In this document: in pieces, positions 1 through 64,000 of the stretch
How the letters are laid out: each line of letters starts with the position of its first letter
How positions within the stretch are numbered: the first letter of the stretch is position 1
Assembly (NCBI RefSeq): GCF_016903815.1
Contig: NZ_CP069973.1
Source of the DNA: Escherichia coli
GTDB taxonomy: Bacteria; Pseudomonadota; Gammaproteobacteria; Enterobacterales; Enterobacteriaceae
Reading direction: 5' to 3' (one strand)
DNA length: 64,000 nucleotides
Notes under the pieces: generated by a model
The model's input: only the letters and a program-made list of their open reading frames with translations
What the model was told of the DNA's origin: nothing
Databases searched by the model: none
Translations under genes and position numbers: made by a program

Positions 1-33
1 AAAAGGCCAGCCTCGCTTGAGACTGGCCTTTCT
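1..33 (-). terminator. Probable rho-independent terminator 3' of rpoS
   Basis: Inverted repeat aaggccag...ctggcctt just downstream of the rpoS stop, with a T-run on the minus strand. Read directly; not energy-scored. Confidence 0.45.
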
Positions 34-46
34 GACAGATGCTTAC

Positions 47-1039
47 TTACTCGCGGAACAGCGCTTCGATATTCAGCCCCTGCGTTTGCAGGATTTCGCG
101 CAAACGGCGCAGGCCTTCAACCTGAATCTGGCGAACACGTTCACGGGTGAGGCCAATTTCACGACCTACATCTTCCAGTGTTGCCGCTTCGTACCCCAGC
201 AAACCGAATCGACGTGCCAGTACTTCACGCTGTTTGGCGTTCAGCTCGAACAGCCATTTGACGATGCTCTGCTTCATATCGTCATCTTGCGTGGTATCTT
301 CCGGACCGTTCTCTTTTTCATCGGCCAGGATGTCCAGCAACGCTTTTTCGGAATCACCACCCAGCGGGGTGTCTACCGAGGTAATGCGCTCGTTAAGACG
401 AAGCATACGGCTGACGTCATCAACTGGCTTATCCAGTTGCTCTGCGATCTCTTCCGCACTTGGTTCGTGGTCCAGTTTATGGGACAACTCGCGTGCGGTT
501 CGCAGGTAAACGTTCAGCTCCTTTACGATGTGAATCGGCAAACGAATAGTACGGGTTTGGTTCATAATCGCCCGTTCGATCGTCTGGCGAATCCACCAGG
601 TTGCGTATGTTGAGAAGCGGAAACCACGTTCCGGGTCAAACTTCTCTACCGCGCGGATCAGCCCCAGGTTGCCCTCTTCGATCAGGTCCAGCAACGCCAG
701 ACCACGATTGCCATAACGGCGGGCAATTTTTACCACCAGACGCAAGTTACTCTCGATCATCCGGCGGCGGGAGGCAACATCTCCACGCAGTGCGCGACGC
801 GCAAAATAAACTTCTTCTTCGGCCGTTAACAGTGGTGAATAACCAATCTCACCAAGGTAAAGCTGAGTCGCGTCCAACACACGCTGTGTGGCTCCCTGCG
901 ATAACAGTTCCTCTTCGGCCAAATCGTTATCACTGGGTTCCTCTTCTACTAAGGCCTTTTCGTCAAAAACCTCAACTCCGTTCTCATCAAATTCCGCATC
1001 TTCATTTAAATCATGAACTTTCAGCGTATTCTGACTCAT
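47..1039 (-). CDS. rpoS: RNA polymerase sigma factor RpoS (sigma-38)
   Basis: Track ORF 47..1075; protein recognised as RpoS. Start trimmed to internal ATG ([17 protein letters not shown]...), giving 330 aa. Codon 33 is GAG (Glu). Confidence 0.97.
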
Positions 1040-1101
1040 AAGGTGGCTCCTACCCGTGATCCCTTGACGGAACATTCAAGCAAAAGCCTGGTTCCGCCGA
1101 T

Positions 1102-2241
1102 TTATCGCTGCGGCAAATAACGCAGCGGGTTTACGGATTTCCCCTTGTAACGAATTTCAAAATGCAAGCGTGTTGAACTGGTTCCGGTGCTACCCATGGT
1201 TGCTATTTTTTGCCCCGCCTTCACTTCTTGTTGTTCCCGGACCAGCATTGTGTCGTTATGGGCGTAGGCACTCAGGTAATCATCATTATGTTTGATGATA
1301 ATCAGATTACCGTAGCCGCGCAGCGCGTTACCGGCATAAACAACGCGGCCATCTGCGGTCGCGATAATTGCCTGTCCTTTGCTGCCTGCGATATCAATCC
1401 CCTTGTTGCCCCCCTCAGAAGCGCCAAAGGTTTCGATCACTTTGCCCTCAGTCGGCCAGCGCCAGGTGGAGATAGGCGTACTGGTTGATGTACTGCTGAC
1501 AGTCGGCTCGGTTGTGCTTGCTGTTGGCACCGTTACAGGCGCTGTGACCGTGGTCGCAGTTGGCTTGTTGTTCGGCAACATTTTGTTAGCACTCTGTTCA
1601 CCCGAAGACTCAGAATACGTAATTGTCGGTTGCGACGCAACAGCAACGGTGGAATTTTGTGCAGGCTTGATCACAACTCCTTGCTCTGCTGCGTCGGCCT
1701 GGGTAATGGCATTTCCGCCAGTGATTGGCGTACCGGAAGCATTACCCACCTGCAAGGTCTGACCAACGTTCAGCGCGTATGGTGCCTGAATATTGTTGCG
1801 CTGAGCAAGGTCACGGAAATCGTTGCCAGTAATCCAGGCGATATAGAAAAGTGTGTCGCCTTTTTTCACGGTATAGGTACTGCCGCTATAACTGCCTTTC
1901 GGAATGTTCCCATACTGACGGTTATAGACGATGCGTCCGTTTTCCATCTGTACCGGCTGCTGAGCTACTGGCTGCACCGGCTGGATTTGCGGTTGTTGAG
2001 TGGCCTGAATTTGTGGCTGCTGTACCGGCTGAATTTGCGGTTGCTGAGCTGTAGACGTCGTTCCCATTTTCGGCGGCGGCGTAATCAACATACCAGAATT
2101 GGTATTTGCAGGCGCATTGCCATTAACGGAGCTGACCGGTGCCGGTGGATTTGAAGTGTCAGAACAGCCTGCCAGCCATAGCGAAACCAGTGACAAAGCC
2201 GCAATGCGGCGAACGGTGAATTTTGGGCTTCCCGCGCTCAT
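1102..2241 (-). CDS. nlpD: Murein hydrolase activator lipoprotein NlpD (LysM + M23 peptidase-like domain)
   Basis: 379-aa ORF with lipoprotein signal (LAGCS), Q/P-rich repeat linker and C-terminal M23-like domain; sits immediately upstream of rpoS. Confidence 0.95.
1948..2046 (-). repeat. Imperfect in-frame tandem repeat in nlpD encoding (QQPQIQP[V/A])n
   Basis: Protein segment [33 protein letters not shown]; DNA shows repeated ccggctg[g/a]atttg[c/t]gg units. Coordinates derived from codon positions. Confidence 0.6.
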
Positions 2242-2380
2242 TTATCCCCCAGGAAAAATTGGTTAATAACCAGTGACATAATTACCGTGCAAGGCACCAT
2301 ACTGAACACTGGAAAAGATGTTCACGATACGCTGACCTGCGGCAAAATAACCAGGAAAAATCCAGGTATTTCCTCACGTT

Positions 2381-3742
<1,362 letters not shown>

Positions 3743-3762
<20 letters not shown>

Positions 3763-4792
3763 AATCACCTGTTGTGTTGATAAGTTCCCTGACAACGCTG
3801 GTTGCAAAACTACCCGCCGGAAGCCAGAAACGGATTTCTACGGTGACGTCATCCCACCAGTTCCAGCTTAATTGTTGCGGATACAGCAGCATCGCTCTGC
3901 GCGCGGCTTCAACTTTTTCGCGCACCAGTAAGGCTTGTAATTCAGTTTCTGCGGCGACAGCTGCTTGTTCGAATGCCAGCGCTTCACGCTGAGTTCCCCA
4001 TTCGCCACTGCCCGGCAATGCGGCGGTTATCATTAGCTCTTTATCGTTGACGCGACGCTGTAATTCCGCCAGTTCTTCGGTGGTTGCGACAAACCAGCTA
4101 CCACGTCCGGCTAATTGTAGCGCATCGCCGTCAACAACTTGATTAACGTCTGCTTTTTTGAGGCGCTCAGCAACAATCTGATTAAACAACGCACTGCGGG
4201 CTGCCGACAACCAAAAACTCCGTTTATTGCGATCGCGCACCGGAGTATTGGTTTGCGCCCAGCGCAGCGCGCCCTGCAAGTTGCTACCGCCAATCCCAAA
4301 ACGTTGGGCACCAAAATAGTTAGGCACGCCTTTTACGCAAATATCGATCAGACGTTGTTCAACGTCATCGCGATTGCTCACTTCGCGCAGAACCAGGGTA
4401 AAGGCGTTACCTTTCAGCGCGCCTAAACGCAGCTTGCGCTTGTGCCGCGCATACTCCAGCACCTGGCAGCCTTCCAGTTGAAAGGCGCTCAGATCGGGCA
4501 TTTCCTTGCCCGGCACGCGAGCACATAACCACTGTTCCGTTACAGCATGTTTGTCTTTTTGCCCAGCGAAGCTGACTTCACGGGCATGAATTTTAAGGAA
4601 TTTCGCCAGTGCATCCGCCACAAAACGGGTATTGCAGCCGTTTTTGAGGATTCTAACCAGAATATGCTCACCTTCACCATCAGGCTCAAAGCCCAAATCT
4701 TCCACCACCACAAAGTCTTCCGGATTGGCTTTCAGCAGCCCAGTGCCTTGCGGTTTACCGTGGAGGTAAGTGAGATTATCAAACTCAATCAT
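3743..4792 (-). CDS. truD: tRNA pseudouridine(13) synthase TruD
   Basis: 349-aa ORF recognised as TruD; conserved synteny. Confidence 0.93.
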
Positions 4793-5268
4793 TTTGTTGC
4801 CTTAATGAGTAGCGCCACCGCTTCACAGGCAATCCCTTCCCCACGTCCGGTAAATCCAAGTTTTTCCGTAGTAGTGGCTTTCACGTTAACATCATCCATA
4901 TGGCAGCCGAGATCTTCGGCAATAAACACGCGCATTTGTGGAATGTGCGGCAACATCTTCGGTGCCTGAGCGATGATAGTGACATCGACGTTGCCCAGGG
5001 TATAACCCTTCGCCTGAATACGACGCCAGGCTTCGCGTAGCAGCTCGCGGCTGTCGGCACCTTTAAATGCCGGATCGGTATCCGGGAACAGTTTGCCGAT
5101 ATCCCCCAGCGCCGCCGCGCCAAGCAATGCATCGGTCAACGCATGGAGCGCCACGTCGCCATCAGAATGCGCCAGCAATCCTTTTTCGTAAGGAATGCGT
5201 ACGCCACCAATGATAAGTGGGCCTTCACCGCCAAAGGCGTGTACGTCAAAACCGTGTCCAATTCGCAT
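4789..5268 (-). CDS. ispF: 2-C-methyl-D-erythritol 2,4-cyclodiphosphate synthase
   Basis: 159-aa ORF ([12 protein letters not shown]...), recognised as IspF; 4-bp overlap with truD. Confidence 0.96.
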
Positions 5269-5978
5269 TATGTATTCTCCTGATGGATGGTTCGGGTGAG
5301 GTAAAACTCGGCCAGTGCCAAATCTTCCGGTCGCGTGACTTTAATGTTATCCGCGCGGCCTTCGACCAACTGCGGATGGAATCCGCAATATTCCAGCGCC
5401 GAGGCTTCGTCGGTAATGGTAGCGCCTTCATTTAGAGCGCGCGTCAGGCAGTCATGTAACAGCTCGCGAGGGAAAAATTGCGGCGTCAGCGCGTGCCATA
5501 AGCCGTTGCGATCAACGGTATGAGCAATGGCATTTTTGCCCGGTTCGGCACGTTTCATCGTATCGCGCACTGGTGCGGCGAGGATCCCCCCCGTGCGGCT
5601 GGTTTCGCTCAACGCCAACAATCGCGCGAGGTCATCCTGATGCAGACAAGGACGAGCGGCGTCATGCACCAATACCCACTGCGCGTCGCCAGCGGCTTTC
5701 AGACCTGCCAGCACCGAATCGGCACGCTCATCACCGCCATCTACAACGGTGATTTGCGGATGATTCGCCAGAGGAAGTTGTGCAAAACGGCTATCGCCAG
5801 GACTTATGGCAATGACGACACGTTTCACCCGGGGATGCGCCAGCAGCGCATGCACCGAGTGTTCAAGAATGGTTTGATTACCGATTGAGAGATATTGCTT
5901 AGGACATTCCGTTTGCATTCGACGGCCAAATCCGGCCGCCGGAACCACGGCGCAAACATCCAAATGAGTGGTTGCCAT
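5268..5978 (-). CDS. ispD: 2-C-methyl-D-erythritol 4-phosphate cytidylyltransferase
   Basis: 236-aa ORF recognised as IspD; stop overlaps ispF start by 1 bp. Confidence 0.96.
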
Positions 5979-5996
5979 GTTAATTCCCGGGCTGAT

Positions 5997-6308
5997 TTAT
6001 CGATTGTTTTGCCCCGCAGACTGTGCGCGCTTCGACGCGTCAGGCACCAGACGATAAAAAGTTTCGCCCGGCCTGGTCATGCTGAGTTCATTACGCGCAC
6101 GCTCTTCGAGCGCCTCCTGGCCGCCATTGAGATCGTCAATTTCGGCAAAAAGTTGATCGTTTCGCGCTTTAAGTTTCGCGTTTGTAGCTTGCTGTGCCGC
6201 CACATCATCATTGACGCGGGTATAGTCATGTATACCGTTCTTACCGAACCACAGCGAATACTGTAGCCAGACCAGAATAGCCAGCAACAGCAGCGTTAGT
6301 TTACCCAT
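5997..6308 (-). CDS. ftsB: Cell division protein FtsB
   Basis: 103-aa ORF with N-terminal TM segment and coiled-coil; upstream of ispDF. Confidence 0.92.
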
Positions 6309-6501
6309 CCTGCCCCCTGAAAAACGGCATCATCATCCCATGCATCCGAAGACGACTCTACATCCTCTGTTGGGGATACCGCGACAACGCGGGCAAATGT
6401 ACCACATTTGTCCATTGTTACGTATACCCAGGGCGTGCAGAACATAATCTCATTATTAGTTACGGTTTGAATTATGAACAGAGGAGACAAGAAAGTACAA
6501 A

Positions 6502-6825
6502 TTAGCCCAGTAGCCACATAAACAGTGCGCCAAACATAATGCCTACTGTCACCAGGGTGAAAACAATACTGTAGCGTAGCTTTCCGTCCATCAATGAATG
6601 CAGCGCAATCCCCACCACTACCGCGACAGGCATCAGTGCCAGAAAGAAAGGCCAGGTGTAGATAAAGAAAAACAGCGTGTTAGAGCCATAAATCAACATC
6701 GGCATCGCCAGCGCAAATAACCAGGAGATAAAACCGACCACAGCACCAGGCAGTGACCATGTGGTTTCTTCATCCTCAGTAAGGCTGTCGTTATTTGTTA
6801 GTGTAATGTTATGGCTATTACGCAT
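6502..6825 (-). CDS. ygbE: Inner membrane protein YgbE (multi-pass, function unknown)
   Basis: 107-aa strongly hydrophobic ORF at the K-12 ygbE position between cysC and ftsB. Confidence 0.8.
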   Translation of the reverse strand: MRNSHNITLTNNDSLTEDEETTWSLPGAVVGFISWLFALAMPMLIYGSNTLFFFIYTWPFFLALMPVAVVVGIALHSLMDGKLRYSIVFTLVTVGIMFGALFMWLLG

Positions 6826-6874
6826 ATTTGATCCTGTTACTTTGACGAACCGGGCATGGAAACCCGGTGGTGTC

Positions 6875-7480
6875 TCAGGATCTGATAATATCGTTCTGTC
6901 TCAACAGATCTAATAATTGCTGTACCAAATTTGTTACTAATTGTTCACCATTGAGATGAATTTCTGCCGATTCAGGCGCTTCGTAAACGGAATCTATTCC
7001 CGTAAAGTTGCGCAGTTCACCGGCACGCGCTTTCTTATATAAGCCTTTTGGATCGCGGGCTTCGCAAATCGCCAGCGGCGTATCGACAAACACTTCGATA
7101 AAGCGCCCTTCTCCTACGCGTTCACGAACCATCTGGCGTTCGGCGCGGTGTGGCGAGATGAATGCGGTCAGCACCACCAGTCCGGCTTCAACCATCAAAT
7201 TCGCCACTTCACCGACGCGACGGATATTCTCTTTACGATCGGCATCGCTAAAACCGAGATCGCTGCATAATCCGTGGCGAACATTGTCGCCATCCAGCAG
7301 ATACGTACTGACGCCGAGTTTATGTAACGCCTCCTCCAGCGCCCCGGCGACCGTTGATTTACCGGACCCGGAGAGGCCGGTAAACCACAGCACTACACCA
7401 CGATGACCGTGGTGTAGCTCGCGTTGTTGCACAGTGACCGGATGGCTATGCCAGACGACGTTTTCGTCATGCAGCGCCAT
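6875..7480 (-). CDS. cysC: Adenylyl-sulfate (APS) kinase
   Basis: 201-aa ORF with P-loop (GLSGSGKST); recognised as CysC. Confidence 0.97.
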
Positions 7481-8907
7481 TATTTATCCCCCAGCAAATC
7501 GCGTGCGCCCCAGTGCGGAAAGTGGCGACGAACCAGGGCATTCAATTCCAGTTCGAATGCACTGAATTCAGATGGCGCAGCAGTTGCCTGGCTAACTGGC
7601 TCGTGCACCATACCGGCACCCACGGTCACATTGCTCAGGCGATCGATAAAAATCAGCCCACCGGTAACCGGATTTTGCTGATAACGATCTAACACCAGTG
7701 GCTCGTCAAAAGTGAGATCCACCAGGCCGATGCCGTTCAGCGGCAGGTTTTCAACTTCGCGTTGGGTAAGGTTATTAATATCAACCTGATAACGAATGCC
7801 ATCAACACGAGCACGTGTCTTCTTACCGGCAATTTTGATGTCGTAACTCTGGCCTGGGGAAAGCGGCTGTTCCGCCATCCATACCACATCCACCGACGCG
7901 CTCTGCACAGCCGGTAACGCTTCGTCTGCCGCCAGCAGCAGATCGCCACGGCTGATGTCGATCTCATCCGTCAGCACTAGGGTGATCGCTTCTCCGGCAA
8001 AGGCTTCTTCGCGATCGCCATCAAAAGTCACGATCCGCGCGACGTTTGATTCCACACCAGAGGGCAGCACTTTGACACGTTGCCCGACTTCCACTCGACC
8101 GGATGCCAGCGTTCCGGCGTAGCCACGAAAATCGAGATTCGGGCGATTAACGTACTGCACCGGGAAGCGCATTGGCTGGGCATCCACCACTCGCTGGATC
8201 TCCACGGTTTCCAGCACTTCGAGCAGTGTCGGACCGCTGTACCACGGCATACTTTCACTTTGCGAAGCCACGTTGTCACCTTCCAGTGCAGAGAGCGGCA
8301 CAAAGCGGATATCCAGATTACCCGGCAGCTGCCCGGCAAAGGTCAGATAATCTTCGCGAATACGGGTGAACGTCTCTTCACTGTAATCCACCAGATCCAT
8401 TTTGTTGATCGCCACGACCAGATGTTTGATCCCCAACAGTGTGGAGATAAAACTGTGACGACGGGTTTGATCGAGCACGCCTTTACGGGCATCGATCAGT
8501 AAGATCGCCAGTTCACATGTCGATGCGCCAGTCGCCATATTGCGAGTGTACTGCTCGTGCCCTGGGGTATCGGCGATAATAAATTTACGCTTCTCGGTAG
8601 AGAAATAACGGTAAGCCACGTCAATGGTGATGCCCTGTTCGCGCTCAGCTTGCAGGCCGTCCACCAGCAGTGCCAGATCCAGTTTTTCGCCCTGGGTGCC
8701 GTGACGTTTACTGTCGTTATGCAGCGATGAGAGCTGATCTTCGTAGATTTGGCGGGTATCGTGCAGCAGGCGACCAATCAGGGTACTTTTGCCGTCATCG
8801 ACGCTACCACAGGTCAGAAAACGCAGCAGGCTTTTATGTTGTTGTGCAATCATCCAGGCTTCGACGCCGCCTTCATTGGCGATTTGTTGTGCAAGTGCGG
8901 TGTTCAT
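7480..8907 (-). CDS. cysN: Sulfate adenylyltransferase subunit 1 (GTPase)
   Basis: 475-aa ORF with GTP-binding motifs ([14 protein letters not shown]); stop overlaps cysC start. Confidence 0.97.
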
Positions 8908-8908
8908 C

Positions 8909-9817
8909 TTAAAAATACCCCTGACGTTTTTTCAACTCCATGGATCCCGCCTGGTCGCGGTCAATCACGCGACCCTGACGTTCACTGGTGGTGGAAACCA
9001 GCATCTCTTCGATGATTTCCGGCAGTGTTTGTGCATTTGACTCCACCGCACCGGTCAGCGGCCAGCAGCCCAGCGTACGGAAACGCACCATCCGTTTTTT
9101 AATCACTTCTCCCGGTTGCAGGTCGATACGGTTGTCATCAATCATCATCAACATACCGTCGCGTTCCAGAACCGGTCGTTCCGCAGCGAGATACAGCGGC
9201 ACAATGTCGATATTTTCCAGCCAGATGTATTGCCAGATATCCTGCTCGGTCCAGTTAGAGAGCGGGAAGACGCGAATGCTTTCGCCTTTGTTAATTTGCC
9301 CGTTGTAGTTGTGCCACAGCTCCGGGCGCTGATTTTTCGGATCCCAGCGATGGAAGCGGTCACGGAAAGAGTAGATTCGCTCTTTAGCACGGGATTTCTC
9401 TTCGTCGCGGCGTGCACCACCGAAGGCGGCATCAAAACCGTATTTATTCAGCGCCTGTTTCAGGCCTTCAGTTTTCATAATATCGGTATGTTTCGCGCTG
9501 CCATGAACGAATGGATTAATCCCCATCGCCACGCCTTCCGGGTTTTTATGCACCAGCAGCTCGCAGCCGTAGGCTTTAGCCGTACGATCGCGGAACTCAT
9601 ACATCTCGCGGAATTTCCAGCCGGTATCGACATGCAGCAACGGGAAAGGCAGCGTACCTGGATAAAACGCCTTGCGCGCCAGATGCAGCATGACGCTGGA
9701 ATCTTTACCGATAGAGTAGAGCATCACCGGATTTGAGAATTCTGCCGCCACCTCGCGAATAATGTGGATGCTTTCCGCCTCCAGTTGCCGCAGGTGAGTA
9801 AGTCGTTTTTGATCCAT
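8909..9817 (-). CDS. cysD: Sulfate adenylyltransferase subunit 2
   Basis: 302-aa ORF recognised as CysD (PAPS-reductase-like fold). Confidence 0.97.
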
Positions 9818-10068
9818 AACCGTTCCTTTGCAATACCGCTATTTTCTTGCCATCAGATGTTTCGACTATAGGGAGCGTAAGAGAACGAATGAAATTACCA
9901 ATTAGAATGAGTAGTTCCTTAACGGAATAACGATTTGGCAAAGCTAATATCAAAAAGTGCTTAAGGCACCGGATTTCGGGCGTTTAGGAAGATTTGAAAT
10001 TGTTTTAGCGCATCGGCAGTTTCATACTATGGCGGTAAAAAAATTTGCATGGTATTTAAGGACTCACT

Positions 10069-11106
10069 ATGTTTTCCGCATTGCGCCACCGTACCGCTGC
10101 CCTGGCGCTCGGCGTATGCTTTATTCTCCCCGTACACGCCTCGTCAGCTAAACCTGGCGATTTTGCTAATACTCAGGCACGACATATTGCTACTTTCTTT
10201 CCGGGACGCATGACCGGAACTCCTGCAGAAATGTTATCTGCCGATTATATTCGCCAACAGTTTCAGCAAATGGGTTATCGCAGTGATATTCGGACATTTA
10301 ATAGTCGGTATATTTATACCGCCCGCGATAATCGCAAGAGCTGGCATAACGTGACGGGAAGTACGGTGATTGCCGCTCATGAAGGCAAAGCGCCGCAGCA
10401 GATCATCATTATGGCGCATCTGGATACTTACGCCCCGCTGAGCGATGCTGACGCCGATGCCAATCTCGGCGGACTGACGTTACAAGGAATGGATGATAAC
10501 GCTGCAGGTTTAGGTGTCATGCTGGAACTGGCAGAACGCCTGAAAAATACGCCTACCGAGTATGGTATTCGATTTGTGGCGACCAGCGGCGAAGAGGAAG
10601 GGAAATTAGGCGCTGAGAATTTACTCAAGCGGATGAGTGACACCGAAAAGAAAAATACGCTGCTGGTGATTAATCTCGATAACTTAATTGTTGGCGATAA
10701 ATTGTATTTCAACAGCGGTGTAAAAACCCCTGAAGCAGTAAGGAAATTAACGCGCGACAGGGCGCTGGCAATTGCGCGTAGTCATGGAATTGCCGCAACG
10801 ACCAATCCGGGTTTGAATAAAAATTATCCGAAGGGTACTGGCTGTTGTAATGATGCCGAAGTTTTCGACAAAGCCGGTATTGCCGTACTTTCAGTAGAAG
10901 CAACAAATTGGAATCTTGGGAATAAGGATGGTTATCAGCAACGCGCAAAAACAGCTGCATTCCCTGCGGGAAATAGCTGGCATGACGTAAGACTGGATAA
11001 TCAACAACATATTGATAAGGCACTTCCTGGAAGAATAGAACGTCGCTGCCGTGATGTTATGCGGATAATGCTACCGCTGGTGAAGGAGCTGGCGAAGGCG
11101 TCTTGA
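10069..11106 (+). CDS. iap: Alkaline phosphatase isozyme conversion aminopeptidase Iap (M28 family)
   Basis: 345-aa ORF with signal peptide; directly flanks the CRISPR array as in E. coli. Confidence 0.93.
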   Translation: MFSALRHRTAALALGVCFILPVHASSAKPGDFANTQARHIATFFPGRMTGTPAEMLSADYIRQQFQQMGYRSDIRTFNSRYIYTARDNRKSWHNVTGSTVIAAHEGKAPQQIIIMAHLDTYAPLSDADADANLGGLTLQGMDDNAAGLGVMLELAERLKNTPTEYGIRFVATSGEEEGKLGAENLLKRMSDTEKKNTLLVINLDNLIVGDKLYFNSGVKTPEAVRKLTRDRALAIARSHGIAATTNPGLNKNYPKGTGCCNDAEVFDKAGIAVLSVEATNWNLGNKDGYQQRAKTAAFPAGNSWHDVRLDNQQHIDKALPGRIERRCRDVMRIMLPLVKELAKAS

Positions 11107-11126
11107 TGGGTTTGAAAATGAGAGCT

Positions 11127-11765
11127 GGGAGTTCTACCGCAGGGGCGGGGAACTCCAAGTGATGTCCATCATCGCATCCAGTGCGTCCGGTTTATCCCCG
11201 CTGACGCGGGGAACACGTCAATAGGCGGCGTCCCGTAGCCGTCCCCTTCGGTTTATCCCCGCTGGCGCGGGGAACACGTTGAGGTCGATAAGTACGAACG
11301 GTTTCCCTGCGGTTTATCCCCGCTGGCGCGGGGAACACGATCGCCTGCTCCAGCGTCACTCCCTGCCCCTCGATTTATCCCCGCTGGCGCGGGGAACACT
11401 TCTGATACGTACTGAGGCCGGTTGTGATACGCGATTTATCCCCGCTGGCGCGGGGAACACTAACCCCCAATGAAGTTAATAAAGTCTATGGCCGATTTAT
11501 CCCCGCTGGCGCGGGGAACACATGAGATTAAAATACTCAGTACTCTTACTCGCCGATTTATCCCCGCTGGCGCGGGGAACACCAGCGTGGCGCGATAAAG
11601 CAATGTGTCTGGCTCGATTTATCCCCGCTGGCGCGGGGAACACCAGAGGCAACCGACGCGGATTCAGTAGGAAAGCGATTTATCCCCGCTGGCGCGGGGA
11701 ACACCGATAGACACTTTGCGGTCATTGTCTATTCGGCGATTTATCCCCGCTGGCGCGGGGAACAC
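11127..11765 (-). CRISPR. Type I-E CRISPR array: 10 regular 29-bp repeats plus one degenerate terminal repeat, 10 spacers of 32 bp
   Basis: Plus-strand repeat cggtttatccccgctggcgcggggaacac at 61-bp period. Repeats start ~11188, 11249, 11310, 11371, 11432, 11493, 11554, 11615, 11676, 11737; degenerate repeat ~11127..11155. AT-rich leader on the cas2 side, so transcription runs toward iap. Confidence 0.97.
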
Positions 11766-11861
11766 ACTAAGCATACATAACTGTTTTTAAACAAATTTAT
11801 TCCGCATCAACAATCTACCAACTAAATTAAAACATTTCCTTATTTTTAAAGAACAGATAAC
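11766..11861 (-). promoter_or_regulatory. CRISPR leader (AT-rich) between array and cas2
   Basis: AT-rich stretch abutting the newest repeat. Assigned by position, which matches the leader location described for E. coli I-E arrays. Confidence 0.7.
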
Positions 11862-13071
<1,210 letters not shown>

Positions 13072-13075
<4 letters not shown>

Positions 13076-13722
13076 GCCTCTGCTCCGGGTTTGATCAGCA
13101 TCAGACCACAGCCGAACGCGCGGCTTTTGCCATACCCCTGGCTCAGACGTTGCAGAAATAACCCAGGATCGGTGACCGTAAGCATCCCCGTATAATCCAC
13201 GCTACTGAACTGGATCAGTTGCCGGGAGTTTTCCCGCCGCAGTTGCTGTTGTCGGTAGGCATCGACCGAGGTATCCAGTAGTGTAAAACCGCTTCTTTCC
13301 CCCTGCGCTGCCAGCCAGTCCAGCGCCGCCTGTTGTTGATGCAACCAGACATCACTTCCTTCCACCTGCCCCCTCACCTGCCGTTTCGCCTCCATCAGCA
13401 AGTCGTGGCGTTTGCCCGCTTTACAAATTGTTGGATTCGCCCGCAGGTTGAAACAAAGGGATTGTCCGGTACGCAACTCTGGCGCAAATGGTCGGCATTC
13501 GATGGTGAAAATATCACTTTCCGCCGGGCGTTCCTGCGACAGGACAAAAAAGCGAAACGCCCCCTGGAGTTCTTCCCGACGATAAAGAAATTGCCTTTCT
13601 TTGCCGCCAGGAAAAAGATCCCACAGCCACTGATGCATTACATATTCACCGCGACCCACCAAATGCAGCAACTGCGCAGGCAAAAGCTGGCCGGTATGTA
13701 AGGTTATTCTTGAGAGGTACAT
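13072..13722 (-). CDS. casE: CRISPR pre-crRNA endoribonuclease Cas6e (CasE/Cse3)
   Basis: Track ORF 13072..13860 trimmed to internal ATG (MYLSRITLHTGQ...), about 216 aa, with AGGAGG upstream. C-terminal glycine-rich G(F/M)GCGL-type motif. Start choice is inferred. Confidence 0.85.
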
Positions 13723-14450
13723 GGTTCCTCCTTGCTGAGCCACGGCCCCTGATTGATGGTGCGTTCCCCAAACAGCCACTGCTGACGATTTAAAGGAACA
13801 TCCCGGCGACGTAATATTTTGCTCGCGACCAGGCCGTCGTGTTCCCCTTCCCACCAGCATTCATCCTGAAGTTTCGGGAGTGAGACTTTCAGTTCGCGGA
13901 AACTATCCTGATACTGTTGGTATGCGTTACGTAAGACATCAGACGCGTTGCCTTCGAGCAGTAACGGCGCAAGTGGTAACGCCAGCGGATGACTTTTTCG
14001 CCCCAGATAAAGCGGAAAAACCGGATGACGTAAACCGTCCTGCAACTGTTCAAGCCTGTAAGACGCATCGGGGGTTGTTGCCACCGCCACCATCCACCAG
14101 GCATCGGTGTAGTAGTCGCGCCGGGAGATAATCGCGCTCAGAAGATCAGGGGCGCTCAACTCTTCGCGACGGCTGAAATAACGCGCTTTACGCACCTCTT
14201 TTGGCATCTGGACCGTGTGATAATCCCGTGCCCAGCGCGGGTTACGGCTGGCGCAAACCACCAGTGAATAGTGGCGGTTAAACGCGTTTAATCGTTCGGT
14301 ATCATCACGCCGAATCCCTACCCCGGCAGCCAGCAGCCCCAGCAATGCTGAGCGCGAAGGCAGTTCATGGGTATGACGCACTTCGCCGGGGGCATCGACG
14401 CCCCAGGATGCCATTGGCCCATGAAGCTGAAAAATCAAATATTGGCTCAT
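13704..14450 (-). CDS. casD: Cascade subunit Cas5e (CasD)
   Basis: 248-aa ORF at the Cas5 position between cas7 and cas6e; N-terminus (LIFQLHGPMASWG) is Cas5-like. Assigned by family resemblance and position. Confidence 0.85.
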   Translation of the reverse strand: MSQYLIFQLHGPMASWGVDAPGEVRHTHELPSRSALLGLLAAGVGIRRDDTERLNAFNRHYSLVVCASRNPRWARDYHTVQMPKEVRKARYFSRREELSAPDLLSAIISRRDYYTDAWWMVAVATTPDASYRLEQLQDGLRHPVFPLYLGRKSHPLALPLAPLLLEGNASDVLRNAYQQYQDSFRELKVSLPKLQDECWWEGEHDGLVASKILRRRDVPLNRQQWLFGERTINQGPWLSKEEPCTSQE

Positions 14451-14460
14451 TAGCCGCCCC

Positions 14461-15516
14461 TTACGCGCAGATAAAGTCCAGCACGTCCTTCATGCTTCCC
14501 TGTTTGTTCATCACGTCAAAGCTTACGCATTCGGTCTTCTGTTCATAGACCGTATTCATATTTTCGCGAAGCGTTGTAATACGCTGCACCGCCACATCTA
14601 ACTGCCGGGTGCCATTAATGGGTTCATAGAAAGCCGCCGCCAGAGAGCGTGGTTGTTCAGTGCCTTTTTCTGCCAGCGCCCAGGAGGCGTAGGCACGGCT
14701 GGCAAAGCTGTTCTGTTTGCCGGTTGGGGAGACTTTAAGTGCGGCTTCCGTAAAGGCGCGCAAGGTCTGATTAGCTAACGCTTCGTCACCGCCGAGGTTT
14801 TCGACCAGCAGATCTTTATCGATGCAGATATAGGTGTAGAACAGCGCAGAACCGAATCCGGTTTCACCAAGATGCCCGGCACCGGCATCTTCAGAAGCCT
14901 GGCGCAAATCATCAACGGCGGTGAAAAAATCATCTTCGACAATCGTTTCACTGACACCAAATGCATGCGCGACCTGGCAGGCGGCTTCAACATTAAATTC
15001 GGGTTTATTCGCCAGCATACGACCAAACATAGCGATATCTACCGCCATGCGATCTTTACGTAACAAAGCGAGATCTTCCTCTTTTGGCGCGCGCTTTTCT
15101 TCGGCCAGTTGATGGGCCAGCGCTTTTACGGCGTCAAATTCTGCCGGGCTGATATGGACTAGCTGTTCAGTTTCGGCGTTAGTGAGCGGATCTTTTGGTT
15201 TTTTGTCGTTTTTAGCTTTCCCAAGATAATCCGCAATTTTTGCCGCCCATTCGATGGCTTTTTTCTCTTCGATGCCTTTCTCAATCAGGATAGTTGCCGC
15301 CTCACGCGCAATACGCCCACTGCGAATACCAATATGGCCCGCCAGTGCCTGTTCAAAAAGTGCAGAAGTGCGCCACGCACGTTTCAGACTTTGTGAGGAA
15401 ACGCGCAGACGCGTTGCTCCACCCAGTACCACAGTTTTTGGCGCACCGGTGTCATCACGGTTAAGGTTGGCAGCAGGGTAAGCGGTTAACAAATGAAGCT
15501 GAATAAATGTCGTCAT
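14461..15516 (-). CDS. casC: Cascade backbone subunit Cas7e (CasC/Cse4)
   Basis: 351-aa ORF; N-terminus (LHLLTAYPAANLNRDDTGAPKT) resembles E. coli CasC. Confidence 0.9.
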   Translation of the reverse strand: MTTFIQLHLLTAYPAANLNRDDTGAPKTVVLGGATRLRVSSQSLKRAWRTSALFEQALAGHIGIRSGRIAREAATILIEKGIEEKKAIEWAAKIADYLGKAKNDKKPKDPLTNAETEQLVHISPAEFDAVKALAHQLAEEKRAPKEEDLALLRKDRMAVDIAMFGRMLANKPEFNVEAACQVAHAFGVSETIVEDDFFTAVDDLRQASEDAGAGHLGETGFGSALFYTYICIDKDLLVENLGGDEALANQTLRAFTEAALKVSPTGKQNSFASRAYASWALAEKGTEQPRSLAAAFYEPINGTRQLDVAVQRITTLRENMNTVYEQKTECVSFDVMNKQGSMKDVLDFICA

Positions 15517-15530
15517 GAGATAGTCCTTTA

Positions 15531-16067
15531 TTAATTTTGTTCGTTATCGGCGTCGCCAGCCTGGTAATATTCCAGCGCCCAGCGGATACGGATAAATTCT
15601 GTTGGCCGCTGCTGGCGGCGGTGATGATTGAGCAGGTCGTCGCTCTCCTGGCACCAGCGGAAAATATCTTCTGCCAAAGAGATAAGATTGACGGAACCAT
15701 TTAATAATTTGACCGCGCGACGTAACTGACGCAGTAAATCATCAGGCGTTTTTACTGCCGACAGGCGAGTAAAACGCCCCTCCGACATTACCGCCGCCAG
15801 CTGCGCGGCAAAAGGCTGCCGTTCATCAATAGCTTTAACATTGGCGCTAACTGCGGCGACCAGCGCCAGTGCGGTAAAACGCCACTCTTGTGCTTCAATT
15901 TTCCACAAAGTGTGGGTCTGCATCAGCAGAGAACGAAACCCTTCTGACAGACAAACATCATTAACCGTTGTGCTACGCCGCAGACTGGCACGATTGCCGC
16001 GTTTTTCCTGCAACTCTTCGTGCCATTTACGCAGCGTGGCTTTGTGCTCCTCTTTTACAATACTCAT
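15531..16067 (-). CDS. casB: Cascade small subunit Cse2 (CasB)
   Basis: 178-aa ORF between cse1 and cas7. Assigned by position and size; I do not recognise the sequence itself. Confidence 0.8.
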   Translation of the reverse strand: MSIVKEEHKATLRKWHEELQEKRGNRASLRRSTTVNDVCLSEGFRSLLMQTHTLWKIEAQEWRFTALALVAAVSANVKAIDERQPFAAQLAAVMSEGRFTRLSAVKTPDDLLRQLRRAVKLLNGSVNLISLAEDIFRWCQESDDLLNHHRRQQRPTEFIRIRWALEYYQAGDADNEQN

Positions 16068-17626
16068 TCAGCAGCCTCCTGCTTTTTCTCCCTGGCGGCT
16101 TTAGCATTTTGCTTCTCCGCCGATGTTGTAAAATATTTCTTGCGCGCGGTCATGACGCGTTTCAAATCAACGGGCTCATATGGATTGGTGAAGACACGCT
16201 CGTCAAAATCCTGACGCGCGAATAACCAAATTTCCTTTTGCCATTTGCTGAGTAATTCATCCGCATCCTGACCTTCTTCAATGTGGCGCACTAACCTCAG
16301 GAAGCGATGCTGAGTTTTGTTCCAGAAGTCGATATCCACAAAACTGAAATCACCCCGTGCACCTTTTGGATCGGAGAACCACGCTTCTTTCAATGCACTC
16401 CGTAACAGACTCAGAATCCGTGAAGCCGTTTGCGCAGCCAGCCGCAGCTTCGGTATCTGGCCTTCTTTTTTATCGAGCAGCAGCGGAAAATGGTGTTCGT
16501 ACCAACAGCGCGCTTTCATGTTGTCAAAATCATAACCAAATCCCCACAGGCCCACTTTTGCCTGCTTGAGACTGCTGGCATTAAAGAGTTTCACCACCAG
16601 CGCGGGAAGTTCCGTATTGTTTTCTGATTTACCCGTTTCGATAAGGCCTAACCAGTCGCGCCAGATTAAACCGCCTGGTTGTGGTTTGACCGAGTAAAAC
16701 TCGCCGCCCTCTTTAAGGGGTACACGGTAAGGCGTTAAGGGATGCTGCCACATGGCATAATTCGCGCCGTAATTTTTGGTCGTCATCAGGCTCAGGAGCG
16801 CGTCGTTCTGCTCGCCGCAAATATCGCAGTTGCCGACTGTCGTGGTATTAAAATCAATACGAATACGCCGCGGCATTCCCCAGTACGCCTGGAGTTTATT
16901 AACCTGATCATCGGTTACCACCGCACCGGCCAGTTCGCTGGTACGCGTCGGGCCAAGCCAGGGGAAAACCAGATCGTCAAATTTTTTGGGTAGCGGTAAG
17001 TCGGCTTCGTCCTGCGGCATCACATTGAGCCACAGTTTGCGCCACAAGGGCGTTTGTTGATTGCCCTGATATTCCTGTAATTCAATCAGAGTGGTCATCG
17101 GCCCACCGCCGCGTAAACCGGTGCGGTAGCCTTTACCACCTGACGGCGCATTTAACTGTAGGGAGAACAGAGCTAACGCAGAACAATGTGGGCACAGGTA
17201 TTCCGTTACACCACGCTTGATAAAGTGGTCTTTATTAAACTTCGTTGTTTGAGCGCCGGGAATCTCAGGCAGTAGCGAAGCGACCTGAACTTTATCTCCT
17301 GTGAGCGCCTCGAAATCCTGCATAAATGAAGGGGAATCTGGCCCAAACTGGAAAGCGTGTTCTAAGGACAGCAATGCTTCCCGTAGCTTTTCAGATTCCA
17401 GTCCGTCTTCCCAGATATCATCCCAACGACGATGATCTTTTGGCGCAAAGCTGGTTTGTAGTAGCCCCAGCAAAAACTGCCATGCCGCTCCCTGGAGATC
17501 TGCCCGTGGCGCAGCAATATCGACAACATTTTCATCCGCCAGATCGACAGGCGCCAGTTTGCCTGTCGTTCCGTCTTTATAACGAACGGGCAACCACGGG
17601 GTTGTCAGAAGTGAAAACGAGTTCAT
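16064..17626 (-). CDS. casA: Cascade large subunit Cse1 (CasA)
   Basis: Track ORF 16064..17695 trimmed to internal ATG (MNSFSLLTTPWLPVRY...) with GAGAGGA upstream, about 520 aa. Assigned by position and N-terminal resemblance; start uncertain (alternative ATG 6 bp upstream). Confidence 0.82.
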   Translation of the reverse strand: MNSFSLLTTPWLPVRYKDGTTGKLAPVDLADENVVDIAAPRADLQGAAWQFLLGLLQTSFAPKDHRRWDDIWEDGLESEKLREALLSLEHAFQFGPDSPSFMQDFEALTGDKVQVASLLPEIPGAQTTKFNKDHFIKRGVTEYLCPHCSALALFSLQLNAPSGGKGYRTGLRGGGPMTTLIELQEYQGNQQTPLWRKLWLNVMPQDEADLPLPKKFDDLVFPWLGPTRTSELAGAVVTDDQVNKLQAYWGMPRRIRIDFNTTTVGNCDICGEQNDALLSLMTTKNYGANYAMWQHPLTPYRVPLKEGGEFYSVKPQPGGLIWRDWLGLIETGKSENNTELPALVVKLFNASSLKQAKVGLWGFGYDFDNMKARCWYEHHFPLLLDKKEGQIPKLRLAAQTASRILSLLRSALKEAWFSDPKGARGDFSFVDIDFWNKTQHRFLRLVRHIEEGQDADELLSKWQKEIWLFARQDFDERVFTNPYEPVDLKRVMTARKKYFTTSAEKQNAKAAREKKQEAAE

Positions 17627-17723
17627 ACGCATCCTCTCGTAAAAAAGACCATCCCAGGTCGGTTGTCCATCATTCCATCCTTTTCGGTGTATCAACTATT
17701 CAGAGAGCCCTGTCGCAGGCATC

Positions 17724-20423
17724 TCAACCAACCTTGCCAGTCAATCCTTCCATAGCCGAATACCCGCAACTTTCGTCATCGGTAACTAAAATCACGTTTG
17801 CCATCTCCGGATCTTTCCGCTGTTCAATGCACCACTGCCTGAACGCTTCCCCTTCCAGTAAAGAAAACTCATCCCGATGTTTTTTCCACCAGCTTCGACG
17901 CACTCTGACAACGCTCATTTCCCATGCGTGAGCACCGTTGGCATAAGGCTTCACCACACTGGCAATACAGGTAGCCAGCCACAGGGAAACAGACTCCTCC
18001 GCCAGACGTGTCGACAGCTTTTCCGGAAGGTAATCGTTGATATTGGCGGCATAGCCAGGCCTGAAGTTCAGCACAAACTTTTTAGCCATTGCGCGATCGC
18101 AGTAATATTTGCCCACTTGCTCCTGCTCGCTGCGGGCAAATCCTTCCGGCATTACCACGTCCTCACCGTAGACTGATTCAATAAGAAGGCGGGCTGCGTG
18201 TGGCATTTGAATAGCGCCTTGCTCACGCAGTACACGCTGCGTCAGCCAGATTCGTCCATGATCGGGATAGACATATGCACTGTTACGCATGGCACTGCCG
18301 AACCATTCGTCACCTGGAGCGTCGTCCCAGACGGGGGCCAGAATCAGCAATTCAGGAGGGGAACGCTCGTCTTTTCCGTCACGCTTTAACTGACCATTAA
18401 TATCGCGGATATGCCGCTGTAATCGCCCCGCTCGCTGGATCAGCAAATCAACAGGGGCCAGGTCGGAAATCATTTCGTCCATATCGCAATCAACGCTCGA
18501 CTCTAAGACCTGAGTACAAATGAGGACTTTTCCGGCACGCTGTGAGCTATCTTCTTTACCGAAGCGTGCCAGCGTTTCCGTTTCAATTCGCTGGCGATCG
18601 CTAAAAGCAAAGCGGCTATGAAACAGAGAAAGGCTGGAAGCAGGAATGACGCCGCGGGCAAGCAACTGACGATAAACCTTAATAGCGTCATCGACAGAAT
18701 TCCGGATCCAGGCGATGCATTTCCCCTGACTTACTGCCGATTCGATACGCGCAATACATTCTTGTTCGCTATGAAGCCAACCCACGCTCACGCTACGCTC
18801 AACGTCTTTGCGCGTCGCTACCCGGTGTGAATGCACATCGGATTTCGTAACGTGCGTCAGCCAGGGGTAATCATCCTTTTCCAGGAACGGAGCTTCTTGC
18901 TGGCCCTCTGTACCACGCGCAAAGGCAGCAACGAGTTTGTCGCACTGCTGTTGAGATAACGTGGCAGAAAGCAAAATGACGCTGTTTCCGCCACGCGCCT
19001 GCCGCTCGATCAGCCCTTCAAGAATGCATGACATGTAAGCGTCACAGGCATGGATCTCATCAGCCAGCAGGATTTTGTTACTCAGTCCCAGAAGCCGCAG
19101 ATTATTATGTTTGAACGGCATCACAGCCATCATCGCCTGATCCAGCGTGCCGACGCCAATTTCAGCCAGTAGCGCCTTCTTGTTACTGTCGGCAAACCAG
19201 GCCGCACATCCCTGACTGAACGTTTGTTCATCCGGTTCTTCTGACCCGACTAAATCACCGGACCAGAGTGATTCATTAAAGCGGTCCATTAATGTTCGGG
19301 CACTGTGTGCCAGCACCAGGCTGGGGCGGGACTCTGGCGAATAGAAAGCAAGCCAGGTTTTGACCAGTCGATCGTACATGGCATTGGCCGTTGCCATTGT
19401 TGGCAGGCCAAAAAACAAACCCTGCGCTTTACCCGCAGCCATCAACCTGTGCGCCAGGATAAGCGCCGCTTCCGTTTTACCTGCGCCAGTCACATCTTCC
19501 AGAATAAATAACTGTGGCCCTGGCTGGCTGATATCCAGATCCAGCACCTTTTGCTGTAACGGTGTCGGATTCTCAATAAAAGGAAACAGCGTATTAATTC
19601 CGGTGAAAGGCGCGACTTTTGCTTTTAGAGGAAAGACGGTTAAGGCGTTTTGAGCCTGAACTAAAGTTTTCTGCCAGTAACCTTTAATATCCATTGGGTG
19701 TGCGACGCGTGGAAAAAATCGCGTTGACGAACCCGTCCAGTCTGCGAGCACGACGGTTGCAGAGATATACCAGGAAAGGTGTTTTATAAGTTCAATGCCC
19801 TCATCATCATCCCAGAATGCGGGGATCTCTATGAGCGGAAACAGTGGTTTGATTTCAAGAAGAAAATCTCGCGCGGCAGCTTTGTCTTCAGGCAGAAAAT
19901 TATCCAGTTCATCAATACGGTCAGGCGGGCGACCATGATGCCCGGTAGTTATGGGCATCCACATCTCCATCACCCGTTTAAGTTTGCGCGGAGAGAGTGA
20001 AGATGAAGGAAGCAATTCTTCGTATTCACTTAAATAATGATGCCACAGCCAGTAGCCCAGCGTTGAATGAGAGATCTTTTCGTAATTCTTTCTTGCGCCT
20101 TCCGGAACCTTGAGTTGTGGGTGCAGGTAAAGTTGCTGAAAAGAGCGGGCAAATTTTCCAGTATCGTGCCAGCACAATAGCCAGGCGAAAAATTGTGCTG
20201 CCTGCTCCGTATCAGCGAAACCTAGTTGACGAAAATAGTCAGTCAGCCCGAAGCAATTGCTTTTAACCATTAAATAGCCCATCGCGGCTACATCCAGCGA
20301 ATGCCAGCAAAGAAGGTGATAGTCGTCGCCCCCGTCTTTCTCGCCGCGTCGGGTTTTTCCCCAGAAATCAAAAAAAGTCACAATATTTTTATCCTTCAGT
20401 AAACTTAAAGGATATTTACGCAT
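17724..20423 (-). CDS. cas3: CRISPR-associated nuclease/helicase Cas3 (HD nuclease + DExH helicase)
   Basis: 899-aa ORF with N-terminal HD-like region (HSLDVAAMGY), Walker A (GAGKT) and DEIH box; ATG start. Confidence 0.95.
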   Translation of the reverse strand: MRKYPLSLLKDKNIVTFFDFWGKTRRGEKDGGDDYHLLCWHSLDVAAMGYLMVKSNCFGLTDYFRQLGFADTEQAAQFFAWLLCWHDTGKFARSFQQLYLHPQLKVPEGARKNYEKISHSTLGYWLWHHYLSEYEELLPSSSLSPRKLKRVMEMWMPITTGHHGRPPDRIDELDNFLPEDKAAARDFLLEIKPLFPLIEIPAFWDDDEGIELIKHLSWYISATVVLADWTGSSTRFFPRVAHPMDIKGYWQKTLVQAQNALTVFPLKAKVAPFTGINTLFPFIENPTPLQQKVLDLDISQPGPQLFILEDVTGAGKTEAALILAHRLMAAGKAQGLFFGLPTMATANAMYDRLVKTWLAFYSPESRPSLVLAHSARTLMDRFNESLWSGDLVGSEEPDEQTFSQGCAAWFADSNKKALLAEIGVGTLDQAMMAVMPFKHNNLRLLGLSNKILLADEIHACDAYMSCILEGLIERQARGGNSVILLSATLSQQQCDKLVAAFARGTEGQQEAPFLEKDDYPWLTHVTKSDVHSHRVATRKDVERSVSVGWLHSEQECIARIESAVSQGKCIAWIRNSVDDAIKVYRQLLARGVIPASSLSLFHSRFAFSDRQRIETETLARFGKEDSSQRAGKVLICTQVLESSVDCDMDEMISDLAPVDLLIQRAGRLQRHIRDINGQLKRDGKDERSPPELLILAPVWDDAPGDEWFGSAMRNSAYVYPDHGRIWLTQRVLREQGAIQMPHAARLLIESVYGEDVVMPEGFARSEQEQVGKYYCDRAMAKKFVLNFRPGYAANINDYLPEKLSTRLAEESVSLWLATCIASVVKPYANGAHAWEMSVVRVRRSWWKKHRDEFSLLEGEAFRQWCIEQRKDPEMANVILVTDDESCGYSAMEGLTGKVG

Positions 20424-20560
20424 ATATTAAAAATTATCTGTGATATATATCGTTCAATAAAATATTTACATTATGAATAATCAAATAATTTTCATCCGTA
20501 ATATATATGAATAATAAACATAGGCATAATATTCACATAAACAATATAAATTAAAAAAGG
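20424..20560 (-). promoter_or_regulatory. AT-rich cas3 upstream/promoter region
   Basis: About 140 bp of very AT-rich sequence directly upstream of the cas3 ATG. Role inferred from composition and position only. Confidence 0.5.
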
Positions 20561-20617
20561 GTGCAGGAGACCAAACCATCACAATTCAATACGCGGGGTT
20601 TTACCCCCGCGTGGTGG

Positions 20618-20770
20618 CTACTTCTTCGATTCGTAAGCGAGAACTGCCTTAAACTCCATACCACGTTCTCTGATACTCAACTCACACAACGAGTCGCCTA
20701 CCATCAGCGTGAATCCCAGTACTGTACAACACAGTACGATGATTGCCACAAGGGCATATTTTGTCAGCAT
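20618..20770 (-). CDS. Hok/Gef-family type I toxin (HokE-like small membrane peptide)
   Basis: 50-codon ORF not in the track (too short): [53 protein letters not shown] with GGAGG 6 nt upstream; single N-terminal TM helix; conserved Hok C-terminus (LCE...AVLAYE). Translated by hand. Confidence 0.8.
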
Positions 20771-21034
20771 GTCTTGCCTCCCTGCAAAGAAGAGACTAAC
20801 ATTCGAATTGCTTAGGTTCGAACGCTGGCCTCAGGTTGATAGAAATATCGCCTGGGGCTTTTGTCCATCTGGAACCTCGCGAATGCTTAACGCCAGACAG
20901 CCTCAAGCACCCAACGCCATTCTATACCTGATAATTCTTCCAGCGGCGTTCACGTTTAAAATCAGGAATGCTGCTCGCAAAATAAAAACGCCCCCATCAT
21001 TTCTGACAGAGGCGTTTAATTTATCCGGCAATAT

Positions 21035-21769
21035 TTACCCTTCGTGTAACCCACATTCTCTTTTTAAGCCAAAGAAACGCGTTTCTTCTTCCGCCATGCC
21101 GGGTTCCCATTTACGGGTTGTATGGGTATCACCGACCGATAAATATCCTTCATCCCATAATGGGTGATATTTCAGGCCATGTTTTTGCAGGTACTGATAA
21201 ATAGTTCGGTTATCCCAGTCGATAATCGGCAGCACTTTAAATACGCCACGCTGAATTGCCAGCACCGGTAAATTGGTGCGGCTGCCGGATTGTTCACGGC
21301 GCAGGCCAGCAAACCAGGTTTGCGCATTCAGTTCTTTCAGCGCCCGGTTCATCGGTTCGACTTTGTTGATGTCATTGTACTTTTCAATGCCTTCAACACC
21401 CTGCTCCCACAGTTTTCCGTAACGTGCTTCCTGCCAGGCGGCGCTTTCGGTAGCGCGGTACACTTTCAGGTTGAGCTTGAGTTTGTCCGTTAACTCGTCA
21501 ATAAAGCGGTAGGTTTCCGGGAACAAGTAACCCGTATCGGTGAGGATCACTGGAATATCCGGGCGAATCTGATTCACCAGATGCAGGCTCACCGCCGCCT
21601 GAATGCCGAAACTGGAAGAAAGTACATATTCACCGGGCAGATTATCCAGCGCCCAGGCAACGCGGCCTTCAGCGTCCAGTTTTTCCAGTTCGGCGTTAGT
21701 TTCTGCCAGCGCCAGAATGCGATCTACCTTCGGCAGTTCGTTCAGGGCGTTTAGATCGAGTTTGGACAT
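21035..21769 (-). CDS. cysH: Phosphoadenosine phosphosulfate (PAPS) reductase
   Basis: Track ORF 21035..21922 trimmed to internal ATG ([15 protein letters not shown]...), 244 aa; recognised as CysH. Confidence 0.96.
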
Positions 21770-21790
21770 AGATTCCTCACTGTTTGCCTT

Positions 21791-21827
21791 GCCTGATGCG
21801 ACGCTCACGCGTCTTATCAGGCCTACA
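21791..21827. repeat. REP (repetitive extragenic palindromic) element
   Basis: gcctgatgcgacgctcacgcgtcttatcaggcctaca between cysI stop and cysH start; matches the E. coli REP consensus I recognise. Confidence 0.8.
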
Positions 21828-21842
21828 AGACCGGGCTGATGG

Positions 21843-23555
21843 TTAATCCCACAAATCGCGCGCCGGATCGAGCACCGGGCGAATGATGCCCGCACGCACC
21901 GTAAAGTCGCCGAAGCCTTCACCCGCTTCGCGCTCTTTCGCCCAGCGCCCTATCAGTTCATCAAGCGACGCCAGGATTTCCGGTTCGGTGATGTTTTCTT
22001 TATACATCCGTGGGATACGTGTCCCAATGCGGTTGCCGCCAAGATGCAGGTTGTAGCGACCCGGCGCTTTACCCACCAGGCCCACTTCCGCCAGCATCGC
22101 GCGACCACAACCGTTCGGGCAGCCTGTTACACGCATCACGATATGCTCATCGCTGACACCATGTTTCGCCATTAAATTATCGATGTTGTCGATAAAAGAC
22201 GGCAGGAAACGCTCGGCTTCGGCCATCGCCAGCGGGCAAGTCGGGAATGACACGCAGGCCATTGAGTTTTCACGCTGCGGCGTGACGGCATTCATTAACC
22301 CGCTCTCTTTGGCAATCTTCTCGATCTTCGCTTTCTCGCTTTCCGGCACACCGGCGATGATCAGATTCTGGTTCGCCGTAATGCGGAAATCGCCTTTGTG
22401 GATCTTCGCGATCTCCAGCAGGCCGGTTTTCAGCGGACGCCCAGGATAATCAAGGATGCGACCATTTTCGATAAACAGCGTCAGGTGCCAGTTATCATCA
22501 ATGCCTTTAACCCAGCCAATACGATCGCCGCGTCCGGTGAACTCATATGGACGGATCGGTTCAAATTTGATCCCCGCGCGACGCTCCACTTCCGCTTTAA
22601 ACGTCTCAACCCCCACGCGCTCCAGCGTGTATTTGGTTTTGGCATTTTTACGATCGGTACGGTTACCCCAGTCGCGCTGAGTCGTCACGACGGCTTCTGC
22701 CACCGCCAGCGTATGCTCCAGCGGCAGATAGCCAAACTCACTCGCCGTGCGGGCGTAGGTTTTCTTGTTGCCGTGTTCGATAGAAAGCCCACCGCCCACC
22801 AACAGGTTAAAGCCCACCAGCTTGCCGTTTTCGGCGATTGCCACGAAGTTCATGTCGTTGGCATGCAGATCGATATCGTTCTGCGGCGGGATCACTACCG
22901 TAGTTTTGAATTTACGCGGCAAATAAGTCTGACCGAGGATCGGTTCTTCATCGGTGGTGGCGACTTTTTCCTGATCGAGCCAGATCTCCGCATACGCGCG
23001 GGTACGCGGCAGCAGATGTTCAGAGATTTTCTTCGCCCATTCATACGCTTCCGCGTGTAGCTGCGACTCGTAAGGGTTCGAGGTGCAGAGTACGTTACGG
23101 TTCATGTCGTTAGCAGTCGCCAGCGCATCAAGACCGACCGAGTGCAGCATCTGGTGCACCGGTTTGACGTTCTTTTTCAGAATGCCGTGGAACTGAAACG
23201 TCTGGCGGTTGGTCAGGCGAATGCTGCCATAGATGGTGTTTTCACCGGCAAATTTATCGATCGCCTGCCACTGTTTGGTGGTAATCACGCCACCCGGCAG
23301 ACGGCAGCGCAACAGCATTGCATGACGTGGCTCCAGCTTCTGTTCAGCACGTTCGGCGCGGATGTCGCGGTCATCCTGCTGATACATGCCGTGGAAGCGG
23401 ATCAGCAGGAAGTTATCGCCCTTAAAGCCGCCGGTCAGACCGTCGTTTAAATCTTCCGCAATGGTGCCGCGCAGGTAGTTGCTTTCAAGCTTCATGCGCT
23501 CGGCGTCTGTCAGTTTTCCTTCGACCACTAAAGGCCCTGGATGTTTTTCGCTCAT
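21843..23555 (-). CDS. cysI: Sulfite reductase [NADPH] hemoprotein beta subunit
   Basis: 570-aa ORF recognised as CysI. Confidence 0.97.
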
Positions 23556-25354
23556 TAGTAGACATCTCGCTGATAACGGCGCTCTACGCGCAGCTCACTT
23601 AAAAATTCATCCGCCGCTTCGGTGTCCATGCCACCAAATTCGGCAATCACTTCCAGAAGTGCCTGCTCAACGTCTTTCGCCATGCGATTAGCGTCGCCGC
23701 AGACATAAATGTGGGCACCGTCATTGATCCAGCGCCACAGCTCTGCGCCCTGTTCGCGCAGTTTGTCTTGTACGTAAATTTTTTCTTTTTGATCGCGCGA
23801 CCAGGCAAGATCGATACGCGTCAGCACGCCCTCTTTGACGTAGCGCTGCCATTCCACCTGGTAGAGGAAATCTTCCGTAAAGTGCGGGTTGCCAAAGAAC
23901 AGCCAGTTTTTCCCCGGCGCTTCGTCGGCGGCGCGTTGCTGCATAAAGGCGCGGAACGGCGCGATGCCGGTGCCTGGGCCAATCATAATCACCGGCGTTT
24001 CCGGATTGGCTGGCAGGCGGAAGTTATCGTTATGTTCGATAAAGACGCGGACTTCACCCTCTTCTTCCACGCGATCCGCGAGGAAGCTGGAGGCACCACC
24101 GGCACGGGCGCGGCCTTCCACGTCGTAACGCACCACGCCAACGGTGACGTGTACTTCGTTCTCGACTTCCGCCTGCGAGGAGGCGATGGAATACAGGCGC
24201 GGGGTCAGCGGGCGCAGCAGGTTAATCAGCGCTTCGGCATCCAGTTGCGCCGGAGAGAAACGCACCATGTCGACAATCGGCGTCGTCGCGGCGTAATGCT
24301 GTAACTTCGCTTTATCGCCCACCAGCGGCAGCAGCGTTTCGCTGCGGGTAAGCGTGGCATAGTTCTCAACAATGTTGGCGGTGTTGACGGTCAGTTCGAA
24401 GTGCCACTGTAGCGCTTCGTTCAGCGGCAGGGTTTTGCCCTCAACGTTGACAGGTTCATCACCTTTCAGCCACAGCAGTTCGACAAGTTCTTTCACCAGT
24501 GCCGGATCGTTCTGATACCAGACGCCCAGCGCGTCACCCGGCTGGTAACGCAGGCCCGAGTCACCTAAGTCAATTTCGATATGGCGAACGTCTTTTTCAG
24601 AGTTACGCCCGGTAATTTTCTGGTTAACAGAGAGGCTCGCCACCAGCGGCGCGTCTTTGCTGTACGGGCTGGTGTGGATTTCATTTACCGCGCCAGTAGC
24701 GACGGATTGCGAAGGTGCCGCGACAGGCGCACGCGATTTAAGCGCATCAACCACGCGGGCGCGCCACTCGATGGCAGCAGCCTGGTATTCAACGTCGGCA
24801 TCGACACGGTCGAGCAGGCGTTCACCGCCCAGTTCCGCCAGCTTGCTGTCAAAATCTTTCCCGGACTGGCAGAAAAATTCATAAGAGCTATCGCCGAGGC
24901 TAAACACGGCAAATGCGGTGTTTTCCAGCTTCGGCGCTTTTTTGGAGAACAGGAACTTATGCAGCGCGACGGCTTCTTCCGGCGGTTCCCCTTCTCCTTG
25001 CGTTGACGTCACCACGATAAGCAGTTTTTCGCTGGCGATTTGTTTGAATTTATAGTCGCCCGCGTTCACCAGCTTAACGTTCAGTTTTGCCGCCAATAAA
25101 TCATCGCGTAATGCTTCAGCAACCCGGCGCGCATTGCCGGTTTGCGAAGCGGAGATAATAGTTATACCCGGCATTTCTGCGGCGGGCGCTGGCGTCGCTG
25201 CAAGCGCAGCTGGCTGCTGGTTGAGCACGCCCCAGAAATAGCCAGAAACCCAGGCAAGCTGGGTGGGAGTTAAATCGGTCGTGGCCGCCTGAAGGCGTGC
25301 CAGTTGCTCCGGGTTCAACGGAAGCAACGCGGAAGGTGGGACCTGTGTCGTCAT
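23555..25354 (-). CDS. cysJ: Sulfite reductase [NADPH] flavoprotein alpha subunit
   Basis: 599-aa ORF recognised as CysJ; stop overlaps cysI start. Confidence 0.97.
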
Positions 25355-25669
25355 GCGTCGTTATGTTCCAGTAAGCAAAGCTGTTTCTGCGCCCTGTCAG
25401 CGCCCATAAAACAGAAGAGAAGATAAGGTTAACGGGGTGAACGGTGTGGATTAAAGACGGGATAGCGATAACTAATAACCAAATCGACTAACCTGTTTTA
25501 GCAATAGTCTTTAACAACAAAATAGATTAACCAACCCAATGAAAAACAAATGAATATTGCCCATCAATAAGATAAATCAGCGATTTTGCGCAACAAAGTC
25601 GTTTTAGATAATGCGAAAAAACAGCCTTTCCGGTACTCTACGGCGGTTTTATCGTCCTGTAGAGAAATT

Positions 25670-26035
25670 ATGATGTCCACCACGTTATTTAAAGATTTCA
25701 CCTTCGAAGCCGCTCACCGCTTACCACACGTCCCGGAAGGGCATAAATGTGGTCGCCTGCACGGGCATTCCTTTATGGTGCGACTGGAAATTACCGGGGA
25801 AGTCGATCCGCATACGGGCTGGATTATCGATTTCGCTGAACTGAAAGCGGCGTTTAAGCCAACCTACGAGCGCCTCGATCACCATTATCTCAATGATATT
25901 CCAGGTCTGGAAAACCCAACCAGCGAAGTTTTAGCAAAATGGATTTGGGATCAGGTTAAACCCGTTGTGCCGCTGTTAAGTGCGGTGATGGTAAAAGAAA
26001 CCTGTACTGCAGGCTGTATCTATCGCGGCGAATGA
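25670..26035 (+). CDS. queD: 6-carboxy-5,6,7,8-tetrahydropterin synthase
   Basis: Track ORF 25586..26035 trimmed to [20 protein letters not shown]..., 121 aa; recognised as QueD. Confidence 0.92.
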
Positions 26036-26112
26036 TAAGAGTGTGTCGGCGGTCAATTTCCCTTAAGTAACGCCATGTTAGGGTGTTGTGTTCTGGATAT
26101 CTGGGGCATGAC

Positions 26113-27384
26113 ATGGAAGACAACTGCGACATTATTATTATTGGTGCCGGTATAGCAGGTACCGCTTGTGCTTTACGCTGCGCGCGGGCAGGTTTGTCCG
26201 TTCTGTTACTGGAACGCGCTGAAATCCCCGGCAGCAAAAATCTTTCCGGCGGGCGTTTATACACCCATGCGCTCGCGGAACTCCTCCCGCAATTTCATCT
26301 GACCGCGCCTCTTGAACGACGCATCACTCACGAAAGCCTTTCTCTGCTAACGCCGGATGGCGCAACGACGTTTTCCAGCTTACAGCCCGGCGGTGAATCC
26401 TGGAGTGTATTACGTGCACGGTTCGATCCGTGGCTGGTTGCCGAAGCCGAAAAAGAAGGTGTCGAATGCATCCCCGGTGCGACGGTGGATGCGCTGTATG
26501 AAGAAAACGGCAGGGTGTGTGGTGTCATTTGTGGTGACGATATTCTCCGCGCCCGTTATGTGGTGCTGGCAGAAGGTGCCAACAGCGTCCTGGCTGAACG
26601 TCACGGGTTAGTGACTCGTCCTGCTGGCGAAGCGATGGCGTTGGGGATCAAAGAAGTGCTGTCGCTGGAAACATCCGCTATTGAAGAACGTTTTCATCTG
26701 GAGAATAACGAAGGCGCAGCGTTGCTGTTCAGCGGCGGGATCTGTGATGACTTACCCGGCGGCGCATTTCTTTATACTAATCAACAAACGCTCTCGTTAG
26801 GGATTGTTTGCCCGCTCTCTTCCCTTACGCAAAGTCGTGTTCCGGCAAGCGAGCTGCTGGCTCGCTTTAAAACGCATCCGGCAGTGCGCCCGCTTATCAA
26901 AAACACGGAATCACTGGAGTATGGTGCGCATCTGGTGCCAGAAGGTGGCTTGCACAGTATGCCGGTGCAATACGCCGGTAACGGCTGGCTGCTGCTGGGC
27001 GATGCGTTGCGCAGTTGCGTCAATACCGGAATTTCCGTGCGCGGCATGGATATGGCGCTAACTGGCGCGCAGGCGGCGGCACAAACGCTGATAAGCGCCT
27101 GCCAGCACCGCGAGCCGCAAAATCTGTTTCCGCTTTATCATCACAACGTCGAGCGCAGCCTGCTATGGGATGTTCTACAACGTTATCAGCATGTTCCGGC
27201 GCTTTTGCAACGCCCTGGCTGGTACCGTGCGTGGCCTGCGTTAATGCAGGATATTTCCCGCGATTTATGGGATCAGGGTGATAAACCTGTTCCACCGCTG
27301 CGCCAGTTATTCTGGCGTCATTTACGTCGTCACGGCCTGTGGCATCTGGCGGGCGATGTTATCAGGAGTCTGCGATGTCTGTAG
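26113..27384 (+). CDS. ygcN: FAD-dependent oxidoreductase, FixC/ETF-QO-like (YgcN)
   Basis: Track ORF 26083..27384 trimmed to MEDNCDIIIIGAGIAG... (Rossmann GxGxxG), about 423 aa. Symbol from K-12 gene order. Confidence 0.85.
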   Translation: MEDNCDIIIIGAGIAGTACALRCARAGLSVLLLERAEIPGSKNLSGGRLYTHALAELLPQFHLTAPLERRITHESLSLLTPDGATTFSSLQPGGESWSVLRARFDPWLVAEAEKEGVECIPGATVDALYEENGRVCGVICGDDILRARYVVLAEGANSVLAERHGLVTRPAGEAMALGIKEVLSLETSAIEERFHLENNEGAALLFSGGICDDLPGGAFLYTNQQTLSLGIVCPLSSLTQSRVPASELLARFKTHPAVRPLIKNTESLEYGAHLVPEGGLHSMPVQYAGNGWLLLGDALRSCVNTGISVRGMDMALTGAQAAAQTLISACQHREPQNLFPLYHHNVERSLLWDVLQRYQHVPALLQRPGWYRAWPALMQDISRDLWDQGDKPVPPLRQLFWRHLRRHGLWHLAGDVIRSLRCL

Positions 27385-27635
27385 CCCGTAATCTCTGGCG
27401 CGTTGCCGATGCGCCGCACATTGTTCCGGCTGACTCCGTTGAGCGCCAGACGGTACAACGGTTGATTAACGCTTGTCCGGCTGGTCTTTTTTCGCTCACA
27501 CCGGAAGGTGACTTACGCGTTGATTATCGCGGCTGCCTGGAGTGTGGCACCTGCCGTTTGCTGTGCGACGAATCAACACTACAACAGTGGCGCTATCCGC
27601 CTTCCGGATTCGGCATCACCTACCGCTTTGGATAA
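27375..27635 (+). CDS. ygcO: Ferredoxin-like protein, FixX-like (YgcO)
   Basis: Track ORF 27339..27635 trimmed to MSVARNLWR..., about 86 aa; Cys cluster CLECGTCRLLC; start overlaps ygcN stop. Confidence 0.8.
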   Translation: MSVARNLWRVADAPHIVPADSVERQTVQRLINACPAGLFSLTPEGDLRVDYRGCLECGTCRLLCDESTLQQWRYPPSGFGITYRFG

Positions 27636-27651
27636 ATAATAAGGATAATTT

Positions 27652-28227
27652 ATGCCCCTCTTACACCTGCTCCGCCAGAATCCGGTGATTGCTGCCGTTA
27701 AAGATAATGCCAGCCTGCAACTGGCAATCGATTCTGAATGCCAGTTTATTTCAGTGTTGTACGGCAATATCTGCACCATCAGTAATATCGTTAAAAAGAT
27801 TAAAAACGCCGGAAAATATGCCTTTATTCATGTTGATTTGCTGGAAGGCGCATCGAACAAAGAAGTGGTGATTCAGTTTCTGAAACTGGTGACCGAGGCG
27901 GACGGCATTATCAGCACGAAAGCATCGATGCTGAAAGCGGCAAGAGCGGAAGGTTTTTTCTGTATTCATCGCCTGTTTATTGTTGATTCGATTTCGTTTC
28001 ACAACATTGATAAGCAAGTTGCGCAATCGAATCCGGATTGTATTGAGATCCTGCCAGGCTGTATGCCTAAAGTGCTGGGCTGGGTGACGGAGAAAATCCG
28101 CCAACCGCTGATTGCCGGCGGGCTGGTGTGCGATGAAGAAGATGCGCGTAATGCGATTAACGCGGGTGTTGTGGCGCTTTCCACCACGAATACCGGGGTC
28201 TGGACGTTAGCGAAAAAATTGCTTTGA
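27652..28227 (+). CDS. ygcP: GlpP-like glycerol-3-phosphate-responsive antiterminator family protein (YgcP)
   Basis: 191-aa ORF at the K-12 ygcP position. Family assignment is from memory of the K-12 annotation. Confidence 0.75.
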   Translation: MPLLHLLRQNPVIAAVKDNASLQLAIDSECQFISVLYGNICTISNIVKKIKNAGKYAFIHVDLLEGASNKEVVIQFLKLVTEADGIISTKASMLKAARAEGFFCIHRLFIVDSISFHNIDKQVAQSNPDCIEILPGCMPKVLGWVTEKIRQPLIAGGLVCDEEDARNAINAGVVALSTTNTGVWTLAKKLL

Positions 28228-28290
28228 CGGGATACTCGTAACGAGTTGAATTTGTGTGATTTGTAGGCTGCACGCCACATCCGACATTCA

Positions 28291-28310
28291 GCGCCTGATG
28301 CGACGCTTGA
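28291..28310. repeat. Left half of a REP palindrome disrupted by IS insertion
   Basis: gcgcctgatgcgacgcTTGA immediately left of the IS; joined to the right half it rebuilds a typical REP. Confidence 0.75.
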
Positions 28311-28840
28311 TGAACTGCACCCCAAATGTTGGACATAATCTGACATCTGAAGGTGCAGTTTATGAAACATTCATTTGAAGTAAAACTTGCCGCTGTAAAT
28401 CATTACCTGGCTGGTCATGCAGGCATCATTTCTACGGCAAAACTCTTTCAACTTTCTCACACCAGCCTCTCACACTGGATTAATCTTTTTCTTCTTCACG
28501 GTCCTCGGGCACTGGATTGCAGACACAAGCGTAGCTATTCTCCTGAAGATAAACTTTGCGTGGTTCTTTATGCTCTCGGGCATTCTGAGTCTCTACCCCG
28601 GGTAGCTGCCCGGTTTAACATTCCCAGCCACAACACGGTTAAAAACTGGATAAAAGGCTACCGCAAATCTGGTAATGAGGCCTTTATCAGGCGCAGGAAG
28701 GAGAAAAGCATGACCCGTTCTGATGATACCCATGAAAACGAGGCAAACATGACGCCGGAAGAGATGAAGAATGAGCTACGTTATCTTCGCGCAGAAAATG
28801 CATATCTGAAAGCCATGCAGGAGCATCTCCTGGAAAAAAA

Positions 28841-29761
<921 letters not shown>

Positions 29762-29809
29762 TTACAAGTCCCCAGCCCGAAACCGTAGGCAGGATCATCC
29801 GGCTGCACG

Positions 29810-30670
29810 TTATTGGCATTCTGCGTGAATGTTTGTCACCAGTGCCTCCAGCACCACTTTCCAGTCATCAACCACGCCAACATCTGCCTGTGAAAATACC
29901 GCTGCGCTGGCGTCATGATTAATCGCCACCACAAACTTGCTATTGCGTACGCCCGCCATTAACGCTGCTGCGCCGGAAGCGCCAACAACAATACACACCT
30001 CAGGTGCCAGCAGATGTCCAGAAATACCAATCACTTTTTCGGCATCAACGCCACCGTTCATCACTCGTGCCCGACTGTAGCCCACTTCGGCTCCCAGCTT
30101 TTCTGCCAGCATAGCGATTTCCTGGTTATCTGCCTCTCCGCCCTGCCCCACCACCAGCACCCGTCTGGCCTCAGCTAATGGGTCGCGGGTAACATTTTTC
30201 AGGTTTTCTATGCTAACCAGCCAGTCGGGAAGCGCACCTGGGACAATGTTCAGTTGCTGCATACCAGAGGGCAACGTGGCGTTTTTATCTGCTCCCGCCT
30301 GACGTGCCAGCGAAAGGCATAGCGGGCGTTTTTCTGTTTGCAGCGTCGCCGTTAGCGCATTTCCCCAGTGGGATTTGCGCACGCTTACGGTTGGAATATC
30401 TAACGAAGTCACCTGGCAGATGCTTGCACCATGTAAACGCCAGGCCAGCCGGGTCGACAGTTCATCGCCAAACGTTCCCGGCGGAAAGAGAACAACGTCC
30501 GCTGGCGTTCGCTGCCACTGTTCCACCAGCGCATCCAGCACCTGTTCCGCCACAGCGGGCTGAGGTTCAATCTTCCAGTGCGCCAGGGTACAACCGCTGA
30601 AATCCTGCGCCGCCTGCCAGCTCGCTGTTGCGGCATTCTCCTGATTTATTGTCACAATTGCGATATTCAT
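29810..30670 (-). CDS. ygcQ: Electron transfer flavoprotein alpha-subunit-like (FixB-like) YgcQ
   Basis: Track ORF 29810..30703 trimmed to MNIAIVTIN..., about 286 aa. Symbol from K-12 gene order. Confidence 0.82.
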   Translation of the reverse strand: MNIAIVTINQENAATASWQAAQDFSGCTLAHWKIEPQPAVAEQVLDALVEQWQRTPADVVLFPPGTFGDELSTRLAWRLHGASICQVTSLDIPTVSVRKSHWGNALTATLQTEKRPLCLSLARQAGADKNATLPSGMQQLNIVPGALPDWLVSIENLKNVTRDPLAEARRVLVVGQGGEADNQEIAMLAEKLGAEVGYSRARVMNGGVDAEKVIGISGHLLAPEVCIVVGASGAAALMAGVRNSKFVVAINHDASAAVFSQADVGVVDDWKVVLEALVTNIHAECQ

Positions 30671-31446
30671 GGCTGCATCCTTTGGCGTAAATAGTCCTGC
30701 CATAGCTTTTGCGCTTTTTCTGCTACCGTTTGCCCATCAATCAGCGTCGCTCCGCGTTGTTGCTCTGCTCTTGCCAGTTGCAGACACTGCATCGCTGGCG
30801 ATTCGGCAGCAACAGTTTTACGGATAATTGCTGCTTTCCCCACCGCCATTCGCTGACGCATTCCCGGTACTGGCAAGGCCACTTCACCGCACTGACGCAC
30901 GGCAATCACCGCAGGCAAGCGAACCCGGCAACAGCGCAGCCCGTTTTCAGTACGCTGTTCAAGGGTGATAAACGGCGCGTCGAGAGTAAAACGCTCCACC
31001 TGGGTGAAGCAGGGCCAGCCCAGCATTTCCGCCAGCAAAAATGGCGTTTGCCCATTCTGCCCTTCGCTGCTTTGGCAGCCAGTAATTATCAGCTCCAGCG
31101 GATTCTGGTACTGCCATTCGGCAATATGGCGAGCGACAAATTCCGGCGCAAAGCGCAGATCTGCCGCCGTCTCCAGCAATACAGCTTCCTCAAACCCAAG
31201 AGCCATAAGATAGCGCAGCCAGTGCAACGCCCGTTCATCCCCCATGCTCAACGCGGTTAAAGACATCGACGTACCGTTTTTTCTCTGCGCCAACAGCAGC
31301 GCGGCGGCAGCCTGTTCATCAGCACCGAGCAAACTTCGCAGAAGCGAAACATCCGGTCCGCTATTACCCTGAGCCGCCGCCTGCCACTCTTTTTCCGCCA
31401 GCATTCCGGCATCCGGTTCGGCTTTAAACGCTAACAGAATGTTCAT
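30667..31446 (-). CDS. ygcR: Electron transfer flavoprotein beta-subunit-like (FixA-like) YgcR
   Basis: Track ORF 30667..31461 trimmed to MNILLAFKAEPD..., about 259 aa; stop overlaps ygcQ start. Confidence 0.82.
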   Translation of the reverse strand: MNILLAFKAEPDAGMLAEKEWQAAAQGNSGPDVSLLRSLLGADEQAAAALLLAQRKNGTSMSLTALSMGDERALHWLRYLMALGFEEAVLLETAADLRFAPEFVARHIAEWQYQNPLELIITGCQSSEGQNGQTPFLLAEMLGWPCFTQVERFTLDAPFITLEQRTENGLRCCRVRLPAVIAVRQCGEVALPVPGMRQRMAVGKAAIIRKTVAAESPAMQCLQLARAEQQRGATLIDGQTVAEKAQKLWQDYLRQRMQP

Positions 31447-32761
31447 TCGCACCTCCAACATTTCCCGCCGCCACCAGCGGGAGTGCTTTGGTTTCTGGTG
31501 CCCATAGCCAGGTCACGACAAAACCAACCAACAACACTGCCGCCAGGAGCAATAAGGTGACTTGCATTCCCCACTGCGCCAGCACCCACGGCAGCAGGCC
31601 AGTACTTACCGCCGCGCCCAACCGACTCATGGCGGTGGCAAAACCGACGCCCAGCGAGCGAATGTCAGTAGGAAAACTTTCCGCAGGCAAAATGCCCACC
31701 AGATTACTGACTGCCGAAATGGTGGTGCTGAAGAGAACAAAAAGCAGCAGCGTTAATGAACTGCCGGAAGGCAAACAAGCCATCACTACCAGCGTTGCCG
31801 CCAGCAGCAAAAAACTTCCCAGCAAAAATTTGCGATGTGCCAGCAGGTGCGTCAGAACTAATCCCAGCAGCGCACCCACAATTAACAACGCATTAAGCAT
31901 CAGGCTAGCGGTCAACGCATCTTCCAGACCAATAGTCTGGGCGATAGTTGGCAGCCAGGTATAAATCACAAACCATGGGATTACGAGGCAGACAAAGAAG
32001 ACGCTGTTAAACGCTGTGCGCCGCCAGTAGCGCGAAGAGAACAAGGTTTTGATGTGTTTATGGGTCGCCGTTGCCACTTCATCGCCCAGTAAAACATGGG
32101 GACCAAAATAGCGATGCACGATAGCGTGAGCTTCTGCAAAACGCCCCTGGCGCAGTAGCCAGCGTGGCGATTCTGGCGTTCCCCAGCGTAATAACGTAAT
32201 CAACAATGCGGGCAGAGCTGCCGATGCCAGCAGCCAGCGCCAGGCCTCCGGGCTTTCGCTAATAAAGTGATGTCCGGCAATACTTGCCAGCACATAGCCT
32301 ACAGTCCACACCACGCTGAACGCGCCCAGCAAAATACCGCGGTGGCGGCGCGGGGAAAATTCAGCCAGCAAGGTGTGACCGACTGAGTAATCGCCTCCCA
32401 GACCAATGCCAATCAAAATGCGCAGTCCAATAAGATGCTCTGGCGTGGTGGCAAAAAATTGTAAAAACGAAGCAAGCGTAATCAGCAAAAAGCTGAAGGT
32501 GAAGATTTTTTGTCGCCCAATATGGTCGGAGATCCAGCCCAGAACCAGGCTGCCAAGAAACAAACCAAGGAGTGCTGAGCCGCCAATCATTCCCGCCATA
32601 AACGGCGTCAGTTGCATGGCGGGCGTAAGCTGAATAATGGCGTAACCAATGACGCCGAGGACATAACCGTCGGTCAGGTGTGCGCCGAAAGTGAGCGCAG
32701 CAATGCGGCAGTGAAAACGGTTAAGTGGTAAATCATCCATTCGCACCGGTGAAGTGTTCAT
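31424..32761 (-). CDS. ygcS: MFS-superfamily transporter (sugar-porter-like) YgcS
   Basis: Track ORF 31424..32833 trimmed to MNTSPVRMDDLPLNRF..., about 445 aa; multi-pass hydrophobic. Confidence 0.85.
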   Translation of the reverse strand: MNTSPVRMDDLPLNRFHCRIAALTFGAHLTDGYVLGVIGYAIIQLTPAMQLTPFMAGMIGGSALLGLFLGSLVLGWISDHIGRQKIFTFSFLLITLASFLQFFATTPEHLIGLRILIGIGLGGDYSVGHTLLAEFSPRRHRGILLGAFSVVWTVGYVLASIAGHHFISESPEAWRWLLASAALPALLITLLRWGTPESPRWLLRQGRFAEAHAIVHRYFGPHVLLGDEVATATHKHIKTLFSSRYWRRTAFNSVFFVCLVIPWFVIYTWLPTIAQTIGLEDALTASLMLNALLIVGALLGLVLTHLLAHRKFLLGSFLLLAATLVVMACLPSGSSLTLLLFVLFSTTISAVSNLVGILPAESFPTDIRSLGVGFATAMSRLGAAVSTGLLPWVLAQWGMQVTLLLLAAVLLVGFVVTWLWAPETKALPLVAAGNVGGANEHSVSV

Positions 32762-32854
32762 CTTTATCCCTTCATTGTCCGGTAATAAGAACGGCTTCTC
32801 GCCTGAGAAGCCGAAAAGGCAACGCCCCGTCATCGCGGAACGCTGCCTGACACA

Positions 32855-34309
32855 TTATTTTTCAATCGGATAGATAGTACCCGTATTCATAATGCCGTTA
32901 GGATCGAACTGCTTTTTCAGACCTTCCAGCAACGTCCACGCGCTGCCGTGTTCCAGCTTGCTCCAGTGAACGCGATGTTTACCAATGCCGTGGTGGTGCA
33001 CCATCGAACCACCGAGGCGAATGGTTTCTTCGCAGATGATTTTGTTGAGCGGATTGTGGTACTTGTCGATTTCCTCTTCCGGCTTACAGTCAACAACGTT
33101 GTAGTCGTAAACGAAGTACATGTTGGTGCCGTTCTGGTAGCTGTGAGAGGAGTGACCGCCCAGCATGGTGATGTCGTCGGCGTGCGGGAACTCGGTACGA
33201 ATACGGTTAATAACGCTTTCGTAGATTTCGTGAATGCAGCTCCAGCAGCCGGACACTTCGGTGGTAAAGCCCATGTTGCCGGTTTTGAGGATCTGCACAC
33301 GTTCGGCAGCTACTTTATCCGGTCCCCAGTTCAGGTTGTTAAACCAGGTTTCGATCAGCTTGCTGTCCACTCGCTGGCATTGCGGGTAACGTGCCACGAT
33401 TTCAGCAATCCCTTCGCCCGTCGCCTTCGCAATGCGAGGGTTACCTTCAGCCATAAAGATCAGCACGCATTTTCCGTCAGCAAAATGGGTGAAGTGTTGG
33501 GTGCCATCTTCAGCGTCATACAAACGAGCGATCGACGGACGATACCCTTCCACCATGATTTCACGCAGGATGTTGAAGCCGGTTTTCATGTCTTCCAGGA
33601 TATAGCCGTAGAAGAGGTTGTTTTCCGGGGTGAACTTAAAGATTTTCACAGTTACTTCAGTGATATAGCACAATGCACCTTCGTTGCCGATGATGATGTG
33701 ACGAATGTCCGGGCCTGCCGCGCGGCGTGGTACGTTTTTAATGCGTGTTACGGTGCCATCAGCCAATACTGCTTCCAGACCAACGACCATATCTTCGATT
33801 GCGCCGTAGAGTGTGGAGAACTGCCCGATACTGCGGGTTGCTACCAGGCCGCCCATCTGCGCCAGCGGCTTTGACTGCGGAGAATGCCCCGTGGTGTAAC
33901 CTTTTTCACGCAACGCGTTTTCCAGCACTTCCAGCGGAACTCCGCATTGCGCCGTGGCCTGCATATTCTCAATATCAATATTAATGATTTGATTCATGGC
34001 AGAGCCGTCGAGCACCACCGAGTTTTCCACAACGGTTTCCAGCCCACCTTCGGTAGCGGAAGCACCGGTACGCGGCACACCGTTAATTTTGTGCGCATTC
34101 ATAAAATTCAGCACACGGGATACTTGTTCTGTGGAACCGAGTTTTACGACCGCTGCCGGAATCGGCAAAGTATAAATGCCATGAATATCCGGAAATTTGC
34201 GAAAACGGTCAATACTGTTCTTCTTTAATACTGTTTCATCGGTAATTACGCGATCTGCACCAACAATTTCCTTTAGCTGGTCGACAATCGCTGCGCGAGA
34301 TAAAGACAT
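32855..34309 (-). CDS. ygcU: FAD-linked oxidase (alkyl-DHAP-synthase/glycolate-oxidase-like) YgcU
   Basis: 484-aa ORF at the K-12 ygcU position. Family assignment is from memory of the K-12 annotation. Confidence 0.82.
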   Translation of the reverse strand: MSLSRAAIVDQLKEIVGADRVITDETVLKKNSIDRFRKFPDIHGIYTLPIPAAVVKLGSTEQVSRVLNFMNAHKINGVPRTGASATEGGLETVVENSVVLDGSAMNQIINIDIENMQATAQCGVPLEVLENALREKGYTTGHSPQSKPLAQMGGLVATRSIGQFSTLYGAIEDMVVGLEAVLADGTVTRIKNVPRRAAGPDIRHIIIGNEGALCYITEVTVKIFKFTPENNLFYGYILEDMKTGFNILREIMVEGYRPSIARLYDAEDGTQHFTHFADGKCVLIFMAEGNPRIAKATGEGIAEIVARYPQCQRVDSKLIETWFNNLNWGPDKVAAERVQILKTGNMGFTTEVSGCWSCIHEIYESVINRIRTEFPHADDITMLGGHSSHSYQNGTNMYFVYDYNVVDCKPEEEIDKYHNPLNKIICEETIRLGGSMVHHHGIGKHRVHWSKLEHGSAWTLLEGLKKQFDPNGIMNTGTIYPIEK

Positions 34310-34378
34310 AGTAATTCCTTCCTGATAATAAAAATGGAATAATCATTAATAAGAGAAAACAGAAACCACCGTTATGGA

Positions 34379-35164
34379 TTAGCGCACTAAATAACCACCA
34401 TCAACCACTAATAAATGTCCGTTGACATAATTCGATGCCGGACTTGCGAGGAATACGGCTGCGCCCATTAAATCCTGAGTATCGCCCCAACGGTTTGCCG
34501 GAATATGATCAAGAACGCGCTGATTGGTTTCTGGATTACTGCGTGTCGCCAGCGTAATATCTGTTGCATAATAGCCAGGGGCAATACCATTTACCTGAAT
34601 ATTATATTGACCTAGTTCATCACAGTAAGCTTTGGTGAATCCGGCAAGAGCATGTTTAGTGGCAGAATATGCAGGTGACCATTGTCCACCTAAGTAAGAG
34701 AATAATGAACAGATATTAATGATTTTACCGCTTTTCTGCGGGATCATAATTTTTGCAGCTTCATAGCTTAACTCGAATGCGGCGGTCAGGTTCACATCAA
34801 TCATCGGGTCCCAGTCGGCACGACCGAAGTCCAGCACCTTATTCAGCTTACAAATACCGGCATTGTTAATCAGAATATCGACGGTACCGAAACGTTCGCA
34901 ACAGGCGGCGATTATCTTCTGCGGCGCTCCTTCTGCGGTGATATCCACCTGCATGAAGTCCACCTCAACACCCTGTTTTTCAATCATTTCCTTTGTTTCG
35001 CCGTTATCTTTAACGAAGCTTGGAATAAAGATATTTGCGCCTGCTTTGGCCAGCGCCATGGCAAATGCCTGGCCTAAACCGCTATTCCCGCCGGTAACAA
35101 TTGCGGTTTTACCTTTCAGGGAGAAAAAATCCATTGAGAGCGCATTGAGAGATTCGATTGACAT
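34379..35164 (-). CDS. ygcW: Short-chain dehydrogenase/reductase YgcW
   Basis: Track ORF 34379..35239 trimmed to MSIESLNALSMDFF..., about 261 aa; SDR motifs TGGNSGLG and YSATKHA. Confidence 0.88.
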   Translation of the reverse strand: MSIESLNALSMDFFSLKGKTAIVTGGNSGLGQAFAMALAKAGANIFIPSFVKDNGETKEMIEKQGVEVDFMQVDITAEGAPQKIIAACCERFGTVDILINNAGICKLNKVLDFGRADWDPMIDVNLTAAFELSYEAAKIMIPQKSGKIINICSLFSYLGGQWSPAYSATKHALAGFTKAYCDELGQYNIQVNGIAPGYYATDITLATRSNPETNQRVLDHIPANRWGDTQDLMGAAVFLASPASNYVNGHLLVVDGGYLVR

Positions 35165-35482
35165 AGTTAGCTCCAATTTCCGTAAGGCAAAAAAAAAGAA
35201 AGGTAACTTCCCCCGCGAGAGGGAAGTTACCTTTCTCATTATCTCTGGTAACTGGAGATAATTTTTATCATAAGGGCATAATCGCTAATGTGATCGTAAT
35301 CACAGTGTGATATTCGAATTGTCAAATAATTTTAAAAAGCAGAAGCGTGATTACTCTCACACAACACCACTGCTTTCCATGTTATTTCTTATTGCAATTA
35401 CTAGAGACCTGAGAAAAGTAATCCACCTGAAAGGGCGGCTTACTTTTCTCTTTTTTTTGTCTATTACAAATGGGAATACGAT

Positions 35483-36760
35483 ATGCAACACAACTCATAT
35501 CGCCGTTGGATAGCCCTCGCGATAATTAGTTTTAGCGGCGGCGTTAGTTTCGACCTGGCTTATTTACGTTATATTTATCAAATTCCCATGGCGAAATTTA
35601 TGGGATTCAGCAATACCGAGATAGGTTTAATAATGAGTACATTTGGTATTGCGGCCATTATTCTTTATGCCCCCAGCGGCGTTATTGCCGATAAATTTTC
35701 ACACCGCAAAATGATTACTTCCGCGATGATCATTACCGGATTACTGGGTCTGTTAATGGCAACATATCCACCGCTGTGGGTAATGCTCTGTATTCAGGTC
35801 GCCTTTGCGATAACCACTATTTTAATGCTGTGGTCGGTGTCGATTAAAGCCGCCTCATTGCTGGGCGATCATAGCGAGCAAGGGAAAATTATGGGCTGGA
35901 TGGAAGGGCTGCGCGGCGTCGGTGTAATGTCGCTGGCGGTGTTTACCATGTGGGTCTTTTCTCGCTTCGCTCCGGATGACAGCGCCAGTCTGAAAACGGT
36001 CATCATCATCTATAGTGTGGTTTACATCTTGTTGGGGATTCTGTGCTGGTTTTTTGTTAGCGATAACAACAATCTGCGCAGTGCCAATAACGAAGAAAAA
36101 CAGTCATTCCAGCTTAGCGACATCCTGGCCGTTTTGCGCATCAGCACCACCTGGTATTGCAGCATGGTGATTTTTGGCGTCTTCACCATCTACGCCATTC
36201 TGAGTTACTCCACCAACTATCTGACCGAAATGTACGGCATGTCGCTGGTGGCGGCGAGCTACATGGGGATTGTGATCAACAAAATCTTCCGCGCGCTGTG
36301 CGGCCCACTTGGCGGCATTATCACCACCTACAGCAAAGTGAAATCCCCTACCCGCGTGATCCAAATCCTTTCCGTACTCGGCTTGCTGGCGTTAACTGCC
36401 CTGCTCGTCACGAACTCTAACCCGCAATCGGTCGCGATGGGGATTGGCCTGATTTTACTGCTGGGATTCACCTGTTACGCCTCACGCGGGCTGTACTGGG
36501 CCTGCCCTGGCGAAGCGAGAACACCGTCTTACATTATGGGCACCACGGTAGGTATTTGTTCGGTGATTGGATTCCTGCCGGATGTCTTCGTTTACCCGAT
36601 TATCGGCTACTGGCAAGACACCCTGCCCGCTGCAGAAGCCTACCGCAATATGTGGCTGATGGGCATGGCGGCGCTTGCCATGGTGATCGTCTTTACCTTT
36701 TTGCTGTTCCAAAAAATTCGTACTGCTGATAGCGCCCCTGCTATGGCTAGCAGCAAGTAA
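35483..36760 (+). CDS. yqcE: MFS-superfamily transporter YqcE
   Basis: 425-aa multi-pass hydrophobic ORF; ATG start. Confidence 0.85.
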   Translation: MQHNSYRRWIALAIISFSGGVSFDLAYLRYIYQIPMAKFMGFSNTEIGLIMSTFGIAAIILYAPSGVIADKFSHRKMITSAMIITGLLGLLMATYPPLWVMLCIQVAFAITTILMLWSVSIKAASLLGDHSEQGKIMGWMEGLRGVGVMSLAVFTMWVFSRFAPDDSASLKTVIIIYSVVYILLGILCWFFVSDNNNLRSANNEEKQSFQLSDILAVLRISTTWYCSMVIFGVFTIYAILSYSTNYLTEMYGMSLVAASYMGIVINKIFRALCGPLGGIITTYSKVKSPTRVIQILSVLGLLALTALLVTNSNPQSVAMGIGLILLLGFTCYASRGLYWACPGEARTPSYIMGTTVGICSVIGFLPDVFVYPIIGYWQDTLPAAEAYRNMWLMGMAALAMVIVFTFLLFQKIRTADSAPAMASSK

Positions 36761-36786
36761 GTCCAGAAAATTACAGGAGAAAAATC

Positions 36787-38265
36787 ATGTCGAAAAAATA
36801 CATCATAGGGATTGATGGTGGAAGTCAGAGCACAAAAGTGGTGATGTACGATCTGGAAGGTAATGTGGTTTGCGAAGGCAAAGGCTTATTGCAGCCGATG
36901 CACACGCCAGATGCCGATACCGCAGAACATCCTGACGACGATTTATGGGCATCATTATGCTTTGCCGGTCACGATTTGATGAGTCAGTTTGCCGGAAATA
37001 AAGAAGATATTGTCGGTATTGGTCTGGGATCCATCCGTTGCTGCCGTGCGTTATTGAAAGCCGATGGCACGCCAGCTGCGCCGTTGATTAGCTGGCAGGA
37101 TGCACGCGTTACACGCCCTTACGAACATACGAATCCTGACGTGGCATATGTCACCTCTTTTTCGGGTTATCTGACGCATCGCTTAACCGGCGAGTTTAAA
37201 GACAATATCGCCAACTATTTTGGTCAGTGGCCGGTGGATTATAAGACCTGGGCATGGAGTGAAGATGCCGCAGTCATGGAGAAGTTTAATATCCCCCGTC
37301 ATATGCTGTTTGATGTGCAAATGCCGGGCACTGTTCTTGGGCATATCACTCCTCAAGCCGCTCTGGCGACACATTTCCCGGCTGGGCTGCCGGTTGTTTG
37401 TACCACCAGTGATAAACCGGTAGAAGCACTGGGAGCCGGGTTACTGGATGATGAAACTGCGGTAATTTCTCTTGGCACTTACATCGCGTTGATGATGAAC
37501 GGCAAATTACTACCGAAAGATCCGGTAGCGTACTGGCCGATTATGTCTTCTATTCCGCAAACCTTGCTGTATGAAGGTTACGGTATTCGCAAAGGCATGT
37601 GGACGGTGAGCTGGCTACGCGACATGTTAGGCGAGTCGTTAATTCAGGATGCCAAAGCACAGGATCTTTCACCGGAAGATTTGCTCAACAAAAAAGCGTC
37701 TTGTGTGCCGCCAGGCTGTAATGGTCTGATGACGGTGCTGGACTGGCTGACCAATCCGTGGGAACCGTACAAACGCGGGATTATGATTGGCTTTGATTCC
37801 AGCATGGATTACGCATGGATATATCGTTCGATACTGGAAAGCGTGGCGCTGACGCTGAAGAACAATTACGACAATATGTGTAATGAAATGAATCACTTTG
37901 CAAAGCATGTGATCATTACTGGCGGCGGTTCGAACAGCGATCTGTTTATGCAGATTTTTGCCGACGTGTTCAACCTTCCGGCACGCCGTAACGCCATTAA
38001 TGGTTGTGCAAGCCTGGGGGCAGCGATTAATACGGCGGTAGGTCTGGGGCTATACCCGGATTACGCAACGGCTGTCGACAAAATGGTTCGCGTGAAAGAT
38101 ATCTTTATGCCTGTTGAGAGCAACGCCAAACGCTACAACGCGATGAATAAAGGCATTTTCAAGGAGTTAACCAAACATACTGATGTAATCCTGAAAAAAT
38201 CGTATGAAGTGATGCATGGGGAATTGGGGAATGCGGATTCGATCCAGAGCTGGTCGAATGCGTAA
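36787..38265 (+). CDS. ygcE: FGGY-family carbohydrate kinase YgcE
   Basis: 492-aa ORF with N-terminal IGIDGGSQSTK sugar-kinase motif. Coordinates taken from the track; my base count placed the ATG 1 bp earlier. Confidence 0.88.
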   Translation: MSKKYIIGIDGGSQSTKVVMYDLEGNVVCEGKGLLQPMHTPDADTAEHPDDDLWASLCFAGHDLMSQFAGNKEDIVGIGLGSIRCCRALLKADGTPAAPLISWQDARVTRPYEHTNPDVAYVTSFSGYLTHRLTGEFKDNIANYFGQWPVDYKTWAWSEDAAVMEKFNIPRHMLFDVQMPGTVLGHITPQAALATHFPAGLPVVCTTSDKPVEALGAGLLDDETAVISLGTYIALMMNGKLLPKDPVAYWPIMSSIPQTLLYEGYGIRKGMWTVSWLRDMLGESLIQDAKAQDLSPEDLLNKKASCVPPGCNGLMTVLDWLTNPWEPYKRGIMIGFDSSMDYAWIYRSILESVALTLKNNYDNMCNEMNHFAKHVIITGGGSNSDLFMQIFADVFNLPARRNAINGCASLGAAINTAVGLGLYPDYATAVDKMVRVKDIFMPVESNAKRYNAMNKGIFKELTKHTDVILKKSYEVMHGELGNADSIQSWSNA

Positions 38266-38311
38266 GTGAGGAAGACCGGGCGGGAAACTGCCCGGCCTGA
38301 ACATACCTGAA

Positions 38312-38449
38312 TGGTTATCCCCGCTGGCGCGGGGAACATAAGTTCGACAACTTAAAAAATGATAACAAGTCCGGTTTATCCCCGCTGATGCAGGGAACAT
38401 AATAAAAACTTTAACTAGTTCGGTTTATCCCTGTTTTTACAAGGAATAT
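38312..38449 (-). CRISPR. Degenerate CRISPR remnant (three decayed I-E-like repeats)
   Basis: tggttatccccgctggcgcggggaaca (~38312), cggtttatccccgctgatgcagggaacat (~38372), cggtttatccctgtttttacaaggaatat (~38421); irregular spacing; AT-rich sequence follows. Confidence 0.7.
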
Positions 38450-38902
38450 TAACTACACTCGATGTCTTTAGAATAAAAGACAATACGAATCGCACTTTAT
38501 CAATTTTCACTTAAAGTATGAACTGGATATCTTTATTCATAAGAACTATTCATCAACAGCGTATAGAGGCGATTATGTAAAACCACTCATTAGCCTCAAA
38601 ACAAAGACAAATTTCCAGATTTATTACTTAATCAATGAATAACAAGCTTAAAAAATACACTGTTATTCTAAAGAAAAAATTAACAGGCATTAATTAATAT
38701 TAAAAAAATAATATGTTAAAATTTCTTAACGGTTTAAGGATTATACAAATAACACTTTGATTAAATTTGATTTTTTGTATCGATAATTGTGAACTTCTCA
38801 TATATGGAGAGCTATTTTGAACATGAGGTGTTACGTGGATATGTTGCTTAATACGAGTACTGCTAATATAAAAACTTGAGAAAGAGATAACGGGTTATAT
38901 GG

Positions 38903-39236
38903 TGGTTTATTCCCGCTGGTGCGGGGAACTCATCAGTGATATCCAACATTGCGGAGCTAAACGCGGTTTATCCCCGCTGGCGCGGGGAACTCTAATATCC
39001 CTGGCGATAATCAACCGGCTTACTCGGTTTATCCCCGCTGGCGCGGGGAACTCGAGAGCGAGGGGAGATTCCGGCAGGGCGTGCACGGTTTATCCCCGCT
39101 GGCGCGGGGAACTCGCGGGTATGCTCCGCTCCGTGTTCGACAAACTCGGTTTATCCCCGCTGGCGCGGGGAACTCAAGGTCGCGGGGACGCCACGGGCAG
39201 TCAATGTCGGTTTATCCCCGCTGGCGCGGGGAACTC
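38903..39236 (-). CRISPR. Second type I-E CRISPR array: 6 repeats (first degenerate), 5 spacers of 32 bp
   Basis: Repeat cggtttatccccgctggcgcggggaactc at 61-bp period, starting ~38903 (degenerate tggtttattcccgctggtgcggggaactc), 38964, 39025, 39086, 39147, 39208. AT-rich leader on the queE side. Confidence 0.95.
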
Positions 39237-39574
39237 ACTAAACATAACCTATTATTAATTATTGATTTTTTAAGTCAGTCACAATCTACCAACTTAACAG
39301 AAACACACAAACAACACATCCATTATGTTAAAGAGCACTTAATTCATTGATTGAAAAGCCAAATATTTAAAGTAATTCTATACCGACTAAAATCCACCAA
39401 ACTCCGACGTAATAATTTTCACTCCAACGAAAAATTAACGCCACAGAATTTGTAGAAAATGATAATGATTAGTCCAGGATGGGCAAAATGGAGGTTTTTT
39501 AGAGGCGACAAAGAATATAAATGAGTAGAAGTCTTTACAGGTTCCACCCATTTATAACGCTTATAAATGTGTAA
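39237..39574 (-). promoter_or_regulatory. Probable CRISPR leader (AT-rich) for the second array
   Basis: About 340 bp AT-rich between the newest repeat and the queE stop; same repeat orientation as the cas-adjacent array. Confidence 0.55.
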
Positions 39575-40246
39575 TCAGGCAATATTTAAATATTTATGTG
39601 TTTGCATCGACAAACGCCAATTACGCGCAATGCAGGTTTCAATGCACAAACGTGTGGCATCATCCTTTTGGCTAATCGGCTGCAGTGCAATGACTCGCGG
39701 TTTATCATCGGTCAGCGTCGCAAGCAATTCATCCAGTGCTTCGATATCACGTACGCGTCCAACTGGGTGTTTGATTTCGTTAGCTCGCTCCAGGGCTTGC
39801 GACAATACTTCATAACCACCACGCATATTTAGCTTTGGCGACACGGTGACCCAGGTATTCGGCGTACAACGCACTTCATGAGTACCGCTGGTTTCTATCT
39901 GGCAGCTAAAACCGTTCTTTTCGAGCAGGTCAGTCAGTGGCAGCAAATCATGAATGCAAGGCTCACCACCCGTAATCACCACATGCCGCGCGGTGTATCC
40001 CTGGCGACCAATGACAGCCAGCAAGTCTTCACTGCTCGCCGCCCCCCACTTATCACTCTCTTTGGTCTTCGCCAGAATGCTGAAAAGGGAGACTTCCCGA
40101 TCCTCAAGCTTTTCCCAGGTGTGTTTGGTGTCGCACCAGGCACAGCCAACCGGGCATCCCTGTAAACGAATAAAAATGGCGGGGACGCCGGTAAAGTAAC
40201 CCTCACCTTGCAGGGTCTGGAACATCTCGTTAATCGGGTACTGCAT
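39575..40246 (-). CDS. queE: 7-carboxy-7-deazaguanine synthase (radical SAM)
   Basis: 223-aa ORF with radical-SAM Cys motif (CPVGCAWCDT); recognised as QueE (ygcF). Confidence 0.93.
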   Translation of the reverse strand: MQYPINEMFQTLQGEGYFTGVPAIFIRLQGCPVGCAWCDTKHTWEKLEDREVSLFSILAKTKESDKWGAASSEDLLAVIGRQGYTARHVVITGGEPCIHDLLPLTDLLEKNGFSCQIETSGTHEVRCTPNTWVTVSPKLNMRGGYEVLSQALERANEIKHPVGRVRDIEALDELLATLTDDKPRVIALQPISQKDDATRLCIETCIARNWRLSMQTHKYLNIA

Positions 40247-40539
40247 AGCATTCTCTGTGAAGTGGATAATTGTTAATTATTGCAGATCCTGCCACAACAA
40301 TCATGTCTTATTAACATTCTGTTACAGGCAGGTTTAAAGAAAAATGAGAAACAGATCGTTAATAATAAAAGGGAGTAACGTATTATGTCAGAAATAAATA
40401 AAGTAAAGGGATTTAATCATGTCAAAAACATTCACCAAAATTATACTTATTTTTTCTGTGTTCGTTTTTAATTATAACGAATCTCAAATTACCGATGCCG
40501 CCGTCAATTTATTTATCCAGCTTTAATGGGACATTTATA

Positions 40540-41412
40540 ATGCGCTATTTCATACTAATATTCACATTCGTGTGTTCCTTTATTGCAGCCCAACCAACTA
40601 TTGTCCCATCATTACAGCAACAAGTTACGGATCTTACGAGTAGCTTAAACTCACAAGAAAAGAAAGAACTGACGTACAAGTTAGAATCTATTTTCAATAA
40701 TACCCAAGTGCAAATTGCTGTATTAATTGTTCCCACAACCAAAGACGAGACAATTGAAAAATATGCTACACGGGTTTTTGACAATTGGCGTTTAGGAGAT
40801 GCCAAACGTAATGATGGGATACTGATCATTGTTGCCTGGTCGGATCGTACTGTCCGCATCCAGGTAGGTTATGGGCTGGAAGAAAAGGTAACCGATGCTC
40901 TGGCTGGAGATATCATCCGTAGCAACATGATACCCGCATTTAAACAACAAAAATTAGCTCAGGGATTAGAGCTAGCTATAAACGCTTTGAATAACCAACT
41001 CACTTCACAACACCAATATCCGGCTAATCCTTCAGAAATTGAATCAGCGTCTTCCAGTGATCATTATTACTTTGCTATTTTTTGGGTATTTGCAGTGATG
41101 TTCTTCCCTTTCTGGTTTTTTCATCAAGGCAGTAATTTTTGTCGCGCATGTAAAAGCAGTGTCTGTATTTCAGCAATCTATCTTTTAGATTTATTCCTGT
41201 TCTCCGATAAAACTTTTTCCATTGCTGTATTTTTCTTCTTTTTTACTTTCACCACCATTATGGTCTTTACCTGTTTATGTGTACTTCAGAAAAGAGCATC
41301 TGGTAGAAGTTATCATTCAGACAACAGCGGTTCCGCTGGAGGCTCAGATAGCGGCGGCTTCAGCGATGGTGGCGGTTCTTCTGGCGGTGGCGGCGCATCC
41401 GGTCGCTGGTAA
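40540..41412 (+). CDS. ygcG: TPM-domain protein YgcG with TM segments and Gly/Ser-rich C-terminal tail
   Basis: Track ORF 40495..41412 trimmed to [10 protein letters not shown]..., about 290 aa; signal-like N-terminus, F-rich hydrophobic segments, tail [28 protein letters not shown]. Gene visibly low in GC. Confidence 0.8.
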
Positions 41413-41425
41413 CTCCACCATAAAA

Positions 41426-41449
41426 AATGCCAGCCCGAAGGCTGGCATT
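41426..41449 (-). terminator. Rho-independent terminator 3' of eno (also positioned 3' of ygcG)
   Basis: Hairpin aatgccagcc-cgaa-ggctggcatt with a T-run on the minus strand, about 23 nt downstream of the eno stop. Confidence 0.6.
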
Positions 41450-41471
41450 ATCAAATCAGATAAAGTCAGAC

Positions 41472-42785
<1,314 letters not shown>

Positions 42786-42856
42786 TCACTAGTTAAACTG
42801 AAACTCCAGACAAACAACGCGTACCCAGGGTACGCGTTGCCGTTCTAACTTTTTTC

Positions 42857-44509
<1,653 letters not shown>

Positions 44510-44721
44510 TTAGGTTGAAAAGACGATGGAATAACCAGGACGGGAAAGCAGTATACCCGAACATGACCTATGCCACAAACTTTCATTATCCCTCCTCTTC
44601 GCCAGCGCACTATTGAAATCAGGAGTGAGAAAATAGCCCCTTTGGGGTAAATGTTTTTGACGCAAATCAAGCGCTTGTCATTTAAAAAATGACACAAATC
44701 GCGCTTGACCACGTAATTCCC

Positions 44722-45513
44722 TTAGAGATCAATTTCCTGCCGTTTTACCTGTTGCCAGACTTCTTCCATTGTTTCGAGGTCAACACCTGTCATTTCCAGT
44801 CCACGCGCGGCAACAATACGCTCCACTTCGCGAAAACGACGCTCGAATTTTTCGTTCGCTTTTTGCAATGCGATTTCCGCTTTTGTCCCTAAATGACGAG
44901 CCAGATTGACCGTGGCAAACAGCAGGTCGCCCATTTCCTCCTCCAGTTTAGCCTGGTCGATAACAGCCTGCCGTGCCTCGTACATCACCTCGTCGATCTC
45001 TTCGTAGACTTTATCGACTACCGGACCAAGCGTCGTCCAGTCAAAACCAACGTTGGCGCAACGTTTCTGGATTTTTTGCGCACGCATTAAAGCCGGTAAA
45101 CTACGAGGAATATCGTCCAGCGCCGAATGCTGCGCTTTCTGCGCGCGCTCTTCGGTTTTGATTTGCTCCCAACGGGCAAGCACTTCACTACTGTTTTCGG
45201 CAGAACTGTCAGCAAAAACATGCGGATGGCGACGTTCTAATTTATCGCTGATCGCGGCGCATATATCATTAAAGTCAAAGCGCCCTTCTTCCTGAGCCAT
45301 TTGTGCGTAAAACACCACCTGGAACAGCAGATCGCCCAGTTCACCGCGAAGATCGTCAAAATCTTCACGGGCGATGGCGTCCAGCACCTCGTAGGTTTCT
45401 TCAAGGGTGTAAGGCGCAATGGTGGCAAATGTCTGCTCTTTATCCCACGGGCAGCCGTTTTCCGGATCGCGCAGGCGCTGCATGATGGTGAGCAAACGGT
45501 CGATTTGATTCAT
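44722..45513 (-). CDS. mazG: Nucleoside triphosphate pyrophosphohydrolase MazG
   Basis: 263-aa ORF recognised as MazG; downstream of mazEF. Confidence 0.95.
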   Translation of the reverse strand: MNQIDRLLTIMQRLRDPENGCPWDKEQTFATIAPYTLEETYEVLDAIAREDFDDLRGELGDLLFQVVFYAQMAQEEGRFDFNDICAAISDKLERRHPHVFADSSAENSSEVLARWEQIKTEERAQKAQHSALDDIPRSLPALMRAQKIQKRCANVGFDWTTLGPVVDKVYEEIDEVMYEARQAVIDQAKLEEEMGDLLFATVNLARHLGTKAEIALQKANEKFERRFREVERIVAARGLEMTGVDLETMEEVWQQVKRQEIDL

Positions 45514-45584
45514 TAGAATGTCCTGAAAATTGCGGGTCCGTCAGGTGGAAACCTGTGACCAGAATAGAAGTGAGTTAGTAACAC

Positions 45585-45920
45585 CTACCCAATCAGCACG
45601 TTAATTTTGGCTTTAATGAGCTGTAATTCCTCTGGGGCAACCGTTCCTTTCTTCGTTGCTCCTCTTGCCCGCCAGGCGATACTTTTTACCTGATCAGCTA
45701 ACGCTACGCCATCACGTTCCTGACCGGATAAAACAACTTCGAACGGATATCCTTTTGATTGCGTTGTACAAGGAACACACAGACACATACCTGTTTTGTT
45801 GTTGTACATGAACGGACTCAGGACAACAGCCGGACGATGTCCGGCTTGCTCGCTACCTTTTGTCGGGTCAAAATCAACCCAAATCAGATCGCCCATATCG
45901 GGTACGTATCGGCTTACCAT
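45585..45920 (-). CDS. mazF: Type II toxin MazF (mRNA interferase, ACA-specific endoribonuclease)
   Basis: 111-aa ORF ([35 protein letters not shown]...), recognised as MazF. Confidence 0.96.
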   Translation of the reverse strand: MVSRYVPDMGDLIWVDFDPTKGSEQAGHRPAVVLSPFMYNNKTGMCLCVPCTTQSKGYPFEVVLSGQERDGVALADQVKSIAWRARGATKKGTVAPEELQLIKAKINVLIG

Positions 45921-46168
45921 TACCAGACTTCCTTATCTTTCGGCTCTCCCCAGTCGATATTCTCGTGGAGGTTTTCCGGCGTGATGTCGTTGACCAGTTC
46001 AGCAAGCGTAAATACGGGCTCTTTACGCACTGGCTCAATAATTAATTTGCCATCCACCAGGTCAATCTTCACTTCATCATCAATATTCAGATTGAGCGCC
46101 TGCATTAACGTAGCCGGGATCCGCACCGCCGGTGAATTTCCCCAACGCTTTACGCTACTGTGGATCAT
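45920..46168 (-). CDS. mazE: Type II antitoxin MazE
   Basis: 82-aa ORF ([27 protein letters not shown]...), recognised as MazE; stop overlaps mazF start. Confidence 0.96.
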
Positions 46169-46245
46169 AACCCTTTCCTCAAACCGCTATCATATGTAGA
46201 TACAGTATATATCAATCTACATTGTAGATACGAGCTAATTTCGGC

Positions 46246-48480
46246 CTAACTCCCGTGCAACCGACGCGCGTCGATAACGTCTGGCACCTGATTGAGTTTA
46301 CCCAGCACGCGGCCCAGCACTTGCAGATTGTAAATCTCAATGGTCATGTCGATAGTCGCCAGTTGCTGTTTAGTGTCGCTACGGCTGGCAACGCCAAGCA
46401 CGTTCACCTTCTCGTTGGCAAGAATGGTCGTGATATCACGCAATAATCCACTGCGATCATTGGCCATCACCCGGACCACCAGCGAATATCCGGCGGAGTA
46501 GCTCTCACCCCATACCGCGTCAACAATGCGTTCTGGCGCATGGGAGCGCAGTTCCGCCAGTTGTTCGCAATCGGCGCGGTGTACTGAAATACCGCGTCCC
46601 TGGGTAATGAAGCCGACAATCTCATCTCCAGGAATCGGCTGACAGCAGCGCGCGATGTGGTGCATCAGGTTGCCGACACCTTCTACCACCACACGACCGT
46701 TATCTTTACTGCGGTTTTGCGGCGTATAGCTTTTTTGCTGAAGTTGCTTCAGCGCGGCGGCATCCTGCTCTTCGGCACTCGGCTTATTAAATTGCGATTG
46801 CAGGAAGTTCACCATCTGATTGAGACGGATATCCCCGCCACCAATTGCCGCCAGCAACTCGTCGACATCATTGAAGTTGTAACGCGGCAGCAGATGTTTT
46901 TCTGCTTCTTTCAGGCTGATCCCCAGATGTTCCAGCTCGTCGTCAAGGATTTGCCGCCCAGCCAGAATGTTTTTGTCACGGTCCTGTTTACGGAACCAGG
47001 CGTGAATTTTCGAACGCCCACGGCTGGTTGTGACGTAACCGAGGTTTGGGTTTAACCAGTCACGGCTGGGGTTCGGCTGTTTCTGGGTGATAATTTCAAT
47101 CTGGTCGCCCATCTGCAGCTGGTAGGTGAACGGCACAATGCGCCCGCCAATTTTTGCCCCGATGCAGCGGTGTCCGACATCACTGTGGATGTGGTAAGCG
47201 AAGTCCAGCGGTGTTGATCCCGCAGGCAAATCAACGACGTCACCTTTCGGCGTAAAGACGTACACCCGGTCGTCAAAGACCTGGCTGCGTACTTCGTCGA
47301 GCATTTCGCCGGAATCAGCCATCTCTTCCTGCCACGCAATCAGTTTACGCAGCCAGGCAATTCGGTCTTCATGTCCCGAACGTGCGCCGCCAGCTGCCGC
47401 GCCTTCTTTATATTTCCAGTGCGCAGCAACACCCAACTCTGCATCTTCATGCATCTGTTTGGTGCGGATTTGGATCTCTACGGTTTTGCCACCTGGTCCC
47501 AGAACCACGGTATGAATAGACTGATAACCGTTTGGTTTCGGGTTAGCGACGTAATCGTCAAACTCATCCGGCAGGTGGCGATAGTGAGTGTGCACTATCC
47601 CCAGTGCGGCATAACAATCCTGTAAACGCTCGGCGACAATACGTACCGCACGCACATCAAACAGCTCATCGAAGGCGAGGTTCTTTTTCTGCATTTTGCG
47701 CCAGATGCTGTAGATGTGTTTCGGACGACCATACACTTCAGCTTTAACGCCTTCAGCTTTCATCTCAGCGCGCAGATGACCGACAAACTCTTCGATATAG
47801 TGTTCGCGGTCGAGACGGCGTTCATGCAACAGTTTTGCGATGCGTTTGTATTCGGTCGGGTGGAGATAACGGAAGCAGTAATCTTCCAGCTCCCATTTCA
47901 GTTGTCCAATCCCAAGACGGTTCGCCAACGGCGCGTAGATATTGGTGCACTCTTTTGCCGCCAGTACGCGTTCATCTTCCGGCGCGTCTTTTACTTCGCG
48001 CAGATGAGCAATACGCTCTGCCAGTTTAATGACCACGCAGCGAAAATCATCGACCATCGCCAATAACATCCGGCGAACGTTATCGACCTGTTCGGAGGAA
48101 ACAGAATCGGTATGCGTCGCTTTCAGCTGGCGGATCGCCGCCATATCACGCACGCCGTGAATAAGGTTAACGACCGACTTACCGACGCACTCACGCAGCA
48201 CATCTTCGCTGACTACGTTGGCATCCGCCAGAGGGAACAGCAGCGCCGCCCGCAGCGTGTCAATGTCCATACTTAATGTCGAGAGGATCTCCACCATCTC
48301 AACACCACGCCACAATAACAGACTGGCATCCGGATGTCCCTGCGTCTGTTGCAGACAATACGCCCAGGTTTCGGCTAAGCACTCACACGACTTCTGGCTG
48401 GTAATACCCAGACTTGCGATCCATTTTTCCGGATCAAATTCACCAGCCTTATTGATATGTGCACTTCTTACCGCAACCAT
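46246..48480 (-). CDS. relA: GTP pyrophosphokinase ((p)ppGpp synthetase I)
   Basis: 744-aa ORF recognised as RelA. Confidence 0.98.
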   Translation of the reverse strand: MVAVRSAHINKAGEFDPEKWIASLGITSQKSCECLAETWAYCLQQTQGHPDASLLLWRGVEMVEILSTLSMDIDTLRAALLFPLADANVVSEDVLRECVGKSVVNLIHGVRDMAAIRQLKATHTDSVSSEQVDNVRRMLLAMVDDFRCVVIKLAERIAHLREVKDAPEDERVLAAKECTNIYAPLANRLGIGQLKWELEDYCFRYLHPTEYKRIAKLLHERRLDREHYIEEFVGHLRAEMKAEGVKAEVYGRPKHIYSIWRKMQKKNLAFDELFDVRAVRIVAERLQDCYAALGIVHTHYRHLPDEFDDYVANPKPNGYQSIHTVVLGPGGKTVEIQIRTKQMHEDAELGVAAHWKYKEGAAAGGARSGHEDRIAWLRKLIAWQEEMADSGEMLDEVRSQVFDDRVYVFTPKGDVVDLPAGSTPLDFAYHIHSDVGHRCIGAKIGGRIVPFTYQLQMGDQIEIITQKQPNPSRDWLNPNLGYVTTSRGRSKIHAWFRKQDRDKNILAGRQILDDELEHLGISLKEAEKHLLPRYNFNDVDELLAAIGGGDIRLNQMVNFLQSQFNKPSAEEQDAAALKQLQQKSYTPQNRSKDNGRVVVEGVGNLMHHIARCCQPIPGDEIVGFITQGRGISVHRADCEQLAELRSHAPERIVDAVWGESYSAGYSLVVRVMANDRSGLLRDITTILANEKVNVLGVASRSDTKQQLATIDMTIEIYNLQVLGRVLGKLNQVPDVIDARRLHGS

Positions 48481-48527
48481 CGTCCTCTCCTTTAGGGACC
48501 AGACCTGCCGAAATCGGCAAATCGTAA

Positions 48528-49829
48528 CTATTTAACGCGCGAGAAAAGTACCATCGATTCCAGATGTCCCGTGTGTGGGAACATATCCAGCATCGCCAGT
48601 CGCGCAATGGTATATCCTGCTTTTAATAACGCTTCGCTATCCCGAGCCAGCGTTGCAGGGTTACAGGATACATAAACTATACGAATAGGTTCCAGTTTTA
48701 TAATTTGCTGCATAACACCTGCGGCACCTGCTCGCGCCGGGTCCAGCAACACTTTATCGAAGCCGTTTTTCGCCCACGGCTGCTTTGTGACATCTTCTTC
48801 AAGATTTTCGTGATAAAACGTCACATTGTGTAAGCCATTAAGACGCGCATTCTGCTGGCCTTTTTCCACCAGCGCCGGAACGCCTTCTACACCCACCACA
48901 CTGGCAGCTTGTGTCGCCAATGGCAGTGTAAAGTTGCCCATACCGCAGAACAGATCCAGTACGCGATCTTCAGGTTGCACATCCAGCCATTCCAACGCAC
49001 GCGCTACCATTTTTTGGTTCACACCCGCATTGACCTGAATAAAATCGCGCGGGCTAAAAGTTAAGCGCAACCCGTTTGAGTCATACCAGGGCATCTCACC
49101 AGCGACGGTTTCGAGTATCTCACTATCGGGGGCGAGATACAGATCCAGGCCTTCAGAATGCGAAAAGCGTTCCAGTTTTTCGCGATCAGCCGAACTTAGC
49201 GGTGCGGTATGGCGCAAAATCATCAGCGTGCCGCTGGTTGCCTGTACCAGTTCAACATGACCAAGATGGCGCATAGCTTGTAAGCTGTCCAGGCATGCCC
49301 TGACTTTGGGCAGCAATGCTTCAAGTTGGGGCACTAAAATGGGGCATTGTTTAACGTCGACAATGTCACTGGAGCCCGCTTTGCGAAACCCCATCTGAAG
49401 TTGCTGTGTTTTCGGTAAGTAGTTCAAACTTAAACGCGCGCGACGGCGATAGCCCCAGGGAACATCGGCGATCACTTCAGAGACTTCGTGTTTCATTAAT
49501 CGGGCGAGTGCCGCACTTTTGCTTCGCTGCTGTAAATCCACGCTGGCGTGTTGTTGCTGACAGCCGCCGCATACGCCAAAATGAGGGCAGCGTGGCGTTT
49601 CGCGTTCCGGGTTATCGCTTAACCGGCGCACGACTTTAGCGCGAGCGTACTGTTTTTTATCTTCAGTAACAGTAACTTCCGCGTTTTCCTGTGGCAGTAA
49701 TCCAGGAATAAATAACGCTTTGCCGTTATGTCGCGCCACGCCCTGACCAAAAGAGTCGAGGTCGTTGACTGAAACAGTTATGATCTGACGCGTCGTCGTG
49801 CGTCGTTTTGCAGAGTAGAATTGCGCCAT
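48528..49829 (-). CDS. rlmD: 23S rRNA (uracil1939-C5)-methyltransferase RlmD (RumA)
   Basis: 433-aa ORF with N-terminal TRAM domain, Fe-S cysteines ([11 protein letters not shown]) and SAM-MTase core. Confidence 0.93.
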
Positions 49830-49885
49830 TGGCGAGACTTTCTCAATTTAACAGTGTGACCTTAATTGTCCCATAACGGAACTCC

Positions 49886-52642
49886 ATGACCAACTACAGC
49901 CTGCGCGCACGCATGATGATTCTGATCCTGGCACCGACCGTCCTTATTGGTTTATTGCTGAGTATCTTTTTCGTTGTGCATCGCTATAACGACTTGCAGC
50001 GTCAACTGGAAGATGCCGGAGCCAGCATTATTGAGCCGCTTGCAGTTTCTACTGAATATGGCATGAGCCTGCAAAATCGCGAATCTATCGGTCAGTTAAT
50101 AAGCGTACTGCATCGTCGCCATTCCGATATTGTTCGCGCGATTTCGGTTTATGATGAAAATAACCGACTCTTTGTCACCTCCAATTTTCATCTTGATCCT
50201 TCATCAATGCAGCTCGGCAGCAACGTGCCGTTTCCTCGCCAGCTCACTGTCACTCGTGACGGCGATATTATGATCCTCCGCACGCCGATTATTTCTGAGA
50301 GTTACTCCCCCGACGAATCGCCCAGTAGCGATGCCAAAAATAGTCAAAATATGCTGGGATATATTGCGCTGGAGCTGGATCTTAAATCGGTTCGCTTGCA
50401 GCAATATAAAGAGATCTTTATTTCCAGCGTGATGATGCTGTTTTGTATCGGTATTGCGCTTATTTTTGGCTGGCGCTTAATGCGCGATGTAACCGGTCCG
50501 ATTCGCAACATGGTGAATACCGTCGACCGCATCCGTCGCGGGCAACTCGACAGCCGGGTGGAAGGATTTATGCTCGGCGAGCTGGATATGCTGAAAAACG
50601 GTATCAACTCGATGGCAATGTCGCTGGCTGCTTATCACGAAGAGATGCAGCATAATATCGACCAGGCGACGTCCGATCTGCGTGAAACGCTGGAGCAGAT
50701 GGAAATTCAGAACGTTGAGTTGGATCTGGCGAAAAAGCGCGCCCAGGAAGCGGCGCGTATTAAATCCGAGTTTCTGGCAAATATGTCACACGAGCTGCGT
50801 ACACCACTGAATGGTGTTATTGGCTTTACCCGCCTGACGCTGAAAACAGAATTAACACCAACGCAGCGCGATCACCTGAATACGATTGAACGTTCGGCAA
50901 ATAATTTGCTGGCAATTATTAATGATGTTCTCGACTTCTCGAAACTGGAAGCAGGTAAGCTGATTCTGGAAAGTATTCCATTCCCACTACGCAGCACGCT
51001 GGATGAAGTCGTTACCCTGCTGGCACATTCTTCTCACGATAAAGGGTTGGAACTGACGCTCAATATTAAGAGCGACGTGCCCGATAACGTGATCGGCGAC
51101 CCACTGCGATTACAGCAAATCATCACTAACCTGGTGGGGAATGCAATTAAATTCACCGAGAATGGCAACATTGATATTCTGGTAGAAAAACGTGCGCTGA
51201 GTAATACCAAAGTGCAGATTGAAGTGCAGATTCGGGATACCGGCATTGGTATTCCTGAACGCGATCAATCGCGCTTATTCCAGGCCTTCCGACAGGCTGA
51301 TGCCAGTATTTCCCGCCGTCATGGTGGTACCGGGCTGGGGCTGGTGATTACACAAAAACTGGTTAATGAAATGGGCGGCGATATTTCGTTCCATAGCCAG
51401 CCGAATCGCGGTTCAACTTTCTGGTTCCACATTAATCTCGATCTGAATCCGAACATTATTATCGAAGGGCCATCCACCCAGTGCCTCGCCGGCAAGCGCC
51501 TGGCCTATGTCGAACCAAACTCCGCAGCAGCGCAATGCACGCTGGATATTTTAAGTGAAACGCCGCTGGAAGTGGTTTATAGCCCAACGTTCTCCGCGCT
51601 GCCTCCCGCGCATTACGACATGATGTTGTTAGGCATCGCGGTGACCTTCCGCGAGCCGCTAACAATGCAACATGAGCGATTAGCGAAAGCAGTATCGATG
51701 ACCGATTTTCTCATGCTGGCACTTCCTTGCCATGCACAAGTCAATGCTGAAAAACTTAAGCAAGATGGTATCGGCGCGTGTCTGCTGAAACCATTAACAC
51801 CTACGCGCCTGTTACCTGCCCTGACGGAATTTTGTCATCACAAACAAAACACGCTTTTGCCTGTAACCGATGAAAGTAAGCTGGCAATGACAGTCATGGC
51901 GGTTGATGACAACCCCGCTAACCTGAAACTTATCGGCGCATTGCTGGAAGATATGGTGCAACATGTGGAACTTTGCGATAGCGGGCATCAGGCGGTTGAA
52001 CGGGCGAAACAGATGCCGTTCGATTTGATCTTAATGGATATTCAAATGCCGGACATGGACGGTATTCGGGCCTGCGAACTCATCCACCAGCTCCCCCATC
52101 AGCAACAAACGCCGGTTATCGCGGTAACGGCGCATGCAATGGCCGGGCAAAAAGAGAAGCTGCTTGGCGCAGGGATGAGCGATTATCTGGCGAAACCGAT
52201 TGAAGAAGAACGATTGCATAATTTGCTGTTGCGCTACAAGCCTGGCAGCGGTATTTCCTCTCGCGTCGTGACGCCCGAAGTCAACGAAATTGTGGTGAAC
52301 CCGAATGCGACCCTCGACTGGCAACTGGCACTACGCCAGGCAGCAGGAAAAACCGATTTAGCGCGCGATATGCTGCAAATGTTACTCGATTTCCTGCCTG
52401 AAGTTCGCAACAAAGTTGAGGAACAGCTGGTTGGAGAAAACCCGGAAGGCCTGGTTGATTTGATTCATAAACTGCATGGCAGTTGCGGCTATAGCGGTGT
52501 GCCGCGTATGAAGAATCTCTGCCAACTGATCGAACAACAGCTACGTAGCGGTACTAAAGAAGAAGATTTGGAGCCGGAGCTGCTGGAACTGTTAGACGAG
52601 ATGGATAATGTAGCGCGCGAAGCCAGCAAAATTCTCGGGTAA
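49886..52642 (+). CDS. barA: Hybrid sensor histidine kinase BarA (HAMP, HisKA/HATPase, receiver, HPt)
   Basis: 918-aa ORF with H-box (SHELRTPLN), receiver Asp region and C-terminal HPt; recognised as BarA. Confidence 0.96.
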
Positions 52643-52716
52643 CGGACGTCTTGTCGAGTAGCAATCGGCTTTTTATGACGCTGGTTTCAGATTGGTGACA
52701 AGGTGCCTGTGTTTAT

Positions 52717-52751
52717 GCCGGATGCGGCGTTAACGCCTTATCCGGCCTACA
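52717..52751. repeat. REP element
   Basis: gccggatgcggcgttaacgccttatccggcctaca downstream of barA; matches the REP consensus. Confidence 0.75.
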
Positions 52752-52834
52752 AAACCAATTAAATTCAATAAATTAAAAAGTATGTTGGCCTGATACGTAG
52801 CGCAACAGGCAATTTTGCGTTTGGTATCAGTCTC

Positions 52835-52868
52835 AAACCGGCTCCTGAAAGAGCCGGTTTTGGTTTTC
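52835..52868. terminator. Probable bidirectional rho-independent terminator between convergent barA and gudD
   Basis: Hairpin aaaccggctc-ctgaaa-gagccggttt flanked by a T-run (plus strand) and an A-run. Confidence 0.6.
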
Positions 52869-52872
52869 TGTC

Positions 52873-54213
52873 TTAACGCACCATGCACGGGCGCTTGTTA
52901 TCAAACGTCCAGCCAGGAATCAGATACTGCATTCCCATCGCATCGTCTCGCGCACCAAGCCCGTGTTTCTGATACAGCTCGTGGGCTTTCATCACCTGAT
53001 CCATATCGATTTCTACGCCCAATCCTGGTTTTTGCGGCACCTGTACCAGCCCGCCTTTGATCTCAAACGGTTCTTTGGTCAGACGCTGATTGCCTTCCTG
53101 CCAGATCCAGTGCGTATCAATAGCAGTAATTTTACCCGGTGCAGCAGCGGCTACATGGGTAAACATCGCCAGGGAAATATCGAAGTGGTTGTTAGAGTGT
53201 GAACCCCAGGTCAGGCCAAATTCATGGCACATTTGCGCCACACGTACCGAACCTTGCATCGTCCAGAAATGCGGATCCGCCAGCGGGATATCAACGGATT
53301 GTAACGAGAGCGTATGGCCCATCTGCCGCCAGTCGGTGGCGATCATATTGGTTGCGGTCGGCAGGCCAGTCGCGCGACGGAACTCCGCCATCACTTCACG
53401 CCCGGAGAAACCTTGCTCCGCACCACACGGATCTTCTGCATAAGCCAGCGAACCTTTCAGGTATTTACCGATTTTAATCGCTTCGTTCAGCGACCAGGCA
53501 CCGTTAGGATCGAGGGTAATACGCGCCTGTGGGAAGCGTTGCGCCAGTGCCACAATAGATTCTGCTTCTTCTTCCCCGGCCAGTACACCGCCCTTCAGTT
53601 TGAAATCGTTGAAGCCATATTTTTCATATGCCGCTTCCGCCAGGCGCACCACCGCATCCGGCGTCATCGCTTCTTCGTGACGCAGGCGATACCAGTCACA
53701 TTTATCATCCGGCTGGCTTTGATACGGCAGCGGTGTGGCTTTGCGATTACCGACGAAGAACAGATAACCGAGCATTTCGACTTCGCTACGCTGTTGACCA
53801 TCGCCCAGCAGCGATGCCACGTTAACCCCCAGATGCTGCCCCAGCAGATCCAGCATTGCCGCTTCTATCCCGGTAACTACATGAATAGTGGTCCGCAGGT
53901 CAAATGTCTGCAAACCGCGCCCACCGGCATCACGATCGGCAAATGTATTACGCACCAGCGTCAGAACGTTTTTGTATTCACCCAGCGTTTTACCCACCAC
54001 CAGCGGAATCGCATCTTCCAGCGTTTTACGGATTTTCTCGCCGCCGGGAATTTCCCCTACGCCAGTGTGACCAGAATTATCTTTGATAATCACAATATTA
54101 CGCGTGAAGAACGGTGCGTGTGCACCACTCAGATTCATCAGCATACTGTCATGGCCCGCCACCGGGATGACCTGCATTTCAGTAACAACAGGCGTCGTAA
54201 ATTGAGAACTCAT
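52873..54213 (-). CDS. gudD: Glucarate dehydratase
   Basis: Track ORF 52873..54237 trimmed to [22 protein letters not shown]..., about 446 aa; enolase-superfamily. Confidence 0.93.
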
Positions 54214-54233
54214 ATTTATGTCCTTTTTCAAAA

Positions 54234-55574
54234 TCAATGACGGCCGAAAACGGGACGTTTACGGTCAAAGGTCCAGCCGGGGATCAGGTACTGCATCGGG
54301 CCCGCGTCGTTACGCGCACCGCCAGGCAGACGTTTATAGGCCTCATGCGCCTTTTGTACCTGCTCCCAGTCCAGTTCCACGCCCAGACCGGGCGCATCAG
54401 GAACGGCAATTTTTCCGTTTTTAATCTCCAGCGGATTTTTGGTCAGGCGACAATCGCCCTCCTGCCAAATCCAGTGGGTATCGATAGCGGTAGGATTACC
54501 CGGTGCCGCCGCACCCACATGGGTAAACATCGCCAGAGAGATATCAAAGTGGTTATTGGAATGGCAGCCCCAGGTCAGCCCCCAGTCGTCGCAAAGCTGC
54601 GACACGCGGACTGCACCGGAAAGCGTCCAGAAGTGCGGATCGGCAAGTGGAATATCTACCGCATTGAGCATCACCGCATGGCCCATTTCGCGCCAGTTGG
54701 TGGCGATCATGTTAGTCGCGACGGGCAAGCCGGTCGCCCGTCGAAACTCCGCCATCACTTCACGTCCGGAGAAACCCTGTTCTGCGCCACATGGATCTTC
54801 GGCATAGGTGAGAACATCATTCAGCCCTTTGCACAGAGAAATAGCTTCATCAAGCAGCCATGCTCCGTTGGGATCAACGGTAATCCGCGCATCCGGGAAG
54901 CGTTTCTTCAATGCACGAACAGTGTCGATTTCTTGCTCGCCAGGTAACACGCCGCCCTTAAGTTTGAAATCTTTAAAGCCATAGCGATCCTGTGAAGCTT
55001 CCGCCAGACGCACAACGGCTTCGCTGTTCATCGCTTTCTGATGCCGCAATTGATACCACTCATGGTTGCCCGGCGTATTTTCCAGATAAGGAAGATCGGT
55101 TTTGGTCCGATCACCGATATAAAACAGATAACCGAGGACGGTAATAGCATCGCGTTGCTTGCCTGGCCCTAACAGTTCGCAGACCGGAACATTCAGCGCC
55201 TTACCTAGCAGGTCAAGCAAGGCGGCTTCCAGCGCCGCCACGGCATTAACGCGCAATTCAAAAGTCCAGGCACCTTTGCCGAAGGTATCAAAATCGGCTG
55301 CCTGATTACCTTTATGCACCTGCTGAACCACTTTATTCAGTCGTGCGATCTCCTGGCCCAACACCATCGGAATAGCATCGACCAGTGTTTGATAAATCAC
55401 CTCTCCGCCTGGCGCTTCACCAATGCCGGAATGTCCGGCATTATCGGTGAGTACCACGATATTGCGGGTGAAATATGCGTTATGTGCACCACCAATATTA
55501 AGCAACATGCTGTCATGCCCGGCCACCGGAATGACTTTCATATCAGTAATAACAGGACTGGATTGTGTCGTCAT
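54234..55574 (-). CDS. gudX: Glucarate dehydratase-related protein GudX (paralog of GudD)
   Basis: 446-aa ORF with high similarity to the adjacent gudD product (shared blocks such as [10 protein letters not shown] and LIPGWTFD). Confidence 0.93.
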
Positions 55575-55575
55575 C

Positions 55576-56928
55576 TTATTGCCCCGCGACAGGTTTCAGC
55601 TCGATACGCTTGATATCGCCCACCAGCACCAGGTAGCTCAGCACCGCGATTAAGGCATGAACACCAACATAAATCAGCGCCCCATTAAACGAGCCAGTCG
55701 TGCCAACGATATAACCAATTGCGATTGGCGTGACGATGCCAGAAATGTTACCGAACATGTTGAACAGGCCACCGGAAAGACCGCTGATCTCTTTTGGCGC
55801 GGTATCTGCCATTACTGCCCAACCCAGCGCCCCGATGCCCTTACCGAAGAAGGCCAGCGCCATAAAACCGATGATCATCCACTCAACGTTGACGTAGTTG
55901 CAGAACACCATCACCATCGACAGCAACATGCCCATTACGATCGGTGTTTTACGCGCAATGTTCAGCGATCCCGTGCGGCGCATCAGCCAGTCGGAAATAA
56001 TCCCACCCAGCACACCGCCGATAAAACCGCAAACCGCCGGAACGGAAGCCACAAAGCCCGCTTTCAGAATCGACATCCCACGCGCCTGCACCAGATAAAC
56101 CGGAAACCAGGTAATGAAAAAGTAAGTCAGGGCGTTGATACAGTACTGACCGATATAAACGCCGATCATCATCCGTGACCCGAGCAGCTGTTTGATCTGC
56201 CCCCACTTCACGCTGAACGGCACTTTAACTTTGGTATTTTGCTGATCCATATTGATCAGCGCGCCACCCGCGGCGATGTACTCCAGCTCTTTCTGATTTA
56301 CACCCGGATGTTGATTTGGCTCGTGGATGACTTTCAACCAGATAAAGCTGATGACAATGCCCAGACCGCCCATAAAGAAGAAGACGTGTGACCAGCCCAC
56401 TTCATGCGTCAGCCAGCCCATAATCGGCGCGAAGATCACCGTTGCGAAGTATTGAGCGGAGTTAAAAATCGACACCGCCGTTCCCCTTTCCTGCGCCGGA
56501 AACCAGGCCGCAACAATGCGACTGTTGCCGGGGAAAGATGGCGCTTCAGCAAGCCCGACCAGGAAGCGCAGCGTAAACAGGGCAACGATAATGCCGAATC
56601 CACTAAAAATATCGACGAAGCCTTGCAGCAAGGTAAACATCGACCAGATAAAGATCGACCAGAAGTAGACGCGTTTTGAACCAAAACGATCCAGCAACCA
56701 ACCACCAGGGATCTGTCCGATAACATAAGCCCATGAGAAAGCAGAGAACACATAGCCCATTCCCACGGGATCAAGGCCGATATCTTTGGCCATTTCCGAA
56801 CCGGCAATAGAAAGCGTAGCGCGGTCGCCGTAGTTGAAGGATGTGACGATAAACAACATCACCACTATCCAGTAACGAGCATTTGTGCGTTTTTCCACAC
56901 TGCTCGCAGCCTGACTTAAAGAACTCAT
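55576..56928 (-). CDS. gudP: MFS glucarate/galactarate transporter
   Basis: 450-aa multi-pass ORF at the head of the gudPXD operon. Confidence 0.92.
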
Positions 56929-57362
56929 TGTTGCACTCCTGAAAATTCGCGTTAGCCACGCTCACTCTGGACTGCGACATCGCCAGGAAATCAGAGGTGA
57001 CGTAGGGTGTTTTTTGCCGTTTTTATAGGTCGTTCGCCGAATACGGCGCGTGTTTATATCTGGCAATAGCAGTATAAAAAGCGCGCCATAGCGGCTCACC
57101 GTGCAACAACACAACATTAATGCGTTCAATGAGGCCCGATTTTGGCATTAGCCCTGGACGGTGGAATCCACTTCACGGAAATGAAAACAAGAACAAGAAA
57201 GGAAGGGTTAAAACGAAGAAATAAAGAAGAGTATGAAATGGATCGCTTGACTCCAGGCAAACGCCAGTAAAAATCCGCGCTATGAAGCAGTTTTTACTGG
57301 CATTTGCCTGAAAAGATTCGATTCAGCACCGCTAAAACGGCATTTACCGCTCGCTGAACGTA

Positions 57363-57812
57363 TCAGGACAACAGCGTGCCCCAATGTTCGACCCACGGAT
57401 TTGATTCCGTTTCCGGTTCCGGGTTCTCACTGGCGTCAATCAACAGCATTTCGCCAACCCGCTGAGCGCTCTGTTCCTGCAACAAGGCATCGAACTGTTT
57501 GCCGCCATTGCAGAAATTCACATAACTACTGTCGCCGAGCGCAATCACGCCATAACGCAGATTCGGCTGGAAGCCCAGACTATCTTTGATTCCCTGAAAG
57601 AGCGGCACAATGCTATCAGGAAGGTCGCCCTGCCCGGTCGTGGACGTAACCACCAGAACATACTTATCCTGATAGGGCAGCCAGTCGCTTAATTCAGGAT
57701 CTTCAAATACCGTTGCTTTGTGGCCCTGCGCGGTCAGAATTGCTTCCGCTTCTTCCGCCACTAACAGCGAATTTCCGTACATAGTGCCGACAAAAATACC
57801 AATTTCCGCCAT
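57363..57812 (-). CDS. yqcA: Flavodoxin YqcA
   Basis: 149-aa ORF with flavodoxin-like fold ([15 protein letters not shown]...). Confidence 0.88.
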
Positions 57813-57829
57813 ACCGTTTTCTCCCTGGA

Positions 57830-58612
57830 TTAGGAACTTATCTCTCCATCCTGACCCGATGGCGCACTGAACTCAACCCTTTCATTTTCAGGAAGCAGAC
57901 CCCGCCAGCCAAATTGTGATAACGCCTGCATCCAGGTGTCGTCCAGGCCCGCGTGAATAGTCAGCGGCTCGCCAGTAAAAGGATGCGTCAATGACAACTG
58001 ACTGGCATGCAGCATTAACCGCTGAAGGCCAAAATGTTCAGCACCGCTGCGATTCTGGCGTAAATCACCATGTTTGCTGTCGCCAATAATCGGGTGGCGC
58101 AAATGGGCAAGATGGCGACGGAGCTGGTGCTTACGTCCAGTTTTCGGCTCCAGTTCCACCAGGCCGTAGCGCGTGGTCGGGTAACGTCCGGTCGCTATCG
58201 GCATTTCTACGGTCGCCAGACCGCGATAATGCGTCACTGCTGGCTGTGGGCCTTTATCTTCGCGGGCAAATTTATCAGCGATTTTGTCCAGTTCTTCCAC
58301 CAGTGGATAATCCAGAACTGCTTCTTCCATCAACCAGCCGCGCACAATCGCATGGTAACGTTTCTGGATTTGGTGCTGTTCAAACTGTTGTGCCAGCAGC
58401 CGTCCGGCCTCGCTGGATAATCCCATCAACAACACACCAGAAGTGGGTCGGTCCAGACGATGAGCAGTAAACACATGCTGGCCTATCTGGTCACGCACGG
58501 TTTGCATGACCACTACTTTCTCGTCGCGATCCAGCCAGCTGCGGTGAACCAGCCAGCCGGAGGGTTTATTTACCGCAACCAGCCATTCATCCTGATAGAG
58601 TATTTCCAGCAT
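57830..58612 (-). CDS. truC: tRNA pseudouridine(65) synthase TruC
   Basis: 260-aa RluA-family ORF ([12 protein letters not shown] motif). Confidence 0.92.
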
Positions 58613-58941
58613 TAGCTCGCATCATCCGCAAAAAGAGCATCCAGTTTTTCCAGCTCAGCCAGAATAAGCGCGCGTTGCGGGTGGTCCGTCGCCAGCGCCA
58701 TTTCATAATAGGGTGCAACGGCAAAAGCGCCCGGTAACGGCTGGTTGTTATCTAACAAATCGTGCATTCGCGGGATCAGCACCCACTGCAACCACTCCAG
58801 TGGTTCCATGGTGTCCATAAAGAACGGTTGGGTACTGTTAAATTGATGCGGCTGGGGTTCATCGTTTTGCCAGTGCTGATGTTCACGCAGTAATGCTTCA
58901 AGCGCCTGCAGCTGGAGACGAACGCGGTCATGAGTGGTCAT
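58612..58941 (-). CDS. yqcC: DUF446-family protein YqcC
   Basis: 109-aa ORF; stop overlaps truC start; conserved synteny. Confidence 0.85.
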   Translation of the reverse strand: MTTHDRVRLQLQALEALLREHQHWQNDEPQPHQFNSTQPFFMDTMEPLEWLQWVLIPRMHDLLDNNQPLPGAFAVAPYYEMALATDHPQRALILAELEKLDALFADDAS

Positions 58942-58986
58942 AAAGCAACCTCAATAAGAAAAACTGCCGCGAAGGATAGCAGGAAT

Positions 58987-59352
58987 AAAAAAAGGGAGCA
59001 CTGTATTCACAGTGCTCCCGGTTCGTTTCGCAGCATTCCAGCTACTTTTGTTGCTCCCTGCTCATCCTTGACAACTTTTCCTCTGGCCTTGCGGCCAATC
59101 GTTCATCCTGAACTATTGCTTCCTGCTCACACCACCCCGATGTGATACTTCATCCTGAAGTGTCCCTGGCCTTCCTGACCCACCGAATCATCCTGACCGG
59201 TTCTCATTCTCCATCCTGGAGGTGTCCTTTAACGCGTCCTGCGTCATCCTCTTCGCTTCATCCAGAAGCCTTTCCCTGAAACACCATCCTGGTGTGTCCT
59301 TCAGAAGTGTCATCATCCTGATGTTCACTTCGTTGTCTGACTCCCTGTCGAC
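58987..59352 (-). ncRNA. csrB: CsrB small RNA (CsrA-sequestering sRNA)
   Basis: About 365-nt non-coding region on the minus strand carrying about 18 GGA motifs, many as CAGGAUG (plus-strand catcctg). 3' terminator hairpin gggagcactg...cagtgctccc plus U-run at ~58987..59019. 5' end approximate. Confidence 0.85.
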
Positions 59353-59562
59353 GAAGATAGAATCGTCTTTTTCGCGAAGACTTACAAGGCGCTTACAGAC
59401 AATGCCTTAAGGAAAATTTCATATGAAAGTTAAGAATTGACAAGCAATATATTGATTTTAAATGAAAATAACGATTCTTATCTTTTTAAGTATTCGCTTA
59501 TTTCCTGGCGATCTCCTACAGAGTCTGTAAGAGATCTCTCACAACCAGATGGGGTATTTGGA

Positions 59563-60108
59563 TTACAGAAGAGGCTTAAGTTGATTAAGGAATTCCGCAA
59601 GATTTGAGGCTAAATGCGTCCGTTTACGTGTTCCCAGCGTCTCTTTGCACACTTCACCGGAGAGATTACACACCGAGATGACCTCTAACTCTTCTTCCAG
59701 CGTCGCGATAAATAGCGTGGGCGGCAGTTTTAGCCTTTTCTGAGTCACCAGATGACCAATCAGATTTTCCTGCACCCGACGGAAATCGTCTTCACTCCAG
59801 GTTTGCAGCAATGTCAGTTTGATATCGCCAAACTGCGCGTGCATATCCCCGGCAAACTGAGTCGTATAAAAGGTATGAATCGTGGGTTGTATCACAATAT
59901 CAAAAGCGCGTTCAACCGCGTTTACATTTTGTTCCCCGGTAAACGGCTGGGGTTGCCAGTATACGGCATCTTCGGTAGTTGAAATAATGCACGGTGAAGG
60001 AACGCCGTACAGTTCCTCACTCAACGGCCAGCTTTTATGCTCTTCATGCCACGCATCGCAGTAACATGCAGTAAAATCTTTCAGGGCTTGTGCGGTCAAA
60101 TCGTCCAC
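59563..60108 (-). CDS. syd: SecY-interacting protein Syd
   Basis: 181-aa ORF recognised as Syd; conserved synteny next to queF. Confidence 0.9.
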
Positions 60109-60175
60109 TAATTTCTCTCTTCACTTAAACCAGATACACTTGTCGTTTAGTTTATCTGGTTTATGACGGTGAAAC

Positions 60176-61024
60176 ATGTCTTCTTATGCAAACCATCAGG
60201 CACTTGCGGGCCTGACTCTTGGAAAATCAACCGATTACCGGGATACCTATGACGCCAGCCTACTGCAAGGCGTTCCGCGTAGTCTGAATCGCGATCCGCT
60301 GGGTCTGAAAGCGGATAACCTGCCTTTTCACGGTACGGATATCTGGACGCTATATGAACTTTCCTGGCTGAATGCGAAAGGTTTGCCGCAGGTCGCCGTC
60401 GGTCATGTTGAACTTGATTACACCAGCGCAAATCTGATTGAGTCGAAGAGTTTTAAGCTCTATCTCAACAGTTTTAACCAGACGCGTTTTAATAACTGGG
60501 ATGAGGTGCGCCAGACGCTGGAGCGCGACTTAAGCACTTGCGCTCAGGGTAAGATTAGCGTGGCGTTATATCGTCTTGATGAACTGGAAGGCCAGCCGAT
60601 AGGTCATTTTAATGGCACTTGCATTGATGACCAGGATATCACTATCGATAACTATGAATTCACTACTGACTATCTGGAGAATGCCACCTGTGGTGAAAAA
60701 GTAGTGGAAGAGACGCTTGTCAGCCACCTGCTGAAATCAAACTGCCTGATCACCCATCAACCAGATTGGGGTTCGATCCAAATTCAGTATCGTGGACGCC
60801 AAATTGACAGAGAAAAACTGCTGCGTTACCTGGTCTCATTCCGTCATCACAACGAGTTCCACGAACAGTGCGTGGAACGCATCTTTAATGACCTGTTACG
60901 CTTCTGCCAGCCAGAAAAATTGAGCGTTTACGCACGTTATACCCGTCGTGGCGGTCTGGACATTAACCCGTGGCGCAGTAATAGCGATTTTGTCCCATCG
61001 ACCACAAGACTGGTTCGGCAATAA
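60176..61024 (+). CDS. queF: NADPH-dependent 7-cyano-7-deazaguanine reductase
   Basis: 282-aa ORF recognised as QueF. Confidence 0.94.
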
Positions 61025-61135
61025 ATTTTTTCTCAATTTTGCGTGCTGGATTCACGCAGAAGGTTGTGAAAGGTCATCAGGCAGGGCTATTGTAATCAAA
61101 GGGAATGACGATATTCGTCCCATAAGGAGTTTTTC

Positions 61136-62500
61136 TTGATTACACATATTAGCCCGCTTGGCTCCATGGATATGTTGTCGCAGCTGGAAGTGGATATGCT
61201 TAAACGCACCGCCAGCAGCGACCTCTATCAACTGTTTCGCAACTGTTCACTTGCCGTACTGAACTCCGGTAGTTTGACCGATAACAGCAAAGAATTGCTG
61301 TCTCGTTTTGAAAATTTCGATATTAACGTCTTGCGCCGTGAACGCGGCGTAAAGCTGGAACTGATTAATCCCCCGGAAGAGGCTTTTGTCGATGGGCGAA
61401 TTATTCGCGCTTTGCAGGCCAACTTGTTCGCGGTCCTGCGTGACATTCTCTTCGTTTACGGGCAAATCCATAACACCGTTCGTTTTCCCAACCTGAATCT
61501 CGACAACTCCGTCCACATCACTAACCTGGTCTTTTCCATCTTGCGTAACGCTCGCGCGCTGCATGTGGGTGAAGCGCCAAATATGGTGGTCTGCTGGGGC
61601 GGTCACTCAATTAACGAAAACGAGTATTTGTATGCCCGTCGCGTCGGAAACCAGCTGGGCCTGCGTGAGCTGAATATCTGCACCGGCTGTGGTCCGGGAG
61701 CGATGGAAGCGCCGATGAAAGGTGCTGCGGTCGGACACGCGCAGCAGCGTTACAAAGACAGTCGTTTTATTGGTATGACAGAGCCGTCGATTATCGCCGC
61801 TGAACCGCCTAACCCGCTGGTCAACGAATTGATCATCATGCCAGATATCGAAAAACGTCTGGAAGCGTTTGTCCGTATCGCTCACGGTATCATTATCTTC
61901 CCTGGCGGTGTGGGTACGGCAGAAGAGTTGTTGTATTTGCTGGGAATTTTAATGAACCCGGCCAACAAAGATCAGGTTTTACCATTGATCCTCACCGGCC
62001 CGAAAGAGAGCGCCGACTACTTCCGCGTACTGGACGAGTTTGTCGTACATACGCTGGGCGAAAACGCGCGCCGCCATTACCGCATCATCATTGATGACGC
62101 CGCTGAAGTCGCTCGTCAGATGAAAAAATCGATGCCGCTGGTGAAAGAAAATCGCCGCGACACTGGTGACGCTTACAGCTTTAACTGGTCAATGCGCATT
62201 GCACCAGATTTGCAAATGCCGTTTGAGCCGTCTCACGAGAATATGGCTAATCTGAAGCTTTACCCGGATCAACCTGTTGAAGTGCTGGCTGCCGACCTGC
62301 GCCGTGCGTTCTCCGGTATTGTGGCGGGTAACGTAAAAGAAGTCGGTATTCGCGCCATTGAAGAGTTTGGTCCTTACAAAATCAACGGCGATAAAGAGAT
62401 TATGCGTCGTATGGACGACCTGCTACAGGGTTTTGTTGCCCAGCATCGTATGAAGTTGCCAGGCTCAGCCTACATCCCTTGCTACGAAATCTGCACGTAA
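61136..62500 (+). CDS. ppnN: Pyrimidine/purine nucleotide 5'-monophosphate nucleosidase PpnN (LOG family, YgdH)
   Basis: 454-aa ORF ([14 protein letters not shown]...); apparent TTG start with AAGGAG upstream; LOG-family motif [10 protein letters not shown]. Confidence 0.9.
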
Positions 62501-63056
62501 TCTCCCCTCCCCCGGTGACGTTTGTTGCCGGGTTTTCTCGTTTTTGGTCACTTACTCATCAACTCATTTCATTTGTTATATGAATGTTTCTTACCACCCT
62601 CACGCGACAAATATCATCACAGTCAATATGTCATACAATTTATATTGCAACGCAAACGTTTCCCTATTTTCATAAACCGTATTTTATCGCTATGAAAAAG
62701 AAATTATCGCCATGATTAACTAAAAGTATTGATTTTTTCAGTTCAACCTACATATATTGCGCGCCCCGGAAGAAGTCAGATGTCGTTTAATGGGCAAATA
62801 TTGCCCTTAAATTCTCTTTTACTTTTAATTTACAGAGTAAAGCGTTGGGATAATCTATCTTCCAAGTAGATTATTGTATTTGGGATCAAGATCACTGATA
62901 GATACATAACTTGTGTGTATCTTTCCGCCCTCAAATTATTACGGCGGTAAATGATTAAGCCATCGCCGATAGACAGATTTCATTTTTACGGTCAGGCACC
63001 TTCCCGGGCTGAACTGGCTAAAAGCTGAATTATTTGCATTCCTCCAGGAGAAATAG

Positions 63057-64000
63057 ATGGAAACGACTCAAACCAGCACGATTGCGTCGAAAGACTCTCG
63101 TAGTGCCTGGCGCAAGACAGACACCATGTGGATGCTGGGCCTTTACGGCACGGCAATCGGCGCGGGCGTGCTGTTCCTGCCAATCAACGCCGGTGTTGGC
63201 GGTATGATCCCGCTGATCATCATGGCTATCCTTGCGTTCCCGATGACGTTTTTTGCTCACCGCGGCCTGACTCGCTTCGTACTGTCTGGTAAAAACCCGG
63301 GCGAAGACATCACCGAGGTTGTAGAAGAACACTTTGGTATTGGCGCAGGTAAACTGATTACCCTGCTCTACTTCTTCGCTATCTACCCGATCCTGCTGGT
63401 TTATAGCGTGGCAATCACCAATACCGTTGAAAGCTTCATGTCTCACCAGCTGGGTATGACGCCACCGCCGCGTGCGATTCTGTCGCTGATCCTGATCGTG
63501 GGTATGATGACCATCGTTCGCTTCGGTGAGCAGATGATCGTTAAAGCGATGAGTATTCTGGTATTCCCGTTTGTTGGCGTACTGATGCTGCTGGCTCTGT
63601 ACCTGATCCCGCAGTGGAACGGCGCTGCACTGGAAACGCTGTCTCTGGACACTGCATCTGCAACCGGAAACGGTCTGTGGATGACCCTGTGGCTGGCAAT
63701 TCCGGTAATGGTGTTCTCGTTCAACCACTCTCCGATCATCTCTTCTTTCGCCGTTGCGAAGCGTGAAGAGTACGGCGATATGGCAGAACAGAAATGCTCG
63801 AAGATCCTGGCATTCGCACACATCATGATGGTGCTGACCGTAATGTTCTTCGTCTTCAGCTGTGTACTGAGCCTGACTCCGGCAGACCTGGCTGCGGCTA
63901 AAGAGCAGAACATCTCGATTCTGTCTTACCTGGCTAACCACTTTAACGCACCGGTTATCGCGTGGATGGCTCCGATTATCGCGATTATCGCTATCACCAA
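63057..64000 (+). CDS. sdaC: Serine transporter SdaC (5' partial; runs off the window end)
   Basis: ATG at ~63057 opens a frame that stays open to the window end: METTQTSTIASKDSRSAWRKTDTMWMLGLYGTAIGAGVLFLPINAGVGG..., recognised as SdaC. Absent from the track because there is no stop. Confidence 0.88.
   Translation, partial: METTQTSTIASKDSRSAWRKTDTMWMLGLYGTAIGAGVLFLPINAGVGGMIPLIIMAILAFPMTFFAHRGLTRFVLSGKNPGEDITEVVEEHFGIGAGKLITLLYFFAIYPILLVYSVAITNTVESFMSHQLGMTPPPRAILSLILIVGMMTIVRFGEQMIVKAMSILVFPFVGVLMLLALYLIPQWNGAALETLSLDTASATGNGLWMTLWLAIPVMVFSFNHSPIISSFAVAKREEYGDMAEQKCSKILAFAHIMMVLTVMFFVFSCVLSLTPADLAAAKEQNISILSYLANHFNAPVIAWMAPIIAIIAIT

Follow-up and report, generated by a model that had tools for sequence, protein, structure and literature searches.

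The question raised by this locus is which allele of rpoS, the gene for the stress (stationary-phase) sigma factor sigma-S, is present in the 64,000-nt stretch of Escherichia coli DNA that was analysed here (the window), and what the codon at position 33 of the gene says about the origin of that DNA. The original prediction was that codon 33 is GAG (Glu) and that the rest of RpoS is full-length. It also stated that K-12 lineages have Gln (CAG) or an amber codon at this position and that most natural isolates have GAG; and it took the GAG codon, together with cas genes unlike those of K-12 and an IS1397-like element, to suggest that the window is from a non-K-12 E. coli. The features that bear on these points are listed in the table.

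Table. Positions of rpoS, its flanks and other features in the 64,000-nt window.
Feature	Position	Strand	Remarks
rpoS 3′ flank, terminator-like hairpin	1..46	minus	GGCCAG...CTGGCC followed by TTTT; the window begins at the T run
rpoS coding sequence	47..1039	minus	ATG at 1039, TAA at 49-47; 330 sense codons; encodes sigma-S
rpoS codon 33	941..943 (943-941)	minus	CTC on the plus strand, GAG (Glu) on the coding strand
rpoS 5′ leader, inside nlpD	1040..1606	minus	putative extent, from the published K-12 transcription start
nlpD	1102..2241	minus	from the open reading frame list; upstream of rpoS, conserved nlpD-rpoS arrangement
CRISPR array 1	11178-11765		10 repeats, 61-bp spacing; adjoins cas2 and iap
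Type I-E cas operon	11862-20423	minus	variant differing from that of K-12
Hok/Gef family toxin gene, intact	20618-20770	minus	annotated; between cas3 and cysH
sok	20755-20912		Rfam match, 111.7 bits
IS1397 (IS3 family), 1,432 bp	28311-29742		between ygcP and ygcQ; not present in MG1655
IS1397 transposase	28362-29710	plus	annotated with a programmed frameshift
CRISPR array 2, short	38903-39237		between ygcE and queE
yqcG	40385-40526		annotated as a frameshifted pseudogene in strain 7/2, which is identical here; the K-12 product is a cell-envelope stress protein
CsrB small RNA, full length	58984-59343	minus	Rfam RF00018, 382.9 bits; unannotated in the retrieved strain 7/2 RefSeq table

Codon n of rpoS occupies window positions 1039-3(n-1) down to 1037-3(n-1). 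Both strands were re-read at codon 33, and the coordinates, the codon and the surrounding peptide are exactly as predicted, with GAG situated between two GAA codons (...V-E-E-E-P...). The longest open reading frame in this region (47-1075) includes 12 additional codons ahead of the accepted rpoS start. Translation from the accepted start shows no internal stop over 330 codons, and the 330-aa product is identical to MG1655 RpoS at 329 of 330 positions, which bears out the expectation of a full-length protein. RefSeq lists this aa sequence as WP_000081550.1, and it is so annotated in the record of strain 7/2, which is identical to the window. It passes both NCBIfam equivalog models for RpoS, with 604.6 bits against a cut-off of 394 for NF004207 and 480.7 bits against a cut-off of 378.7 for TIGR02394. 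Pfam detects all of the sigma regions in the proper order, namely 1.2 (residues 56-88), 2 (94-163), 3 (174-248) and 4 (262-315). The gene order rpoS, nlpD, pcm, surE, truD, with all genes on the minus strand, agrees with the annotations of MG1655 and strain 7/2. In both annotations the product of nlpD is the murein hydrolase activator NlpD, with a later start in the strain 7/2 RefSeq record. From its reading frame, the window rpoS gene should yield a full-length 330-aa sigma-S.

Alignment with the K-12 genes places the difference at codon 33 in context. Codon 33 is CAG in MG1655 (NC_000913) and TAG in W3110 (NC_007779), and the rpoS genes of these two strains are otherwise identical; RefSeq describes the W3110 gene as a pseudogene that contains an internal stop. 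Thus MG1655 does not share the GAG codon of the window, and the statement of Gln or amber in K-12 proved to be right. The window gene differs from both K-12 genes at 9 nt. The sole protein change is at nt 97, in codon 33; the eight remaining differences, at nt 264, 270, 357, 462, 549, 564, 573 and 819, all fall in third codon positions and are synonymous. The MG1655 33Q allele therefore has CAG where the window has GAG, in addition to the eight synonymous sites. The rpoSAm allele (33 amber, TAG) of W3110, EMG2, WG1, J53 and NCM3722 concerns this gene and this polymorphic codon as well, but its translation stops at codon 33, whereas in the window allele translation proceeds normally past that codon. 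With the 33E (GAG) allele of natural isolates there is no difference: the codon, the protein and the nlpD-rpoS context are identical, and the window allele is that allele.

The sequences that flank rpoS are close to those of K-12. The 46-nt 3′ flank is identical to its MG1655 counterpart, and its hairpin followed by a T run probably acts as the rpoS terminator. The 700 nt that precede the rpoS ATG contain four substitutions relative to MG1655, at -489, -294, -183 and -162, and the last 161 nt before the ATG show no differences. Since both flanks are so nearly K-12-like, the expression signals of rpoS look normal. The boundary given for the 5′ leader in the table follows from a K-12 transcription start that we take to be approximately 567 nt upstream of the ATG.

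Beyond the rpoS terminator, and outside of the window, strain 7/2 (2105-4926 of the stretch retrieved) has genes for a MarR-family regulator and for hydroxyarylic acid decarboxylase subunits B, C and D before ygbN is reached. In K-12 the downstream neighbour of rpoS is ygbN directly, and in Nissle it is a flavodoxin gene with an MBL-hydrolase gene. The mutS-rpoS segment is known to be variable, and its content marks the lineage more strongly than codon 33 does.

The polymorphism at codon 33 is itself well documented. Among K-12 strains some have TAG, and others have Glu, Tyr or Gln; in natural isolates outside K-12 the common codon is GAG, and the VTEC strains tested all carry GAG, as against CAG in MG1655 (PMC2700278, Dong et al. 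2009). Earlier descriptions by Atlung, Nielsen & Hansen 2002 and by Subbarayan & Sarkar 2004 are cited in that paper. All isolates studied in PMC1852560 also carry GAG, Nissle 1917 among them. The observation of Glu33 is thus true, and the polymorphism is already known; the finding is correct yet ordinary, because Gln or amber at codon 33 has long been recognised as peculiar to laboratory stocks of K-12.

The distribution of the alleles was assessed in 5,426 complete E. coli genomes, of which 5,414 have the rpoS region. The 61-mers centred on rpoS nt 97 were searched for exact matches, a single mismatch being sufficient to lower the identity below 99%. An exact match to the GAG 61-mer was found in 4,821 genomes, to the CAG form in 173, to the TAG form in 121 and to the TAT form in one, C600. 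These counts, in line with the two papers cited above, uphold the view that natural isolates mostly carry GAG. The exact GAG 61-mer is also found in O157:H7, in O26:H11 and in many unrelated isolates. The 60 CAG carriers listed out of 173 are all K-12 or laboratory strains (MG1655 lines, BW25113, MC4100, DH10B, RV308, HST04), and the 60 TAG carriers listed out of 121 comprise W3110, J53, NCM3722, HMS174, AG100, EMG2, WG1, BLR(DE3) and O16:H48 strains from mouse-gut experiments. Among the matches listed, then, every genome with CAG, TAG or TAT is K-12 or a laboratory derivative.

In approximately 300 genomes the 61-mer is altered at other positions. Outside the exact-match class, codon 33 was read individually in three full-length variants, those of TUM10828, TUM23341 and EcN_Sk. 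The largest non-exact class consists of 162 genomes in which the 61-mer is 90-95% identical; its sampled member, TUM10828, has GAG at codon 33 with four synonymous changes, and its RpoS protein is the same as that of the window (WP_000081550.1). Two unusual alleles were also seen. In the laboratory strain TUM23341 (NZ_CP188151.1) codon 33 is CTG (Leu), and in FDAARGOS_1058 (NZ_CP065970.1) a 16-bp tandem duplication (AAAGGCCTTAGTAGAA) shifts the rpoS reading frame at codon 33.

A Nissle-labelled genome, EcN_Sk (NZ_CP172017.1), should be considered separately. Its rpoS gene, at 2579-3571, has CAG at codon 33 and is nucleotide-identical to that of MG1655 over its whole length, yet it lies in a B2-type downstream context, with the flavodoxin gene and the MBL-fold hydrolase gene. 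CAG is therefore not strictly restricted to K-12 chromosomes. Among the 1,041 genomes with the B2-type downstream flank, EcN_Sk alone matches the MG1655-type rpoS exactly. The other Nissle assemblies among the matches listed show 99.4% identity to the query and have the native allele. A natural Gln33 allele in EcN_Sk was rejected on these grounds, namely the MG1655-identical gene, its single occurrence in 1,041 genomes and the native allele of the other Nissle assemblies, and on the published GAG codon of Nissle 1917. The CAG codon of EcN_Sk most likely represents an engineered strain or an artefact, and the pattern points to a replaced allele, an engineered strain or polishing guided by a reference.

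The origin of the window can be assessed over its full length. It matches E. coli strain 7/2, which was isolated from human faeces in Sweden (NZ_CP023820.1, 3155464-3219463), at 64,000 of 64,000 nt, free of mismatches and gaps. MG1655 aligns in four blocks, with 95.9-98.0% identity. Over window positions 1-25000 the identity is 100% to WCHEC96200 and to clinical strains related to it, and WCHEC96200 belongs to ST405 and phylogenetic group D (PMC5762679). By way of this identity, the lineage of strain 7/2 and of the window would be ST405-like and of phylogroup D; the loci used for seven-locus MLST and for Clermont typing are situated elsewhere in the genome than these 64 kb.

Some of the strains that are otherwise identical over positions 1-25000, including AR_0114, H8 and Ec42, match the 25,000-bp query in two pieces that span 26,349 bp. 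These strains therefore have an insertion of approximately 1.35 kb, which the window does not have and which is probably an IS.

The cas genes and the insertion element point in the same direction as the whole-window comparison. Cas1 and Cas2 are 84% and 81% identical to their K-12 counterparts, but Cas6e, Cas5e, Cas7e, CasB, CasA and Cas3 are just 22-31% identical, and the housekeeping proteins encoded in the window are 97-100% identical to those of K-12. No nucleotide match to window positions 11398-20767, which comprise the cas operon and the CRISPR array beside it, was found in MG1655. The IS1397-like element is indeed a copy of IS1397, at a site where K-12 has none. A K-12 chromosome would be expected to have CAG, TAG or TAT on a K-12 rpoS gene, cas genes nearly identical to the K-12 type, and no IS between ygcP and ygcQ. 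What was found is GAG with eight synonymous differences, a divergent Cascade and Cas3, and IS1397 between ygcP and ygcQ. The suggestion of a non-K-12 E. coli is thus borne out, as are the descriptions of the cas genes and of the insertion element on which it was in part founded. It should be noted that GAG by itself is weak evidence of lineage, because some K-12 stocks are reported to have GAG (PMC2700278). The decisive observations are the eight synonymous differences in rpoS, the 2-4% divergence from MG1655 and the complete 64-kb identity to strain 7/2.

Two other explanations of the GAG codon were considered. According to PMC2700278, with reference to Atlung 2002 and to Subbarayan & Sarkar 2004, K-12 strains with Glu (GAG) exist, and the window could on that account be a K-12 derivative in which an amber or Gln codon has reverted to GAG. 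A reversion at one codon is, however, at odds with eight further synonymous differences in the same gene, with an identity to MG1655 of merely 96-98%, with 9.4 kb of CRISPR and cas sequence that has no megablast match in MG1655, with a Cascade and Cas3 that are 22-31% identical to those of K-12, with an IS1397 insertion that is absent from K-12, and with the absence of mismatches to a human faecal isolate over 64 kb. A K-12 revertant is thus a very improbable source of the window and was rejected on account of the eight synonymous sites in rpoS, the divergence of 2-4% and the complete agreement with strain 7/2. Nor is there more than a negligible chance that the base call at codon 33 is a sequencing or assembly error and that the real codon is another one. 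An rpoS gene identical over all 993 nt (100% identity) is found in many unrelated natural isolates and in many independently sequenced genomes, and the exact GAG 61-mer recurs in the 4,821 genomes counted above. The window rpoS is almost certainly the ordinary ancestral Glu33 allele of natural non-K-12 E. coli, identical to that of strain 7/2 and set in an ST405-like phylogroup D background.

The word ancestral refers to a direction of change from GAG to TAG and from TAG to CAG or TAT, which may be proposed from parsimony within the species. This order is the most economical one, because the early K-12 stocks EMG2 and WG1 carry TAG and because each step requires a single base change. GAG would then be the ancestral state of codon 33, and the K-12 state the derived oddity. 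A GAG to TAG (amber) change would have taken place in an early K-12 stock. From the resulting amber allele, cells would make a suppressed product or else a delta1-53 sigma-S, which is truncated at the N-terminus and partly active. Later single-base changes would have converted TAG to CAG (Gln), as in MG1655, BW25113, MC4100 and DH10B, and TAG to TAT (Tyr), as in C600. Suppressor-free amber strains are known to make delta1-53 sigma-S, which is partly active, from a secondary internal translation start, and the Q33-to-amber change arises repeatedly in chemostats (PMC2763269).

A possible role of residue 33 in the function of sigma-S should also be considered. The match to the TIGR02394 RpoS model starts at residue 48, Pfam region 1.2 starts at residue 56, and PDB RpoS chains of non-E. 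coli origin align from residue 52 only. These limits place residue 33 in an acidic, poorly conserved N-terminal tail (residues 1-55), and the residue is outside of the conserved sigma regions 1.2-4 detected by Pfam, and therefore away from the portions in contact with promoter DNA and with the RNA polymerase core. Glu33 and Gln33 might nevertheless be functionally distinct, with the charge altering sigma-S stability, competition for core polymerase or promoter use, and codon 33 would then not be a neutral marker. The retention of GAG across deeply diverged lineages, amid synonymous change, is compatible with purifying selection of this kind; yet residue 33 is outside of every conserved sigma region, the replacement of Glu by Gln is a conservative one in a tail that has approximately 17 acidic residues in 55 (counted from the sequence), and the K-12 Q33 sigma-S is active enough to serve as the reference protein. 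In addition, the E. coli RpoS chain inspected in the PDB, 6kj6_F, has Q33, and no functional difference appears in any of the results presented here. A functional distinction between the two residues is accordingly unlikely, and it is quite doubtful that a single charge difference in the acidic tail would measurably change the stability or activity of sigma-S. Should such a difference be real, decades of sigma-S biochemistry based on K-12 would slightly misrepresent the protein of wild E. coli.

Several other elements of the window are of interest in their own right. IS1397 interrupts a REP palindromic unit at its centre, with GCCTGATGCGACGC-TTGA on one side of the element and TTGA-CGCGTCTTATCAGGC on the other, and thus with an apparent 4-bp TTGA duplication. 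IS1397 targets the loops of REP/BIME sequences, and the insertion in the window fits this preference. CRISPR array 1, which is adjacent to the cas genes, was missed by Tandem Repeats Finder and was recovered by a separate repeat search; the first base of its repeat is G in the first three copies and A in the later ones. The window has both an intact Hok/Gef family toxin gene and a sok match, whereas at the equivalent place in MG1655 only a sokX remnant is annotated.

The census of complete genomes provides a current, genome-scale confirmation of a polymorphism that was first described from a few dozen strains. Codon 33 can be used as a quick marker for K-12-derived sequence, and its value is otherwise one of bookkeeping. 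For the E. coli represented by the window, GAG at codon 33 confirms a normal, wild-type-like sigma-S gene, as opposed to a laboratory amber or pseudo-revertant allele.

Follow-up and report, generated by a model that had tools for sequence, protein, structure and literature searches.

Coding VNTR or minisatellite repeats of bacterial envelope and surface proteins consist of units arrayed head to tail, with a period divisible by three, and their copy number varies between strains. Their indels end in short direct repeats, deletions and duplications occur as reciprocal products, and the encoded peptide is a low-complexity spacer. The repeat in nlpD of Escherichia coli described here resembles them on each of these points, and all four class features that were tested (copies above chance, frame kept, strain variation, endpoints in homology) are found in it. 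It departs from typical coding VNTRs in that its units are decayed, its instability is low and its alleles are few. Phase-variable contingency loci likewise carry a repeat in an envelope-protein gene that is changed by slippage. In contrast to these loci, the nlpD repeat contains no homopolymer and no units of 2-7 nt, its mutation rate is evidently low, and its periods of 24 and 9 bp keep the reading frame and so allow no on/off switching; neither expression switching nor high instability is found. The nlpD repeat is thus an ordinary low-rate coding polymorphism, slow and not hypermutable.

Two further systems invite comparison. Lpp is a length-defined periplasmic tether made of a rigid coiled coil. 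By analogy, the length of the NlpD lipoprotein segment could determine how far the protein reaches from the outer membrane towards the peptidoglycan, although the NlpD linker, unlike the coiled coil of Lpp, is predicted to be disordered. To our knowledge, no length-dependent phenotype of the NlpD linker has been reported. In Pseudomonas fluorescens, nlpD carries a mutational hotspot, C565T in codon 189, that lies in the rpoS promoter, is transcription-dependent and destroys NlpD (PMC11838912). The E. coli locus shares with it recurrent parallel mutation in nlpD upstream of rpoS; unlike this single-base hotspot, the E. coli changes are repeat-mediated in-frame indels at least 340 nt from the promoter, and they preserve NlpD.

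NlpD itself is composed of a signal sequence, an N-terminal linker, a LysM domain, a second linker and a degenerate LytM domain (Tsang et al. 2017, PMC5533458). Both linkers are disordered by DISOPRED prediction, the LytM active site of the E. coli K-12 protein is degenerate (non-catalytic), and the protein activates AmiC; constructs with S27D or a swapped DsbA signal identify residue 26 as the acylated cysteine (PMC5533458). Neither an nlpD VNTR/MLVA locus nor a 48-bp deletion in nlpD was found in the literature searched, the coverage of which is incomplete, so that an earlier description is possible. The nlpD repeat is also absent from the E. coli VNTR/MLVA typing loci in that literature.

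The nlpD locus and its repeat array

The stretch of E. coli DNA that was analysed (the window; contig NZ_CP069973.1) is 64,000 nt long and starts with the gene order rpoS-nlpD-pcm-surE-truD-ispF-ispD-ftsB, every gene being on the minus strand, with a gap of 62 nt between nlpD and rpoS. Features of the locus are collected in Table 1. The predicted nlpD product has the domain order of its class, namely a lipobox signal peptide, LysM and then a C-terminal LytM/M23 domain; it is 99% identical to NlpD of E. coli K-12, and NlpD is the RefSeq product name at identical loci. Over 301 nt, the gene matches that of E. coli strains 7/2 and CUVET16-819 with 100% identity, while identity to K-12 MG1655 is 98.0%; the strain is therefore different from K-12. 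RefSeq/PGAP uses an internal start of nlpD (window 2197-2241), which gives a product of 364 residues, or 348 in strains with the 48-bp deletion, and the same annotation was found at the homologous loci L001, L002 and L008-L014. Since the literature starts from the upstream ATG (379 residues), annotated lengths differ from the published residue numbering. In OkiPb01695 the CDS is annotated 6 nt shorter; a second indel was considered and rejected, as the difference comes from an alternative annotated start codon. An antisense ORF at 1630-2154 (+), which overlaps the repeat, was judged spurious because the opposite strand is occupied there by a conserved annotated gene.

Table 1. Features of the nlpD-rpoS region, in window coordinates
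Feature	Position	Strand	Details and basis
rpoS CDS, downstream neighbour	47..1039	(-)	330 codons + stop; ORF 47-1075, annotated start MSQNTLKV at 1039; RefSeq homologous loci
nlpD CDS, murein hydrolase activator lipoprotein NlpD	1102..2241	(-)	379 codons + stop; ORF list, translation, RefSeq annotation, Pfam
LytM / Peptidase_M23 domain	1126..1407	(-)	residues 279-372; Pfam PF01551, E=4.6e-33
Inferred main rpoS promoter, in nlpD	1606..1640	(-)	-35-like TTGCGT 1640-1635, -10-like TATTCT 1617-1612, start near 1606
LysM peptidoglycan-binding domain	1747..1875	(-)	residues 123-165; Pfam PF01476, E=2.7e-12
N-terminal tether (linker 1), lipid anchor to LysM	1897..2163	(-)	about codons 27-115; domain map, DISOPRED in PMC5533458
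Tandem repeat array	1948..2046	(-)	nlpD codons 66-98; U1 2046-2023, U2 2022-1999, U3 1998-1975
Partial copy QQPVQ, after U3	1948..1962	(-)	
Partial copy QPVA, after U3	1963..1974	(-)	
12-bp direct repeat CAGCCGGTACAG, copy 2, array end	1948..1959	(-)	gene nt 283-294
Nested 9-bp tandem CAGCCRGTR x2 (CAGCCGGTG CAGCCAGTA)	1966..1983	(-)	encodes QPV QPV; allele alignments
11-bp direct repeat CAACCGCAAAT, copy 2, in U3	1985..1995	(-)	gene nt 247-257
12-bp direct repeat CAGCCGGTACAG, copy 1, U1/U2 boundary	2020..2031	(-)	gene nt 211-222
11-bp direct repeat CAACCGCAAAT, copy 1, in U1	2033..2043	(-)	gene nt 199-209
Signal peptide with lipobox LAGC (residues 23-26)	2164..2241	(-)	codons 1-26; lipidated Cys = codon 26

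The repeat forms the middle of the predicted disordered tether between the outer-membrane lipid anchor and the LysM domain. The array reads QQPQIQPV (U1), QQPQIQAT (U2), QQPQIQPV (U3), QPVA and QQPVQ, the middle unit closing in AT and the other units in PV. An in-frame tandem repeat had been proposed here in the initial annotation, and exact analysis bears it out: Tandem Repeats Finder (TRF) reports positions 1971-2047 with a period of 24, 3.2 copies, 71% matches and a score of 85, above threshold. The score was never reached in 300 codon shuffles of the whole gene (maximum 50), of the linker alone (maximum 48) or of the 33 repeat codons alone (maximum 81), so the repeat is real and its Q/P-rich composition alone is insufficient to produce it. 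Only three arrays in the 64-kb window score 50 or more; the other two are the putative CRISPR array described below and a 15-bp doublet.

The unit size of about 24 bp that had been given for the repeat agrees with the period found, but the units are too diverged to be called near-identical, as they had been: U1 and U2 share 17 of 24 bases, U1 and U3 share 21, and U2 and U3 only 15 (63-88% DNA identity). NlpD of E. fergusonii has an identical three-unit layout. This divergence between units, together with the same three units in E. fergusonii, indicates that the array is old and that slippage is slow. The longest exact direct repeats that remain are CAGCCGGTACAG (12 bp, copies spaced by 72 bp) and CAACCGCAAAT (11 bp, copies spaced by 48 bp). 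Among the E. coli alleles sampled, the repeat has five polymorphic nucleotide positions, and all of them are synonymous. No RNA family was found by Rfam in or near the repeat. Directly 5' of it, codon 65 (Ala, window 2049-2047) occurs as GCT, GCG, GCC and GCA among E. coli alleles.

Length alleles among complete genomes

We searched 5,426 complete RefSeq E. coli genomes, 5,420 of which contain the region; the other six give no match to the queried part of nlpD, which is present twice in one genome. In 59 genomes sampled at even intervals, all matches were of standard length. Length variants were found in at least 74 of the 5,420 genomes (1.4%), the three-unit form being kept in 98.6%; these counts rest on BLAST summaries and junction queries rather than on full allele extraction, and rare classes were possibly missed. 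The linker therefore does vary in length across E. coli genomes. The slippage-prone length polymorphism that had been suggested from the repeat exists, with all changes in frame and junctions in direct repeats, but it is rare.

The commonest variant lacks 48 bp; no fewer than 61 genomes carry it, its backgrounds comprise five or more nlpD haplotypes, and its junction is of two types. A 43-nt query specific for the first junction (type A), which is unable to seed on normal alleles, matched 57 genomes; two extra type-A-like alleles have additional SNPs (H388-H389), and two genomes (PEC145 and PEC411) have the second junction (type B). The remaining classes are small. Seven genomes, from cattle and STEC isolates, lack 9 bp; four have gained 9 bp, in two versions that differ in sequence; one (PapRG-04-4) has gained 48 bp and so has five units; and one (Z142-6), the weakest match in the survey, lacks 72 bp. 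Both singletons, the 72-bp loss and the 48-bp gain, could be assembly errors. Queries built from hypothetical alleles with 24 bp lost or gained found none in the 5,420 complete genomes, and a junction query for a 72-bp gain found no match in complete genomes either.

Sources beyond the complete genomes extend the series. A protein cluster of 363 residues with 191 member sequences matches the 48-bp deletion allele. A perfect 72-bp duplication is present in a metagenome-derived E. coli assembly (L016, GCA_044690665.1), and a seven-unit allele in an Escherichia relative with 93% nucleotide identity (L015) has arisen from a 72-nt duplication (TRF period 72, 2.5 copies, 96% matches). All observed indels (-72, -48, -9, +9, +48 and +72) are divisible by three and keep the frame, and annotation treats the variant genes as intact nlpD.

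Whole-query summaries proved unreliable for counting indel alleles, as megablast variously bridges the gap, splits the match or overlaps its pieces; the numbers of matches with less than 80% coverage (46, 63 and 66 across queries) are accordingly not variant counts. The junction-specific queries were 38-43 nt long, so that normal alleles offer no 28-mer seed. With one mismatch, the query for the second 48-bp deletion junction picked up a further 325 normal alleles of the window type, owing to the CCGGTG in U3 of that haplotype; only the two exact matches were counted.

Junctions, recurrence and tether length

Every indel lies inside the array, and every examined junction falls in a direct repeat of 7-12 bp or in the 9-bp tandem. 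The type A 48-bp deletion and the 48-bp duplication are reciprocal products with the crossover at the 11-bp repeat, whereas the 72-bp deletion of Z142-6 and the 72-bp duplication of the metagenome-derived assembly are reciprocal products with the crossover at the 12-bp repeat. The type B 48-bp deletion has its junction in the 7-bp GTGCAGC, and the 9-bp alleles have gained or lost one copy of the 9-bp tandem. Such junctions are the classic mark left when short direct repeats undergo slipped-strand mispairing or unequal exchange, and from them we infer that one of these processes was at work.

The 48-bp deletion arose repeatedly, on different haplotypes. The allele of EC4115 (O157:H7) differs from that of the normal-length O157:H7 strain Z1833 at only one of 1,289 aligned sites in nlpD and its flanks, the junction column, but from other alleles with the same deletion at 6-12 sites. 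PEC145, which also carries the deletion, is one site away from K-12, and ECCWS199, AMSHJX01/ESBL15 and PK8566 represent further distinct backgrounds. About 28 of the 57 junction matches belong to the O157:H7 group of EC4115, TW14359, SS17, SS52 and RM6067W, and much of the count for this allele is therefore clonal inheritance, with independent events numbering on the order of ten.

These observations are very probably best explained by a slowly slipping minisatellite in a tolerant NlpD tether, whose rare length alleles are near-neutral. The array would be an old, partly decayed in-frame minisatellite in the Q/P-rich middle of a disordered tether, with a 24-bp periodicity that creates exact direct repeats of 7-12 bp spaced 9, 48 or 72 bp apart. 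At times, these repeats would misalign in replication or recombination, and 9, 48 or 72 bp would be deleted or duplicated. Because all these periods are multiples of three, the frame would be kept and the length of the tether alone altered, by between minus 24 and plus 24 residues against a spacer of 75 residues between the lipidated Cys and the NGRIVY motif. A tether that tolerates such changes would allow rare, probably near-neutral alleles to persist, one of which became fixed in an O157:H7 sublineage.

Comparison between genera bears on this tolerance. The repeat segment is the only part of NlpD that is strongly variable in length among 22 enterobacterial proteins and in an alignment of nine that includes the 48-bp deletion alleles, with the exception of one protein (P0030) described below. 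The distance from Cys to NGRIVY is 75 residues in E. coli and varies between 57 (Citrobacter freundii) and 80 residues across wild-type genera. With 59 residues, the 48-bp deletion allele stands beside C. freundii and within the natural range, which argues for tolerance; the alleles with 48 or 72 bp gained and the seven-unit allele have 91-101 residues, above the range of wild-type genera. The main septal targeting determinant of NlpD is LysM and not the linker (PMC5533458). We infer that the length alleles are functionally neutral. Counting against a purely passive spacer, a construct with the signal peptide and N-terminal linker alone shows weak midcell enrichment (PMC5533458), and the restriction of SNPs in the repeat to synonymous sites suggests some constraint on the peptide, so that the linker may be more than a passive spacer. 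An AlphaFold2 model of NlpD built from the 22-sequence alignment has a mean pLDDT of 33.5, but it is low in the M23 domain as well and is not taken as evidence of disorder.

The recurrence of the 48-bp deletion could reflect selection rather than mutation bias alone. Tether length might be selected in some lineages if its reach sets the timing of AmiC activation by LytM at the septum, the deletion then being a parallel adaptation. Its presence on at least five haplotypes, its fixation in a successful O157:H7 sublineage, the purely synonymous variation in the repeat and the seven units carried by other Escherichia lineages are compatible with such tuning, as is the proposal of Tsang et al. that the distance between outer-membrane-anchored NlpD and peptidoglycan may regulate the protein (PMC5533458). 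The same authors, however, consider that two long linkers make it unlikely that anchoring alone limits reach (PMC5533458). Moreover, variants are infrequent overall, the carriers outside O157 are scattered small groups, and the commonest allele is exactly what the long direct repeat with the closest spacing would be expected to produce, a sign of mutation bias. On balance, adaptive tuning seems unlikely to us, and a slowly slipping repeat in a tolerant tether remains the preferred reading.

Whatever the cause, the repeat pinpoints a single site at which NlpD changes in length, both within E. coli and between enterobacterial genera, by a repeat-mediated route. It provides a natural allelic series of one, three, five and seven units that is usable for testing the effect of tether length in NlpD; Tsang et al. 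(2017) did not settle whether the moment at which anchored NlpD reaches septal peptidoglycan depends on the length of its tether. The 48-bp deletion is also an easily scored marker present in the O157:H7 genomes of the EC4115/TW14359/SS17 group.

Some NlpD proteins in the comparison differ in other ways. In P0055, the NlpD of Salmonella bongori, an unrelated stretch of equal length (NHTAAKNGNDDAADTATSAANSTCSAP) takes the place of the conserved ITPPPKMG... with which the Q/P segment otherwise begins, which suggests two frameshifts, the second compensating for the first, or else a sequencing error. In P0087, P0045 and P0092 the first 81-85% of NlpD, at 100% identity, is fused to other domains, Sigma70_r4 in P0087 and the UbiD-family PF01977 and PF20696 in P0045 and P0092. 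These look like natural deletions that join nlpD to rpoS or to genes beyond it, i.e., rpoS-loss alleles.

The rpoS promoter and other features of the window

The major promoter of rpoS is internal to nlpD and precedes the rpoS start codon by 567 nt (PMC8545128; bioRxiv 10.1101/2023.11.09.566509). Counted from the ATG at 1039, this distance puts the start site near window position 1606. The promoter position in Table 1 rests on the published distance together with hexamers read by eye; a consensus promoter scan of 1000-2450 called no promoter. The repeat had been thought to lie within the stretch that carries the rpoS promoter and long leader. This idea has to be corrected, for the repeat precedes the inferred start site by 342-440 nt and belongs neither to the core promoter nor to the 567-nt leader; it is present only in nlpD-rpoS read-through mRNA.

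Read-through transcripts of nlpD and rpoS are established from K-12 work. From the gene order and the 62-nt gap, the repeat is expected to be part of them, and its length might in this way, or through its position in the promoter and leader region, alter rpoS expression. Clade 8 O157:H7 strains, the sequenced members of which carry the 48-bp deletion, have less rpoS mRNA than strains of clade 2 (array, -1.7-fold; qRT-PCR, -2.99; PMC2858043), but the tie between deletion and low rpoS mRNA is a correlation only, and the two clades differ at many other loci. As the repeat is well upstream of the -35/-10 region and the leader, and in-frame indels are expected to cause neither polarity nor premature termination, an effect of repeat length on rpoS expression is very unlikely. 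A causal link from the 48-bp deletion to the lower rpoS mRNA of clade 8 is correspondingly improbable. We would also be surprised if the loss of these 16 residues in the TW14359/EC4115 group (clade 8) and in unrelated lineages were non-neutral, that is, if a shorter tether or an altered co-transcript changed septal amidase activation, the envelope or the RpoS level and so perhaps added to low rpoS expression.

That the length variants are artefacts of sequencing or assembling a repetitive stretch is hardly credible: the alleles with 72 bp lost and with 48 or 72 bp gained each come from a single assembly, the last of them metagenome-derived, but the array is only 99 bp long and fits well inside single reads, an identical 48-bp deletion is shared by about 28 O157:H7 genomes (EC4115, TW14359, SS17 and SS52 among them) that were produced in many laboratories and on many platforms, every variant keeps the frame and has its junction at a direct repeat, and the 363-residue protein cluster with its 191 members gives independent support.

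Other observations concern the promoter region. P0030, a 340-aa protein from a Logan assembly, is an E. coli NlpD whose second linker is 39 residues short, the gap falling between VAVAS and TTEPT; the deletion corresponds to about 1513-1629 in the window, covers the rpoS promoter region and would remove rpoSp. A palindrome of the form ACCT-N3-AGGT (ACCTTGCAGGT on the minus strand) is found at window 1748-1758, without overlap with the repeat; some 145 nt separate it from the inferred rpoS start downstream. A motif of this kind has been put forward as the site at which MqsA binds upstream of rpoS.

Elsewhere in the window, a tandem array at 39024-39237 with a period of 61, 3.5 copies and a consensus with CGGTTTATCCCCGCTGGCGCGGGGAAC looks like a short type I-E CRISPR array. 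A match to the sok antitoxin RNA at 20755-20912 (-) (Rfam RF01794, 111.7 bits) implies a chromosomal toxin-antitoxin locus of the hok/sok type. A full-length CsrB small RNA (RF00018, 382.9 bits) is located at 58984-59343 (-).

Follow-up and report, generated by a model that had tools for sequence, protein, structure and literature searches.

Organization of the array and its surroundings

The window, namely, the full 64,000-nucleotide stretch of Escherichia coli DNA considered here (contig NZ_CP069973.1), contains a CRISPR array found between iap, a plus strand gene ending at position 11106, and a set of minus strand cas genes. Based on predicted ORFs and the RefSeq annotation of strain 7/2, which the 10.4 kb from iap to cas3 match base for base, this set comprises the adaptation genes cas2e (11862-12155) and cas1e (12152-13075), followed by cas6e, cas5e, cas7e, casB, casA, and cas3 (13072-20423). 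Re-extraction of the array revealed ten partly palindromic 29-nt repeats (R1 to R10) starting at 11188, 11249, and so on to 11737, together spanning 11188-11765 and separated by unique 32-nt spacers with an exact 61-nt period. At the trailer end, a degenerate terminal repeat (11127-11155, minus strand) that differs from the consensus at 10 of 29 positions remains in the same 61-nt register. On the cas side, an AT-rich leader (11766-11861, minus strand), of which the first 100 nt are identical across related arrays, lies between the newest repeat and cas2e.

By these sequence features, the array belongs to type I-E and represents the iap-adjacent CRISPR locus of E. coli; it is predicted to be transcribed from the minus strand and to yield 61-nt crRNAs upon Cas6e cleavage. 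Given the order and orientation of the genes and the position of the leader, the minus strand would be the crRNA strand, with high coordinates holding the newest units. The polarity proposed in the initial annotation was thus borne out, with the leader being followed by minus strand cas2e and then by cas1e. The array shares with E. coli CRISPR1 (alias CRISPR2.1) its position between iap and cas2e, the 29-nt repeat consensus, the spacer length and period, the AT-rich leader, and the degenerate terminal repeat. It differs from the usual CRISPR1 in that seven repeats carry a C-to-U change at repeat position 27 of the crRNA strand, while on the plus strand its repeats end in ...AACAC, as compared to ...AACTC in K-12. 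Scans of the array against Rfam, at the gathering threshold and at E<=1, returned no match; as that library holds no matching family, such scans are uninformative on the array.

When the five Cascade proteins (window 13072-17626) were compared with K-12 CasA-E, CasA, CasC, CasD, and CasE proved to be 21-34% identical where aligned, and CasB gave no significant match to its K-12 counterpart. Cas1 and Cas2 are about 85% identical to the K-12 proteins, with the same repeat. Judged from these identities, the cas set of the window is the second E. coli I-E variant. In the related all-G arrays of loci L018 (NZ_AP022173.1) and L019, the annotation lists cas1e as a pseudogene interrupted by an internal stop, and in L018 iap is truncated by an IS5 element.

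Elsewhere in the window, a two-repeat remnant array is found at 38314-38400, and a second array, corresponding to the CRISPR2 locus and comprising six repeats ending in ...AACTC and a leader of its own, is found at 38906-39237. The repeats at both sites all start with CGG or TGG, such that the variant described below is present in none.

A single-base variant divides the repeats into two blocks

The three oldest regular repeats, R1 to R3, start with CGGTTTAT (G-type) and the seven repeats closest to the leader, R4 to R10, start with CGATTTAT (A-type), as had been described in the initial annotation and as re-extraction confirmed. R2 (11249-11277) and R3 (11310-11338), which flank spacer S2 (11249-11338 for the three, minus strand), are both canonical (CGGTTTATCCCCGCTGGCGCGGGGAACAC), and the boundary spacer S3 (11339-11370, minus strand) has a G-type repeat on its trailer side and an A-type repeat on its leader side. 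The seven A-type repeats, reading ...GGGGATAAATCG on the crRNA strand, together with spacers S4 to S9 occupy 11371-11765 (minus strand), with the variant A being found at 11373, 11434, 11495, 11556, 11617, 11678, and 11739. Under random placement, a perfect 3+7 split with the observed polarity has a probability of 1/120. The possibility of an assembly artefact was rejected, the same array being present in more than 100 independent genomes.

R1 (11188-11216, minus strand), the oldest regular repeat, is the sole repeat of the window array to contain CTGACG instead of CTGGCG. This change and the degeneracy of the terminal repeat had been taken as signs of decay in old units. Both features are real, but the R1 change does not represent recent decay, since all related arrays inspected share it and since it lies in the hairpin loop; on the crRNA strand, it corresponds to C13 to U, inside the hairpin tetraloop. 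The same CTGACG variant forms a run in a Salmonella array listed in Table S6 of PMC2886076, and the first repeat of K-12 reads CTGATG. Among loci L018, L019, and L020, CTGACG appears twice in WP7-S17-ESBL-01 and RM14516, with three extra old spacers lying between the two copies. This doubling suggests that the window array has also lost old units.

Comparison with related arrays

For comparison, arrays were parsed from related complete genomes, with the majority being identical to that of the window. BLAST searches placed the window array, at >=99% identity, in about 114 complete E. coli genomes; this and the other genome counts given here are E-value-thresholded BLAST counts, of which a subset of arrays was individually parsed. 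In all ten A-type chromosomal arrays so parsed (10/10, including the window, L001-L006, L015, and L017), the A-type repeats stand together in a single block next to the leader, and none is intermingled with G-type repeats. A/G differences not partitioned by position had been named in the initial annotation as evidence against its reading; such differences were not seen in the arrays parsed, and the idea of templating is thus upheld. The block is retained in alleles from which S5, S7, S8, or S3 to S8 are missing. Single spacers have been lost from YDC107 (S5), EC2202095 (S7), and PEC399 (S8), while in the SCEC020023 type (L006), represented by about 29 genomes, S3 to S8 are gone and the boundary between G- and A-type repeats falls at S9. 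AR_0137 carries a private C-to-T change in R3. In total, at least four independent deletions were seen among about 150 genomes, along with only one other repeat point mutation.

A second family of A-type arrays was identified in JNEC-KY178 (L005) and XJ6.1 (L015). These arrays have S1 (with one mismatch) and S2 in common with the window, followed by four other spacers, X1 to X4, between G-type repeats, and then by an A-type block of their own, with spacers Y1 to Y3 in XJ6.1 and Y1 to Y4 in JNEC-KY178, i.e., one more at the leader end. On the iap side, 1-2 SNPs in 1400 nt distinguish the window family from the JNEC-KY178/XJ6.1 family, and the all-G arrays of SC418 (L007) and RM14516 (L019) are 12-16 SNPs away from both. 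BLAST searches with the L005 and L007 arrays recovered 2 and 1 genomes only, respectively; a broader BLAST search at E 1e-15 was swamped by in-register alignments of repeats alone.

The array was also seen in association with a resistance determinant. In Nord122 (L004, NZ_CP139853.1), an ISEcp1-blaCTX-M-15-WbuC(orf477) unit lies inside spacer S6. In the 96 kb plasmid pR11-698-2 (L008, NZ_CP107157.1), a fragment of the array comprising 3 nt of S3, R4-S4-R5-S5-R6, and 11 nt of S6 (window 11368-11532) is fused to such a unit, with 2165 nt being identical between the plasmid and Nord122. ISEcp1 seems to have mobilized part of the chromosomal CRISPR array to the plasmid, making the array fragment a tag for the source of the resistance unit.

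Distribution of the A-type repeat

An exact 69-mer comprising the A-type repeat and 40 nt of leader was found in 148 of 5426 complete genomes, and the canonical repeat joined to the same 40 nt of leader was found in 1470 genomes, such that the A variant accounts for about 9% of arrays with this leader. In 145 of the 148 A-type genomes, S9 adjoins the A-type repeat; two more are JNEC-KY178 and XJ6.1, placing 147 of the 148 in the two families described above. Among 100,044 species-representative genomes, none belongs to a species that uses the A-type repeat as consensus, with the repeat appearing only singly, in Pluralibacter gergoviae and in an Erwinia MAG. Metagenome contigs yielded three A-type singletons and one gut contig with the window array, but no new A-type alleles; that contig, of human gut origin (L012), holds the leader-proximal end of the array, namely, S6 to S9, five A-type repeats, and the leader. 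Searching the literature for ATAAATCG, an 8-mer, brought up unrelated papers only. With 148 carriers in 5426 complete genomes, the variant is a convenient lineage marker.

This distribution bears on the possibility that the array is a chimera, in which recombination joined an all-A array of another lineage to the trailer portion of an all-G array; the boundary would then mark the crossover point rather than a mutation. E. coli CRISPR loci are known to be exchanged by recombination, and S3 and S8 are found in unrelated arrays. Nonetheless, no all-A donor is present in the data, as all but one of the 148 genomes fall within two families with G-type trailers, and the 100,044 representative genomes and the metagenomes offered the A-type repeat solely as singletons or as the window array. 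A chimeric origin is accordingly considered highly improbable.

Spacer targets and recurrence

When the spacers were compared with phage sequences, no match was obtained, and among plasmids a protospacer was found for S6 only, the remaining matches being copies of array spacers. The S6 protospacer (for window 11522-11553) is flanked by an ATG PAM and lies at the start of a gene annotated as 'lysozyme inhibitor LprI family'. It is carried by roughly 450 E. coli chromosomes and is also found in Klebsiella/Raoultella plasmids, mostly of ~105-116 kb (91-140 kb overall). As some genomes gave two hits in the S6 search, self-targeting by S6 is possible. S4 (11400-11431) has a one-mismatch counterpart in a prophage portal gene, likewise flanked by an ATG PAM; loci L022 and L023 cover these S6 and S4 targets.

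Two spacers recur in other arrays. S3 is also found in the ygcE-queE (CRISPR2) array of 88COLEC (L016), and S8 (11644-11675) is the penultimate spacer of the otherwise unrelated all-G CRISPR1 array of SC418 (L007); both copies lie between canonical repeats. The phage and plasmid searches offered no explanation for this recurrence, which would reflect either uptake of one protospacer more than once or exchange among arrays, and which fits the 'multiple acquisitions' described in PMC2886076.

Copying of the leader-adjacent repeat

The division of the repeats into two blocks can be accounted for by a single plus strand G-to-A substitution (C27 to U on the crRNA strand) that would have become fixed in the repeat adjacent to the leader. 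During spacer acquisition, Cas1-Cas2 would split the leader-adjacent repeat, with each strand templating one daughter repeat. Because templating takes place at the leader-adjacent repeat, all repeats added later would carry A, whereas older repeats would keep G. That new repeats are copied from the leader-proximal repeat, as had been assumed in the initial annotation, is well supported, both by the leader-end A block in 10/10 arrays and by experiment, since in E. coli BL21-AI each newly added repeat invariably bore the label of repeat 1 (Yosef 2012; PMC3384332). In that study, as in the window, a single-base difference marks the copied repeat. There, however, the label was placed at position 2 (GAG vs GTG) of an engineered two-repeat array, whereas the label considered here is natural, lies at position 27, and can be followed in two wild lineages, over at least 6+4 acquisitions.

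Runs of adjacent repeats that share a single-base variant were likewise described by Touchon & Rocha 2010 (PMC2886076, Table S6), who read stretches of repeat variants in Escherichia and Salmonella as duplication of the adjacent repeat, and who also reported losses of units and instances in which one spacer was putatively acquired several times. The S. Schwarzengrund example given in that study involves the variants CTGACG and GGAATAC, as distinct from the window variant at position 27, in the 5' handle. As such, the phenomenon and its interpretation are already known; the scientific gain is small, consisting of a clean repetition in nature of a mechanism already described, over about ten acquisitions in two wild lineages.

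The two sister lineages hold different spacers inside their A-type blocks (S3/S4 to S9 vs Y1 to Y4), as expected of acquisitions made after the mutation, and the S6 protospacer (exact) and the S4 protospacer (one mismatch) both present a functional ATG PAM. Together, these sequence comparisons indicate that the spacers of the A-type block are bona fide acquisitions subsequent to the mutation. The differing spacers, the 61-nt register, which all units keep, and the ATG PAMs are hallmarks of ordinary Cas1-Cas2 adaptation, and show that the A-type repeat can serve both for integration and for templating.

An alternative is that gene conversion between neighboring repeats spread the A independently of acquisition. 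Recombination between repeats clearly occurs, as reflected in the deletions, yet concerted evolution of this sort gives no reason for a leader-anchored block in two families with different spacers and would not be expected to spare all trailer repeats in every allele. Moreover, arrays with the same spacer order but differing numbers of A-type repeats were not seen. This explanation is thus hardly credible, and copying of a substituted leader-adjacent repeat is retained as the account of the block.

Timing and number of origins of the substitution

According to the initial annotation, the substitution dates from the time at which the third repeat was the one adjoining the leader. Such timing is not secure, as the spacer at the G/A boundary is not the same in all descendants, being S3 in the window, S9 in L006, and X4 in L005 and L015. 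Because the boundary moves with deletions, its present position is no proof of an origin at the third repeat. Comparison of the alleles shows that the mutation can be dated only to after S2 and before S4 and Y1. The boundary is thus a record of relative order, separating units older than the mutation from those younger, rather than of array length at the time of mutation. This serves as a caution that deletions between repeats shift variant boundaries, so that relative order alone should be read from them.

The allele data can be reconciled by a single substitution in the common ancestor of the window family (S3 to S9) and the JNEC-KY178/XJ6.1 family (Y1 to Y4), with each family subsequently gaining spacers of its own. 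The most parsimonious ancestor would have held S0-S1-S2-X1-X2-X3-X4 and then the mutated repeat, and the window lineage would have lost X1 to X4 through recombination between the repeat following S2 and the repeat preceding S3. With the variable base being the third of the plus strand repeat, nearly any crossover between these two repeats yields a G-type hybrid, as is indeed seen before S3. Deletions of spacers across arrays are routinely allowed for when arrays are reconstructed (PMC11472070). The intermediate array expected from this scheme, with X1 to X4 followed by A-type repeats and S3, was not found among the 5426 genomes.

The timing originally proposed can be kept if S3 was the leader-end spacer of the array at the time of the mutation, with the repeat after the third regular one adjoining the leader, and if the window allele is ancestral, in which case the A-type block of L005 and L015 would stem from an independent identical mutation or from recombination that imported X1 to X4. 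The G-S3-A arrangement of the window, with no trace of extra spacers, and the restriction of X1 to X4 to two genomes are in line with this scenario. It nonetheless calls for a second identical mutation or a replacement involving two crossovers where one deletion would do, in a lineage in which deletions are demonstrably common (at least four events) and in which the iap flanks of the two families scarcely differ. Such an origin is accordingly judged to be improbable, although less so than either a chimera or gene conversion.

A single origin followed by deletion of X1 to X4 is instead preferred and, from the allele comparison, is very likely to be correct, since one mutation and one deletion suffice and since deletions are frequent, whereas just one other repeat point mutation was seen. 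With the two A-type families being so close on the iap side (1-2 SNPs), identity by descent offers the simplest view of their shared variant. Taken as a whole, the explanation that combines substitution in the leader repeat, templated copying, single origin, loss of X1 to X4, and normal processing of the transcript is held with good confidence.

Position of the variant in the crRNA

On the crRNA strand, the repeat reads GUGUUCCCCGCGCCAGCGGGGAUAAA[C/U]CG, with the variant being a C-to-U change at position 27. In the predicted fold of the repeat, positions 5-11 pair with positions 16-22 to give a 7 bp stem and a tetraloop, with the same hairpin energy, -15.1 kcal/mol, for the variant repeat as for the canonical one. 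Cas6e cuts after G21 to leave the 5' handle AUAAACCG (PMC4288178). Repeat position 27 therefore lies six bases past the cut and corresponds to 5'-handle position -3 of the crRNA carrying the next downstream spacer. The earlier placement of the variant in the 3' handle near the base of the stem was thus wrong. Of the guides predicted from the array, seven (S3 to S9) would carry the handle AUAAAUCG and three (S0 to S2) would carry AUAAACCG.

An effect on Cas6e processing, also raised in the initial annotation, is unlikely, as the hairpin energy is unchanged and as K-12 repeat mutants at -1, -2, or -3 are processed normally (Westra et al. 2013; PMC3764190). Normal processing is indeed to be expected of a variant that lies outside the Cas6e hairpin.

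Handle position -3 has, by contrast, been tied to interference. Structures of Cascade reveal base-specific contacts at -7, -5, -3, and -2 (PMC4288178). In K-12, complexes formed normally with the C-3G change, but DNA binding and phage resistance were lost, leading the authors to conclude that C is required at -3 (PMC3764190). The change in the window falls at one of the handle positions, -3 and -2, at which the interference-defective K-12 mutants were altered. Still, although the position is common to both, the published change is C-3G and the natural change is C-3U, and the K-12 mutants (PMC3764190) were studied with a different Cascade, that of the window being a divergent variant. Searches of the literature for C-3U or C-3T returned no match, nor was C-3U found in the text or supplements of Westra et al. 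2013.

By analogy with the base-specific reading of position -3 in K-12, interference by the seven guides S3 to S9 may be weakened. That a C-3U handle would weaken or abolish target binding by Cascade is offered as a tentative proposal, one considered somewhat unlikely to hold.

Implications

Should U at position -3 of the 5' handle not be tolerated by this second E. coli Cascade type, seven of the ten guides would be dead for interference in an array that still acquired spacers. The variant would then represent a separation-of-function allele found in the wild, reflecting naive, PAM-aware adaptation that proceeded without selection for interference. An A-type repeat occupies the array's leader end in about 148 complete E. 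coli genomes, mostly those of clinical isolates.

What the first reader, a model, noticed from the sequence alone, without database searches (positions are those of the whole stretch)
11156..11736. Ten 32-bp spacers of unknown origin in array 1 (candidates for protospacer and self-target search)
Plus-strand spacers, oldest to newest: caagtgatgtccatcatcgcatccagtgcgtc; gtcaataggcggcgtcccgtagccgtcccctt; gttgaggtcgataagtacgaacggtttccctg; gatcgcctgctccagcgtcactccctgcccct; ttctgatacgtactgaggccggttgtgatacg; taacccccaatgaagttaataaagtctatggc; atgagattaaaatactcagtactcttactcgc; cagcgtggcgcgataaagcaatgtgtctggct; cagaggcaaccgacgcggattcagtaggaaag; cgatagacactttgcggtcattgtctattcgg. I cannot assign targets by eye. 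An intact cas operon together with spacers makes matches to phage, plasmid or chromosomal DNA informative.
Basis: seen in the sequence. Interest (0 to 1): 0.4.

Follow-up and report, generated by a model that had tools for sequence, protein, structure and literature searches.

The report
E. coli CRISPR array, spacers traced
This is the ordinary, already annotated CRISPR array next to the cas genes of an E. coli chromosome; six of its ten spacers can be traced to E. coli prophages and one small conjugative plasmid, as expected for this species.

Summary
Window 11127-11765 holds 11 repeats of 29 nt and ten 32-nt spacers, exactly as listed and in the stated age order.

It is the E. coli CRISPR2.1 (CRISPR1) array. 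It lies between iap and a complete type I-E cas operon of the non-K-12 "cas-EO" variant. The array is 100% identical in many complete RefSeq E. coli genomes, and 117 genomes carry all ten spacers.

Six spacers have protospacers, all with the AWG (CWT) motif known for this variant:
- S2: portal gene of a P2-like prophage, 30/32, ATG.
- S3: coupling-protein gene of a 31-kb conjugative plasmid, 32/32, ATG.
- S5, S6, S7: portal, RecE-like and LprI genes of one temperate phage family common in ST131. Matches are 29/32, 32/32 and 32/32, with PAMs ATG, AAG and ATG. All three lie on the same strand.
- S9: tail-sheath-like gene of another prophage, 32/32, AAG.

S1, S4, S8 and S10 stay untraced. I found no self-target: S7 and its protospacer co-occur in at most 1 of 563 genomes.

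Whether the system is expressed cannot be told from sequence. This is an ordinary result of an already known kind. A side finding is that ISEcp1-blaCTX-M-15 sits inside S7 in one strain and carried part of this array onto an IncI1 plasmid.

The parts
11127..11765 (-). CRISPR2.1 (CRISPR1) array: 11 repeats of 29 nt, with the first one on the + strand (11127-11155) degenerate, and 10 spacers. Transcribed on the - strand from the leader. Repeats are type CRISPR-A (...GGGGAACAC on the + strand).
   Evidence: Annotated 'CRISPR' in identical RefSeq genomes. The repeat RNA folds into a 7-bp stem at -15 kcal/mol.
11766..11861 (-). AT-rich leader between the newest repeat and cas2.
   Evidence: Read directly. 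The same sequence follows the array in MLI106K2 and Nord122. A simple sigma-70 scan found no consensus promoter.
11156..11187 (-). S1, the oldest spacer. It is the anchor spacer shared by most E. coli arrays. No protospacer found.
   Evidence: perfect or 1-2 mismatch copies under 'CRISPR' in thousands of genomes, including K-12 derivatives. The 23/32 hits in a Gp157 gene have PAM GGA and no codon periodicity, so I treat them as chance.
11217..11248 (-). S2: 30/32 match with PAM ATG in the portal gene of a P2-like prophage (strain S1-KEN-03-A, NZ_CP145698.1).
11278..11309 (-). S3: 32/32 match with PAM ATG in the type IV coupling-protein gene of the 31-kb conjugative plasmid pGF47-C (NZ_CP172172.1).
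11339..11370 (-). S4: untraced.
   Evidence: Only array copies in the sampled rows of E. coli genomes. The best phage hit is 26/32 in Salmonella phage STP03, with PAM TAT and E-value 6.
11400..11431 (-). S5: 29/32 match with PAM ATG in the portal gene of a temperate phage (prophage of ST131 strain 81009; phages vB_EcoM-705R4, -569R10, -720R5 and -783R5). Mismatches fall at positions 3, 12 and 21, all a multiple of 3 apart.
11461..11492 (-). S6: 32/32 match with PAM AAG in a RecE/exonuclease VIII-like gene of the same prophage family (strains GF43 and LCP30S3_I5). It is 25/32 with PAM GAG in the ST131 copy.
11522..11553 (-). S7: 32/32 match with PAM ATG, covering the start codon of the LprI-family gene of the same prophage family. 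Found in roughly 430-445 complete E. coli genomes and 10 IMG/VR contigs. It is 31/32 with flank ACG in ~110-kb Klebsiella IncFIB plasmids.
11583..11614 (-). S8: untraced.
   Evidence: Every S8 hit in 5,426 E. coli genomes is an array. No hit in phages, plasmids or IMG/VR. The one 20-mer hit in GTDB genomes is 23/32 in an Acidobacteriota MAG, which I treat as chance.
11644..11675 (-). S9: 32/32 match with PAM AAG in a DUF3383 (tail-sheath-like) gene of a prophage in strain STEC384 (NZ_CP091029.1).
11705..11736 (-). S10, the newest spacer: untraced. It contains an internal inverted repeat (ATAGACA...TGTCTAT).
   Evidence: Hits in E. coli are arrays, including S1-S2-S3-S10 deletion variants. In metagenomes there is one array contig and one 26/32 hit with PAM GCA in a ComM-like gene, which I treat as chance.
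11862..20423 (-). Complete type I-E cas operon: cas2 11862-12155, cas1 12152-13075, cas6e 13072-13722, cas5e 13704-14450, cas7e 14461-15516, cse2 15531-16067, cse1 16064-17695 (the true start is probably about 27 codons inside this ORF), cas3 17724-20423. It is the cas-EO (O157:H7-type) variant.
   Evidence: ORFs.: all eight pass the NCBIfam I-E models end to end, while the K-12-specific Cse1 and Cas3 models score below their cut-offs.: cas1-cas2 is 96.2% identical to O157:H7 strains and about 72% identical to K-12 derivatives.

Best explanation
The region is the iap-proximal CRISPR array (CRISPR2.1/CRISPR1) of an Escherichia coli chromosome. It belongs to a complete type I-E system of the cas-EO variant. 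The array is read on the - strand from the leader at 11766-11861.

Inferred from the established type I-E pathway: Cas6e would cut the transcript at the 7-bp repeat hairpins into 61-nt crRNAs. Cascade would use these to find DNA carrying the spacer sequence next to an AWG motif, and would recruit Cas3 to degrade it.

The ten spacers are a chronological record of mobile DNA met by the ancestor of this lineage. In order, they are: an ancestral anchor spacer, a P2-like phage, a small conjugative plasmid, one unknown, three consecutive spacers from a single lambdoid-head/P2-tail temperate phage, one unknown, a second myovirus-type temperate phage, and one unknown.

The three same-phage, same-strand spacers S5-S7 most likely came in one episode. 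That was either primed adaptation or repeated capture during exposure to that phage. I put priming at about 0.5.

Shown here: the anatomy, the intact genes, the variant type, the protospacers, their PAMs, and the near-absence of spacer and target in the same genome. Inferred: transcription, crRNA processing, interference and priming.
For: Array anatomy. Genomic context (cysDNC-iap-array-cas-cysHIJ) and 100% identity to RefSeq genomes where the region is annotated as CRISPR.

Full-length cas genes. cas-EO type: (96.2% to O157:H7, about 72% to K-12 derivatives) and the CRISPR-A repeat ending AACAC as defined in PMC3737337.

Protospacers lie in annotated phage or plasmid genes with no flanking repeats: S2, S3 (67-69), S5/S6/S7 (9, 13, 15, 18-24, 33, 36, 40, 58-60), S9 (34-36). 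All six flanks are ATG or AAG. Given the matched G, the two further positions are A+W in 6 of 6, against a chance of 1/8 each. This is the CWT motif reported for cas-EO/leader-A arrays, where CAT is the commonest (PMC3737337).

Mismatches in S5 (positions 3, 12, 21; also 9 in a second prophage) and most of those in S6 fall a multiple of 3 apart, as expected for diverged coding sequence. S5, S6 and S7 lie on one strand of one prophage in LCP30S3_I5.

The S7 search gave 564 places in 563 genomes, so spacer and target are almost never together. This agrees with Dion et al. 2024, who found that E. coli CRISPR1 spacers almost exclusively target prophages and rarely co-occur with them (PMC10910852).
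Against: There is no expression or interference data. E. coli type I-E is generally regarded as repressed under laboratory conditions (abstract of PMC10910852). A simple scan found no consensus promoter in the leader.

The array is identical in 117 genomes from many hosts and countries. The only variants I saw are deletions and an IS insertion, so there is no sign of ongoing acquisition.

Four spacers have no target. The same-strand pattern of three spacers has a 1-in-4 chance under random orientation. The non-co-occurrence of S7 and its prophage is confounded by clonal structure, because the prophage sits mainly in ST131-type genomes.
Confidence: 0.88

Rival explanations
1. The array is a frozen fossil. 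The system is transcriptionally silent in this lineage, the spacers record ancient encounters, and they give no present-day protection. This is compatible with the identification above but denies current function.
For: The ten-spacer array is identical in 117 complete genomes from humans, dogs, cattle, chickens, frogs and water. The variants seen are deletions (S1-S2-S3-S10) or an IS insertion, never extra leader-side spacers in the sampled rows. No consensus promoter was found by the simple scan. The literature describes laboratory silence of the system and stable arrays.
Against: All eight cas genes are intact. Three spacers still match extant prophages perfectly with a functional PAM. S7 and its target co-occur in at most 1 of 563 genomes. 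Dion et al. argue for anti-prophage activity in nature.
Confidence: 0.45
2. S5, S6 and S7 were acquired in three unrelated naive events from a phage family that is simply very common in E. coli. They do not come from one primed episode.
For: The phage family is abundant. The S7 target is in roughly 430-445 of 5,426 genomes and the S5 target in about 419. Two of the three PAMs are ATG. S5 and S6 match different extant alleles best: the ST131 copy for S5, and the GF43/LCP30S3_I5 copy for S6.
Against: The three spacers are consecutive in the array and lie on the same strand of the phage. The surviving S5 targets all carry a seed-region mismatch at position 3, which is the kind of target that primes (priming by mismatched targets is established for type I-E, e.g. 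PMC4678831 as listed).
Confidence: 0.45
3. The database matches are chance similarities, or are copies of the array itself rather than true protospacers.
For: Many hits in the searches are indeed arrays: S1, S4, S8 and S10 hits, mislabelled chromosomes in the plasmid collection, and metagenome contig L027. Several weak hits are at chance level.
Against: The six accepted targets lie inside annotated phage or plasmid genes with no repeat beside them. Four are 32/32. E-values run from 1e-6 to 1e-3 against a 28-Gb collection. All six carry AWG. Shuffled spacers give only 0.007 hits with 9 or fewer mismatches per 40 kb.
Confidence: 0.01
4. Some spacers target the host's own chromosome and act in self-regulation or autoimmunity.
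For: None found.
Against: There is no off-array match with 9 or fewer mismatches in the 64-kb window. Genomes with the identical array show a single place, the array itself, for the ten-spacer query in all sampled rows.
Confidence: 0.03

Closest known systems
E. coli O157:H7-type CRISPR-Cas I-E (cas-EO genes, leader-A, CRISPR-A repeats; CRISPR2.1 array), Diez-Villasenor et al. 2013 (PMC3737337)
   Same: Same locus (iap-array-leader-cas2...cas3). Same repeat type ending AACAC. cas1-cas2 is 96.2% identical to O157:H7 strains. The protospacer motif is CWT (= AWG), with CAT the commoner form: 4 ATG and 2 AAG here.
   Different: Different spacer content. The leader-proximal seven repeats carry a G-to-A change (CGATTT instead of CGGTTT on the + strand).
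E. coli K-12 CRISPR I array with cas-EK genes
   Same: Same chromosomal position, same 29-nt repeat and 32-nt spacer architecture, same eight-gene operon. The oldest spacer S1 is shared with 2 mismatches.
   Different: cas1-cas2 is only about 72% identical. The K-12-specific Cse1 and Cas3 models fall below their cut-offs. K-12 repeats are CRISPR-T, and its acquisition motif is CTT only.
Anti-prophage spacer repertoire of natural E. coli CRISPR1 arrays, Dion et al. 2024 (PMC10910852)
   Same: The traced spacers hit temperate phages found as prophages in other E. coli. Collections of isolated phage genomes give almost nothing. Spacer and target rarely share a genome.
   Different: One spacer (S3) targets a small conjugative plasmid rather than a prophage. 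I could not check whether these particular spacers are in that paper's tables.

Membership tests
Type I-E CRISPR array of E. coli (CRISPR2.1 / CRISPR1) | Direct repeats of 29 nt matching CGGTTTATCCCCGCTGRCGCGGGGAACWC, spaced by 32-nt spacers (61-nt period) | tested here: met
   Consensus quoted from PMC3737337.
Type I-E CRISPR array of E. coli (CRISPR2.1 / CRISPR1) | Located between iap and cas2, with an AT-rich leader on the cas2 side | tested here: met
   (RefSeq annotation: iap | CRISPR | cas2e)
Type I-E CRISPR array of E. coli (CRISPR2.1 / CRISPR1) | Complete cas-E gene set (cas3, cse1, cse2, cas7, cas5, cas6e, cas1, cas2) | tested here: met
   all eight are above the curated NCBIfam cut-offs with end-to-end profile coverage.
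Type I-E CRISPR array of E. coli (CRISPR2.1 / CRISPR1) | Repeat transcript forms the stem-loop cut by Cas6e | tested here: met
   predicted 7-bp stem with a 4-nt loop, -15.1 kcal/mol, z-score -3.6. This is a prediction only; cleavage was not tested.
Type I-E CRISPR array of E. coli (CRISPR2.1 / CRISPR1) | Array is transcribed and processed into crRNAs that direct interference | not testable with these tools
   No expression data. The simple promoter scan of the leader found nothing.
cas-EO / leader-A / CRISPR-A variant (as opposed to the K-12 cas-EK variant) | [quoted passage not shown] | tested here: met
   repeats R2-R11 end in AACAC (the degenerate terminal repeat R1 ends in AACTC). Definition taken.
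cas-EO / leader-A / CRISPR-A variant (as opposed to the K-12 cas-EK variant) | cas genes of the O157:H7 type | tested here: met
   96.2% identity to four O157 strains and about 72% to K-12-derived strains. The identity distribution is bimodal (2,732 records at 90% or more; 1,221 at 60-80%).
cas-EO / leader-A / CRISPR-A variant (as opposed to the K-12 cas-EK variant) | Protospacers flanked by CWT (AWG), with CAT frequent | tested here: met
   6 of 6 traced protospacers: ATG x4 and AAG x2.
Primed adaptation episode (type I-E) | Several consecutive spacers from one replicon, on the same strand as the priming protospacer | tested here: met
   S5, S6 and S7 are consecutive and lie on one strand of one prophage. 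The chance of same-strand orientation alone is 1/4.
Primed adaptation episode (type I-E) | A partially mismatched priming target, and Cas3/Cascade-dependent acquisition | not testable with these tools
   Extant S5 targets carry a seed mismatch at position 3, which is compatible with priming. The historical target sequence is unknown.
Rfam CRISPR direct-repeat families | Match at gathering score | tested here: not met
   no Rfam family reached its gathering score in 11000-12000. This does not bear on the identification, which rests on the repeats and cas genes.

The most novel reading that the evidence does not exclude
S5-S7 record a natural primed-adaptation burst against one temperate phage family that is now widespread as a prophage in ST131. 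On this reading the cas-EO system of this multi-host lineage is, or recently was, active enough to keep that phage out, along with the S9 phage, the S2 phage and the S3 plasmid. That would explain the almost complete non-overlap of spacer and target among 5,426 genomes.
Probability: 0.3. Interest if true: 0.35.

Novelty: already known. Interest (0 to 1): 0.2.

Why it matters
For the scan, this closes the finding. The array is real, its orientation and PAM expectations are right, and it behaves like every other natural E. coli CRISPR1 array of the cas-EO type.

The practical gain is a target list for six spacers. These give ready-made substrates to test whether the non-K-12 type I-E variant is active in wild isolates: one phage family with three protospacers, a second prophage, a P2-like phage and a 31-kb conjugative plasmid.

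The spacer content also works as a lineage barcode. It exposes a chromosome-to-plasmid move of blaCTX-M-15 by ISEcp1 (see the items noticed in passing).

Tried and rejected
1. Isolated-phage (INPHARED) and PLSDB plasmid searches with all ten spacers. These gave only the S5 30/33 phage hit and the S7 32/33 Klebsiella plasmid hit. Prophages in E. coli genomes were far more informative.

2. IMG/VR exact scans of the central 20-mers of S2, S3, S4, S8, S9 and S10 gave 0 hits each. The S7 positive control gave 10 contigs. S2, S3 and S9 were later traced elsewhere, so these nulls are weak.

3. Metagenome scan for S10 and GTDB genome scan for S8. These returned one array contig plus two chance-level hits: 26/32 with PAM GCA in a ComM-like gene, and 23/32 in an Acidobacteriota MAG.

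4. S1 at 23/32 in a phage Gp157 gene: PAM GGA, mismatches clustered and not codon-periodic. Rejected.

5. S4 at 26/32 in the virulent Salmonella phage STP03: PAM TAT, the base next to the spacer does not match, E-value 6. Rejected.

6. S10 'protospacers' in MLI106K2 and Ec-2939 turned out to be unannotated short arrays, S1-S2-S3-S10.

7. My first model for the plasmid mini-array was a microhomology template switch. I dropped it in favour of ISEcp1 read-through transposition once the donor-type structure was found in the Nord122 chromosome.

8. Rfam gave nothing at gathering score. The simple promoter and terminator scan gave nothing.

9. The spacer sequences were not found in any paper's main text, nor in the one held supplement of Dion et al..

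Full report
**Observation.** Window 11127-11765 contains eleven 29-nt direct repeats with an exact 61-nt period and ten 32-nt spacers. The repeat core occurs 18 times in the window: 10 here (the degenerate terminal repeat falls outside the 3-mismatch limit) and the rest in a second array and a remnant near 38.3-39.2 kb. None occurred in 100 shuffles. The first repeat on the + strand (11127-11155) is degenerate. The last (11737-11765) abuts a 96-nt AT-rich stretch and then cas2.

**What it is.** The flanking ORFs are cysC/N/D and iap on one side, and cas2, cas1, cas6e, cas5e, cas7e, cse2, cse1, cas3 and then the cysH/I/J side on the other. A 901-nt query across the array is 100% identical to many complete RefSeq E. 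coli chromosomes, where PGAP annotates 'iap | CRISPR | cas2e'. So this is the E. coli CRISPR2.1 (CRISPR1) array.
- All eight cas proteins pass the curated NCBIfam type I-E models over their full length. The K-12-specific Cse1 and Cas3 models score below their cut-offs.
- cas1-cas2 is 96.2% identical to O157:H7 strains and only about 72% identical to K-12 derivatives. The distribution across 3,953 genomes is clearly bimodal.
- Repeats R2-R11 end in AACAC, which is the 'CRISPR-A' type that Diez-Villasenor et al. link to leader-A and the cas-EO gene variant (PMC3737337).
- The repeat RNA is predicted to form a 7-bp stem with a 4-nt loop at -15 kcal/mol.

**Orientation and age.** The cas operon and the array are read on the - strand, with the leader at 11766-11861. 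Three independent signs agree:
- The degenerate repeat sits at the S1 end.
- S1 is the anchor spacer found under 'CRISPR' annotations in thousands of E. coli genomes, including K-12 derivatives with two mismatches.
- Repeats R5-R11 share a G-to-A change (CGATTT) that R2-R4 lack. This is what is expected if the leader-proximal repeat mutated once and was then copied at each later insertion.

**Where the spacers come from.** I searched 33-nt queries (the spacer plus the repeat-derived C) against isolated phages, PLSDB plasmids, 5,426 complete E. coli genomes, IMG/VR, JGI metagenomes and GTDB genomes. PAMs below are written on the crRNA-sense strand.

| Spacer | Match | PAM | Target |
|---|---|---|---|
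| S2 | 30/32 | ATG | Portal gene of a P2-like prophage, strain S1-KEN-03-A |
| S3 | 32/32 | ATG | Type IV coupling-protein gene of the 31-kb conjugative plasmid pGF47-C; four plasmid places in RefSeq E. coli |
| S5 | 29/32 | ATG | Portal gene of a temperate phage present in about 419 genomes, mostly ST131-type, and in the phages vB_EcoM-705R4, -569R10, -720R5 and -783R5 |
| S6 | 32/32 | AAG | RecE-like gene of the same prophage family in GF43 and LCP30S3_I5; 25/32 with PAM GAG in the ST131 copy |
| S7 | 32/32 | ATG | Start codon region of the LprI-family gene of that same family; roughly 430-445 genomes and 10 IMG/VR contigs |
| S9 | 32/32 | AAG | DUF3383 tail-sheath-like gene of a different prophage in STEC384 |

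None of these targets has a CRISPR repeat beside it, and all lie in annotated phage or plasmid genes.

**Strength of the matches.** Shuffled spacers give about 0.007 hits with 9 or fewer mismatches per 40 kb. The mismatches of S5 (positions 3, 12, 21, and also 9 in another prophage) and most of those of S6 fall a multiple of 3 apart, the signature of diverged coding sequence. Given the matched G, the two further PAM positions are A+W in 6 of 6 targets, against a chance of 1/8 each. ATG x4 and AAG x2 is the CWT motif, with CAT the commoner form, that was reported for natural leader-A arrays and found experimentally for Cas1-Cas2 of the cas-EO variant.

**The S5-S7 cluster.** In LCP30S3_I5 one roughly 48-kb prophage, integrated at the tRNA-Leu/Cys/Gly-pgsA site, carries all three protospacers on the same strand, spread over about 29 kb. 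Three consecutive spacers from one element and one strand fit a single episode, possibly primed adaptation. Extant S5 targets carry a seed mismatch at position 3, and such targets are known to prime rather than be cleaved. Three naive captures from a very common phage cannot be excluded, because the strand agreement alone has a 1-in-4 chance.

**Self-targets.** No off-array match with 9 or fewer mismatches exists in the 64-kb window. In every sampled genome that carries the identical array, the only place matched is the array itself. For S7 alone, 563 genomes give 564 places. So among the genomes that have the spacer (14 of the 59 full-length sampled rows; 117 genomes carry the full array) and those that have the target (45 of 59, roughly 430-445 genomes), at most one genome has both. 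That genome is FXCREC016, which I did not resolve. This agrees with Dion et al. 2024. It is confounded by clonal structure, because the prophage is concentrated in ST131-type genomes.

**Untraced spacers.** S1, S4, S8 and S10 have no credible target. All S8 hits in E. coli are arrays. The S4 and S10 hits in the sampled rows are arrays or deletion variants. The remaining weak hits have wrong PAMs and chance-level scores.

**How it works.**
- Shown here: the array anatomy, the intact operon, the variant type, the targets, the PAMs, and the mutual exclusion of spacer and target.
- Inferred from the established type I-E pathway: transcription from the leader, Cas6e cleavage at the repeat hairpin into 61-nt crRNAs, Cascade recognition of AWG-flanked targets, Cas3 degradation, and Cas1-Cas2 insertion at the leader end with duplication of the first repeat.
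- Open: whether the system is expressed. A simple promoter scan found nothing. The array is identical in 117 genomes from many hosts, with only deletion variants and one IS insertion seen. So it may be a frozen record.

**Novelty.** Nothing departs from what is known. The array is annotated in public genomes, the variant and its PAM are described, and prophage targeting by E. coli spacers is published. The spacer-to-target assignments are useful but routine. Interest is low.

**Side finding.** Strain Nord122 has this same ten-spacer array with an ISEcp1-blaCTX-M-15-WbuC unit inserted inside S7, with target duplication ATTAA. The IncI1 plasmid pR11-698-2 carries the same unit extended by S7(1-10)-R-S6-R-S5-R plus 'CT' from the end of S4. 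It is inserted in a DUF1281 gene with duplication TAAAC. The new outer end (C)CTCGATT resembles the ISEcp1 inverted-repeat end CCTAGATT. This is the pattern of ISEcp1 read-through transposition from chromosome to plasmid, and the CRISPR fragment marks the donor lineage.

Noticed in passing
Not in the window. L023 (NZ_CP139853.1, Nord122 chromosome) 5001-8420, corresponding to window 11522-11553 (S7).: In strain Nord122 the same ten-spacer array is split by an ISEcp1-blaCTX-M-15-WbuC unit inserted inside spacer S7, with 5-bp target duplication ATTAA.
   Followed up: yes
L002 (NZ_CP107157.1, IncI1 plasmid pR11-698-2) 5970-6130: The plasmid carries a three-repeat, two-spacer mini-array identical to window 11371-11521 (R-S5-R-S6-R) at the outer end of its ISEcp1-blaCTX-M-15 unit, inserted in a DUF1281 gene with duplication TAAAC. 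It looks like ISEcp1 read-through transposition out of a Nord122-like chromosome. It is the only plasmid with this junction in PLSDB and, with the Nord122 chromosome, one of only two records with the array-to-unit junction in RefSeq E. coli.
   Followed up: yes
L002 5958-5970 and L023 5123-5135: The two ISEcp1 target sites (spacer S7 and the IncI1 DUF1281 gene) share the 10-nt string TGAGATTAAA. This may be a target preference or a coincidence. It is unexplained.
   Followed up: partly
window 38903-39236: There is a second array with its own leader: six CRISPR-T type repeats (ending AACTC) and five spacers. Its fourth spacer (39115-39146) matches the same STEC384 prophage as S9, on the same strand, at 28/32 with flank GTG.
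   Followed up: partly
window 38311-38449: Three decayed copies of the same repeat lie upstream of array 2. This is probably the CRISPR2.2 remnant.
   Followed up: no
window 11371-11765 versus 11188-11338: There is a repeat polymorphism. R5-R11 begin CGATTT and R2-R4 begin CGGTTT. R2 alone has CTGACG instead of CTGGCG in the loop. The first change marks the leader-side repeat lineage after S3/S4.
   Followed up: partly
L006 (NZ_CP117049.1, MLI106K2) 2789-3061: Deletion variants of this array exist, with content S1-S2-S3-S10. They are often left unannotated by PGAP, and several genomes have them.
   Followed up: partly
L001 (NZ_CP084854.1) 6001-6033, and 15 similar non-mobilizable Klebsiella/Raoultella plasmids of 91-140 kb (most ~110 kb; IncFIB in the one inspected): The S7 target gene (LprI/DUF1311 family) also occurs on Klebsiella plasmids, at 31/32 but with an ACG flank instead of ATG. 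The gene is therefore shared between an E. coli prophage and these plasmids.
   Followed up: partly
window 11705-11736: The newest spacer S10 contains an inverted repeat (ATAGACA-N14-TGTCTAT). This suggests an operator- or terminator-like origin in an intergenic region. No target was found.
   Followed up: no
window 21807-21832, 29746-29771, 52731-52756: Copies of a REP-like palindromic unit (…CTTATCAGGCCTACAA…) are scattered in intergenic positions.
   Followed up: no
window 53051-53350 and 54415-54714: Two 300-nt stretches 1,364 nt apart are 75% identical. They are probably adjacent paralogous genes.
   Followed up: no

Follow-up and report, generated by a model that had tools for sequence, protein, structure and literature searches.

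Between cysH and cas3, the Escherichia coli sequence studied here holds a short reading frame that resembles the Hok toxins. This raises the question of which locus this is, whether it is complete, and whether it is built to act as a toxin-antitoxin system. We addressed this question within a window of 64,000 nucleotides, i.e. the whole stretch of DNA that was analysed, to which all positions below refer. The analysis leaves us in very little doubt that the locus is the already known hokX/sokX type I toxin-antitoxin module of E. coli, present here in complete form.

The intergenic interval 20424..21034 is flanked by cas3 (17724..20423, minus strand) and by cysH (minus strand, stop at 21035). 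The parts that define the reading frame and its surroundings are the following:

20618..20770, minus strand: hokX toxin ORF of 50 codons plus TAG, established by re-translation, Pfam and paralog alignment
20777..20781, minus strand: hok Shine-Dalgarno sequence GGAGG, 6 nt 5' of the hok ATG and partly paired with an upstream UCUUCUUU tract
20986..21017, minus strand: intrinsic terminator hairpin of cysH with T-rich tail, found in the scan as a 14-pair stem followed by TTATTTTGCG
20424..20552, no strand: A+T-rich region 5' of cas3, outside the hok module

A preliminary description made from the sequence alone had reported an uninterrupted Hok-family frame with a good Shine-Dalgarno sequence, sited between cysH and cas3 next to an AT-rich region. 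All of this held. Exact re-translation from the ATG at 20770-20768 to the TAG at 20620-20618 reproduced the peptide quoted there with no internal stop, GGAGG was found 6 nt before the ATG, and the interval between the two flanking genes matched exactly. The A+T content was 84% in the cas3-adjacent stretch 20424-20552 vs 51% in the hok module. Upstream, the module is bounded by the cysH terminator. In strains that lack cas genes, where iap and cysH flank the hokX module, the match to the window breaks off at 20552, directly after a T run; the other module boundary was therefore placed at this T run.

The claimed Hok/Gef signature was confirmed by a full-length match to the Pfam family HOK_GEF (PF01848; E 6.3e-10), in which residues 5-46 of the peptide align to positions 1-42 of the 42-position model. 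The NCBIfam equivalog model for HokA (NF007290) reached 53 bits (E 2.6e-14) against a curated cut-off of 89, and the generic NCBIfam Hok model 39.5 bits (E 3.6e-10) against a cut-off of 73. Since the NCBIfam matches were all below threshold, the family assignment was taken from Pfam. By direct reading of the sequence, residues 6-24 are hydrophobic, and the conserved core L28-C29-E30 is present together with Y46, whose UAC codon is followed by G. A recent Hok survey preprint names the L-C-E core and a C-terminal Cys or editable Tyr as conserved positions of the family.

Alignment with the five K-12 paralogs, which were fetched from MG1655, gave the highest identity for HokE (39/50, 78%), followed by HokA (24/50), HokC and HokD (19/51 each) and HokB (16/50). 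HokE had been suggested as the closest relative and ranked as such among the five. The ORF is nevertheless not HokE itself, given an identity of only 78% and a different chromosomal site: hokE, between ybdK and entD, is a separate gene found in 5407 of the 5426 complete E. coli genomes, and its product is called HokE by RefSeq, while the hokX product carries the family name only. HokA as the identity of the protein was likewise rejected (53 bits vs the cut-off of 89; 24 of 50 residues identical). As judged from these comparisons, the hokX product is a HokE paralog at another locus.

The site itself has been named before. Another E. coli with a 100% identical intergenic region carries, at the same position, RefSeq protein WP_000956458.1 ('Hok/Gef family protein'), to which our peptide is identical, and all fetched loci that contain the ORF have it annotated in RefSeq as a Hok/Gef family protein. 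The name hokX was given in one paper to the cysH-proximal copy, which was first seen in E. coli B. According to this paper hokX is inactivated by an insertion element in E. coli B and intact in strain NRG857c. A survey of urinary isolates found hok and sokX next to cysH in 90% of the strains and sokX alone, as in K-12, in the remainder. The window thus shares with hokX/sokX, as named from E. coli B, the cysH-adjacent chromosomal site and an identical protein. In MG1655, sokX (b4701) is annotated between cas3 and cysH and the hok ORF is absent, which agrees with the sok-type RNA that the preliminary description had mentioned for this region of K-12. The leader and Sok region of this K-12 remnant is 98% identical to the window. 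K-12-type strains match the window no further than the hok ATG (20768), everything 3' of it being lost, whereas the module in the window is complete.

A complete module of this type would comprise not only the toxin frame but a structured mRNA as well. On the hok-sense strand the following elements were found or predicted:

20755..20912, minus strand: hok mRNA leader, matching Rfam RF01794 ('sok') with 111.7 bits (E 2e-26; model 1-157 of 157; gathering score 59)
20553..20914, minus strand: predicted full-length hokX mRNA, minimum free energy (MFE) -128.9 kcal/mol, z -3.8 vs shuffles
20921..20926, minus strand: candidate -10 box TATAGA of the hok promoter, placed by eye 8 nt before the GGGUGC 5' box
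20899..20912, minus strand: tac-like 5' box GGGUGCUUGAGGCU (GGGUGC..GAGGCU), pairing with 20559-20572 in the MFE and centroid structures of the full-length RNA
20559..20572, minus strand: fbi-like 3' box GGUCUCCUGCACCC (GGUCUC..GCACCC), the predicted partner of the 5' box, followed by the T run 20553-20558
20798..20826, minus strand: SokT-like target hairpin GCGUUCGAAC, loop CUAAGCAAU, UUCGAAUGUU, forming in the predicted fold of the 3'-truncated RNA
20591..20612, minus strand: G+C-rich 3' UTR hairpin ACGCGGGG-GUAAAA-CCCCGCGU of the predicted fold, uninterrupted here and a hot spot for insertion sequences (IS) elsewhere

The putative 5' end of the mRNA was placed by homology to the Rfam leader model, and its putative 3' end by the T run at 20553-20558 and the end of conservation between strains. 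A consensus promoter and terminator scan of 20380-21080 returned nothing but the cysH terminator and a single promoter-like site within the ORF, fewer sites than were obtained for shuffled sequence. No intrinsic terminator was detected where the hok mRNA is proposed to end, and the promoters of hok and Sok, which were placed by eye and by homology, receive no support from the scan. Beside the TATAGA box no convincing -35 element was seen. Nowhere in the module is variation greater than in the hok promoter stretch, where 30% of the sites differ among seven alleles. A study of strain EDL933 gives 'tcaggtata' as the predicted promoter of 'sok_15/sokX'. Weak Rfam matches to ctRNA_p42d and Spot_42 at 20977-21077 lay far under the gathering scores and reflect the cysH terminator hairpin.

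The fold of the full-length RNA is closed by pairing of its two ends. Examination of the RNA fold for fbi and tac elements, as had been proposed, returned a 5'-3' stem in both the MFE and the centroid structure, and this predicted closing stem is the tac/fbi arrangement described for the hok mRNA of plasmid R1. In one allele (L012) a U-to-C change at 20570 converts a G-U pair of the stem to G-C. A corresponding stem (GCGGGUGCCU with AGGCACCUGC) is predicted for hokE from two IS-free strains, although the 3' UTR of hokE past the hairpin cannot be aligned with that of hokX. In the same full-length fold, 20803-20811, which belongs to the 3' side of the SokT-like hairpin region and lies just upstream of an ATG at 20802, pairs instead with 20581-20589 of the 3' UTR. 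When the last 40 nt were removed, the predicted fold formed the SokT-like hairpin at 20798-20826.

The antitoxin side of the locus lies on the opposite strand:

20810..20868, plus strand: SokX antitoxin RNA, to which MG1655 sokX (b4701) maps with 2 mismatches (57/59 identical)
20774..20802, plus strand: candidate Sok promoter TTGCCT-17 nt-TAACAT with a putative +1 G at 20810, 8 of 12 consensus matches

The predicted SokX fold consists of a 5' tail and a hairpin followed by UUUUGU (-22.7 kcal/mol, z -3.6). Antisense RNA elements, whose absence had been named as grounds for doubting the locus, are therefore present, both as the mapped K-12 sokX and as the RF01794 match. The candidate Sok promoter fell under the threshold of the scan and overlaps the hok Shine-Dalgarno sequence; its stretch (20774-20802) is invariant in all seven alleles and in K-12. 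RNA-seq reads over the SokX region of EDL933 are listed in the study of that strain. RF01794, although named 'sok antitoxin', matches the hok-sense strand over 157 nt, while K-12 SokX is 59 nt long and lies on the opposite strand. Taken at face value, the match would give the antitoxin the wrong strand and the wrong length.

We looked for a mok frame; those of mokB and mokC begin with an ATG some 8 nt downstream of a conserved GAGG box. This triplet aligns with TCG in hokX and with TCC in hokE, and no canonical mok, i.e. a frame overlapping hok that opens with ATG, GTG or TTG at this distance from the box, was found in the hokX leader. One small frame reaches hok:

20764..20802, minus strand: candidate mok-like ORF of 12 codons, ATG at 20802, TGA at 20766-20764 over the hok start (AUGCUGA), weak or no Shine-Dalgarno sequence

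Its ATG is the only upstream start that reaches hok. It lies 18 nt downstream of the mokB/mokC-type start position, in the 3' arm of the SokT hairpin; the SokX duplex has its 5' end 8 nt away. If translated, the 12-codon frame would carry ribosomes through the anti-SD/SD hairpin. All seven hokX alleles and K-12 retain it; allele L009 has TAA in place of the TGA stop codon, owing to a synonymous change in hok. Another short frame (ATG at 20868 with a GAGG Shine-Dalgarno sequence, 18 codons, ending at 20812) falls short of hok and was not adopted. The search for a mok-like frame, a Sok promoter and a Sok terminator thus succeeded in part: the Sok hairpin and U tract are there, the Sok promoter is a by-eye candidate, and the canonical mok is missing. 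The authors of the recent Hok survey preprint remark that Mok prediction is not trivial.

The hokE/sokE locus of K-12 (ybdK-entD) resembles hokX in this respect as in others. Its leader, Shine-Dalgarno sequence and Sok can be aligned with those of hokX, it likewise has no mokB/mokC-type start, it has the same UACG at the Tyr46 codon, and its G+C-rich 3' hairpin serves as an IS186 target, as does that of hokX. An ATG equivalent to 20802 also occurs in hokE (window 20764-20830, minus strand; L004, 797-840). Owing to a 4-nt indel before the hok ATG, this conserved upstream ATG is in frame with hokE, where the product would be 62 aa, but out of frame with hokX. A tentative explanation is that the HokX/HokE branch has swapped the long mok for the mini-ORF (starting at 20802 and stopping on the hok AUG; in hokE an N-extended Hok), with Sok acting via the mini-ORF. 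Under the same tentative heading, the branch may have no mok and be controlled by RNA structure and cleavage, possibly also by TadA editing of Tyr46. The element that bears on such editing is:

20632..20635, minus strand: UAC codon of Tyr46 plus the next G (UACG), a TadA motif for A-to-I editing (Tyr to Cys) placed in the loop of a predicted hairpin

The recent Hok survey preprint reports the motif and editing at the equivalent codon in hokC, hokD and hokE. In hokX, editing of Tyr46, a possibility by motif, would yield a Cys, a partner of Cys29.

Around the elements, homologies, predicted pairings, signs of selection and absence of lesions described here, the working of the locus can be modelled on hok/sok of plasmid R1; the transcript ends, the processing, the action of Sok and the coupling of hok to an upstream ORF are carried over by homology. 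From a weak promoter downstream of the cysH terminator, a hok mRNA some 360 nt long would be made on the minus strand. As long as it is full-length, its 5' and 3' boxes (tac/fbi) would pair, holding the molecule closed so that it cannot be translated. Slow trimming at the 3' end would release the 5' end, such that the leader refolds and the SokT hairpin forms. The plus-strand SokX (about 59 nt) would then pair with the leader, blocking translation and marking the duplex for cleavage. Without Sok, the 50-aa Hok would be made, enter the inner membrane and kill or arrest the cell. The coupling step is uncertain, because there is no canonical mok start at the mokB/mokC position. With the R1 system hokX has in common the small membrane toxin, the cis-antisense Sok over the leader, the tac/fbi fold-back and the SokT hairpin. 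It differs from R1 in being chromosomal and single-copy and in having no long mok frame that overlaps hok, and post-segregational killing is not expected for chromosomal hokX.

The integrity of the locus can be judged from its distribution. The hokX ORF (at least 95% identity) occurs in 4218 of the 5426 complete E. coli genomes (about 78%), in one copy that is always chromosomal. Among 40 evenly spaced genomes, the whole mRNA module was found in 25, a break at 20596 in 5, a K-12-like state with leader and sokX only in 8, and another partial form in 2. The break at 20596 corresponds to IS186/IS421 inserted, in either orientation, in the G+C-rich 3' hairpin 20591-20612 (loci L013, L014 and L016 carry an IS at the hairpin). 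One of the five genomes is Nico21(DE3), a derivative of E. coli B, so that the B lineage differs from the window by an IS186/IS421 in the 3' UTR. In one genome an IS1 was found at 20592-20600 with a 9-bp duplication. These insertions cut the fbi box off the hok mRNA and leave the ORF untouched, as does IS186 at hokE and hokC of K-12. The window has neither the K-12 deletion nor an IS186 or IS1 lesion and belongs to the majority class. The toxin had been highlighted as uninterrupted where chromosomal hok loci are often inactivated; it is indeed intact, but its completeness is ordinary.

The ORF also bears the mark of constraint. Seven alleles, whose intergenic DNA diverges by at most 6%, differ in the ORF by 10 changes, 9 of them synonymous and one non-synonymous (C15F). 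This 9:1 ratio indicates that the HokX peptide is under purifying selection. Toxicity can be gathered from a 2025-26 preprint, in whose supplementary table an identical peptide appears under the name 46_982; its construct (plasmid LRP171) was made with an arabinose promoter, and it shares a 60% cluster with HokE. There, 42 of 45 homologs were toxic on induction and the three non-toxic ones are named, 46_982 not being among them. By exclusion, HokX appears to be toxic when induced. The induced-toxicity assay that the preliminary description had proposed thus appears to have been published already for the identical peptide, with a positive outcome as deduced from that text.

That the sequence is intact is no proof of killing at native expression levels, since post-segregational killing was reported to be absent for the chromosomal loci hokA, hokB and hokC. 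The locus might accordingly be intact and yet physiologically silent, i.e. never translated at native levels, for example for want of a functional mok, and kept for SokX alone or by hitch-hiking. This would fit the missing mok start, the partial sequestration of the hok Shine-Dalgarno sequence in the predicted folds, the reports of other chromosomal hok loci without killing, and the K-12-type genomes (about 20%) that retain sokX without hok. Against it, the excess of synonymous changes argues for selection on the peptide itself, the peptide is toxic on expression as far as the preprint allows one to deduce, the predicted tac/fbi architecture is maintained, and IS insertions repeatedly strike the 3' UTR and not the ORF. 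On balance we regard a silent locus as rather unlikely, and a complete hokX/sokX module remains our reading.

The neighbourhood invites a different thought, namely that the module is functionally tied to the type I-E CRISPR-Cas system, either by driving or insulating cas3 transcription or as an addiction module that stabilises the cas island. Indeed, hokX lies directly 5' of cas3 on the same strand, the scan showed no canonical terminator hairpin at the hok 3' end, and break-points of recombination between cas variants coincide with the module edges. However, the same module is found between iap and cysH in strains without any cas genes, with identity ending at the T run, and in a published survey hok was not enriched near defence systems (12% vs 9.4% expected). 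A functional tie to CRISPR-Cas is thus very improbable.

Several features of the region were recorded alongside. The module edges are break-points of the variable CRISPR-Cas region, at 20768 in K-12-type strains and at 20552 where there is no cas and iap is adjacent (loci L002/L003, L011, L012 and L015). In a rare class hok, sok and cas3 are lost together, and casA adjoins cysH. The window strain has a non-K-12 sequence variant of the type I-E system. Its Cas3 (17724-20423, minus strand) has 899 aa (WP_001521158.1 in the identical locus) vs 888 aa from K-12 coordinates. The whole 611-nt intergenic query was matched only in the non-K-12 cas variant class, in 2239 of 5426 genomes. In no part of the window did a CRISPR repeat family reach its gathering score. 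Elsewhere in the window, a full-length CsrB small RNA was found at 58984-59343 on the minus strand (Rfam RF00018, 382.9 bits, model 1-356 of 356).

It is more improbable still that the ORF is a decaying, K-12-like remnant or pseudogene that stays open by chance. Chromosomal hok loci are often inactivated, and K-12 and the IS-bearing strains mark the site as prone to damage; against this stand the full-length Pfam match, a protein that is identical across strains whose intergenic DNA differs by at most 6%, substitutions skewed to synonymous, and the presence of all regulatory boxes.

That the plus-strand frame 20709..21167 (152 codons) is the real gene and the hok frame incidental can practically be dismissed: although longer than the hok ORF, it crosses the 3' end of cysH in antisense, has no NCBIfam match and is absent from the annotation of all RefSeq loci examined, while the specific family matches belong to the hok frame, so that its earlier dismissal as noise was justified. 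At hokE loci of other strains (L017, 511-780; L018, 511-779) RefSeq lists an antisense 'hypothetical protein' (about 89 aa) opposite the leader and the ORF start of hokE. This frame is frameshifted in one strain and resembles the spurious antisense ORF 20709..21167.

Beyond correct annotation the significance of the hokX/sokX locus is small, as it is already named, annotated in RefSeq and carried by roughly three in four E. coli genomes. The module marks the cysH-proximal edge of the variable CRISPR-Cas region, and its lesions, i.e. the K-12 deletion and the IS186 and IS1 insertions, are convenient lineage markers. The mok arrangement common to hokX and hokE poses a small question on how this branch of the family couples translation to Sok control. 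Unlike in K-12 or E. coli B, the module is complete here, such that this strain may offer a native system for studying a chromosomal hok locus.

Follow-up and report, generated by a model that had tools for sequence, protein, structure and literature searches.

A conserved kinase, dehydrogenase and AGPS-type flavoenzyme cluster in Escherichia coli and its newly described RNA terminator switch

Results and discussion

Gene content and integrity of the ygc locus

Which compound do the products of the ygcNOP/ygcWUSRQ/yqcE-ygcE locus of Escherichia coli act upon, and what controls their expression? The locus occupies positions 26113-38265 of the DNA analysed here (the window, a 64,000-nucleotide stretch of contig NZ_CP069973.1), and was read in a first-pass annotation as a complete uptake, phosphorylation and oxidation module with its own electron-transfer chain and a substrate lacking assignment. 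The last point is borne out: no pathway has been assigned to the ygc cluster in the searchable literature (subscription journals mostly lying outside it, and EcoCyc not being covered), and a 2026 PNAS paper still terms YgcU an unassigned oxidoreductase. The 12,153 bp of the locus show 100% identity to those of E. coli strain 7/2 (NZ_CP023820.1), from which RefSeq annotation was converted to window coordinates. Among 5426 complete E. coli genomes, 5045 carry at least 80% of the region. Open reading frames of the kinds initially described were confirmed at their positions, as follows:

26113-27384, plus strand: ygcN, FixC-like FAD-dependent oxidoreductase, putative ETF:quinone oxidoreductase (RefSeq annotation)
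27375-27635, plus strand: ygcO, FixX-like ferredoxin-family protein (RefSeq annotation)
27652-28227, plus strand: ygcP, GlpP family (G3P_antiterm), proposed ligand-dependent RNA-binding antiterminator
29810-30670, minus strand: ygcQ, ETF alpha-like subunit
30667-31446, minus strand: ygcR, ETF beta-like subunit
31424-32833, minus strand: ygcS, MFS transporter, sugar-porter/aromatic-acid/organic-cation-like, NiaP-like
32855-34309, minus strand: ygcU, predicted AGPS-type FAD enzyme
34379-35164, minus strand: ygcW, SDR oxidoreductase, KduD/gluconate-5-dehydrogenase-like
35483-36760, plus strand: yqcE, MFS transporter, weakly anion:cation-symporter-like
36787-38265, plus strand: ygcE, FGGY-family kinase

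Profile and structure matches agree with the family calls made at the outset (FixC/FixX-like, GlpP-like, ETF alpha/beta, two MFS transporters, FAD-linked oxidase, SDR and FGGY kinase). YgcN scored 379 bits against NCBIfam PRK10015 and 364 bits against FixC, both under curated cut-offs, and YgcO scored 84 bits against FixX, below its cut-off of 166. YgcP matched the Listeria glycerol uptake operon antiterminator (PDB 3kts; E=1.2e-27), and PF04309 was detected on its orthologues. A full-length FAD-binding domain (Pfam ETF_alpha, 2.3e-17) and a partial ETF domain were found in YgcQ, and Pfam ETF in YgcR (1.7e-14), a protein seen on 2D gels of E. coli MC4100 (PMC2646832). YgcW, which is 75-79% identical to its Firmicutes counterparts, reached 346.9 bits against NCBIfam PRK06935, just under the equivalog cut-off of 369. 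The nearest relatives of YgcE are LsrK and XylB, and its gene always adjoins yqcE in Enterobacterales and Photobacterium. For ygcS, an indirect effect only on NMN production has been reported (PMC8601175). None of the ten ygc/yqcE translations contains an internal stop, none of the genes is flagged as a pseudogene in RefSeq, and dN/dS ratios indicate purifying selection on all ten, including the ETF-like genes, whose possible decay had been a concern of the first-pass annotation.

A conserved core and accessory electron-transfer genes

Gene-neighbourhood comparison, initially suggested within Enterobacteriaceae, was extended across phyla and identified a core of YgcE, YgcW and YgcU, usually accompanied by YgcP, that is kept across Enterobacterales, Vibrionaceae, Firmicutes, Desulfobacterota and Spirochaeta. 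The trio occurs in essentially all of the loci compared, 67 from genomes and 20 from metagenomes, with YgcP nearly always present; these counts are not independent, the metagenome loci having been picked via the RNA motif described below and many being close relatives from soda-lake and lake sediments. Two loci, L070 and L071, gave no ygcW match, ygcU also being missing from the L071 ORF map, and some loci are truncated. Transporters and regulators aside, the trio has no recurrent enzyme partner among the loci compared beyond ETF and a second oxidase. This speaks for a pathway of few steps leading to a central C3 metabolite.

The ETF and FixCX genes are absent from many orthologous clusters, including those of Erwinia, Pantoea, Serratia proteamaculans and halophilic bacilli, and ygcN is confined to Enterobacterales versions. 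These genes also evolve much faster than the core, with dN/dS of 0.11-0.27 for ygcQ/R/O (ygcQ, 0.13-0.20) and 0.05-0.13 for ygcN, as against 0.01-0.05 for ygcU/W/P/E (ygcU and ygcP, each 0.01-0.04). Thus, although the gene kinds of the proposed module are present and intact, its electron-transfer chain is not central and is often missing: ygcQR and ygcNO are accessory and lineage-specific, and the conserved unit consists of kinase, SDR, YgcU and YgcP.

YgcU resembles alkyl-DHAP synthase

YgcU of E. coli shares 71-73% identity with counterparts from Sporomusa, Alkalihalobacillus, Desulfobacula and Photobacterium, and the family profile matched alkyl-DHAP synthase (AGPS) at E=7.7e-63 versus 7.9e-38 for glycolate oxidase. 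Residues R262, Y398 and H438-H440 are invariant and align with AGPS Arg419, Tyr578 and the HHH loop; the first two AGPS positions are those altered in the Arg419His (PDB 4bc7) and Tyr578Phe (PDB 4bca) mutants. Structure prediction, also suggested at first pass, returned an AlphaFold2 model (pLDDT 83) whose best fold match is AGPS (TM-score 0.81-0.83). By alignment and predicted fold, YgcU is thus assigned to the AGPS type; its initial placement among FAD-linked oxidases holds at the level of family, but not as a generic GlcD-like enzyme, and the revision alters the chemistry to expect.

A dehydrogenase-ETF system for D-2-hydroxyacids of the lactate or glycolate type, like LctBCD and with the other genes unrelated, would account for ygcU adjoining ETF genes (etfB-etfA lies directly downstream of ygcU in six lineages) and for the lower-ranking matches of YgcU to GlcD, LctD and D-LDH models and structures. 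This reading is already disfavoured, and we regard it as very improbable: YgcU lacks the E-H-G metal/catalytic motif of 2-hydroxyacid dehydrogenases and carries HHH in its place, an adjoining second oxidase in anaerobes bears the typical SEHGVGK motif, and YgcU is invariably accompanied by kinase and SDR. Whereas AGPS is redox-neutral, YgcU is often partnered by a dedicated ETF; an ETF is therefore no natural consequence of AGPS chemistry, and a role in net oxidation or flavin re-oxidation must be assumed. A precedent for contact with ETF is given by LctD, a structural relative of YgcU that has been solved in complex with EtfAB (PDB 7qh2).

A shared CRP site and paired terminator leaders

The region between ygcW and yqcE contains four features:

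35189-35254, minus strand: leader RNA copy 1, in the ygcW 5' UTR; antiterminator GUUACC/GGUAAC overlapping a 19-bp intrinsic terminator, then U9; 71.3 bits with covariance model R1
35267-35294, minus strand: putative sigma-70-like promoter of the ygcW operon, ATCACA-16-TATGAT, from a consensus scan only
35289-35304, no strand: CRP site TGTGATTACGATCACA, common to the divergent promoters
35395-35458, plus strand: leader RNA copy 2, in the yqcE 5' UTR; antiterminator AUUACU/AGUAAU, terminator, then U8; 58.8 bits with R1

The divergent operons ygcW-U-S-R-Q and yqcE-ygcE have in common one CRP site whose binding has been established experimentally, in vivo by ChIP-seq in ETEC (PMC4287617) and in vitro with an estimated Kd of ~1.7 nM (PMC12871828). 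The position of the predicted ygcW promoter agrees with a leader starting just downstream.

Each operon starts with a conserved leader of ~65 nt, one copy on either side of the CRP site, in which a weak antiterminator hairpin is set against a strong intrinsic terminator. Folding gave -6.4 and -1.4 kcal/mol for the antiterminator alone versus -37 and -22 kcal/mol for the whole leaders, mostly due to the terminator, a disparity that fits default termination. The antiterminator helix is 98.5% paired, with compensatory changes in 3 of 6 pairs and a score reached by none of 500 shuffles, and for the terminator helix the figures are 97.7% pairing and compensatory changes in 5 of 11 pairs. A single alignment column shows covariation with partners in each of the two helices, a pattern expected of mutually exclusive structures. 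The terminator and U9 tract, placed 30 nt upstream of ygcW, are conserved throughout the Enterobacterales loci as well as in Sporomusa, Photobacterium and Syntrophomonadaceae; copy 2, which is unannotated, is present as a single copy in 5063 of the 5426 E. coli genomes and is at least 99% identical in 5000. Matches to R1, for which E-values are rough, were confined to leaders of this cluster. Rfam holds no family for the leader RNA, and the terminator switch is previously undescribed.

YgcP and the leader RNA co-occur, and the leader is missing in bacilli in which an RpiR/SIS (phosphosugar-type) regulator replaces YgcP. Given that GlpP with glycerol-3-phosphate disrupts a 5' UTR terminator (PMC9604022), we infer that the leader RNA links both divergent operons to the putative antiterminator YgcP.

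Candidate substrate and proposed pathway

In other phyla, BCCT genes lie inside the cluster (Sporomusa, Alkalihalobacillus, Photobacterium and a Firmicutes MAG), and OpuC/OsmF-type ABC operons occur in three loci (L056, L063, L071) and many metagenome contigs, in contrast to the two MFS transporters of the E. coli cluster. The leader RNA also directly precedes the BCCT genes of L002 and L069. Opu operons have it at their head in L092, L101 and L124, with weaker matches in L063 and L071, and it stands ahead of MttB-PanB-Opu operons too, the MttB methyltransferase call resting on Pfam PF06253 (4e-105) and an ORF without an in-frame stop. These associations point to a betaine-like glycerol compound as candidate substrate, the quaternary-amine element being transferred from other phyla on 65-73% enzyme identity. 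Against such a substrate, the aromatic box of BetP is incompletely preserved in the cluster-linked BCCT (W194 to L, W373 to N). At a little less than even confidence, we propose that the locus may be a catabolite-repressed, substrate-induced regulon whose products turn a compound that is glycerol-like, and probably a quaternary-ammonium one, into triose phosphate.

Under this proposal, cAMP-CRP would fire both promoters, with transcripts halting in the leader. The substrate, in which a polar and probably quaternary-ammonium group would be attached to a diol end resembling glycerol, would be phosphorylated by YgcE on entry, and the resulting glycerol-3-phosphate analogue would bind YgcP, which when loaded may stabilise the antiterminator hairpin and permit read-through of both operons. 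YgcW would then oxidise the 2-hydroxyl to give a 1-substituted dihydroxyacetone phosphate, and AGPS-like flavin chemistry of YgcU at C1 could break or oxidise the C1-X bond, yielding a triose-phosphate-level compound and the released head group; we infer this order of kinase and SDR steps as well as the YgcU reaction. Where present, YgcQR may take electrons from YgcU, to be handed to quinone by YgcN/YgcO.

Electrons might alternatively flow in reverse, YgcN/O and YgcQR feeding YgcU for a reductive step such as anaerobic C1-X cleavage, in the manner of FixABCX and carnitine reduction. YgcN/O are FixC/FixX-like, anaerobes are numerous among the organisms with the ETF version, and in E. coli itself fixABCX works for the cai pathway, which is reductive and includes a BCCT transporter. 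However, the trio is kept in strictly aerobic or ETF-less lineages, and LctD, the closest ETF-linked structural relative, acts as a dehydrogenase in its complex; we judge reverse flow improbable. An alternative glycerol route seems a similarly poor prospect. In this scheme YgcE would be a glycerol kinase, YgcU a novel ETF-linked glycerol-3-phosphate dehydrogenase and YgcP a glycerol-3-phosphate sensor, consistent with the GlpP family membership of YgcP, the parallel of kinase and flavin dehydrogenase to GlpK/GlpD, and the binding of a DHAP skeleton by AGPS-type enzymes. Yet YgcE is just 21% identical to GlpK and lacks an equivalent of its Glu84, the invariant SDR would be left without a role, BCCT/Opu systems are not used in glycerol uptake, and E. 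coli already possesses glpK, glpD and glpABC.

An ordinary polyol or sugar-acid pathway (e.g. for a tetritol or pentitol), involving no quaternary amine in E. coli, also appears unlikely, albeit deserving of consideration. Following MFS import, YgcW could oxidise a polyol to a ketose for phosphorylation by YgcE; alternatively the kinase could act first and YgcU would then be a flavin-dependent polyol-phosphate dehydrogenase, on the model of Brucella EryA/EryB. Electrons would pass to ETF and quinone. Such a pathway would suit YgcW, which nearly reaches the KduD equivalog score and matches gluconate-5-dehydrogenase and GolD/DthD-type models, the kinship of YgcE to LsrK and xylulokinase, the sugar-porter score of YgcS, CRP control typical of sugar operons, and the phosphosugar-type regulator of bacilli. 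Conversely, entry of a C4-C6 product would need an isomerase, epimerase or aldolase, none of which recurs with the trio; YgcU, unlike a generic alcohol oxidase, retains the AGPS catalytic set; and in other phyla the leader RNA governs BCCT and OpuC transporters and MttB methyltransferases.

IS1397 and the neighbouring CRISPR arrays

The locus had been described as flanked by CRISPR arrays and split by an insertion sequence; neither element has a role in the proposed cluster function. Repeats were found at 11190-11763, 38313-38398 and 38905-39234. Arrays do lie on both sides, the downstream ones beginning 48 bp past ygcE, but the upstream one is ~14 kb away, past the cas operon, hok/sok, cysHIJ and queD; this is the usual E. 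coli layout and incidental, and nothing ties CRISPR to function. The insertion comprises three features:

28293-28310, no strand: left half of a REP palindromic unit cut by IS1397, GCCTGATGCGACGC + TTGA
28311-29742, plus strand: IS1397 (IS3 family), 1432 bp, terminal inverted repeats TGAACTGCACCCC / TGAACTGAACCCC, with a 4-bp TTGA duplication
29743-29761, no strand: right half of the REP unit, TTGA + CGCGTCTTATCAGGC

ygcP and ygcQ converge on the REP unit, in whose loop, between their two stop codons, IS1397 is placed; the element, whose transposase is annotated by RefSeq at this place in strain 7/2, thus separates the two convergent halves, as originally noted, but leaves every gene and operon whole. 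On reconstruction, the empty site was 100% identical to NZ_CP021175.1. Among the 5426 complete E. coli genomes, 4814 carry the empty site and 284 the IS1397-occupied junction, the copy seen here being a polymorphism between strains that lies in an intergenic REP.

An intact gene cluster under purifying selection

From its open reading frames and by megablast, the region at 26113-38265 was identified as the E. coli ygc locus, 100% identical to that of strain 7/2 (NZ_CP023820.1), for which RefSeq gives the order ygcN, ygcO, ygcP, IS1397 transposase, ygcQ, ygcR, ygcS, ygcU, ygcW, yqcE and ygcE, with no pseudogene flag on any of the ten genes. None of the ten translated proteins contains an internal stop, and none receives an NCBIfam assignment at the equivalog level. 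The cluster belongs to the part of the genome without experimental function; by megablast, 5045 of 5426 complete E. coli genomes (about 93%) have 80% or more of the region. Pairwise dN/dS against loci of other Escherichia, Klebsiella, Citrobacter and Pluralibacter was 0.01-0.05 for ygcU, ygcW, ygcP and ygcE, 0.04-0.13 for the transporters and ygcN, and 0.08-0.27 for ygcQ, ygcR and ygcO, which indicates purifying selection on every gene. Decay of the ETF genes, an outcome that the first-pass annotation had named as fatal to its own reading, is therefore rejected, the dN/dS values agreeing with the lack of internal stops.

Full-text searches by gene name, whose scope left most subscription journals and EcoCyc outside, returned no pathway for the cluster. 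The literature recovered consisted of promoter and CRP-site catalogues and SELEX tables, together with a MazF-related "death gene" phenotype reported for deletion of ygcR, an indirect effect of ygcS overexpression on NMN production, and a March 2026 PNAS paper in which YgcU is still an unassigned FAD-binding oxidoreductase with no role in the D-serine response. One match for ygcO was discarded as a misspelling of ycgO. Searches combining FGGY, BCCT, MttB, GlpP, AGPS (alkyl-DHAP synthase) and trimethylhomoserine found no paper describing this gene set. The central claim of the first-pass annotation, an intact catabolic unit for which neither a pathway nor a substrate had been assigned, thus holds for the genes, which translate through, and for the literature so covered.

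A three-enzyme core conserved across phyla

Scanning one genome per species gave 67 loci, and the ten ygc proteins were mapped onto these. The FGGY kinase YgcE, the SDR YgcW and the flavoenzyme YgcU were found in nearly every locus, across five phylum-level groups; the exceptions were L070, L071 (where the ORF map misses ygcW and ygcU) and some truncated loci. YgcU remains 71-73% identical in Sporomusa, Alkalihalobacillus, Desulfobacula and Photobacterium. Also present in almost all loci was YgcP, with halophilic bacilli carrying an RpiR/SIS regulator in its place or beside it. Clustering of all neighbouring ORFs revealed no further enzyme family recurring with the trio, which suggests a short pathway whose product should be a central metabolite. 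The arabinose genes found beside the cluster in Enterococcus canis were considered unrelated to it.

The electron-transfer genes behave differently from this core. ETF genes are missing from loci of the Erwinia, Pantoea, Izhakiella and Serratia proteamaculans type and from the bacilli, and ygcN and ygcO are restricted to Enterobacterales among the 67 loci. Within Enterobacteriaceae (L019-L027, compared with the window), the ETF and FixCX-like proteins YgcQ, YgcR, YgcO and YgcN are 39-62% identical, against approximately 90% for YgcU, YgcW and YgcP, a divergence that could mean either that the electron-transfer module co-evolves fast or that it has been replaced by transfer. In the mapping of the 67 loci, YgcQ, YgcR and YgcO dropped to about 45% identity within this family. 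What had been described as the module's own electron-transfer chain is therefore better regarded as accessory, being less conserved than the core and missing from many orthologous loci. Anaerobes possess an extra GlcD-like oxidase, sometimes with a second EtfAB pair in which the alpha subunit carries a ferredoxin domain.

Two minor features of these loci were recorded. A MAG labelled Planctomycetota (L006) and an assembly labelled Chryseobacterium sp. 18061 (L029) contain enterobacterial ygc genes with 89-100% identity to E. coli, which probably represent contamination or mis-binning in public assemblies. In the ETF-less loci of Erwinia typographi (L036, 1-4260) and Serratia proteamaculans (L050, 1-4260), ygcS lies in a separate operon by a LysR regulator, with genes for an aldo-keto reductase, an aldehyde dehydrogenase and a small protein similar, on inspection by eye, to formaldehyde-activating enzyme; this operon may be a downstream branch for a released head group.

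YgcU resembles alkyl-DHAP synthase

The closest solved relatives of YgcU are mammalian and Dictyostelium AGPS, followed by glycolate oxidase, LctD and D-lactate dehydrogenases. A profile of 22 YgcU sequences (55-85% identity) matched AGPS at 7.7e-63 and the next family at 7.9e-38, and PF01565 and PF02913 (PCMH-type FAD-binding and FAD-oxidase C-terminal domains) were recorded on all YgcU homologues. Three features invariant among the 22 sequences align with catalytic residues of AGPS: R262 with Arg419, Y398 with Tyr578, and H438-H439-H440, in GGSmvHHHGiGK, with the HHH loop (His615-617) in GGSlsHHHGvGK. By their entry titles, PDB 4bc7 and 4bca are the Arg419His and Tyr578Phe forms of AGPS, respectively. 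An AlphaFold2 model of YgcU (mean pLDDT 83, pTM 0.84) likewise had AGPS as its top fold match (TM-score 0.81-0.83), with D-lactate dehydrogenases and LctD at approximately 0.76-0.78. Profile, invariant residues and fold thus replace the generic label of FAD-linked oxidase with that of an AGPS-type enzyme.

Membership of the 2-hydroxyacid dehydrogenases (the GlcD/LctD/D-2-hydroxyacid family) was weighed as an alternative, given that these proteins also appear among the nearest solved relatives. Such enzymes have E-H-G at the position of the HHH loop, within a C-terminal E-H-G-(I/V)-G motif. This motif is absent from YgcU, which reads M-V-H-H-H-G-I-G-K instead, and the alternative is rejected on that ground; the second oxidase of the Sporomusa locus (L002) does carry SEHGVGK. 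Returning to the AGPS-type assignment, the alignment of YgcU (484 aa) spans AGPS residues 162-440 and 524-652 only, leaving out the N-terminal region (approximately 160 residues) and the 440-524 insert, which form the fatty-alcohol and membrane-facing part of AGPS. YgcU is therefore AGPS-like, not an orthologue of the ether-lipid synthase.

In ether-lipid synthesis, AGPS acts alongside an SDR, the acyl/alkyl-DHAP reductase, and alkylglycerols are salvaged by a kinase. Enzymes of these three types interconvert 1-substituted glycerol, 1-substituted glycerol-3-phosphate and 1-substituted DHAP. The parallel with the ygc core is that YgcU has the AGPS fold and the Arg/Tyr/HHH set, and that its invariant partners are also an SDR and a kinase. 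The reductase step is described in PMC7517302. Unlike the eukaryotic enzymes, YgcU is a soluble bacterial protein in a catabolic operon, the direction proposed for it is cleavage rather than synthesis, and, where AGPS undergoes no net redox turnover, YgcU is linked to an ETF.

A kinase distant from GlpK and divergent ETF subunits

YgcE scored 101.7 bits against the GlpK equivalog, whose cut-off is 590, and is 21% identical to GlpK; of the glycerol-binding pair Arg83-Glu84 the Arg is retained and Glu84 is replaced by Cys. On these three points the identification of YgcE as a glycerol kinase is rejected. In the erythritol pathway of Brucella, the FGGY kinase EryA acts first and is followed by the flavin dehydrogenase EryB, which feeds the respiratory chain. 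The ygc core shares this logic of a kinase followed by a flavin dehydrogenase; it differs in that EryB is GlpD-like and not AGPS-like, and in that the erythritol route needs isomerases, none of which is linked to ygc.

YgcQ matched PF00766 (ETF_alpha, 2.3e-17) and part of PF01012, and YgcR matched PF01012 (ETF, 1.7e-14). Both fall far under every NCBIfam equivalog cut-off and are therefore divergent ETF members. Similarly, YgcN reached 364-379 bits against FixC-type cut-offs of 466 and 610, and YgcO 84 bits against 166; judged by these scores, the two would clearly be FixC/FixX-related paralogues and not equivalogs. In six lineages the ETF genes are tightly linked to ygcU. A comparable arrangement, a gene for a VAO/PCMH-fold flavoenzyme beside etfB-etfA, occurs in the Ldh-EtfAB complex of Acetobacterium woodii (LctBCD) and with D-2-hydroxyglutarate dehydrogenase, which works through ETF, and the solved LctBCD complex (7qh2) shows how such flavoenzymes dock on ETF. 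In contrast to LctBCD, YgcU lacks the 2-hydroxyacid active-site motif, and the true LctD-like enzyme is the second oxidase, present in the anaerobe versions only. A second precedent is the carnitine system of E. coli itself, caiTABCDE-fixABCX, in which FixA/B/C/X-type proteins are likewise dedicated to one catabolic operon; its substrate is a quaternary amine and its carrier is of the BCCT type, which is also found in relatives of the ygc cluster. The catalytic enzymes of the ygc cluster are however entirely different, with no CoA-transferase or acyl-CoA dehydrogenase genes, and its E. coli carriers belong to the MFS and not to the BCCT family.

A leader RNA switch precedes both divergent operons

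A consensus scan identified a 19-bp hairpin followed by U9 at 35237-35196 (-), 30 nt 5' of the ygcW start codon and just 3' of a promoter-like site. This terminator was found in every Enterobacterales locus, as well as in Sporomusa, Photobacterium and a Syntrophomonadaceae MAG, and is absent from bacilli lacking YgcP. A conserved GUUACU box 5' of the terminator is complementary to AGUAAC in the terminator 5' arm, and the whole element is duplicated in the yqcE leader. A covariance model (R1) was built from 32 copies, and its matches were confined to leaders of ygc-type clusters. Within the window, the only matches besides the reverse image of the palindrome were the following:

35189-35254, minus strand: ygcW leader, 71 bits
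35395-35458, plus strand: yqcE leader, 59 bits

Covariation was counted on 88 distinct sequences, with the antiterminator helix left out of the structure of the covariance model. The antiterminator helix is 98.5% paired, with compensatory changes in three of six pairs (G-C to A-U in 26 sequences, U-A to C-G in 18 and A-U to G-C in 2); all 500 shuffles fell short of the observed score, and slid controls gave 19-55% pairing. Pairing in the outer terminator helix reaches 97.7%, and 5 of its 11 pairs show compensatory changes. Column 31 of the alignment covaries with column 8, its antiterminator partner, and also with column 97, its terminator partner, a pattern that should be expected of two mutually exclusive helices on one strand. 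In folding calculations the antiterminator by itself gave -6.4 and -1.4 kcal/mol, compared with -37 and -22 for the whole leaders, mostly from the terminator; termination should therefore be the default state, and its reversal would need a factor. An extra 8-bp hairpin, AUUAUCUC...GAGAUAAU, was observed at 35238-35262, at the 5' end of the Escherichia-type ygcW leader, where it encloses the GUUACC box and could act as an anti-antiterminator.

The yqcE leader copy was found, unannotated and a single time in each, in 5063 of 5426 E. coli genomes, with at least 99% identity in 5000 of them; surrounding coding DNA is 95-99% identical in most genomes, and the leader is hence the more conserved. Rfam 15 contains no family that matches the leaders at its gathering score, with sub-threshold matches at chance level only, at E values up to 1. 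Those over the leaders (rliE, SurA, NrrF and microRNAs) were rejected, since they lie far below gathering scores and reflect the terminator hairpin. The ygc leader motif is first defined in the present analysis, and this regulatory layer, ahead of both divergent operons, had gone unmentioned in the first-pass annotation. The leaders flank a perfect CRP site, TGTGATTACGATCACA; binding there has been observed in vivo in ETEC (PMC4287617) and also in vitro, where the Kd was estimated at approximately 1.7 nM (PMC12871828).

YgcP matched PDB 3kts at E=1.2e-27, and PF04309 (G3P_antiterm) was found on its orthologues, so by sequence it is a clear member of the GlpP family. All loci with YgcP also have the leader RNA, those in which RpiR replaces YgcP lack it, and even the divergent Enterococcus canis locus retains a weak copy, located between ygcP and ygcE. 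We consider it probable, from this co-occurrence, that YgcP pairs with the leader RNA. In Bacillus subtilis, the 5' UTRs downstream of the glpD, glpFK and glpTQ promoters contain a GlpP site and an intrinsic terminator, and this terminator is overridden by GlpP together with glycerol-3-phosphate (PMC9604022). The ygc system resembles this one in its G3P_antiterm protein, the 5' UTR terminators of its putative target operons, the alternative structure in its leaders, one leader design common to several operons, and catabolite control layered on top. The differences are that the host is a proteobacterium with catabolite control by CRP, that the motif, GUUACU-AGAGA..GAGAAA-AGUAAC, overlaps the terminator and has no Rfam match, and that the genes under the ygc leaders are not glycerol genes. 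Whatever the substrate, the element would be a new example of protein-mediated antitermination in Enterobacterales.

In other phyla the leader RNA also precedes genes for betaine-type carriers and MttB-family proteins

Beyond Enterobacterales, the leader RNA immediately precedes BCCT genes in two loci, of Sporomusa (L002, 16416-16477) and of a Firmicutes MAG (L069, 9529-9594), and a YqcE-like MFS gene in Photobacterium; two halophilic bacilli have it, with weaker scores, ahead of OpuC/OsmF-type ABC operons. Of the 14 genome loci outside the enterobacteria, 7 have BCCT or Opu genes within or next to the cluster; none of the linked proteins has an equivalog-level NCBIfam assignment. The Sporomusa BCCT protein is closest to a solved trimethylamine transporter and to BetP, and retains four of the six aromatic-box residues checked. 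Directly 5' of the BCCT-ygcW-ygcE-ygcU genes of Alkalihalobacillus oceani (L003, 1932-5984) we also observed genes for a Lyase_1 (aspartase/fumarase-family) protein, an aldehyde dehydrogenase, a zinc alcohol dehydrogenase and an OpuAC-type binding protein, a set that, speculatively, would suit the oxidation of a released betaine alcohol and its deamination.

A metagenome scan that used the Firmicute form of the leader motif as query returned 60 loci, of which 20 contained 21 covariance-model matches; these contigs are mutually related and motif-selected, and count as a few lineages, not many. Their layout is ygcP-[RNA]-ygcW-ygcE-ygcU-etfB-etfA, often followed by an MttB-family gene, and beside the cluster stands either an Opu operon with its own RNA copy or an [RNA]-MttB-PanB-Opu operon. 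The MttB proteins matched PF06253 at 4e-105 and reached 404 bits in NCBIfam, below the cut-off for the pyrrolysine-type trimethylamine enzyme, and their ORFs have no in-frame stop; judged from these matches, the family assignment is firm. Non-pyrrolysine MttB proteins demethylate quaternary amines such as glycine betaine, proline betaine and carnitine. That one leader RNA stands before the enzymes, the carriers of betaine type and the methyltransferases is direct evidence for their action on the same compound or its product. In four lake-sediment contigs (L075, L093, L096 and L097) an octopine/nopaline-dehydrogenase-like gene (PF02317) was always found 5' of the RNA-MttB operon; a PrpD-like gene occurs in both L075 and L093, and L075 has in addition a GbsB-like iron alcohol dehydrogenase gene.

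A model for the pathway and its implications

In the model that we propose, YgcP carrying the product of the kinase would bind the leader. A substrate with a glycerol-like end that is phosphorylated and then oxidised to a 1-substituted DHAP is a tenable proposal, to which we give slightly less than even odds. In AGPS-family chemistry, the C1 substituent of a DHAP derivative is exchanged through a flavin N5 adduct, a candidate mechanism for YgcU as well; that YgcU itself cleaves or oxidises the C1-X bond is a more doubtful step. For anaerobes, the chances that the substrate or the released part is a quaternary ammonium compound are evenly balanced, and they are lower for E. coli, whose carriers are of the MFS type. 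We lean towards a role of YgcQR and YgcN/YgcO in taking electrons from YgcU to quinone, in a direction that is uncertain. The model is strained chiefly by the redox-neutral character of AGPS chemistry, which does not by itself call for the dedicated ETF linked to ygcU; either YgcU has turned into a net dehydrogenase, or the ETF keeps its flavin oxidised.

The most specific form of the model would have the trio run ether-lipid biosynthesis in reverse. A betaine-headed 1-substituted glycerol, for example a deacylated betaine-lipid head group such as glyceryl-trimethylhomoserine, or a glyceryl-choline compound, would be phosphorylated and oxidised, after which the AGPS-type enzyme would cleave the inert C1-O (or C1-N) bond and free triose phosphate and a quaternary amine, in organisms ranging from E. 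coli to soda-lake anaerobes and under a new protein-dependent RNA switch. Taken as a whole, this scheme is improbable. Among the substrate candidates weighed (glycerophosphocholine, deacylated betaine lipids, (2,3-dihydroxypropyl)trimethylammonium and carnitine-derived ketones), none was established. If true, the scheme would give an AGPS-type enzyme its first catabolic role, the cleavage being flavoenzyme chemistry new to catabolism, and would add a new and widespread way in for the carbon of methylated amines. Such a microbial route, feeding or releasing methylated amines in gut and sediments, would bear on trimethylamine and methane formation.

These results provide a new cis-regulatory RNA and a testable hypothesis on chemistry and substrate class, the latter narrowed to polar glycerol-like compounds with a quaternary ammonium group. 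Now open to experiment are the RNA, as the reporter in an inducer screen, the regulator YgcP, the three enzymes in their predicted order, and the named residues of YgcU.

Genomic surroundings of the cluster

The first-pass annotation had placed the IS between the convergent halves of the cluster and CRISPR arrays on its flanks. These positions are correct:

28311-29742: IS1397, with terminal inverted repeats and a TTGA duplication
11190-11763: CRISPR repeats
38313-38398: CRISPR repeats
38905-39234: CRISPR repeats

IS1397 habitually inserts into REP loops, and here it sits in that of the palindromic REP unit GCCTGATGCGACGC-TTGA-CGCGTCTTATCAGGC; this unit separates the stop codons of ygcP and ygcQ, two convergent genes, and no gene is interrupted. 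The reconstructed empty site is present in 4814 of 5426 genomes, once at 100% identity, and the occupied junction in 284. Between the upstream CRISPR array and the cluster lie the cas operon, hok/sok, cysHIJ and queD, and the layout as a whole is the ordinary E. coli arrangement. No functional tie of the cluster to either element was found, and such a tie is rejected given this ordinary layout and the minority of genomes with the IS; both are bystanders.

A number of smaller features were also noted in the window. The repeats at 38313-38398 form a two-repeat mini-array, 48 bp past the ygcE stop codon, which is followed by the six-repeat array at 38905-39234, the only one of the two that RefSeq annotates. 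A short frameshifted hypothetical CDS at approximately 40385-40526, between queE and ygcG, carries a RefSeq pseudogene flag. Between cas3 and cysH lies a hok/sok-type toxin-antitoxin locus (20755-20912 on the minus strand, and about 20618-20770), identified from an Rfam sok match of 111.7 bits and an annotated Hok/Gef family CDS. Finally, a full-length CsrB sRNA (Rfam RF00018, 382.9 bits) is located at 58984-59343 on the minus strand.
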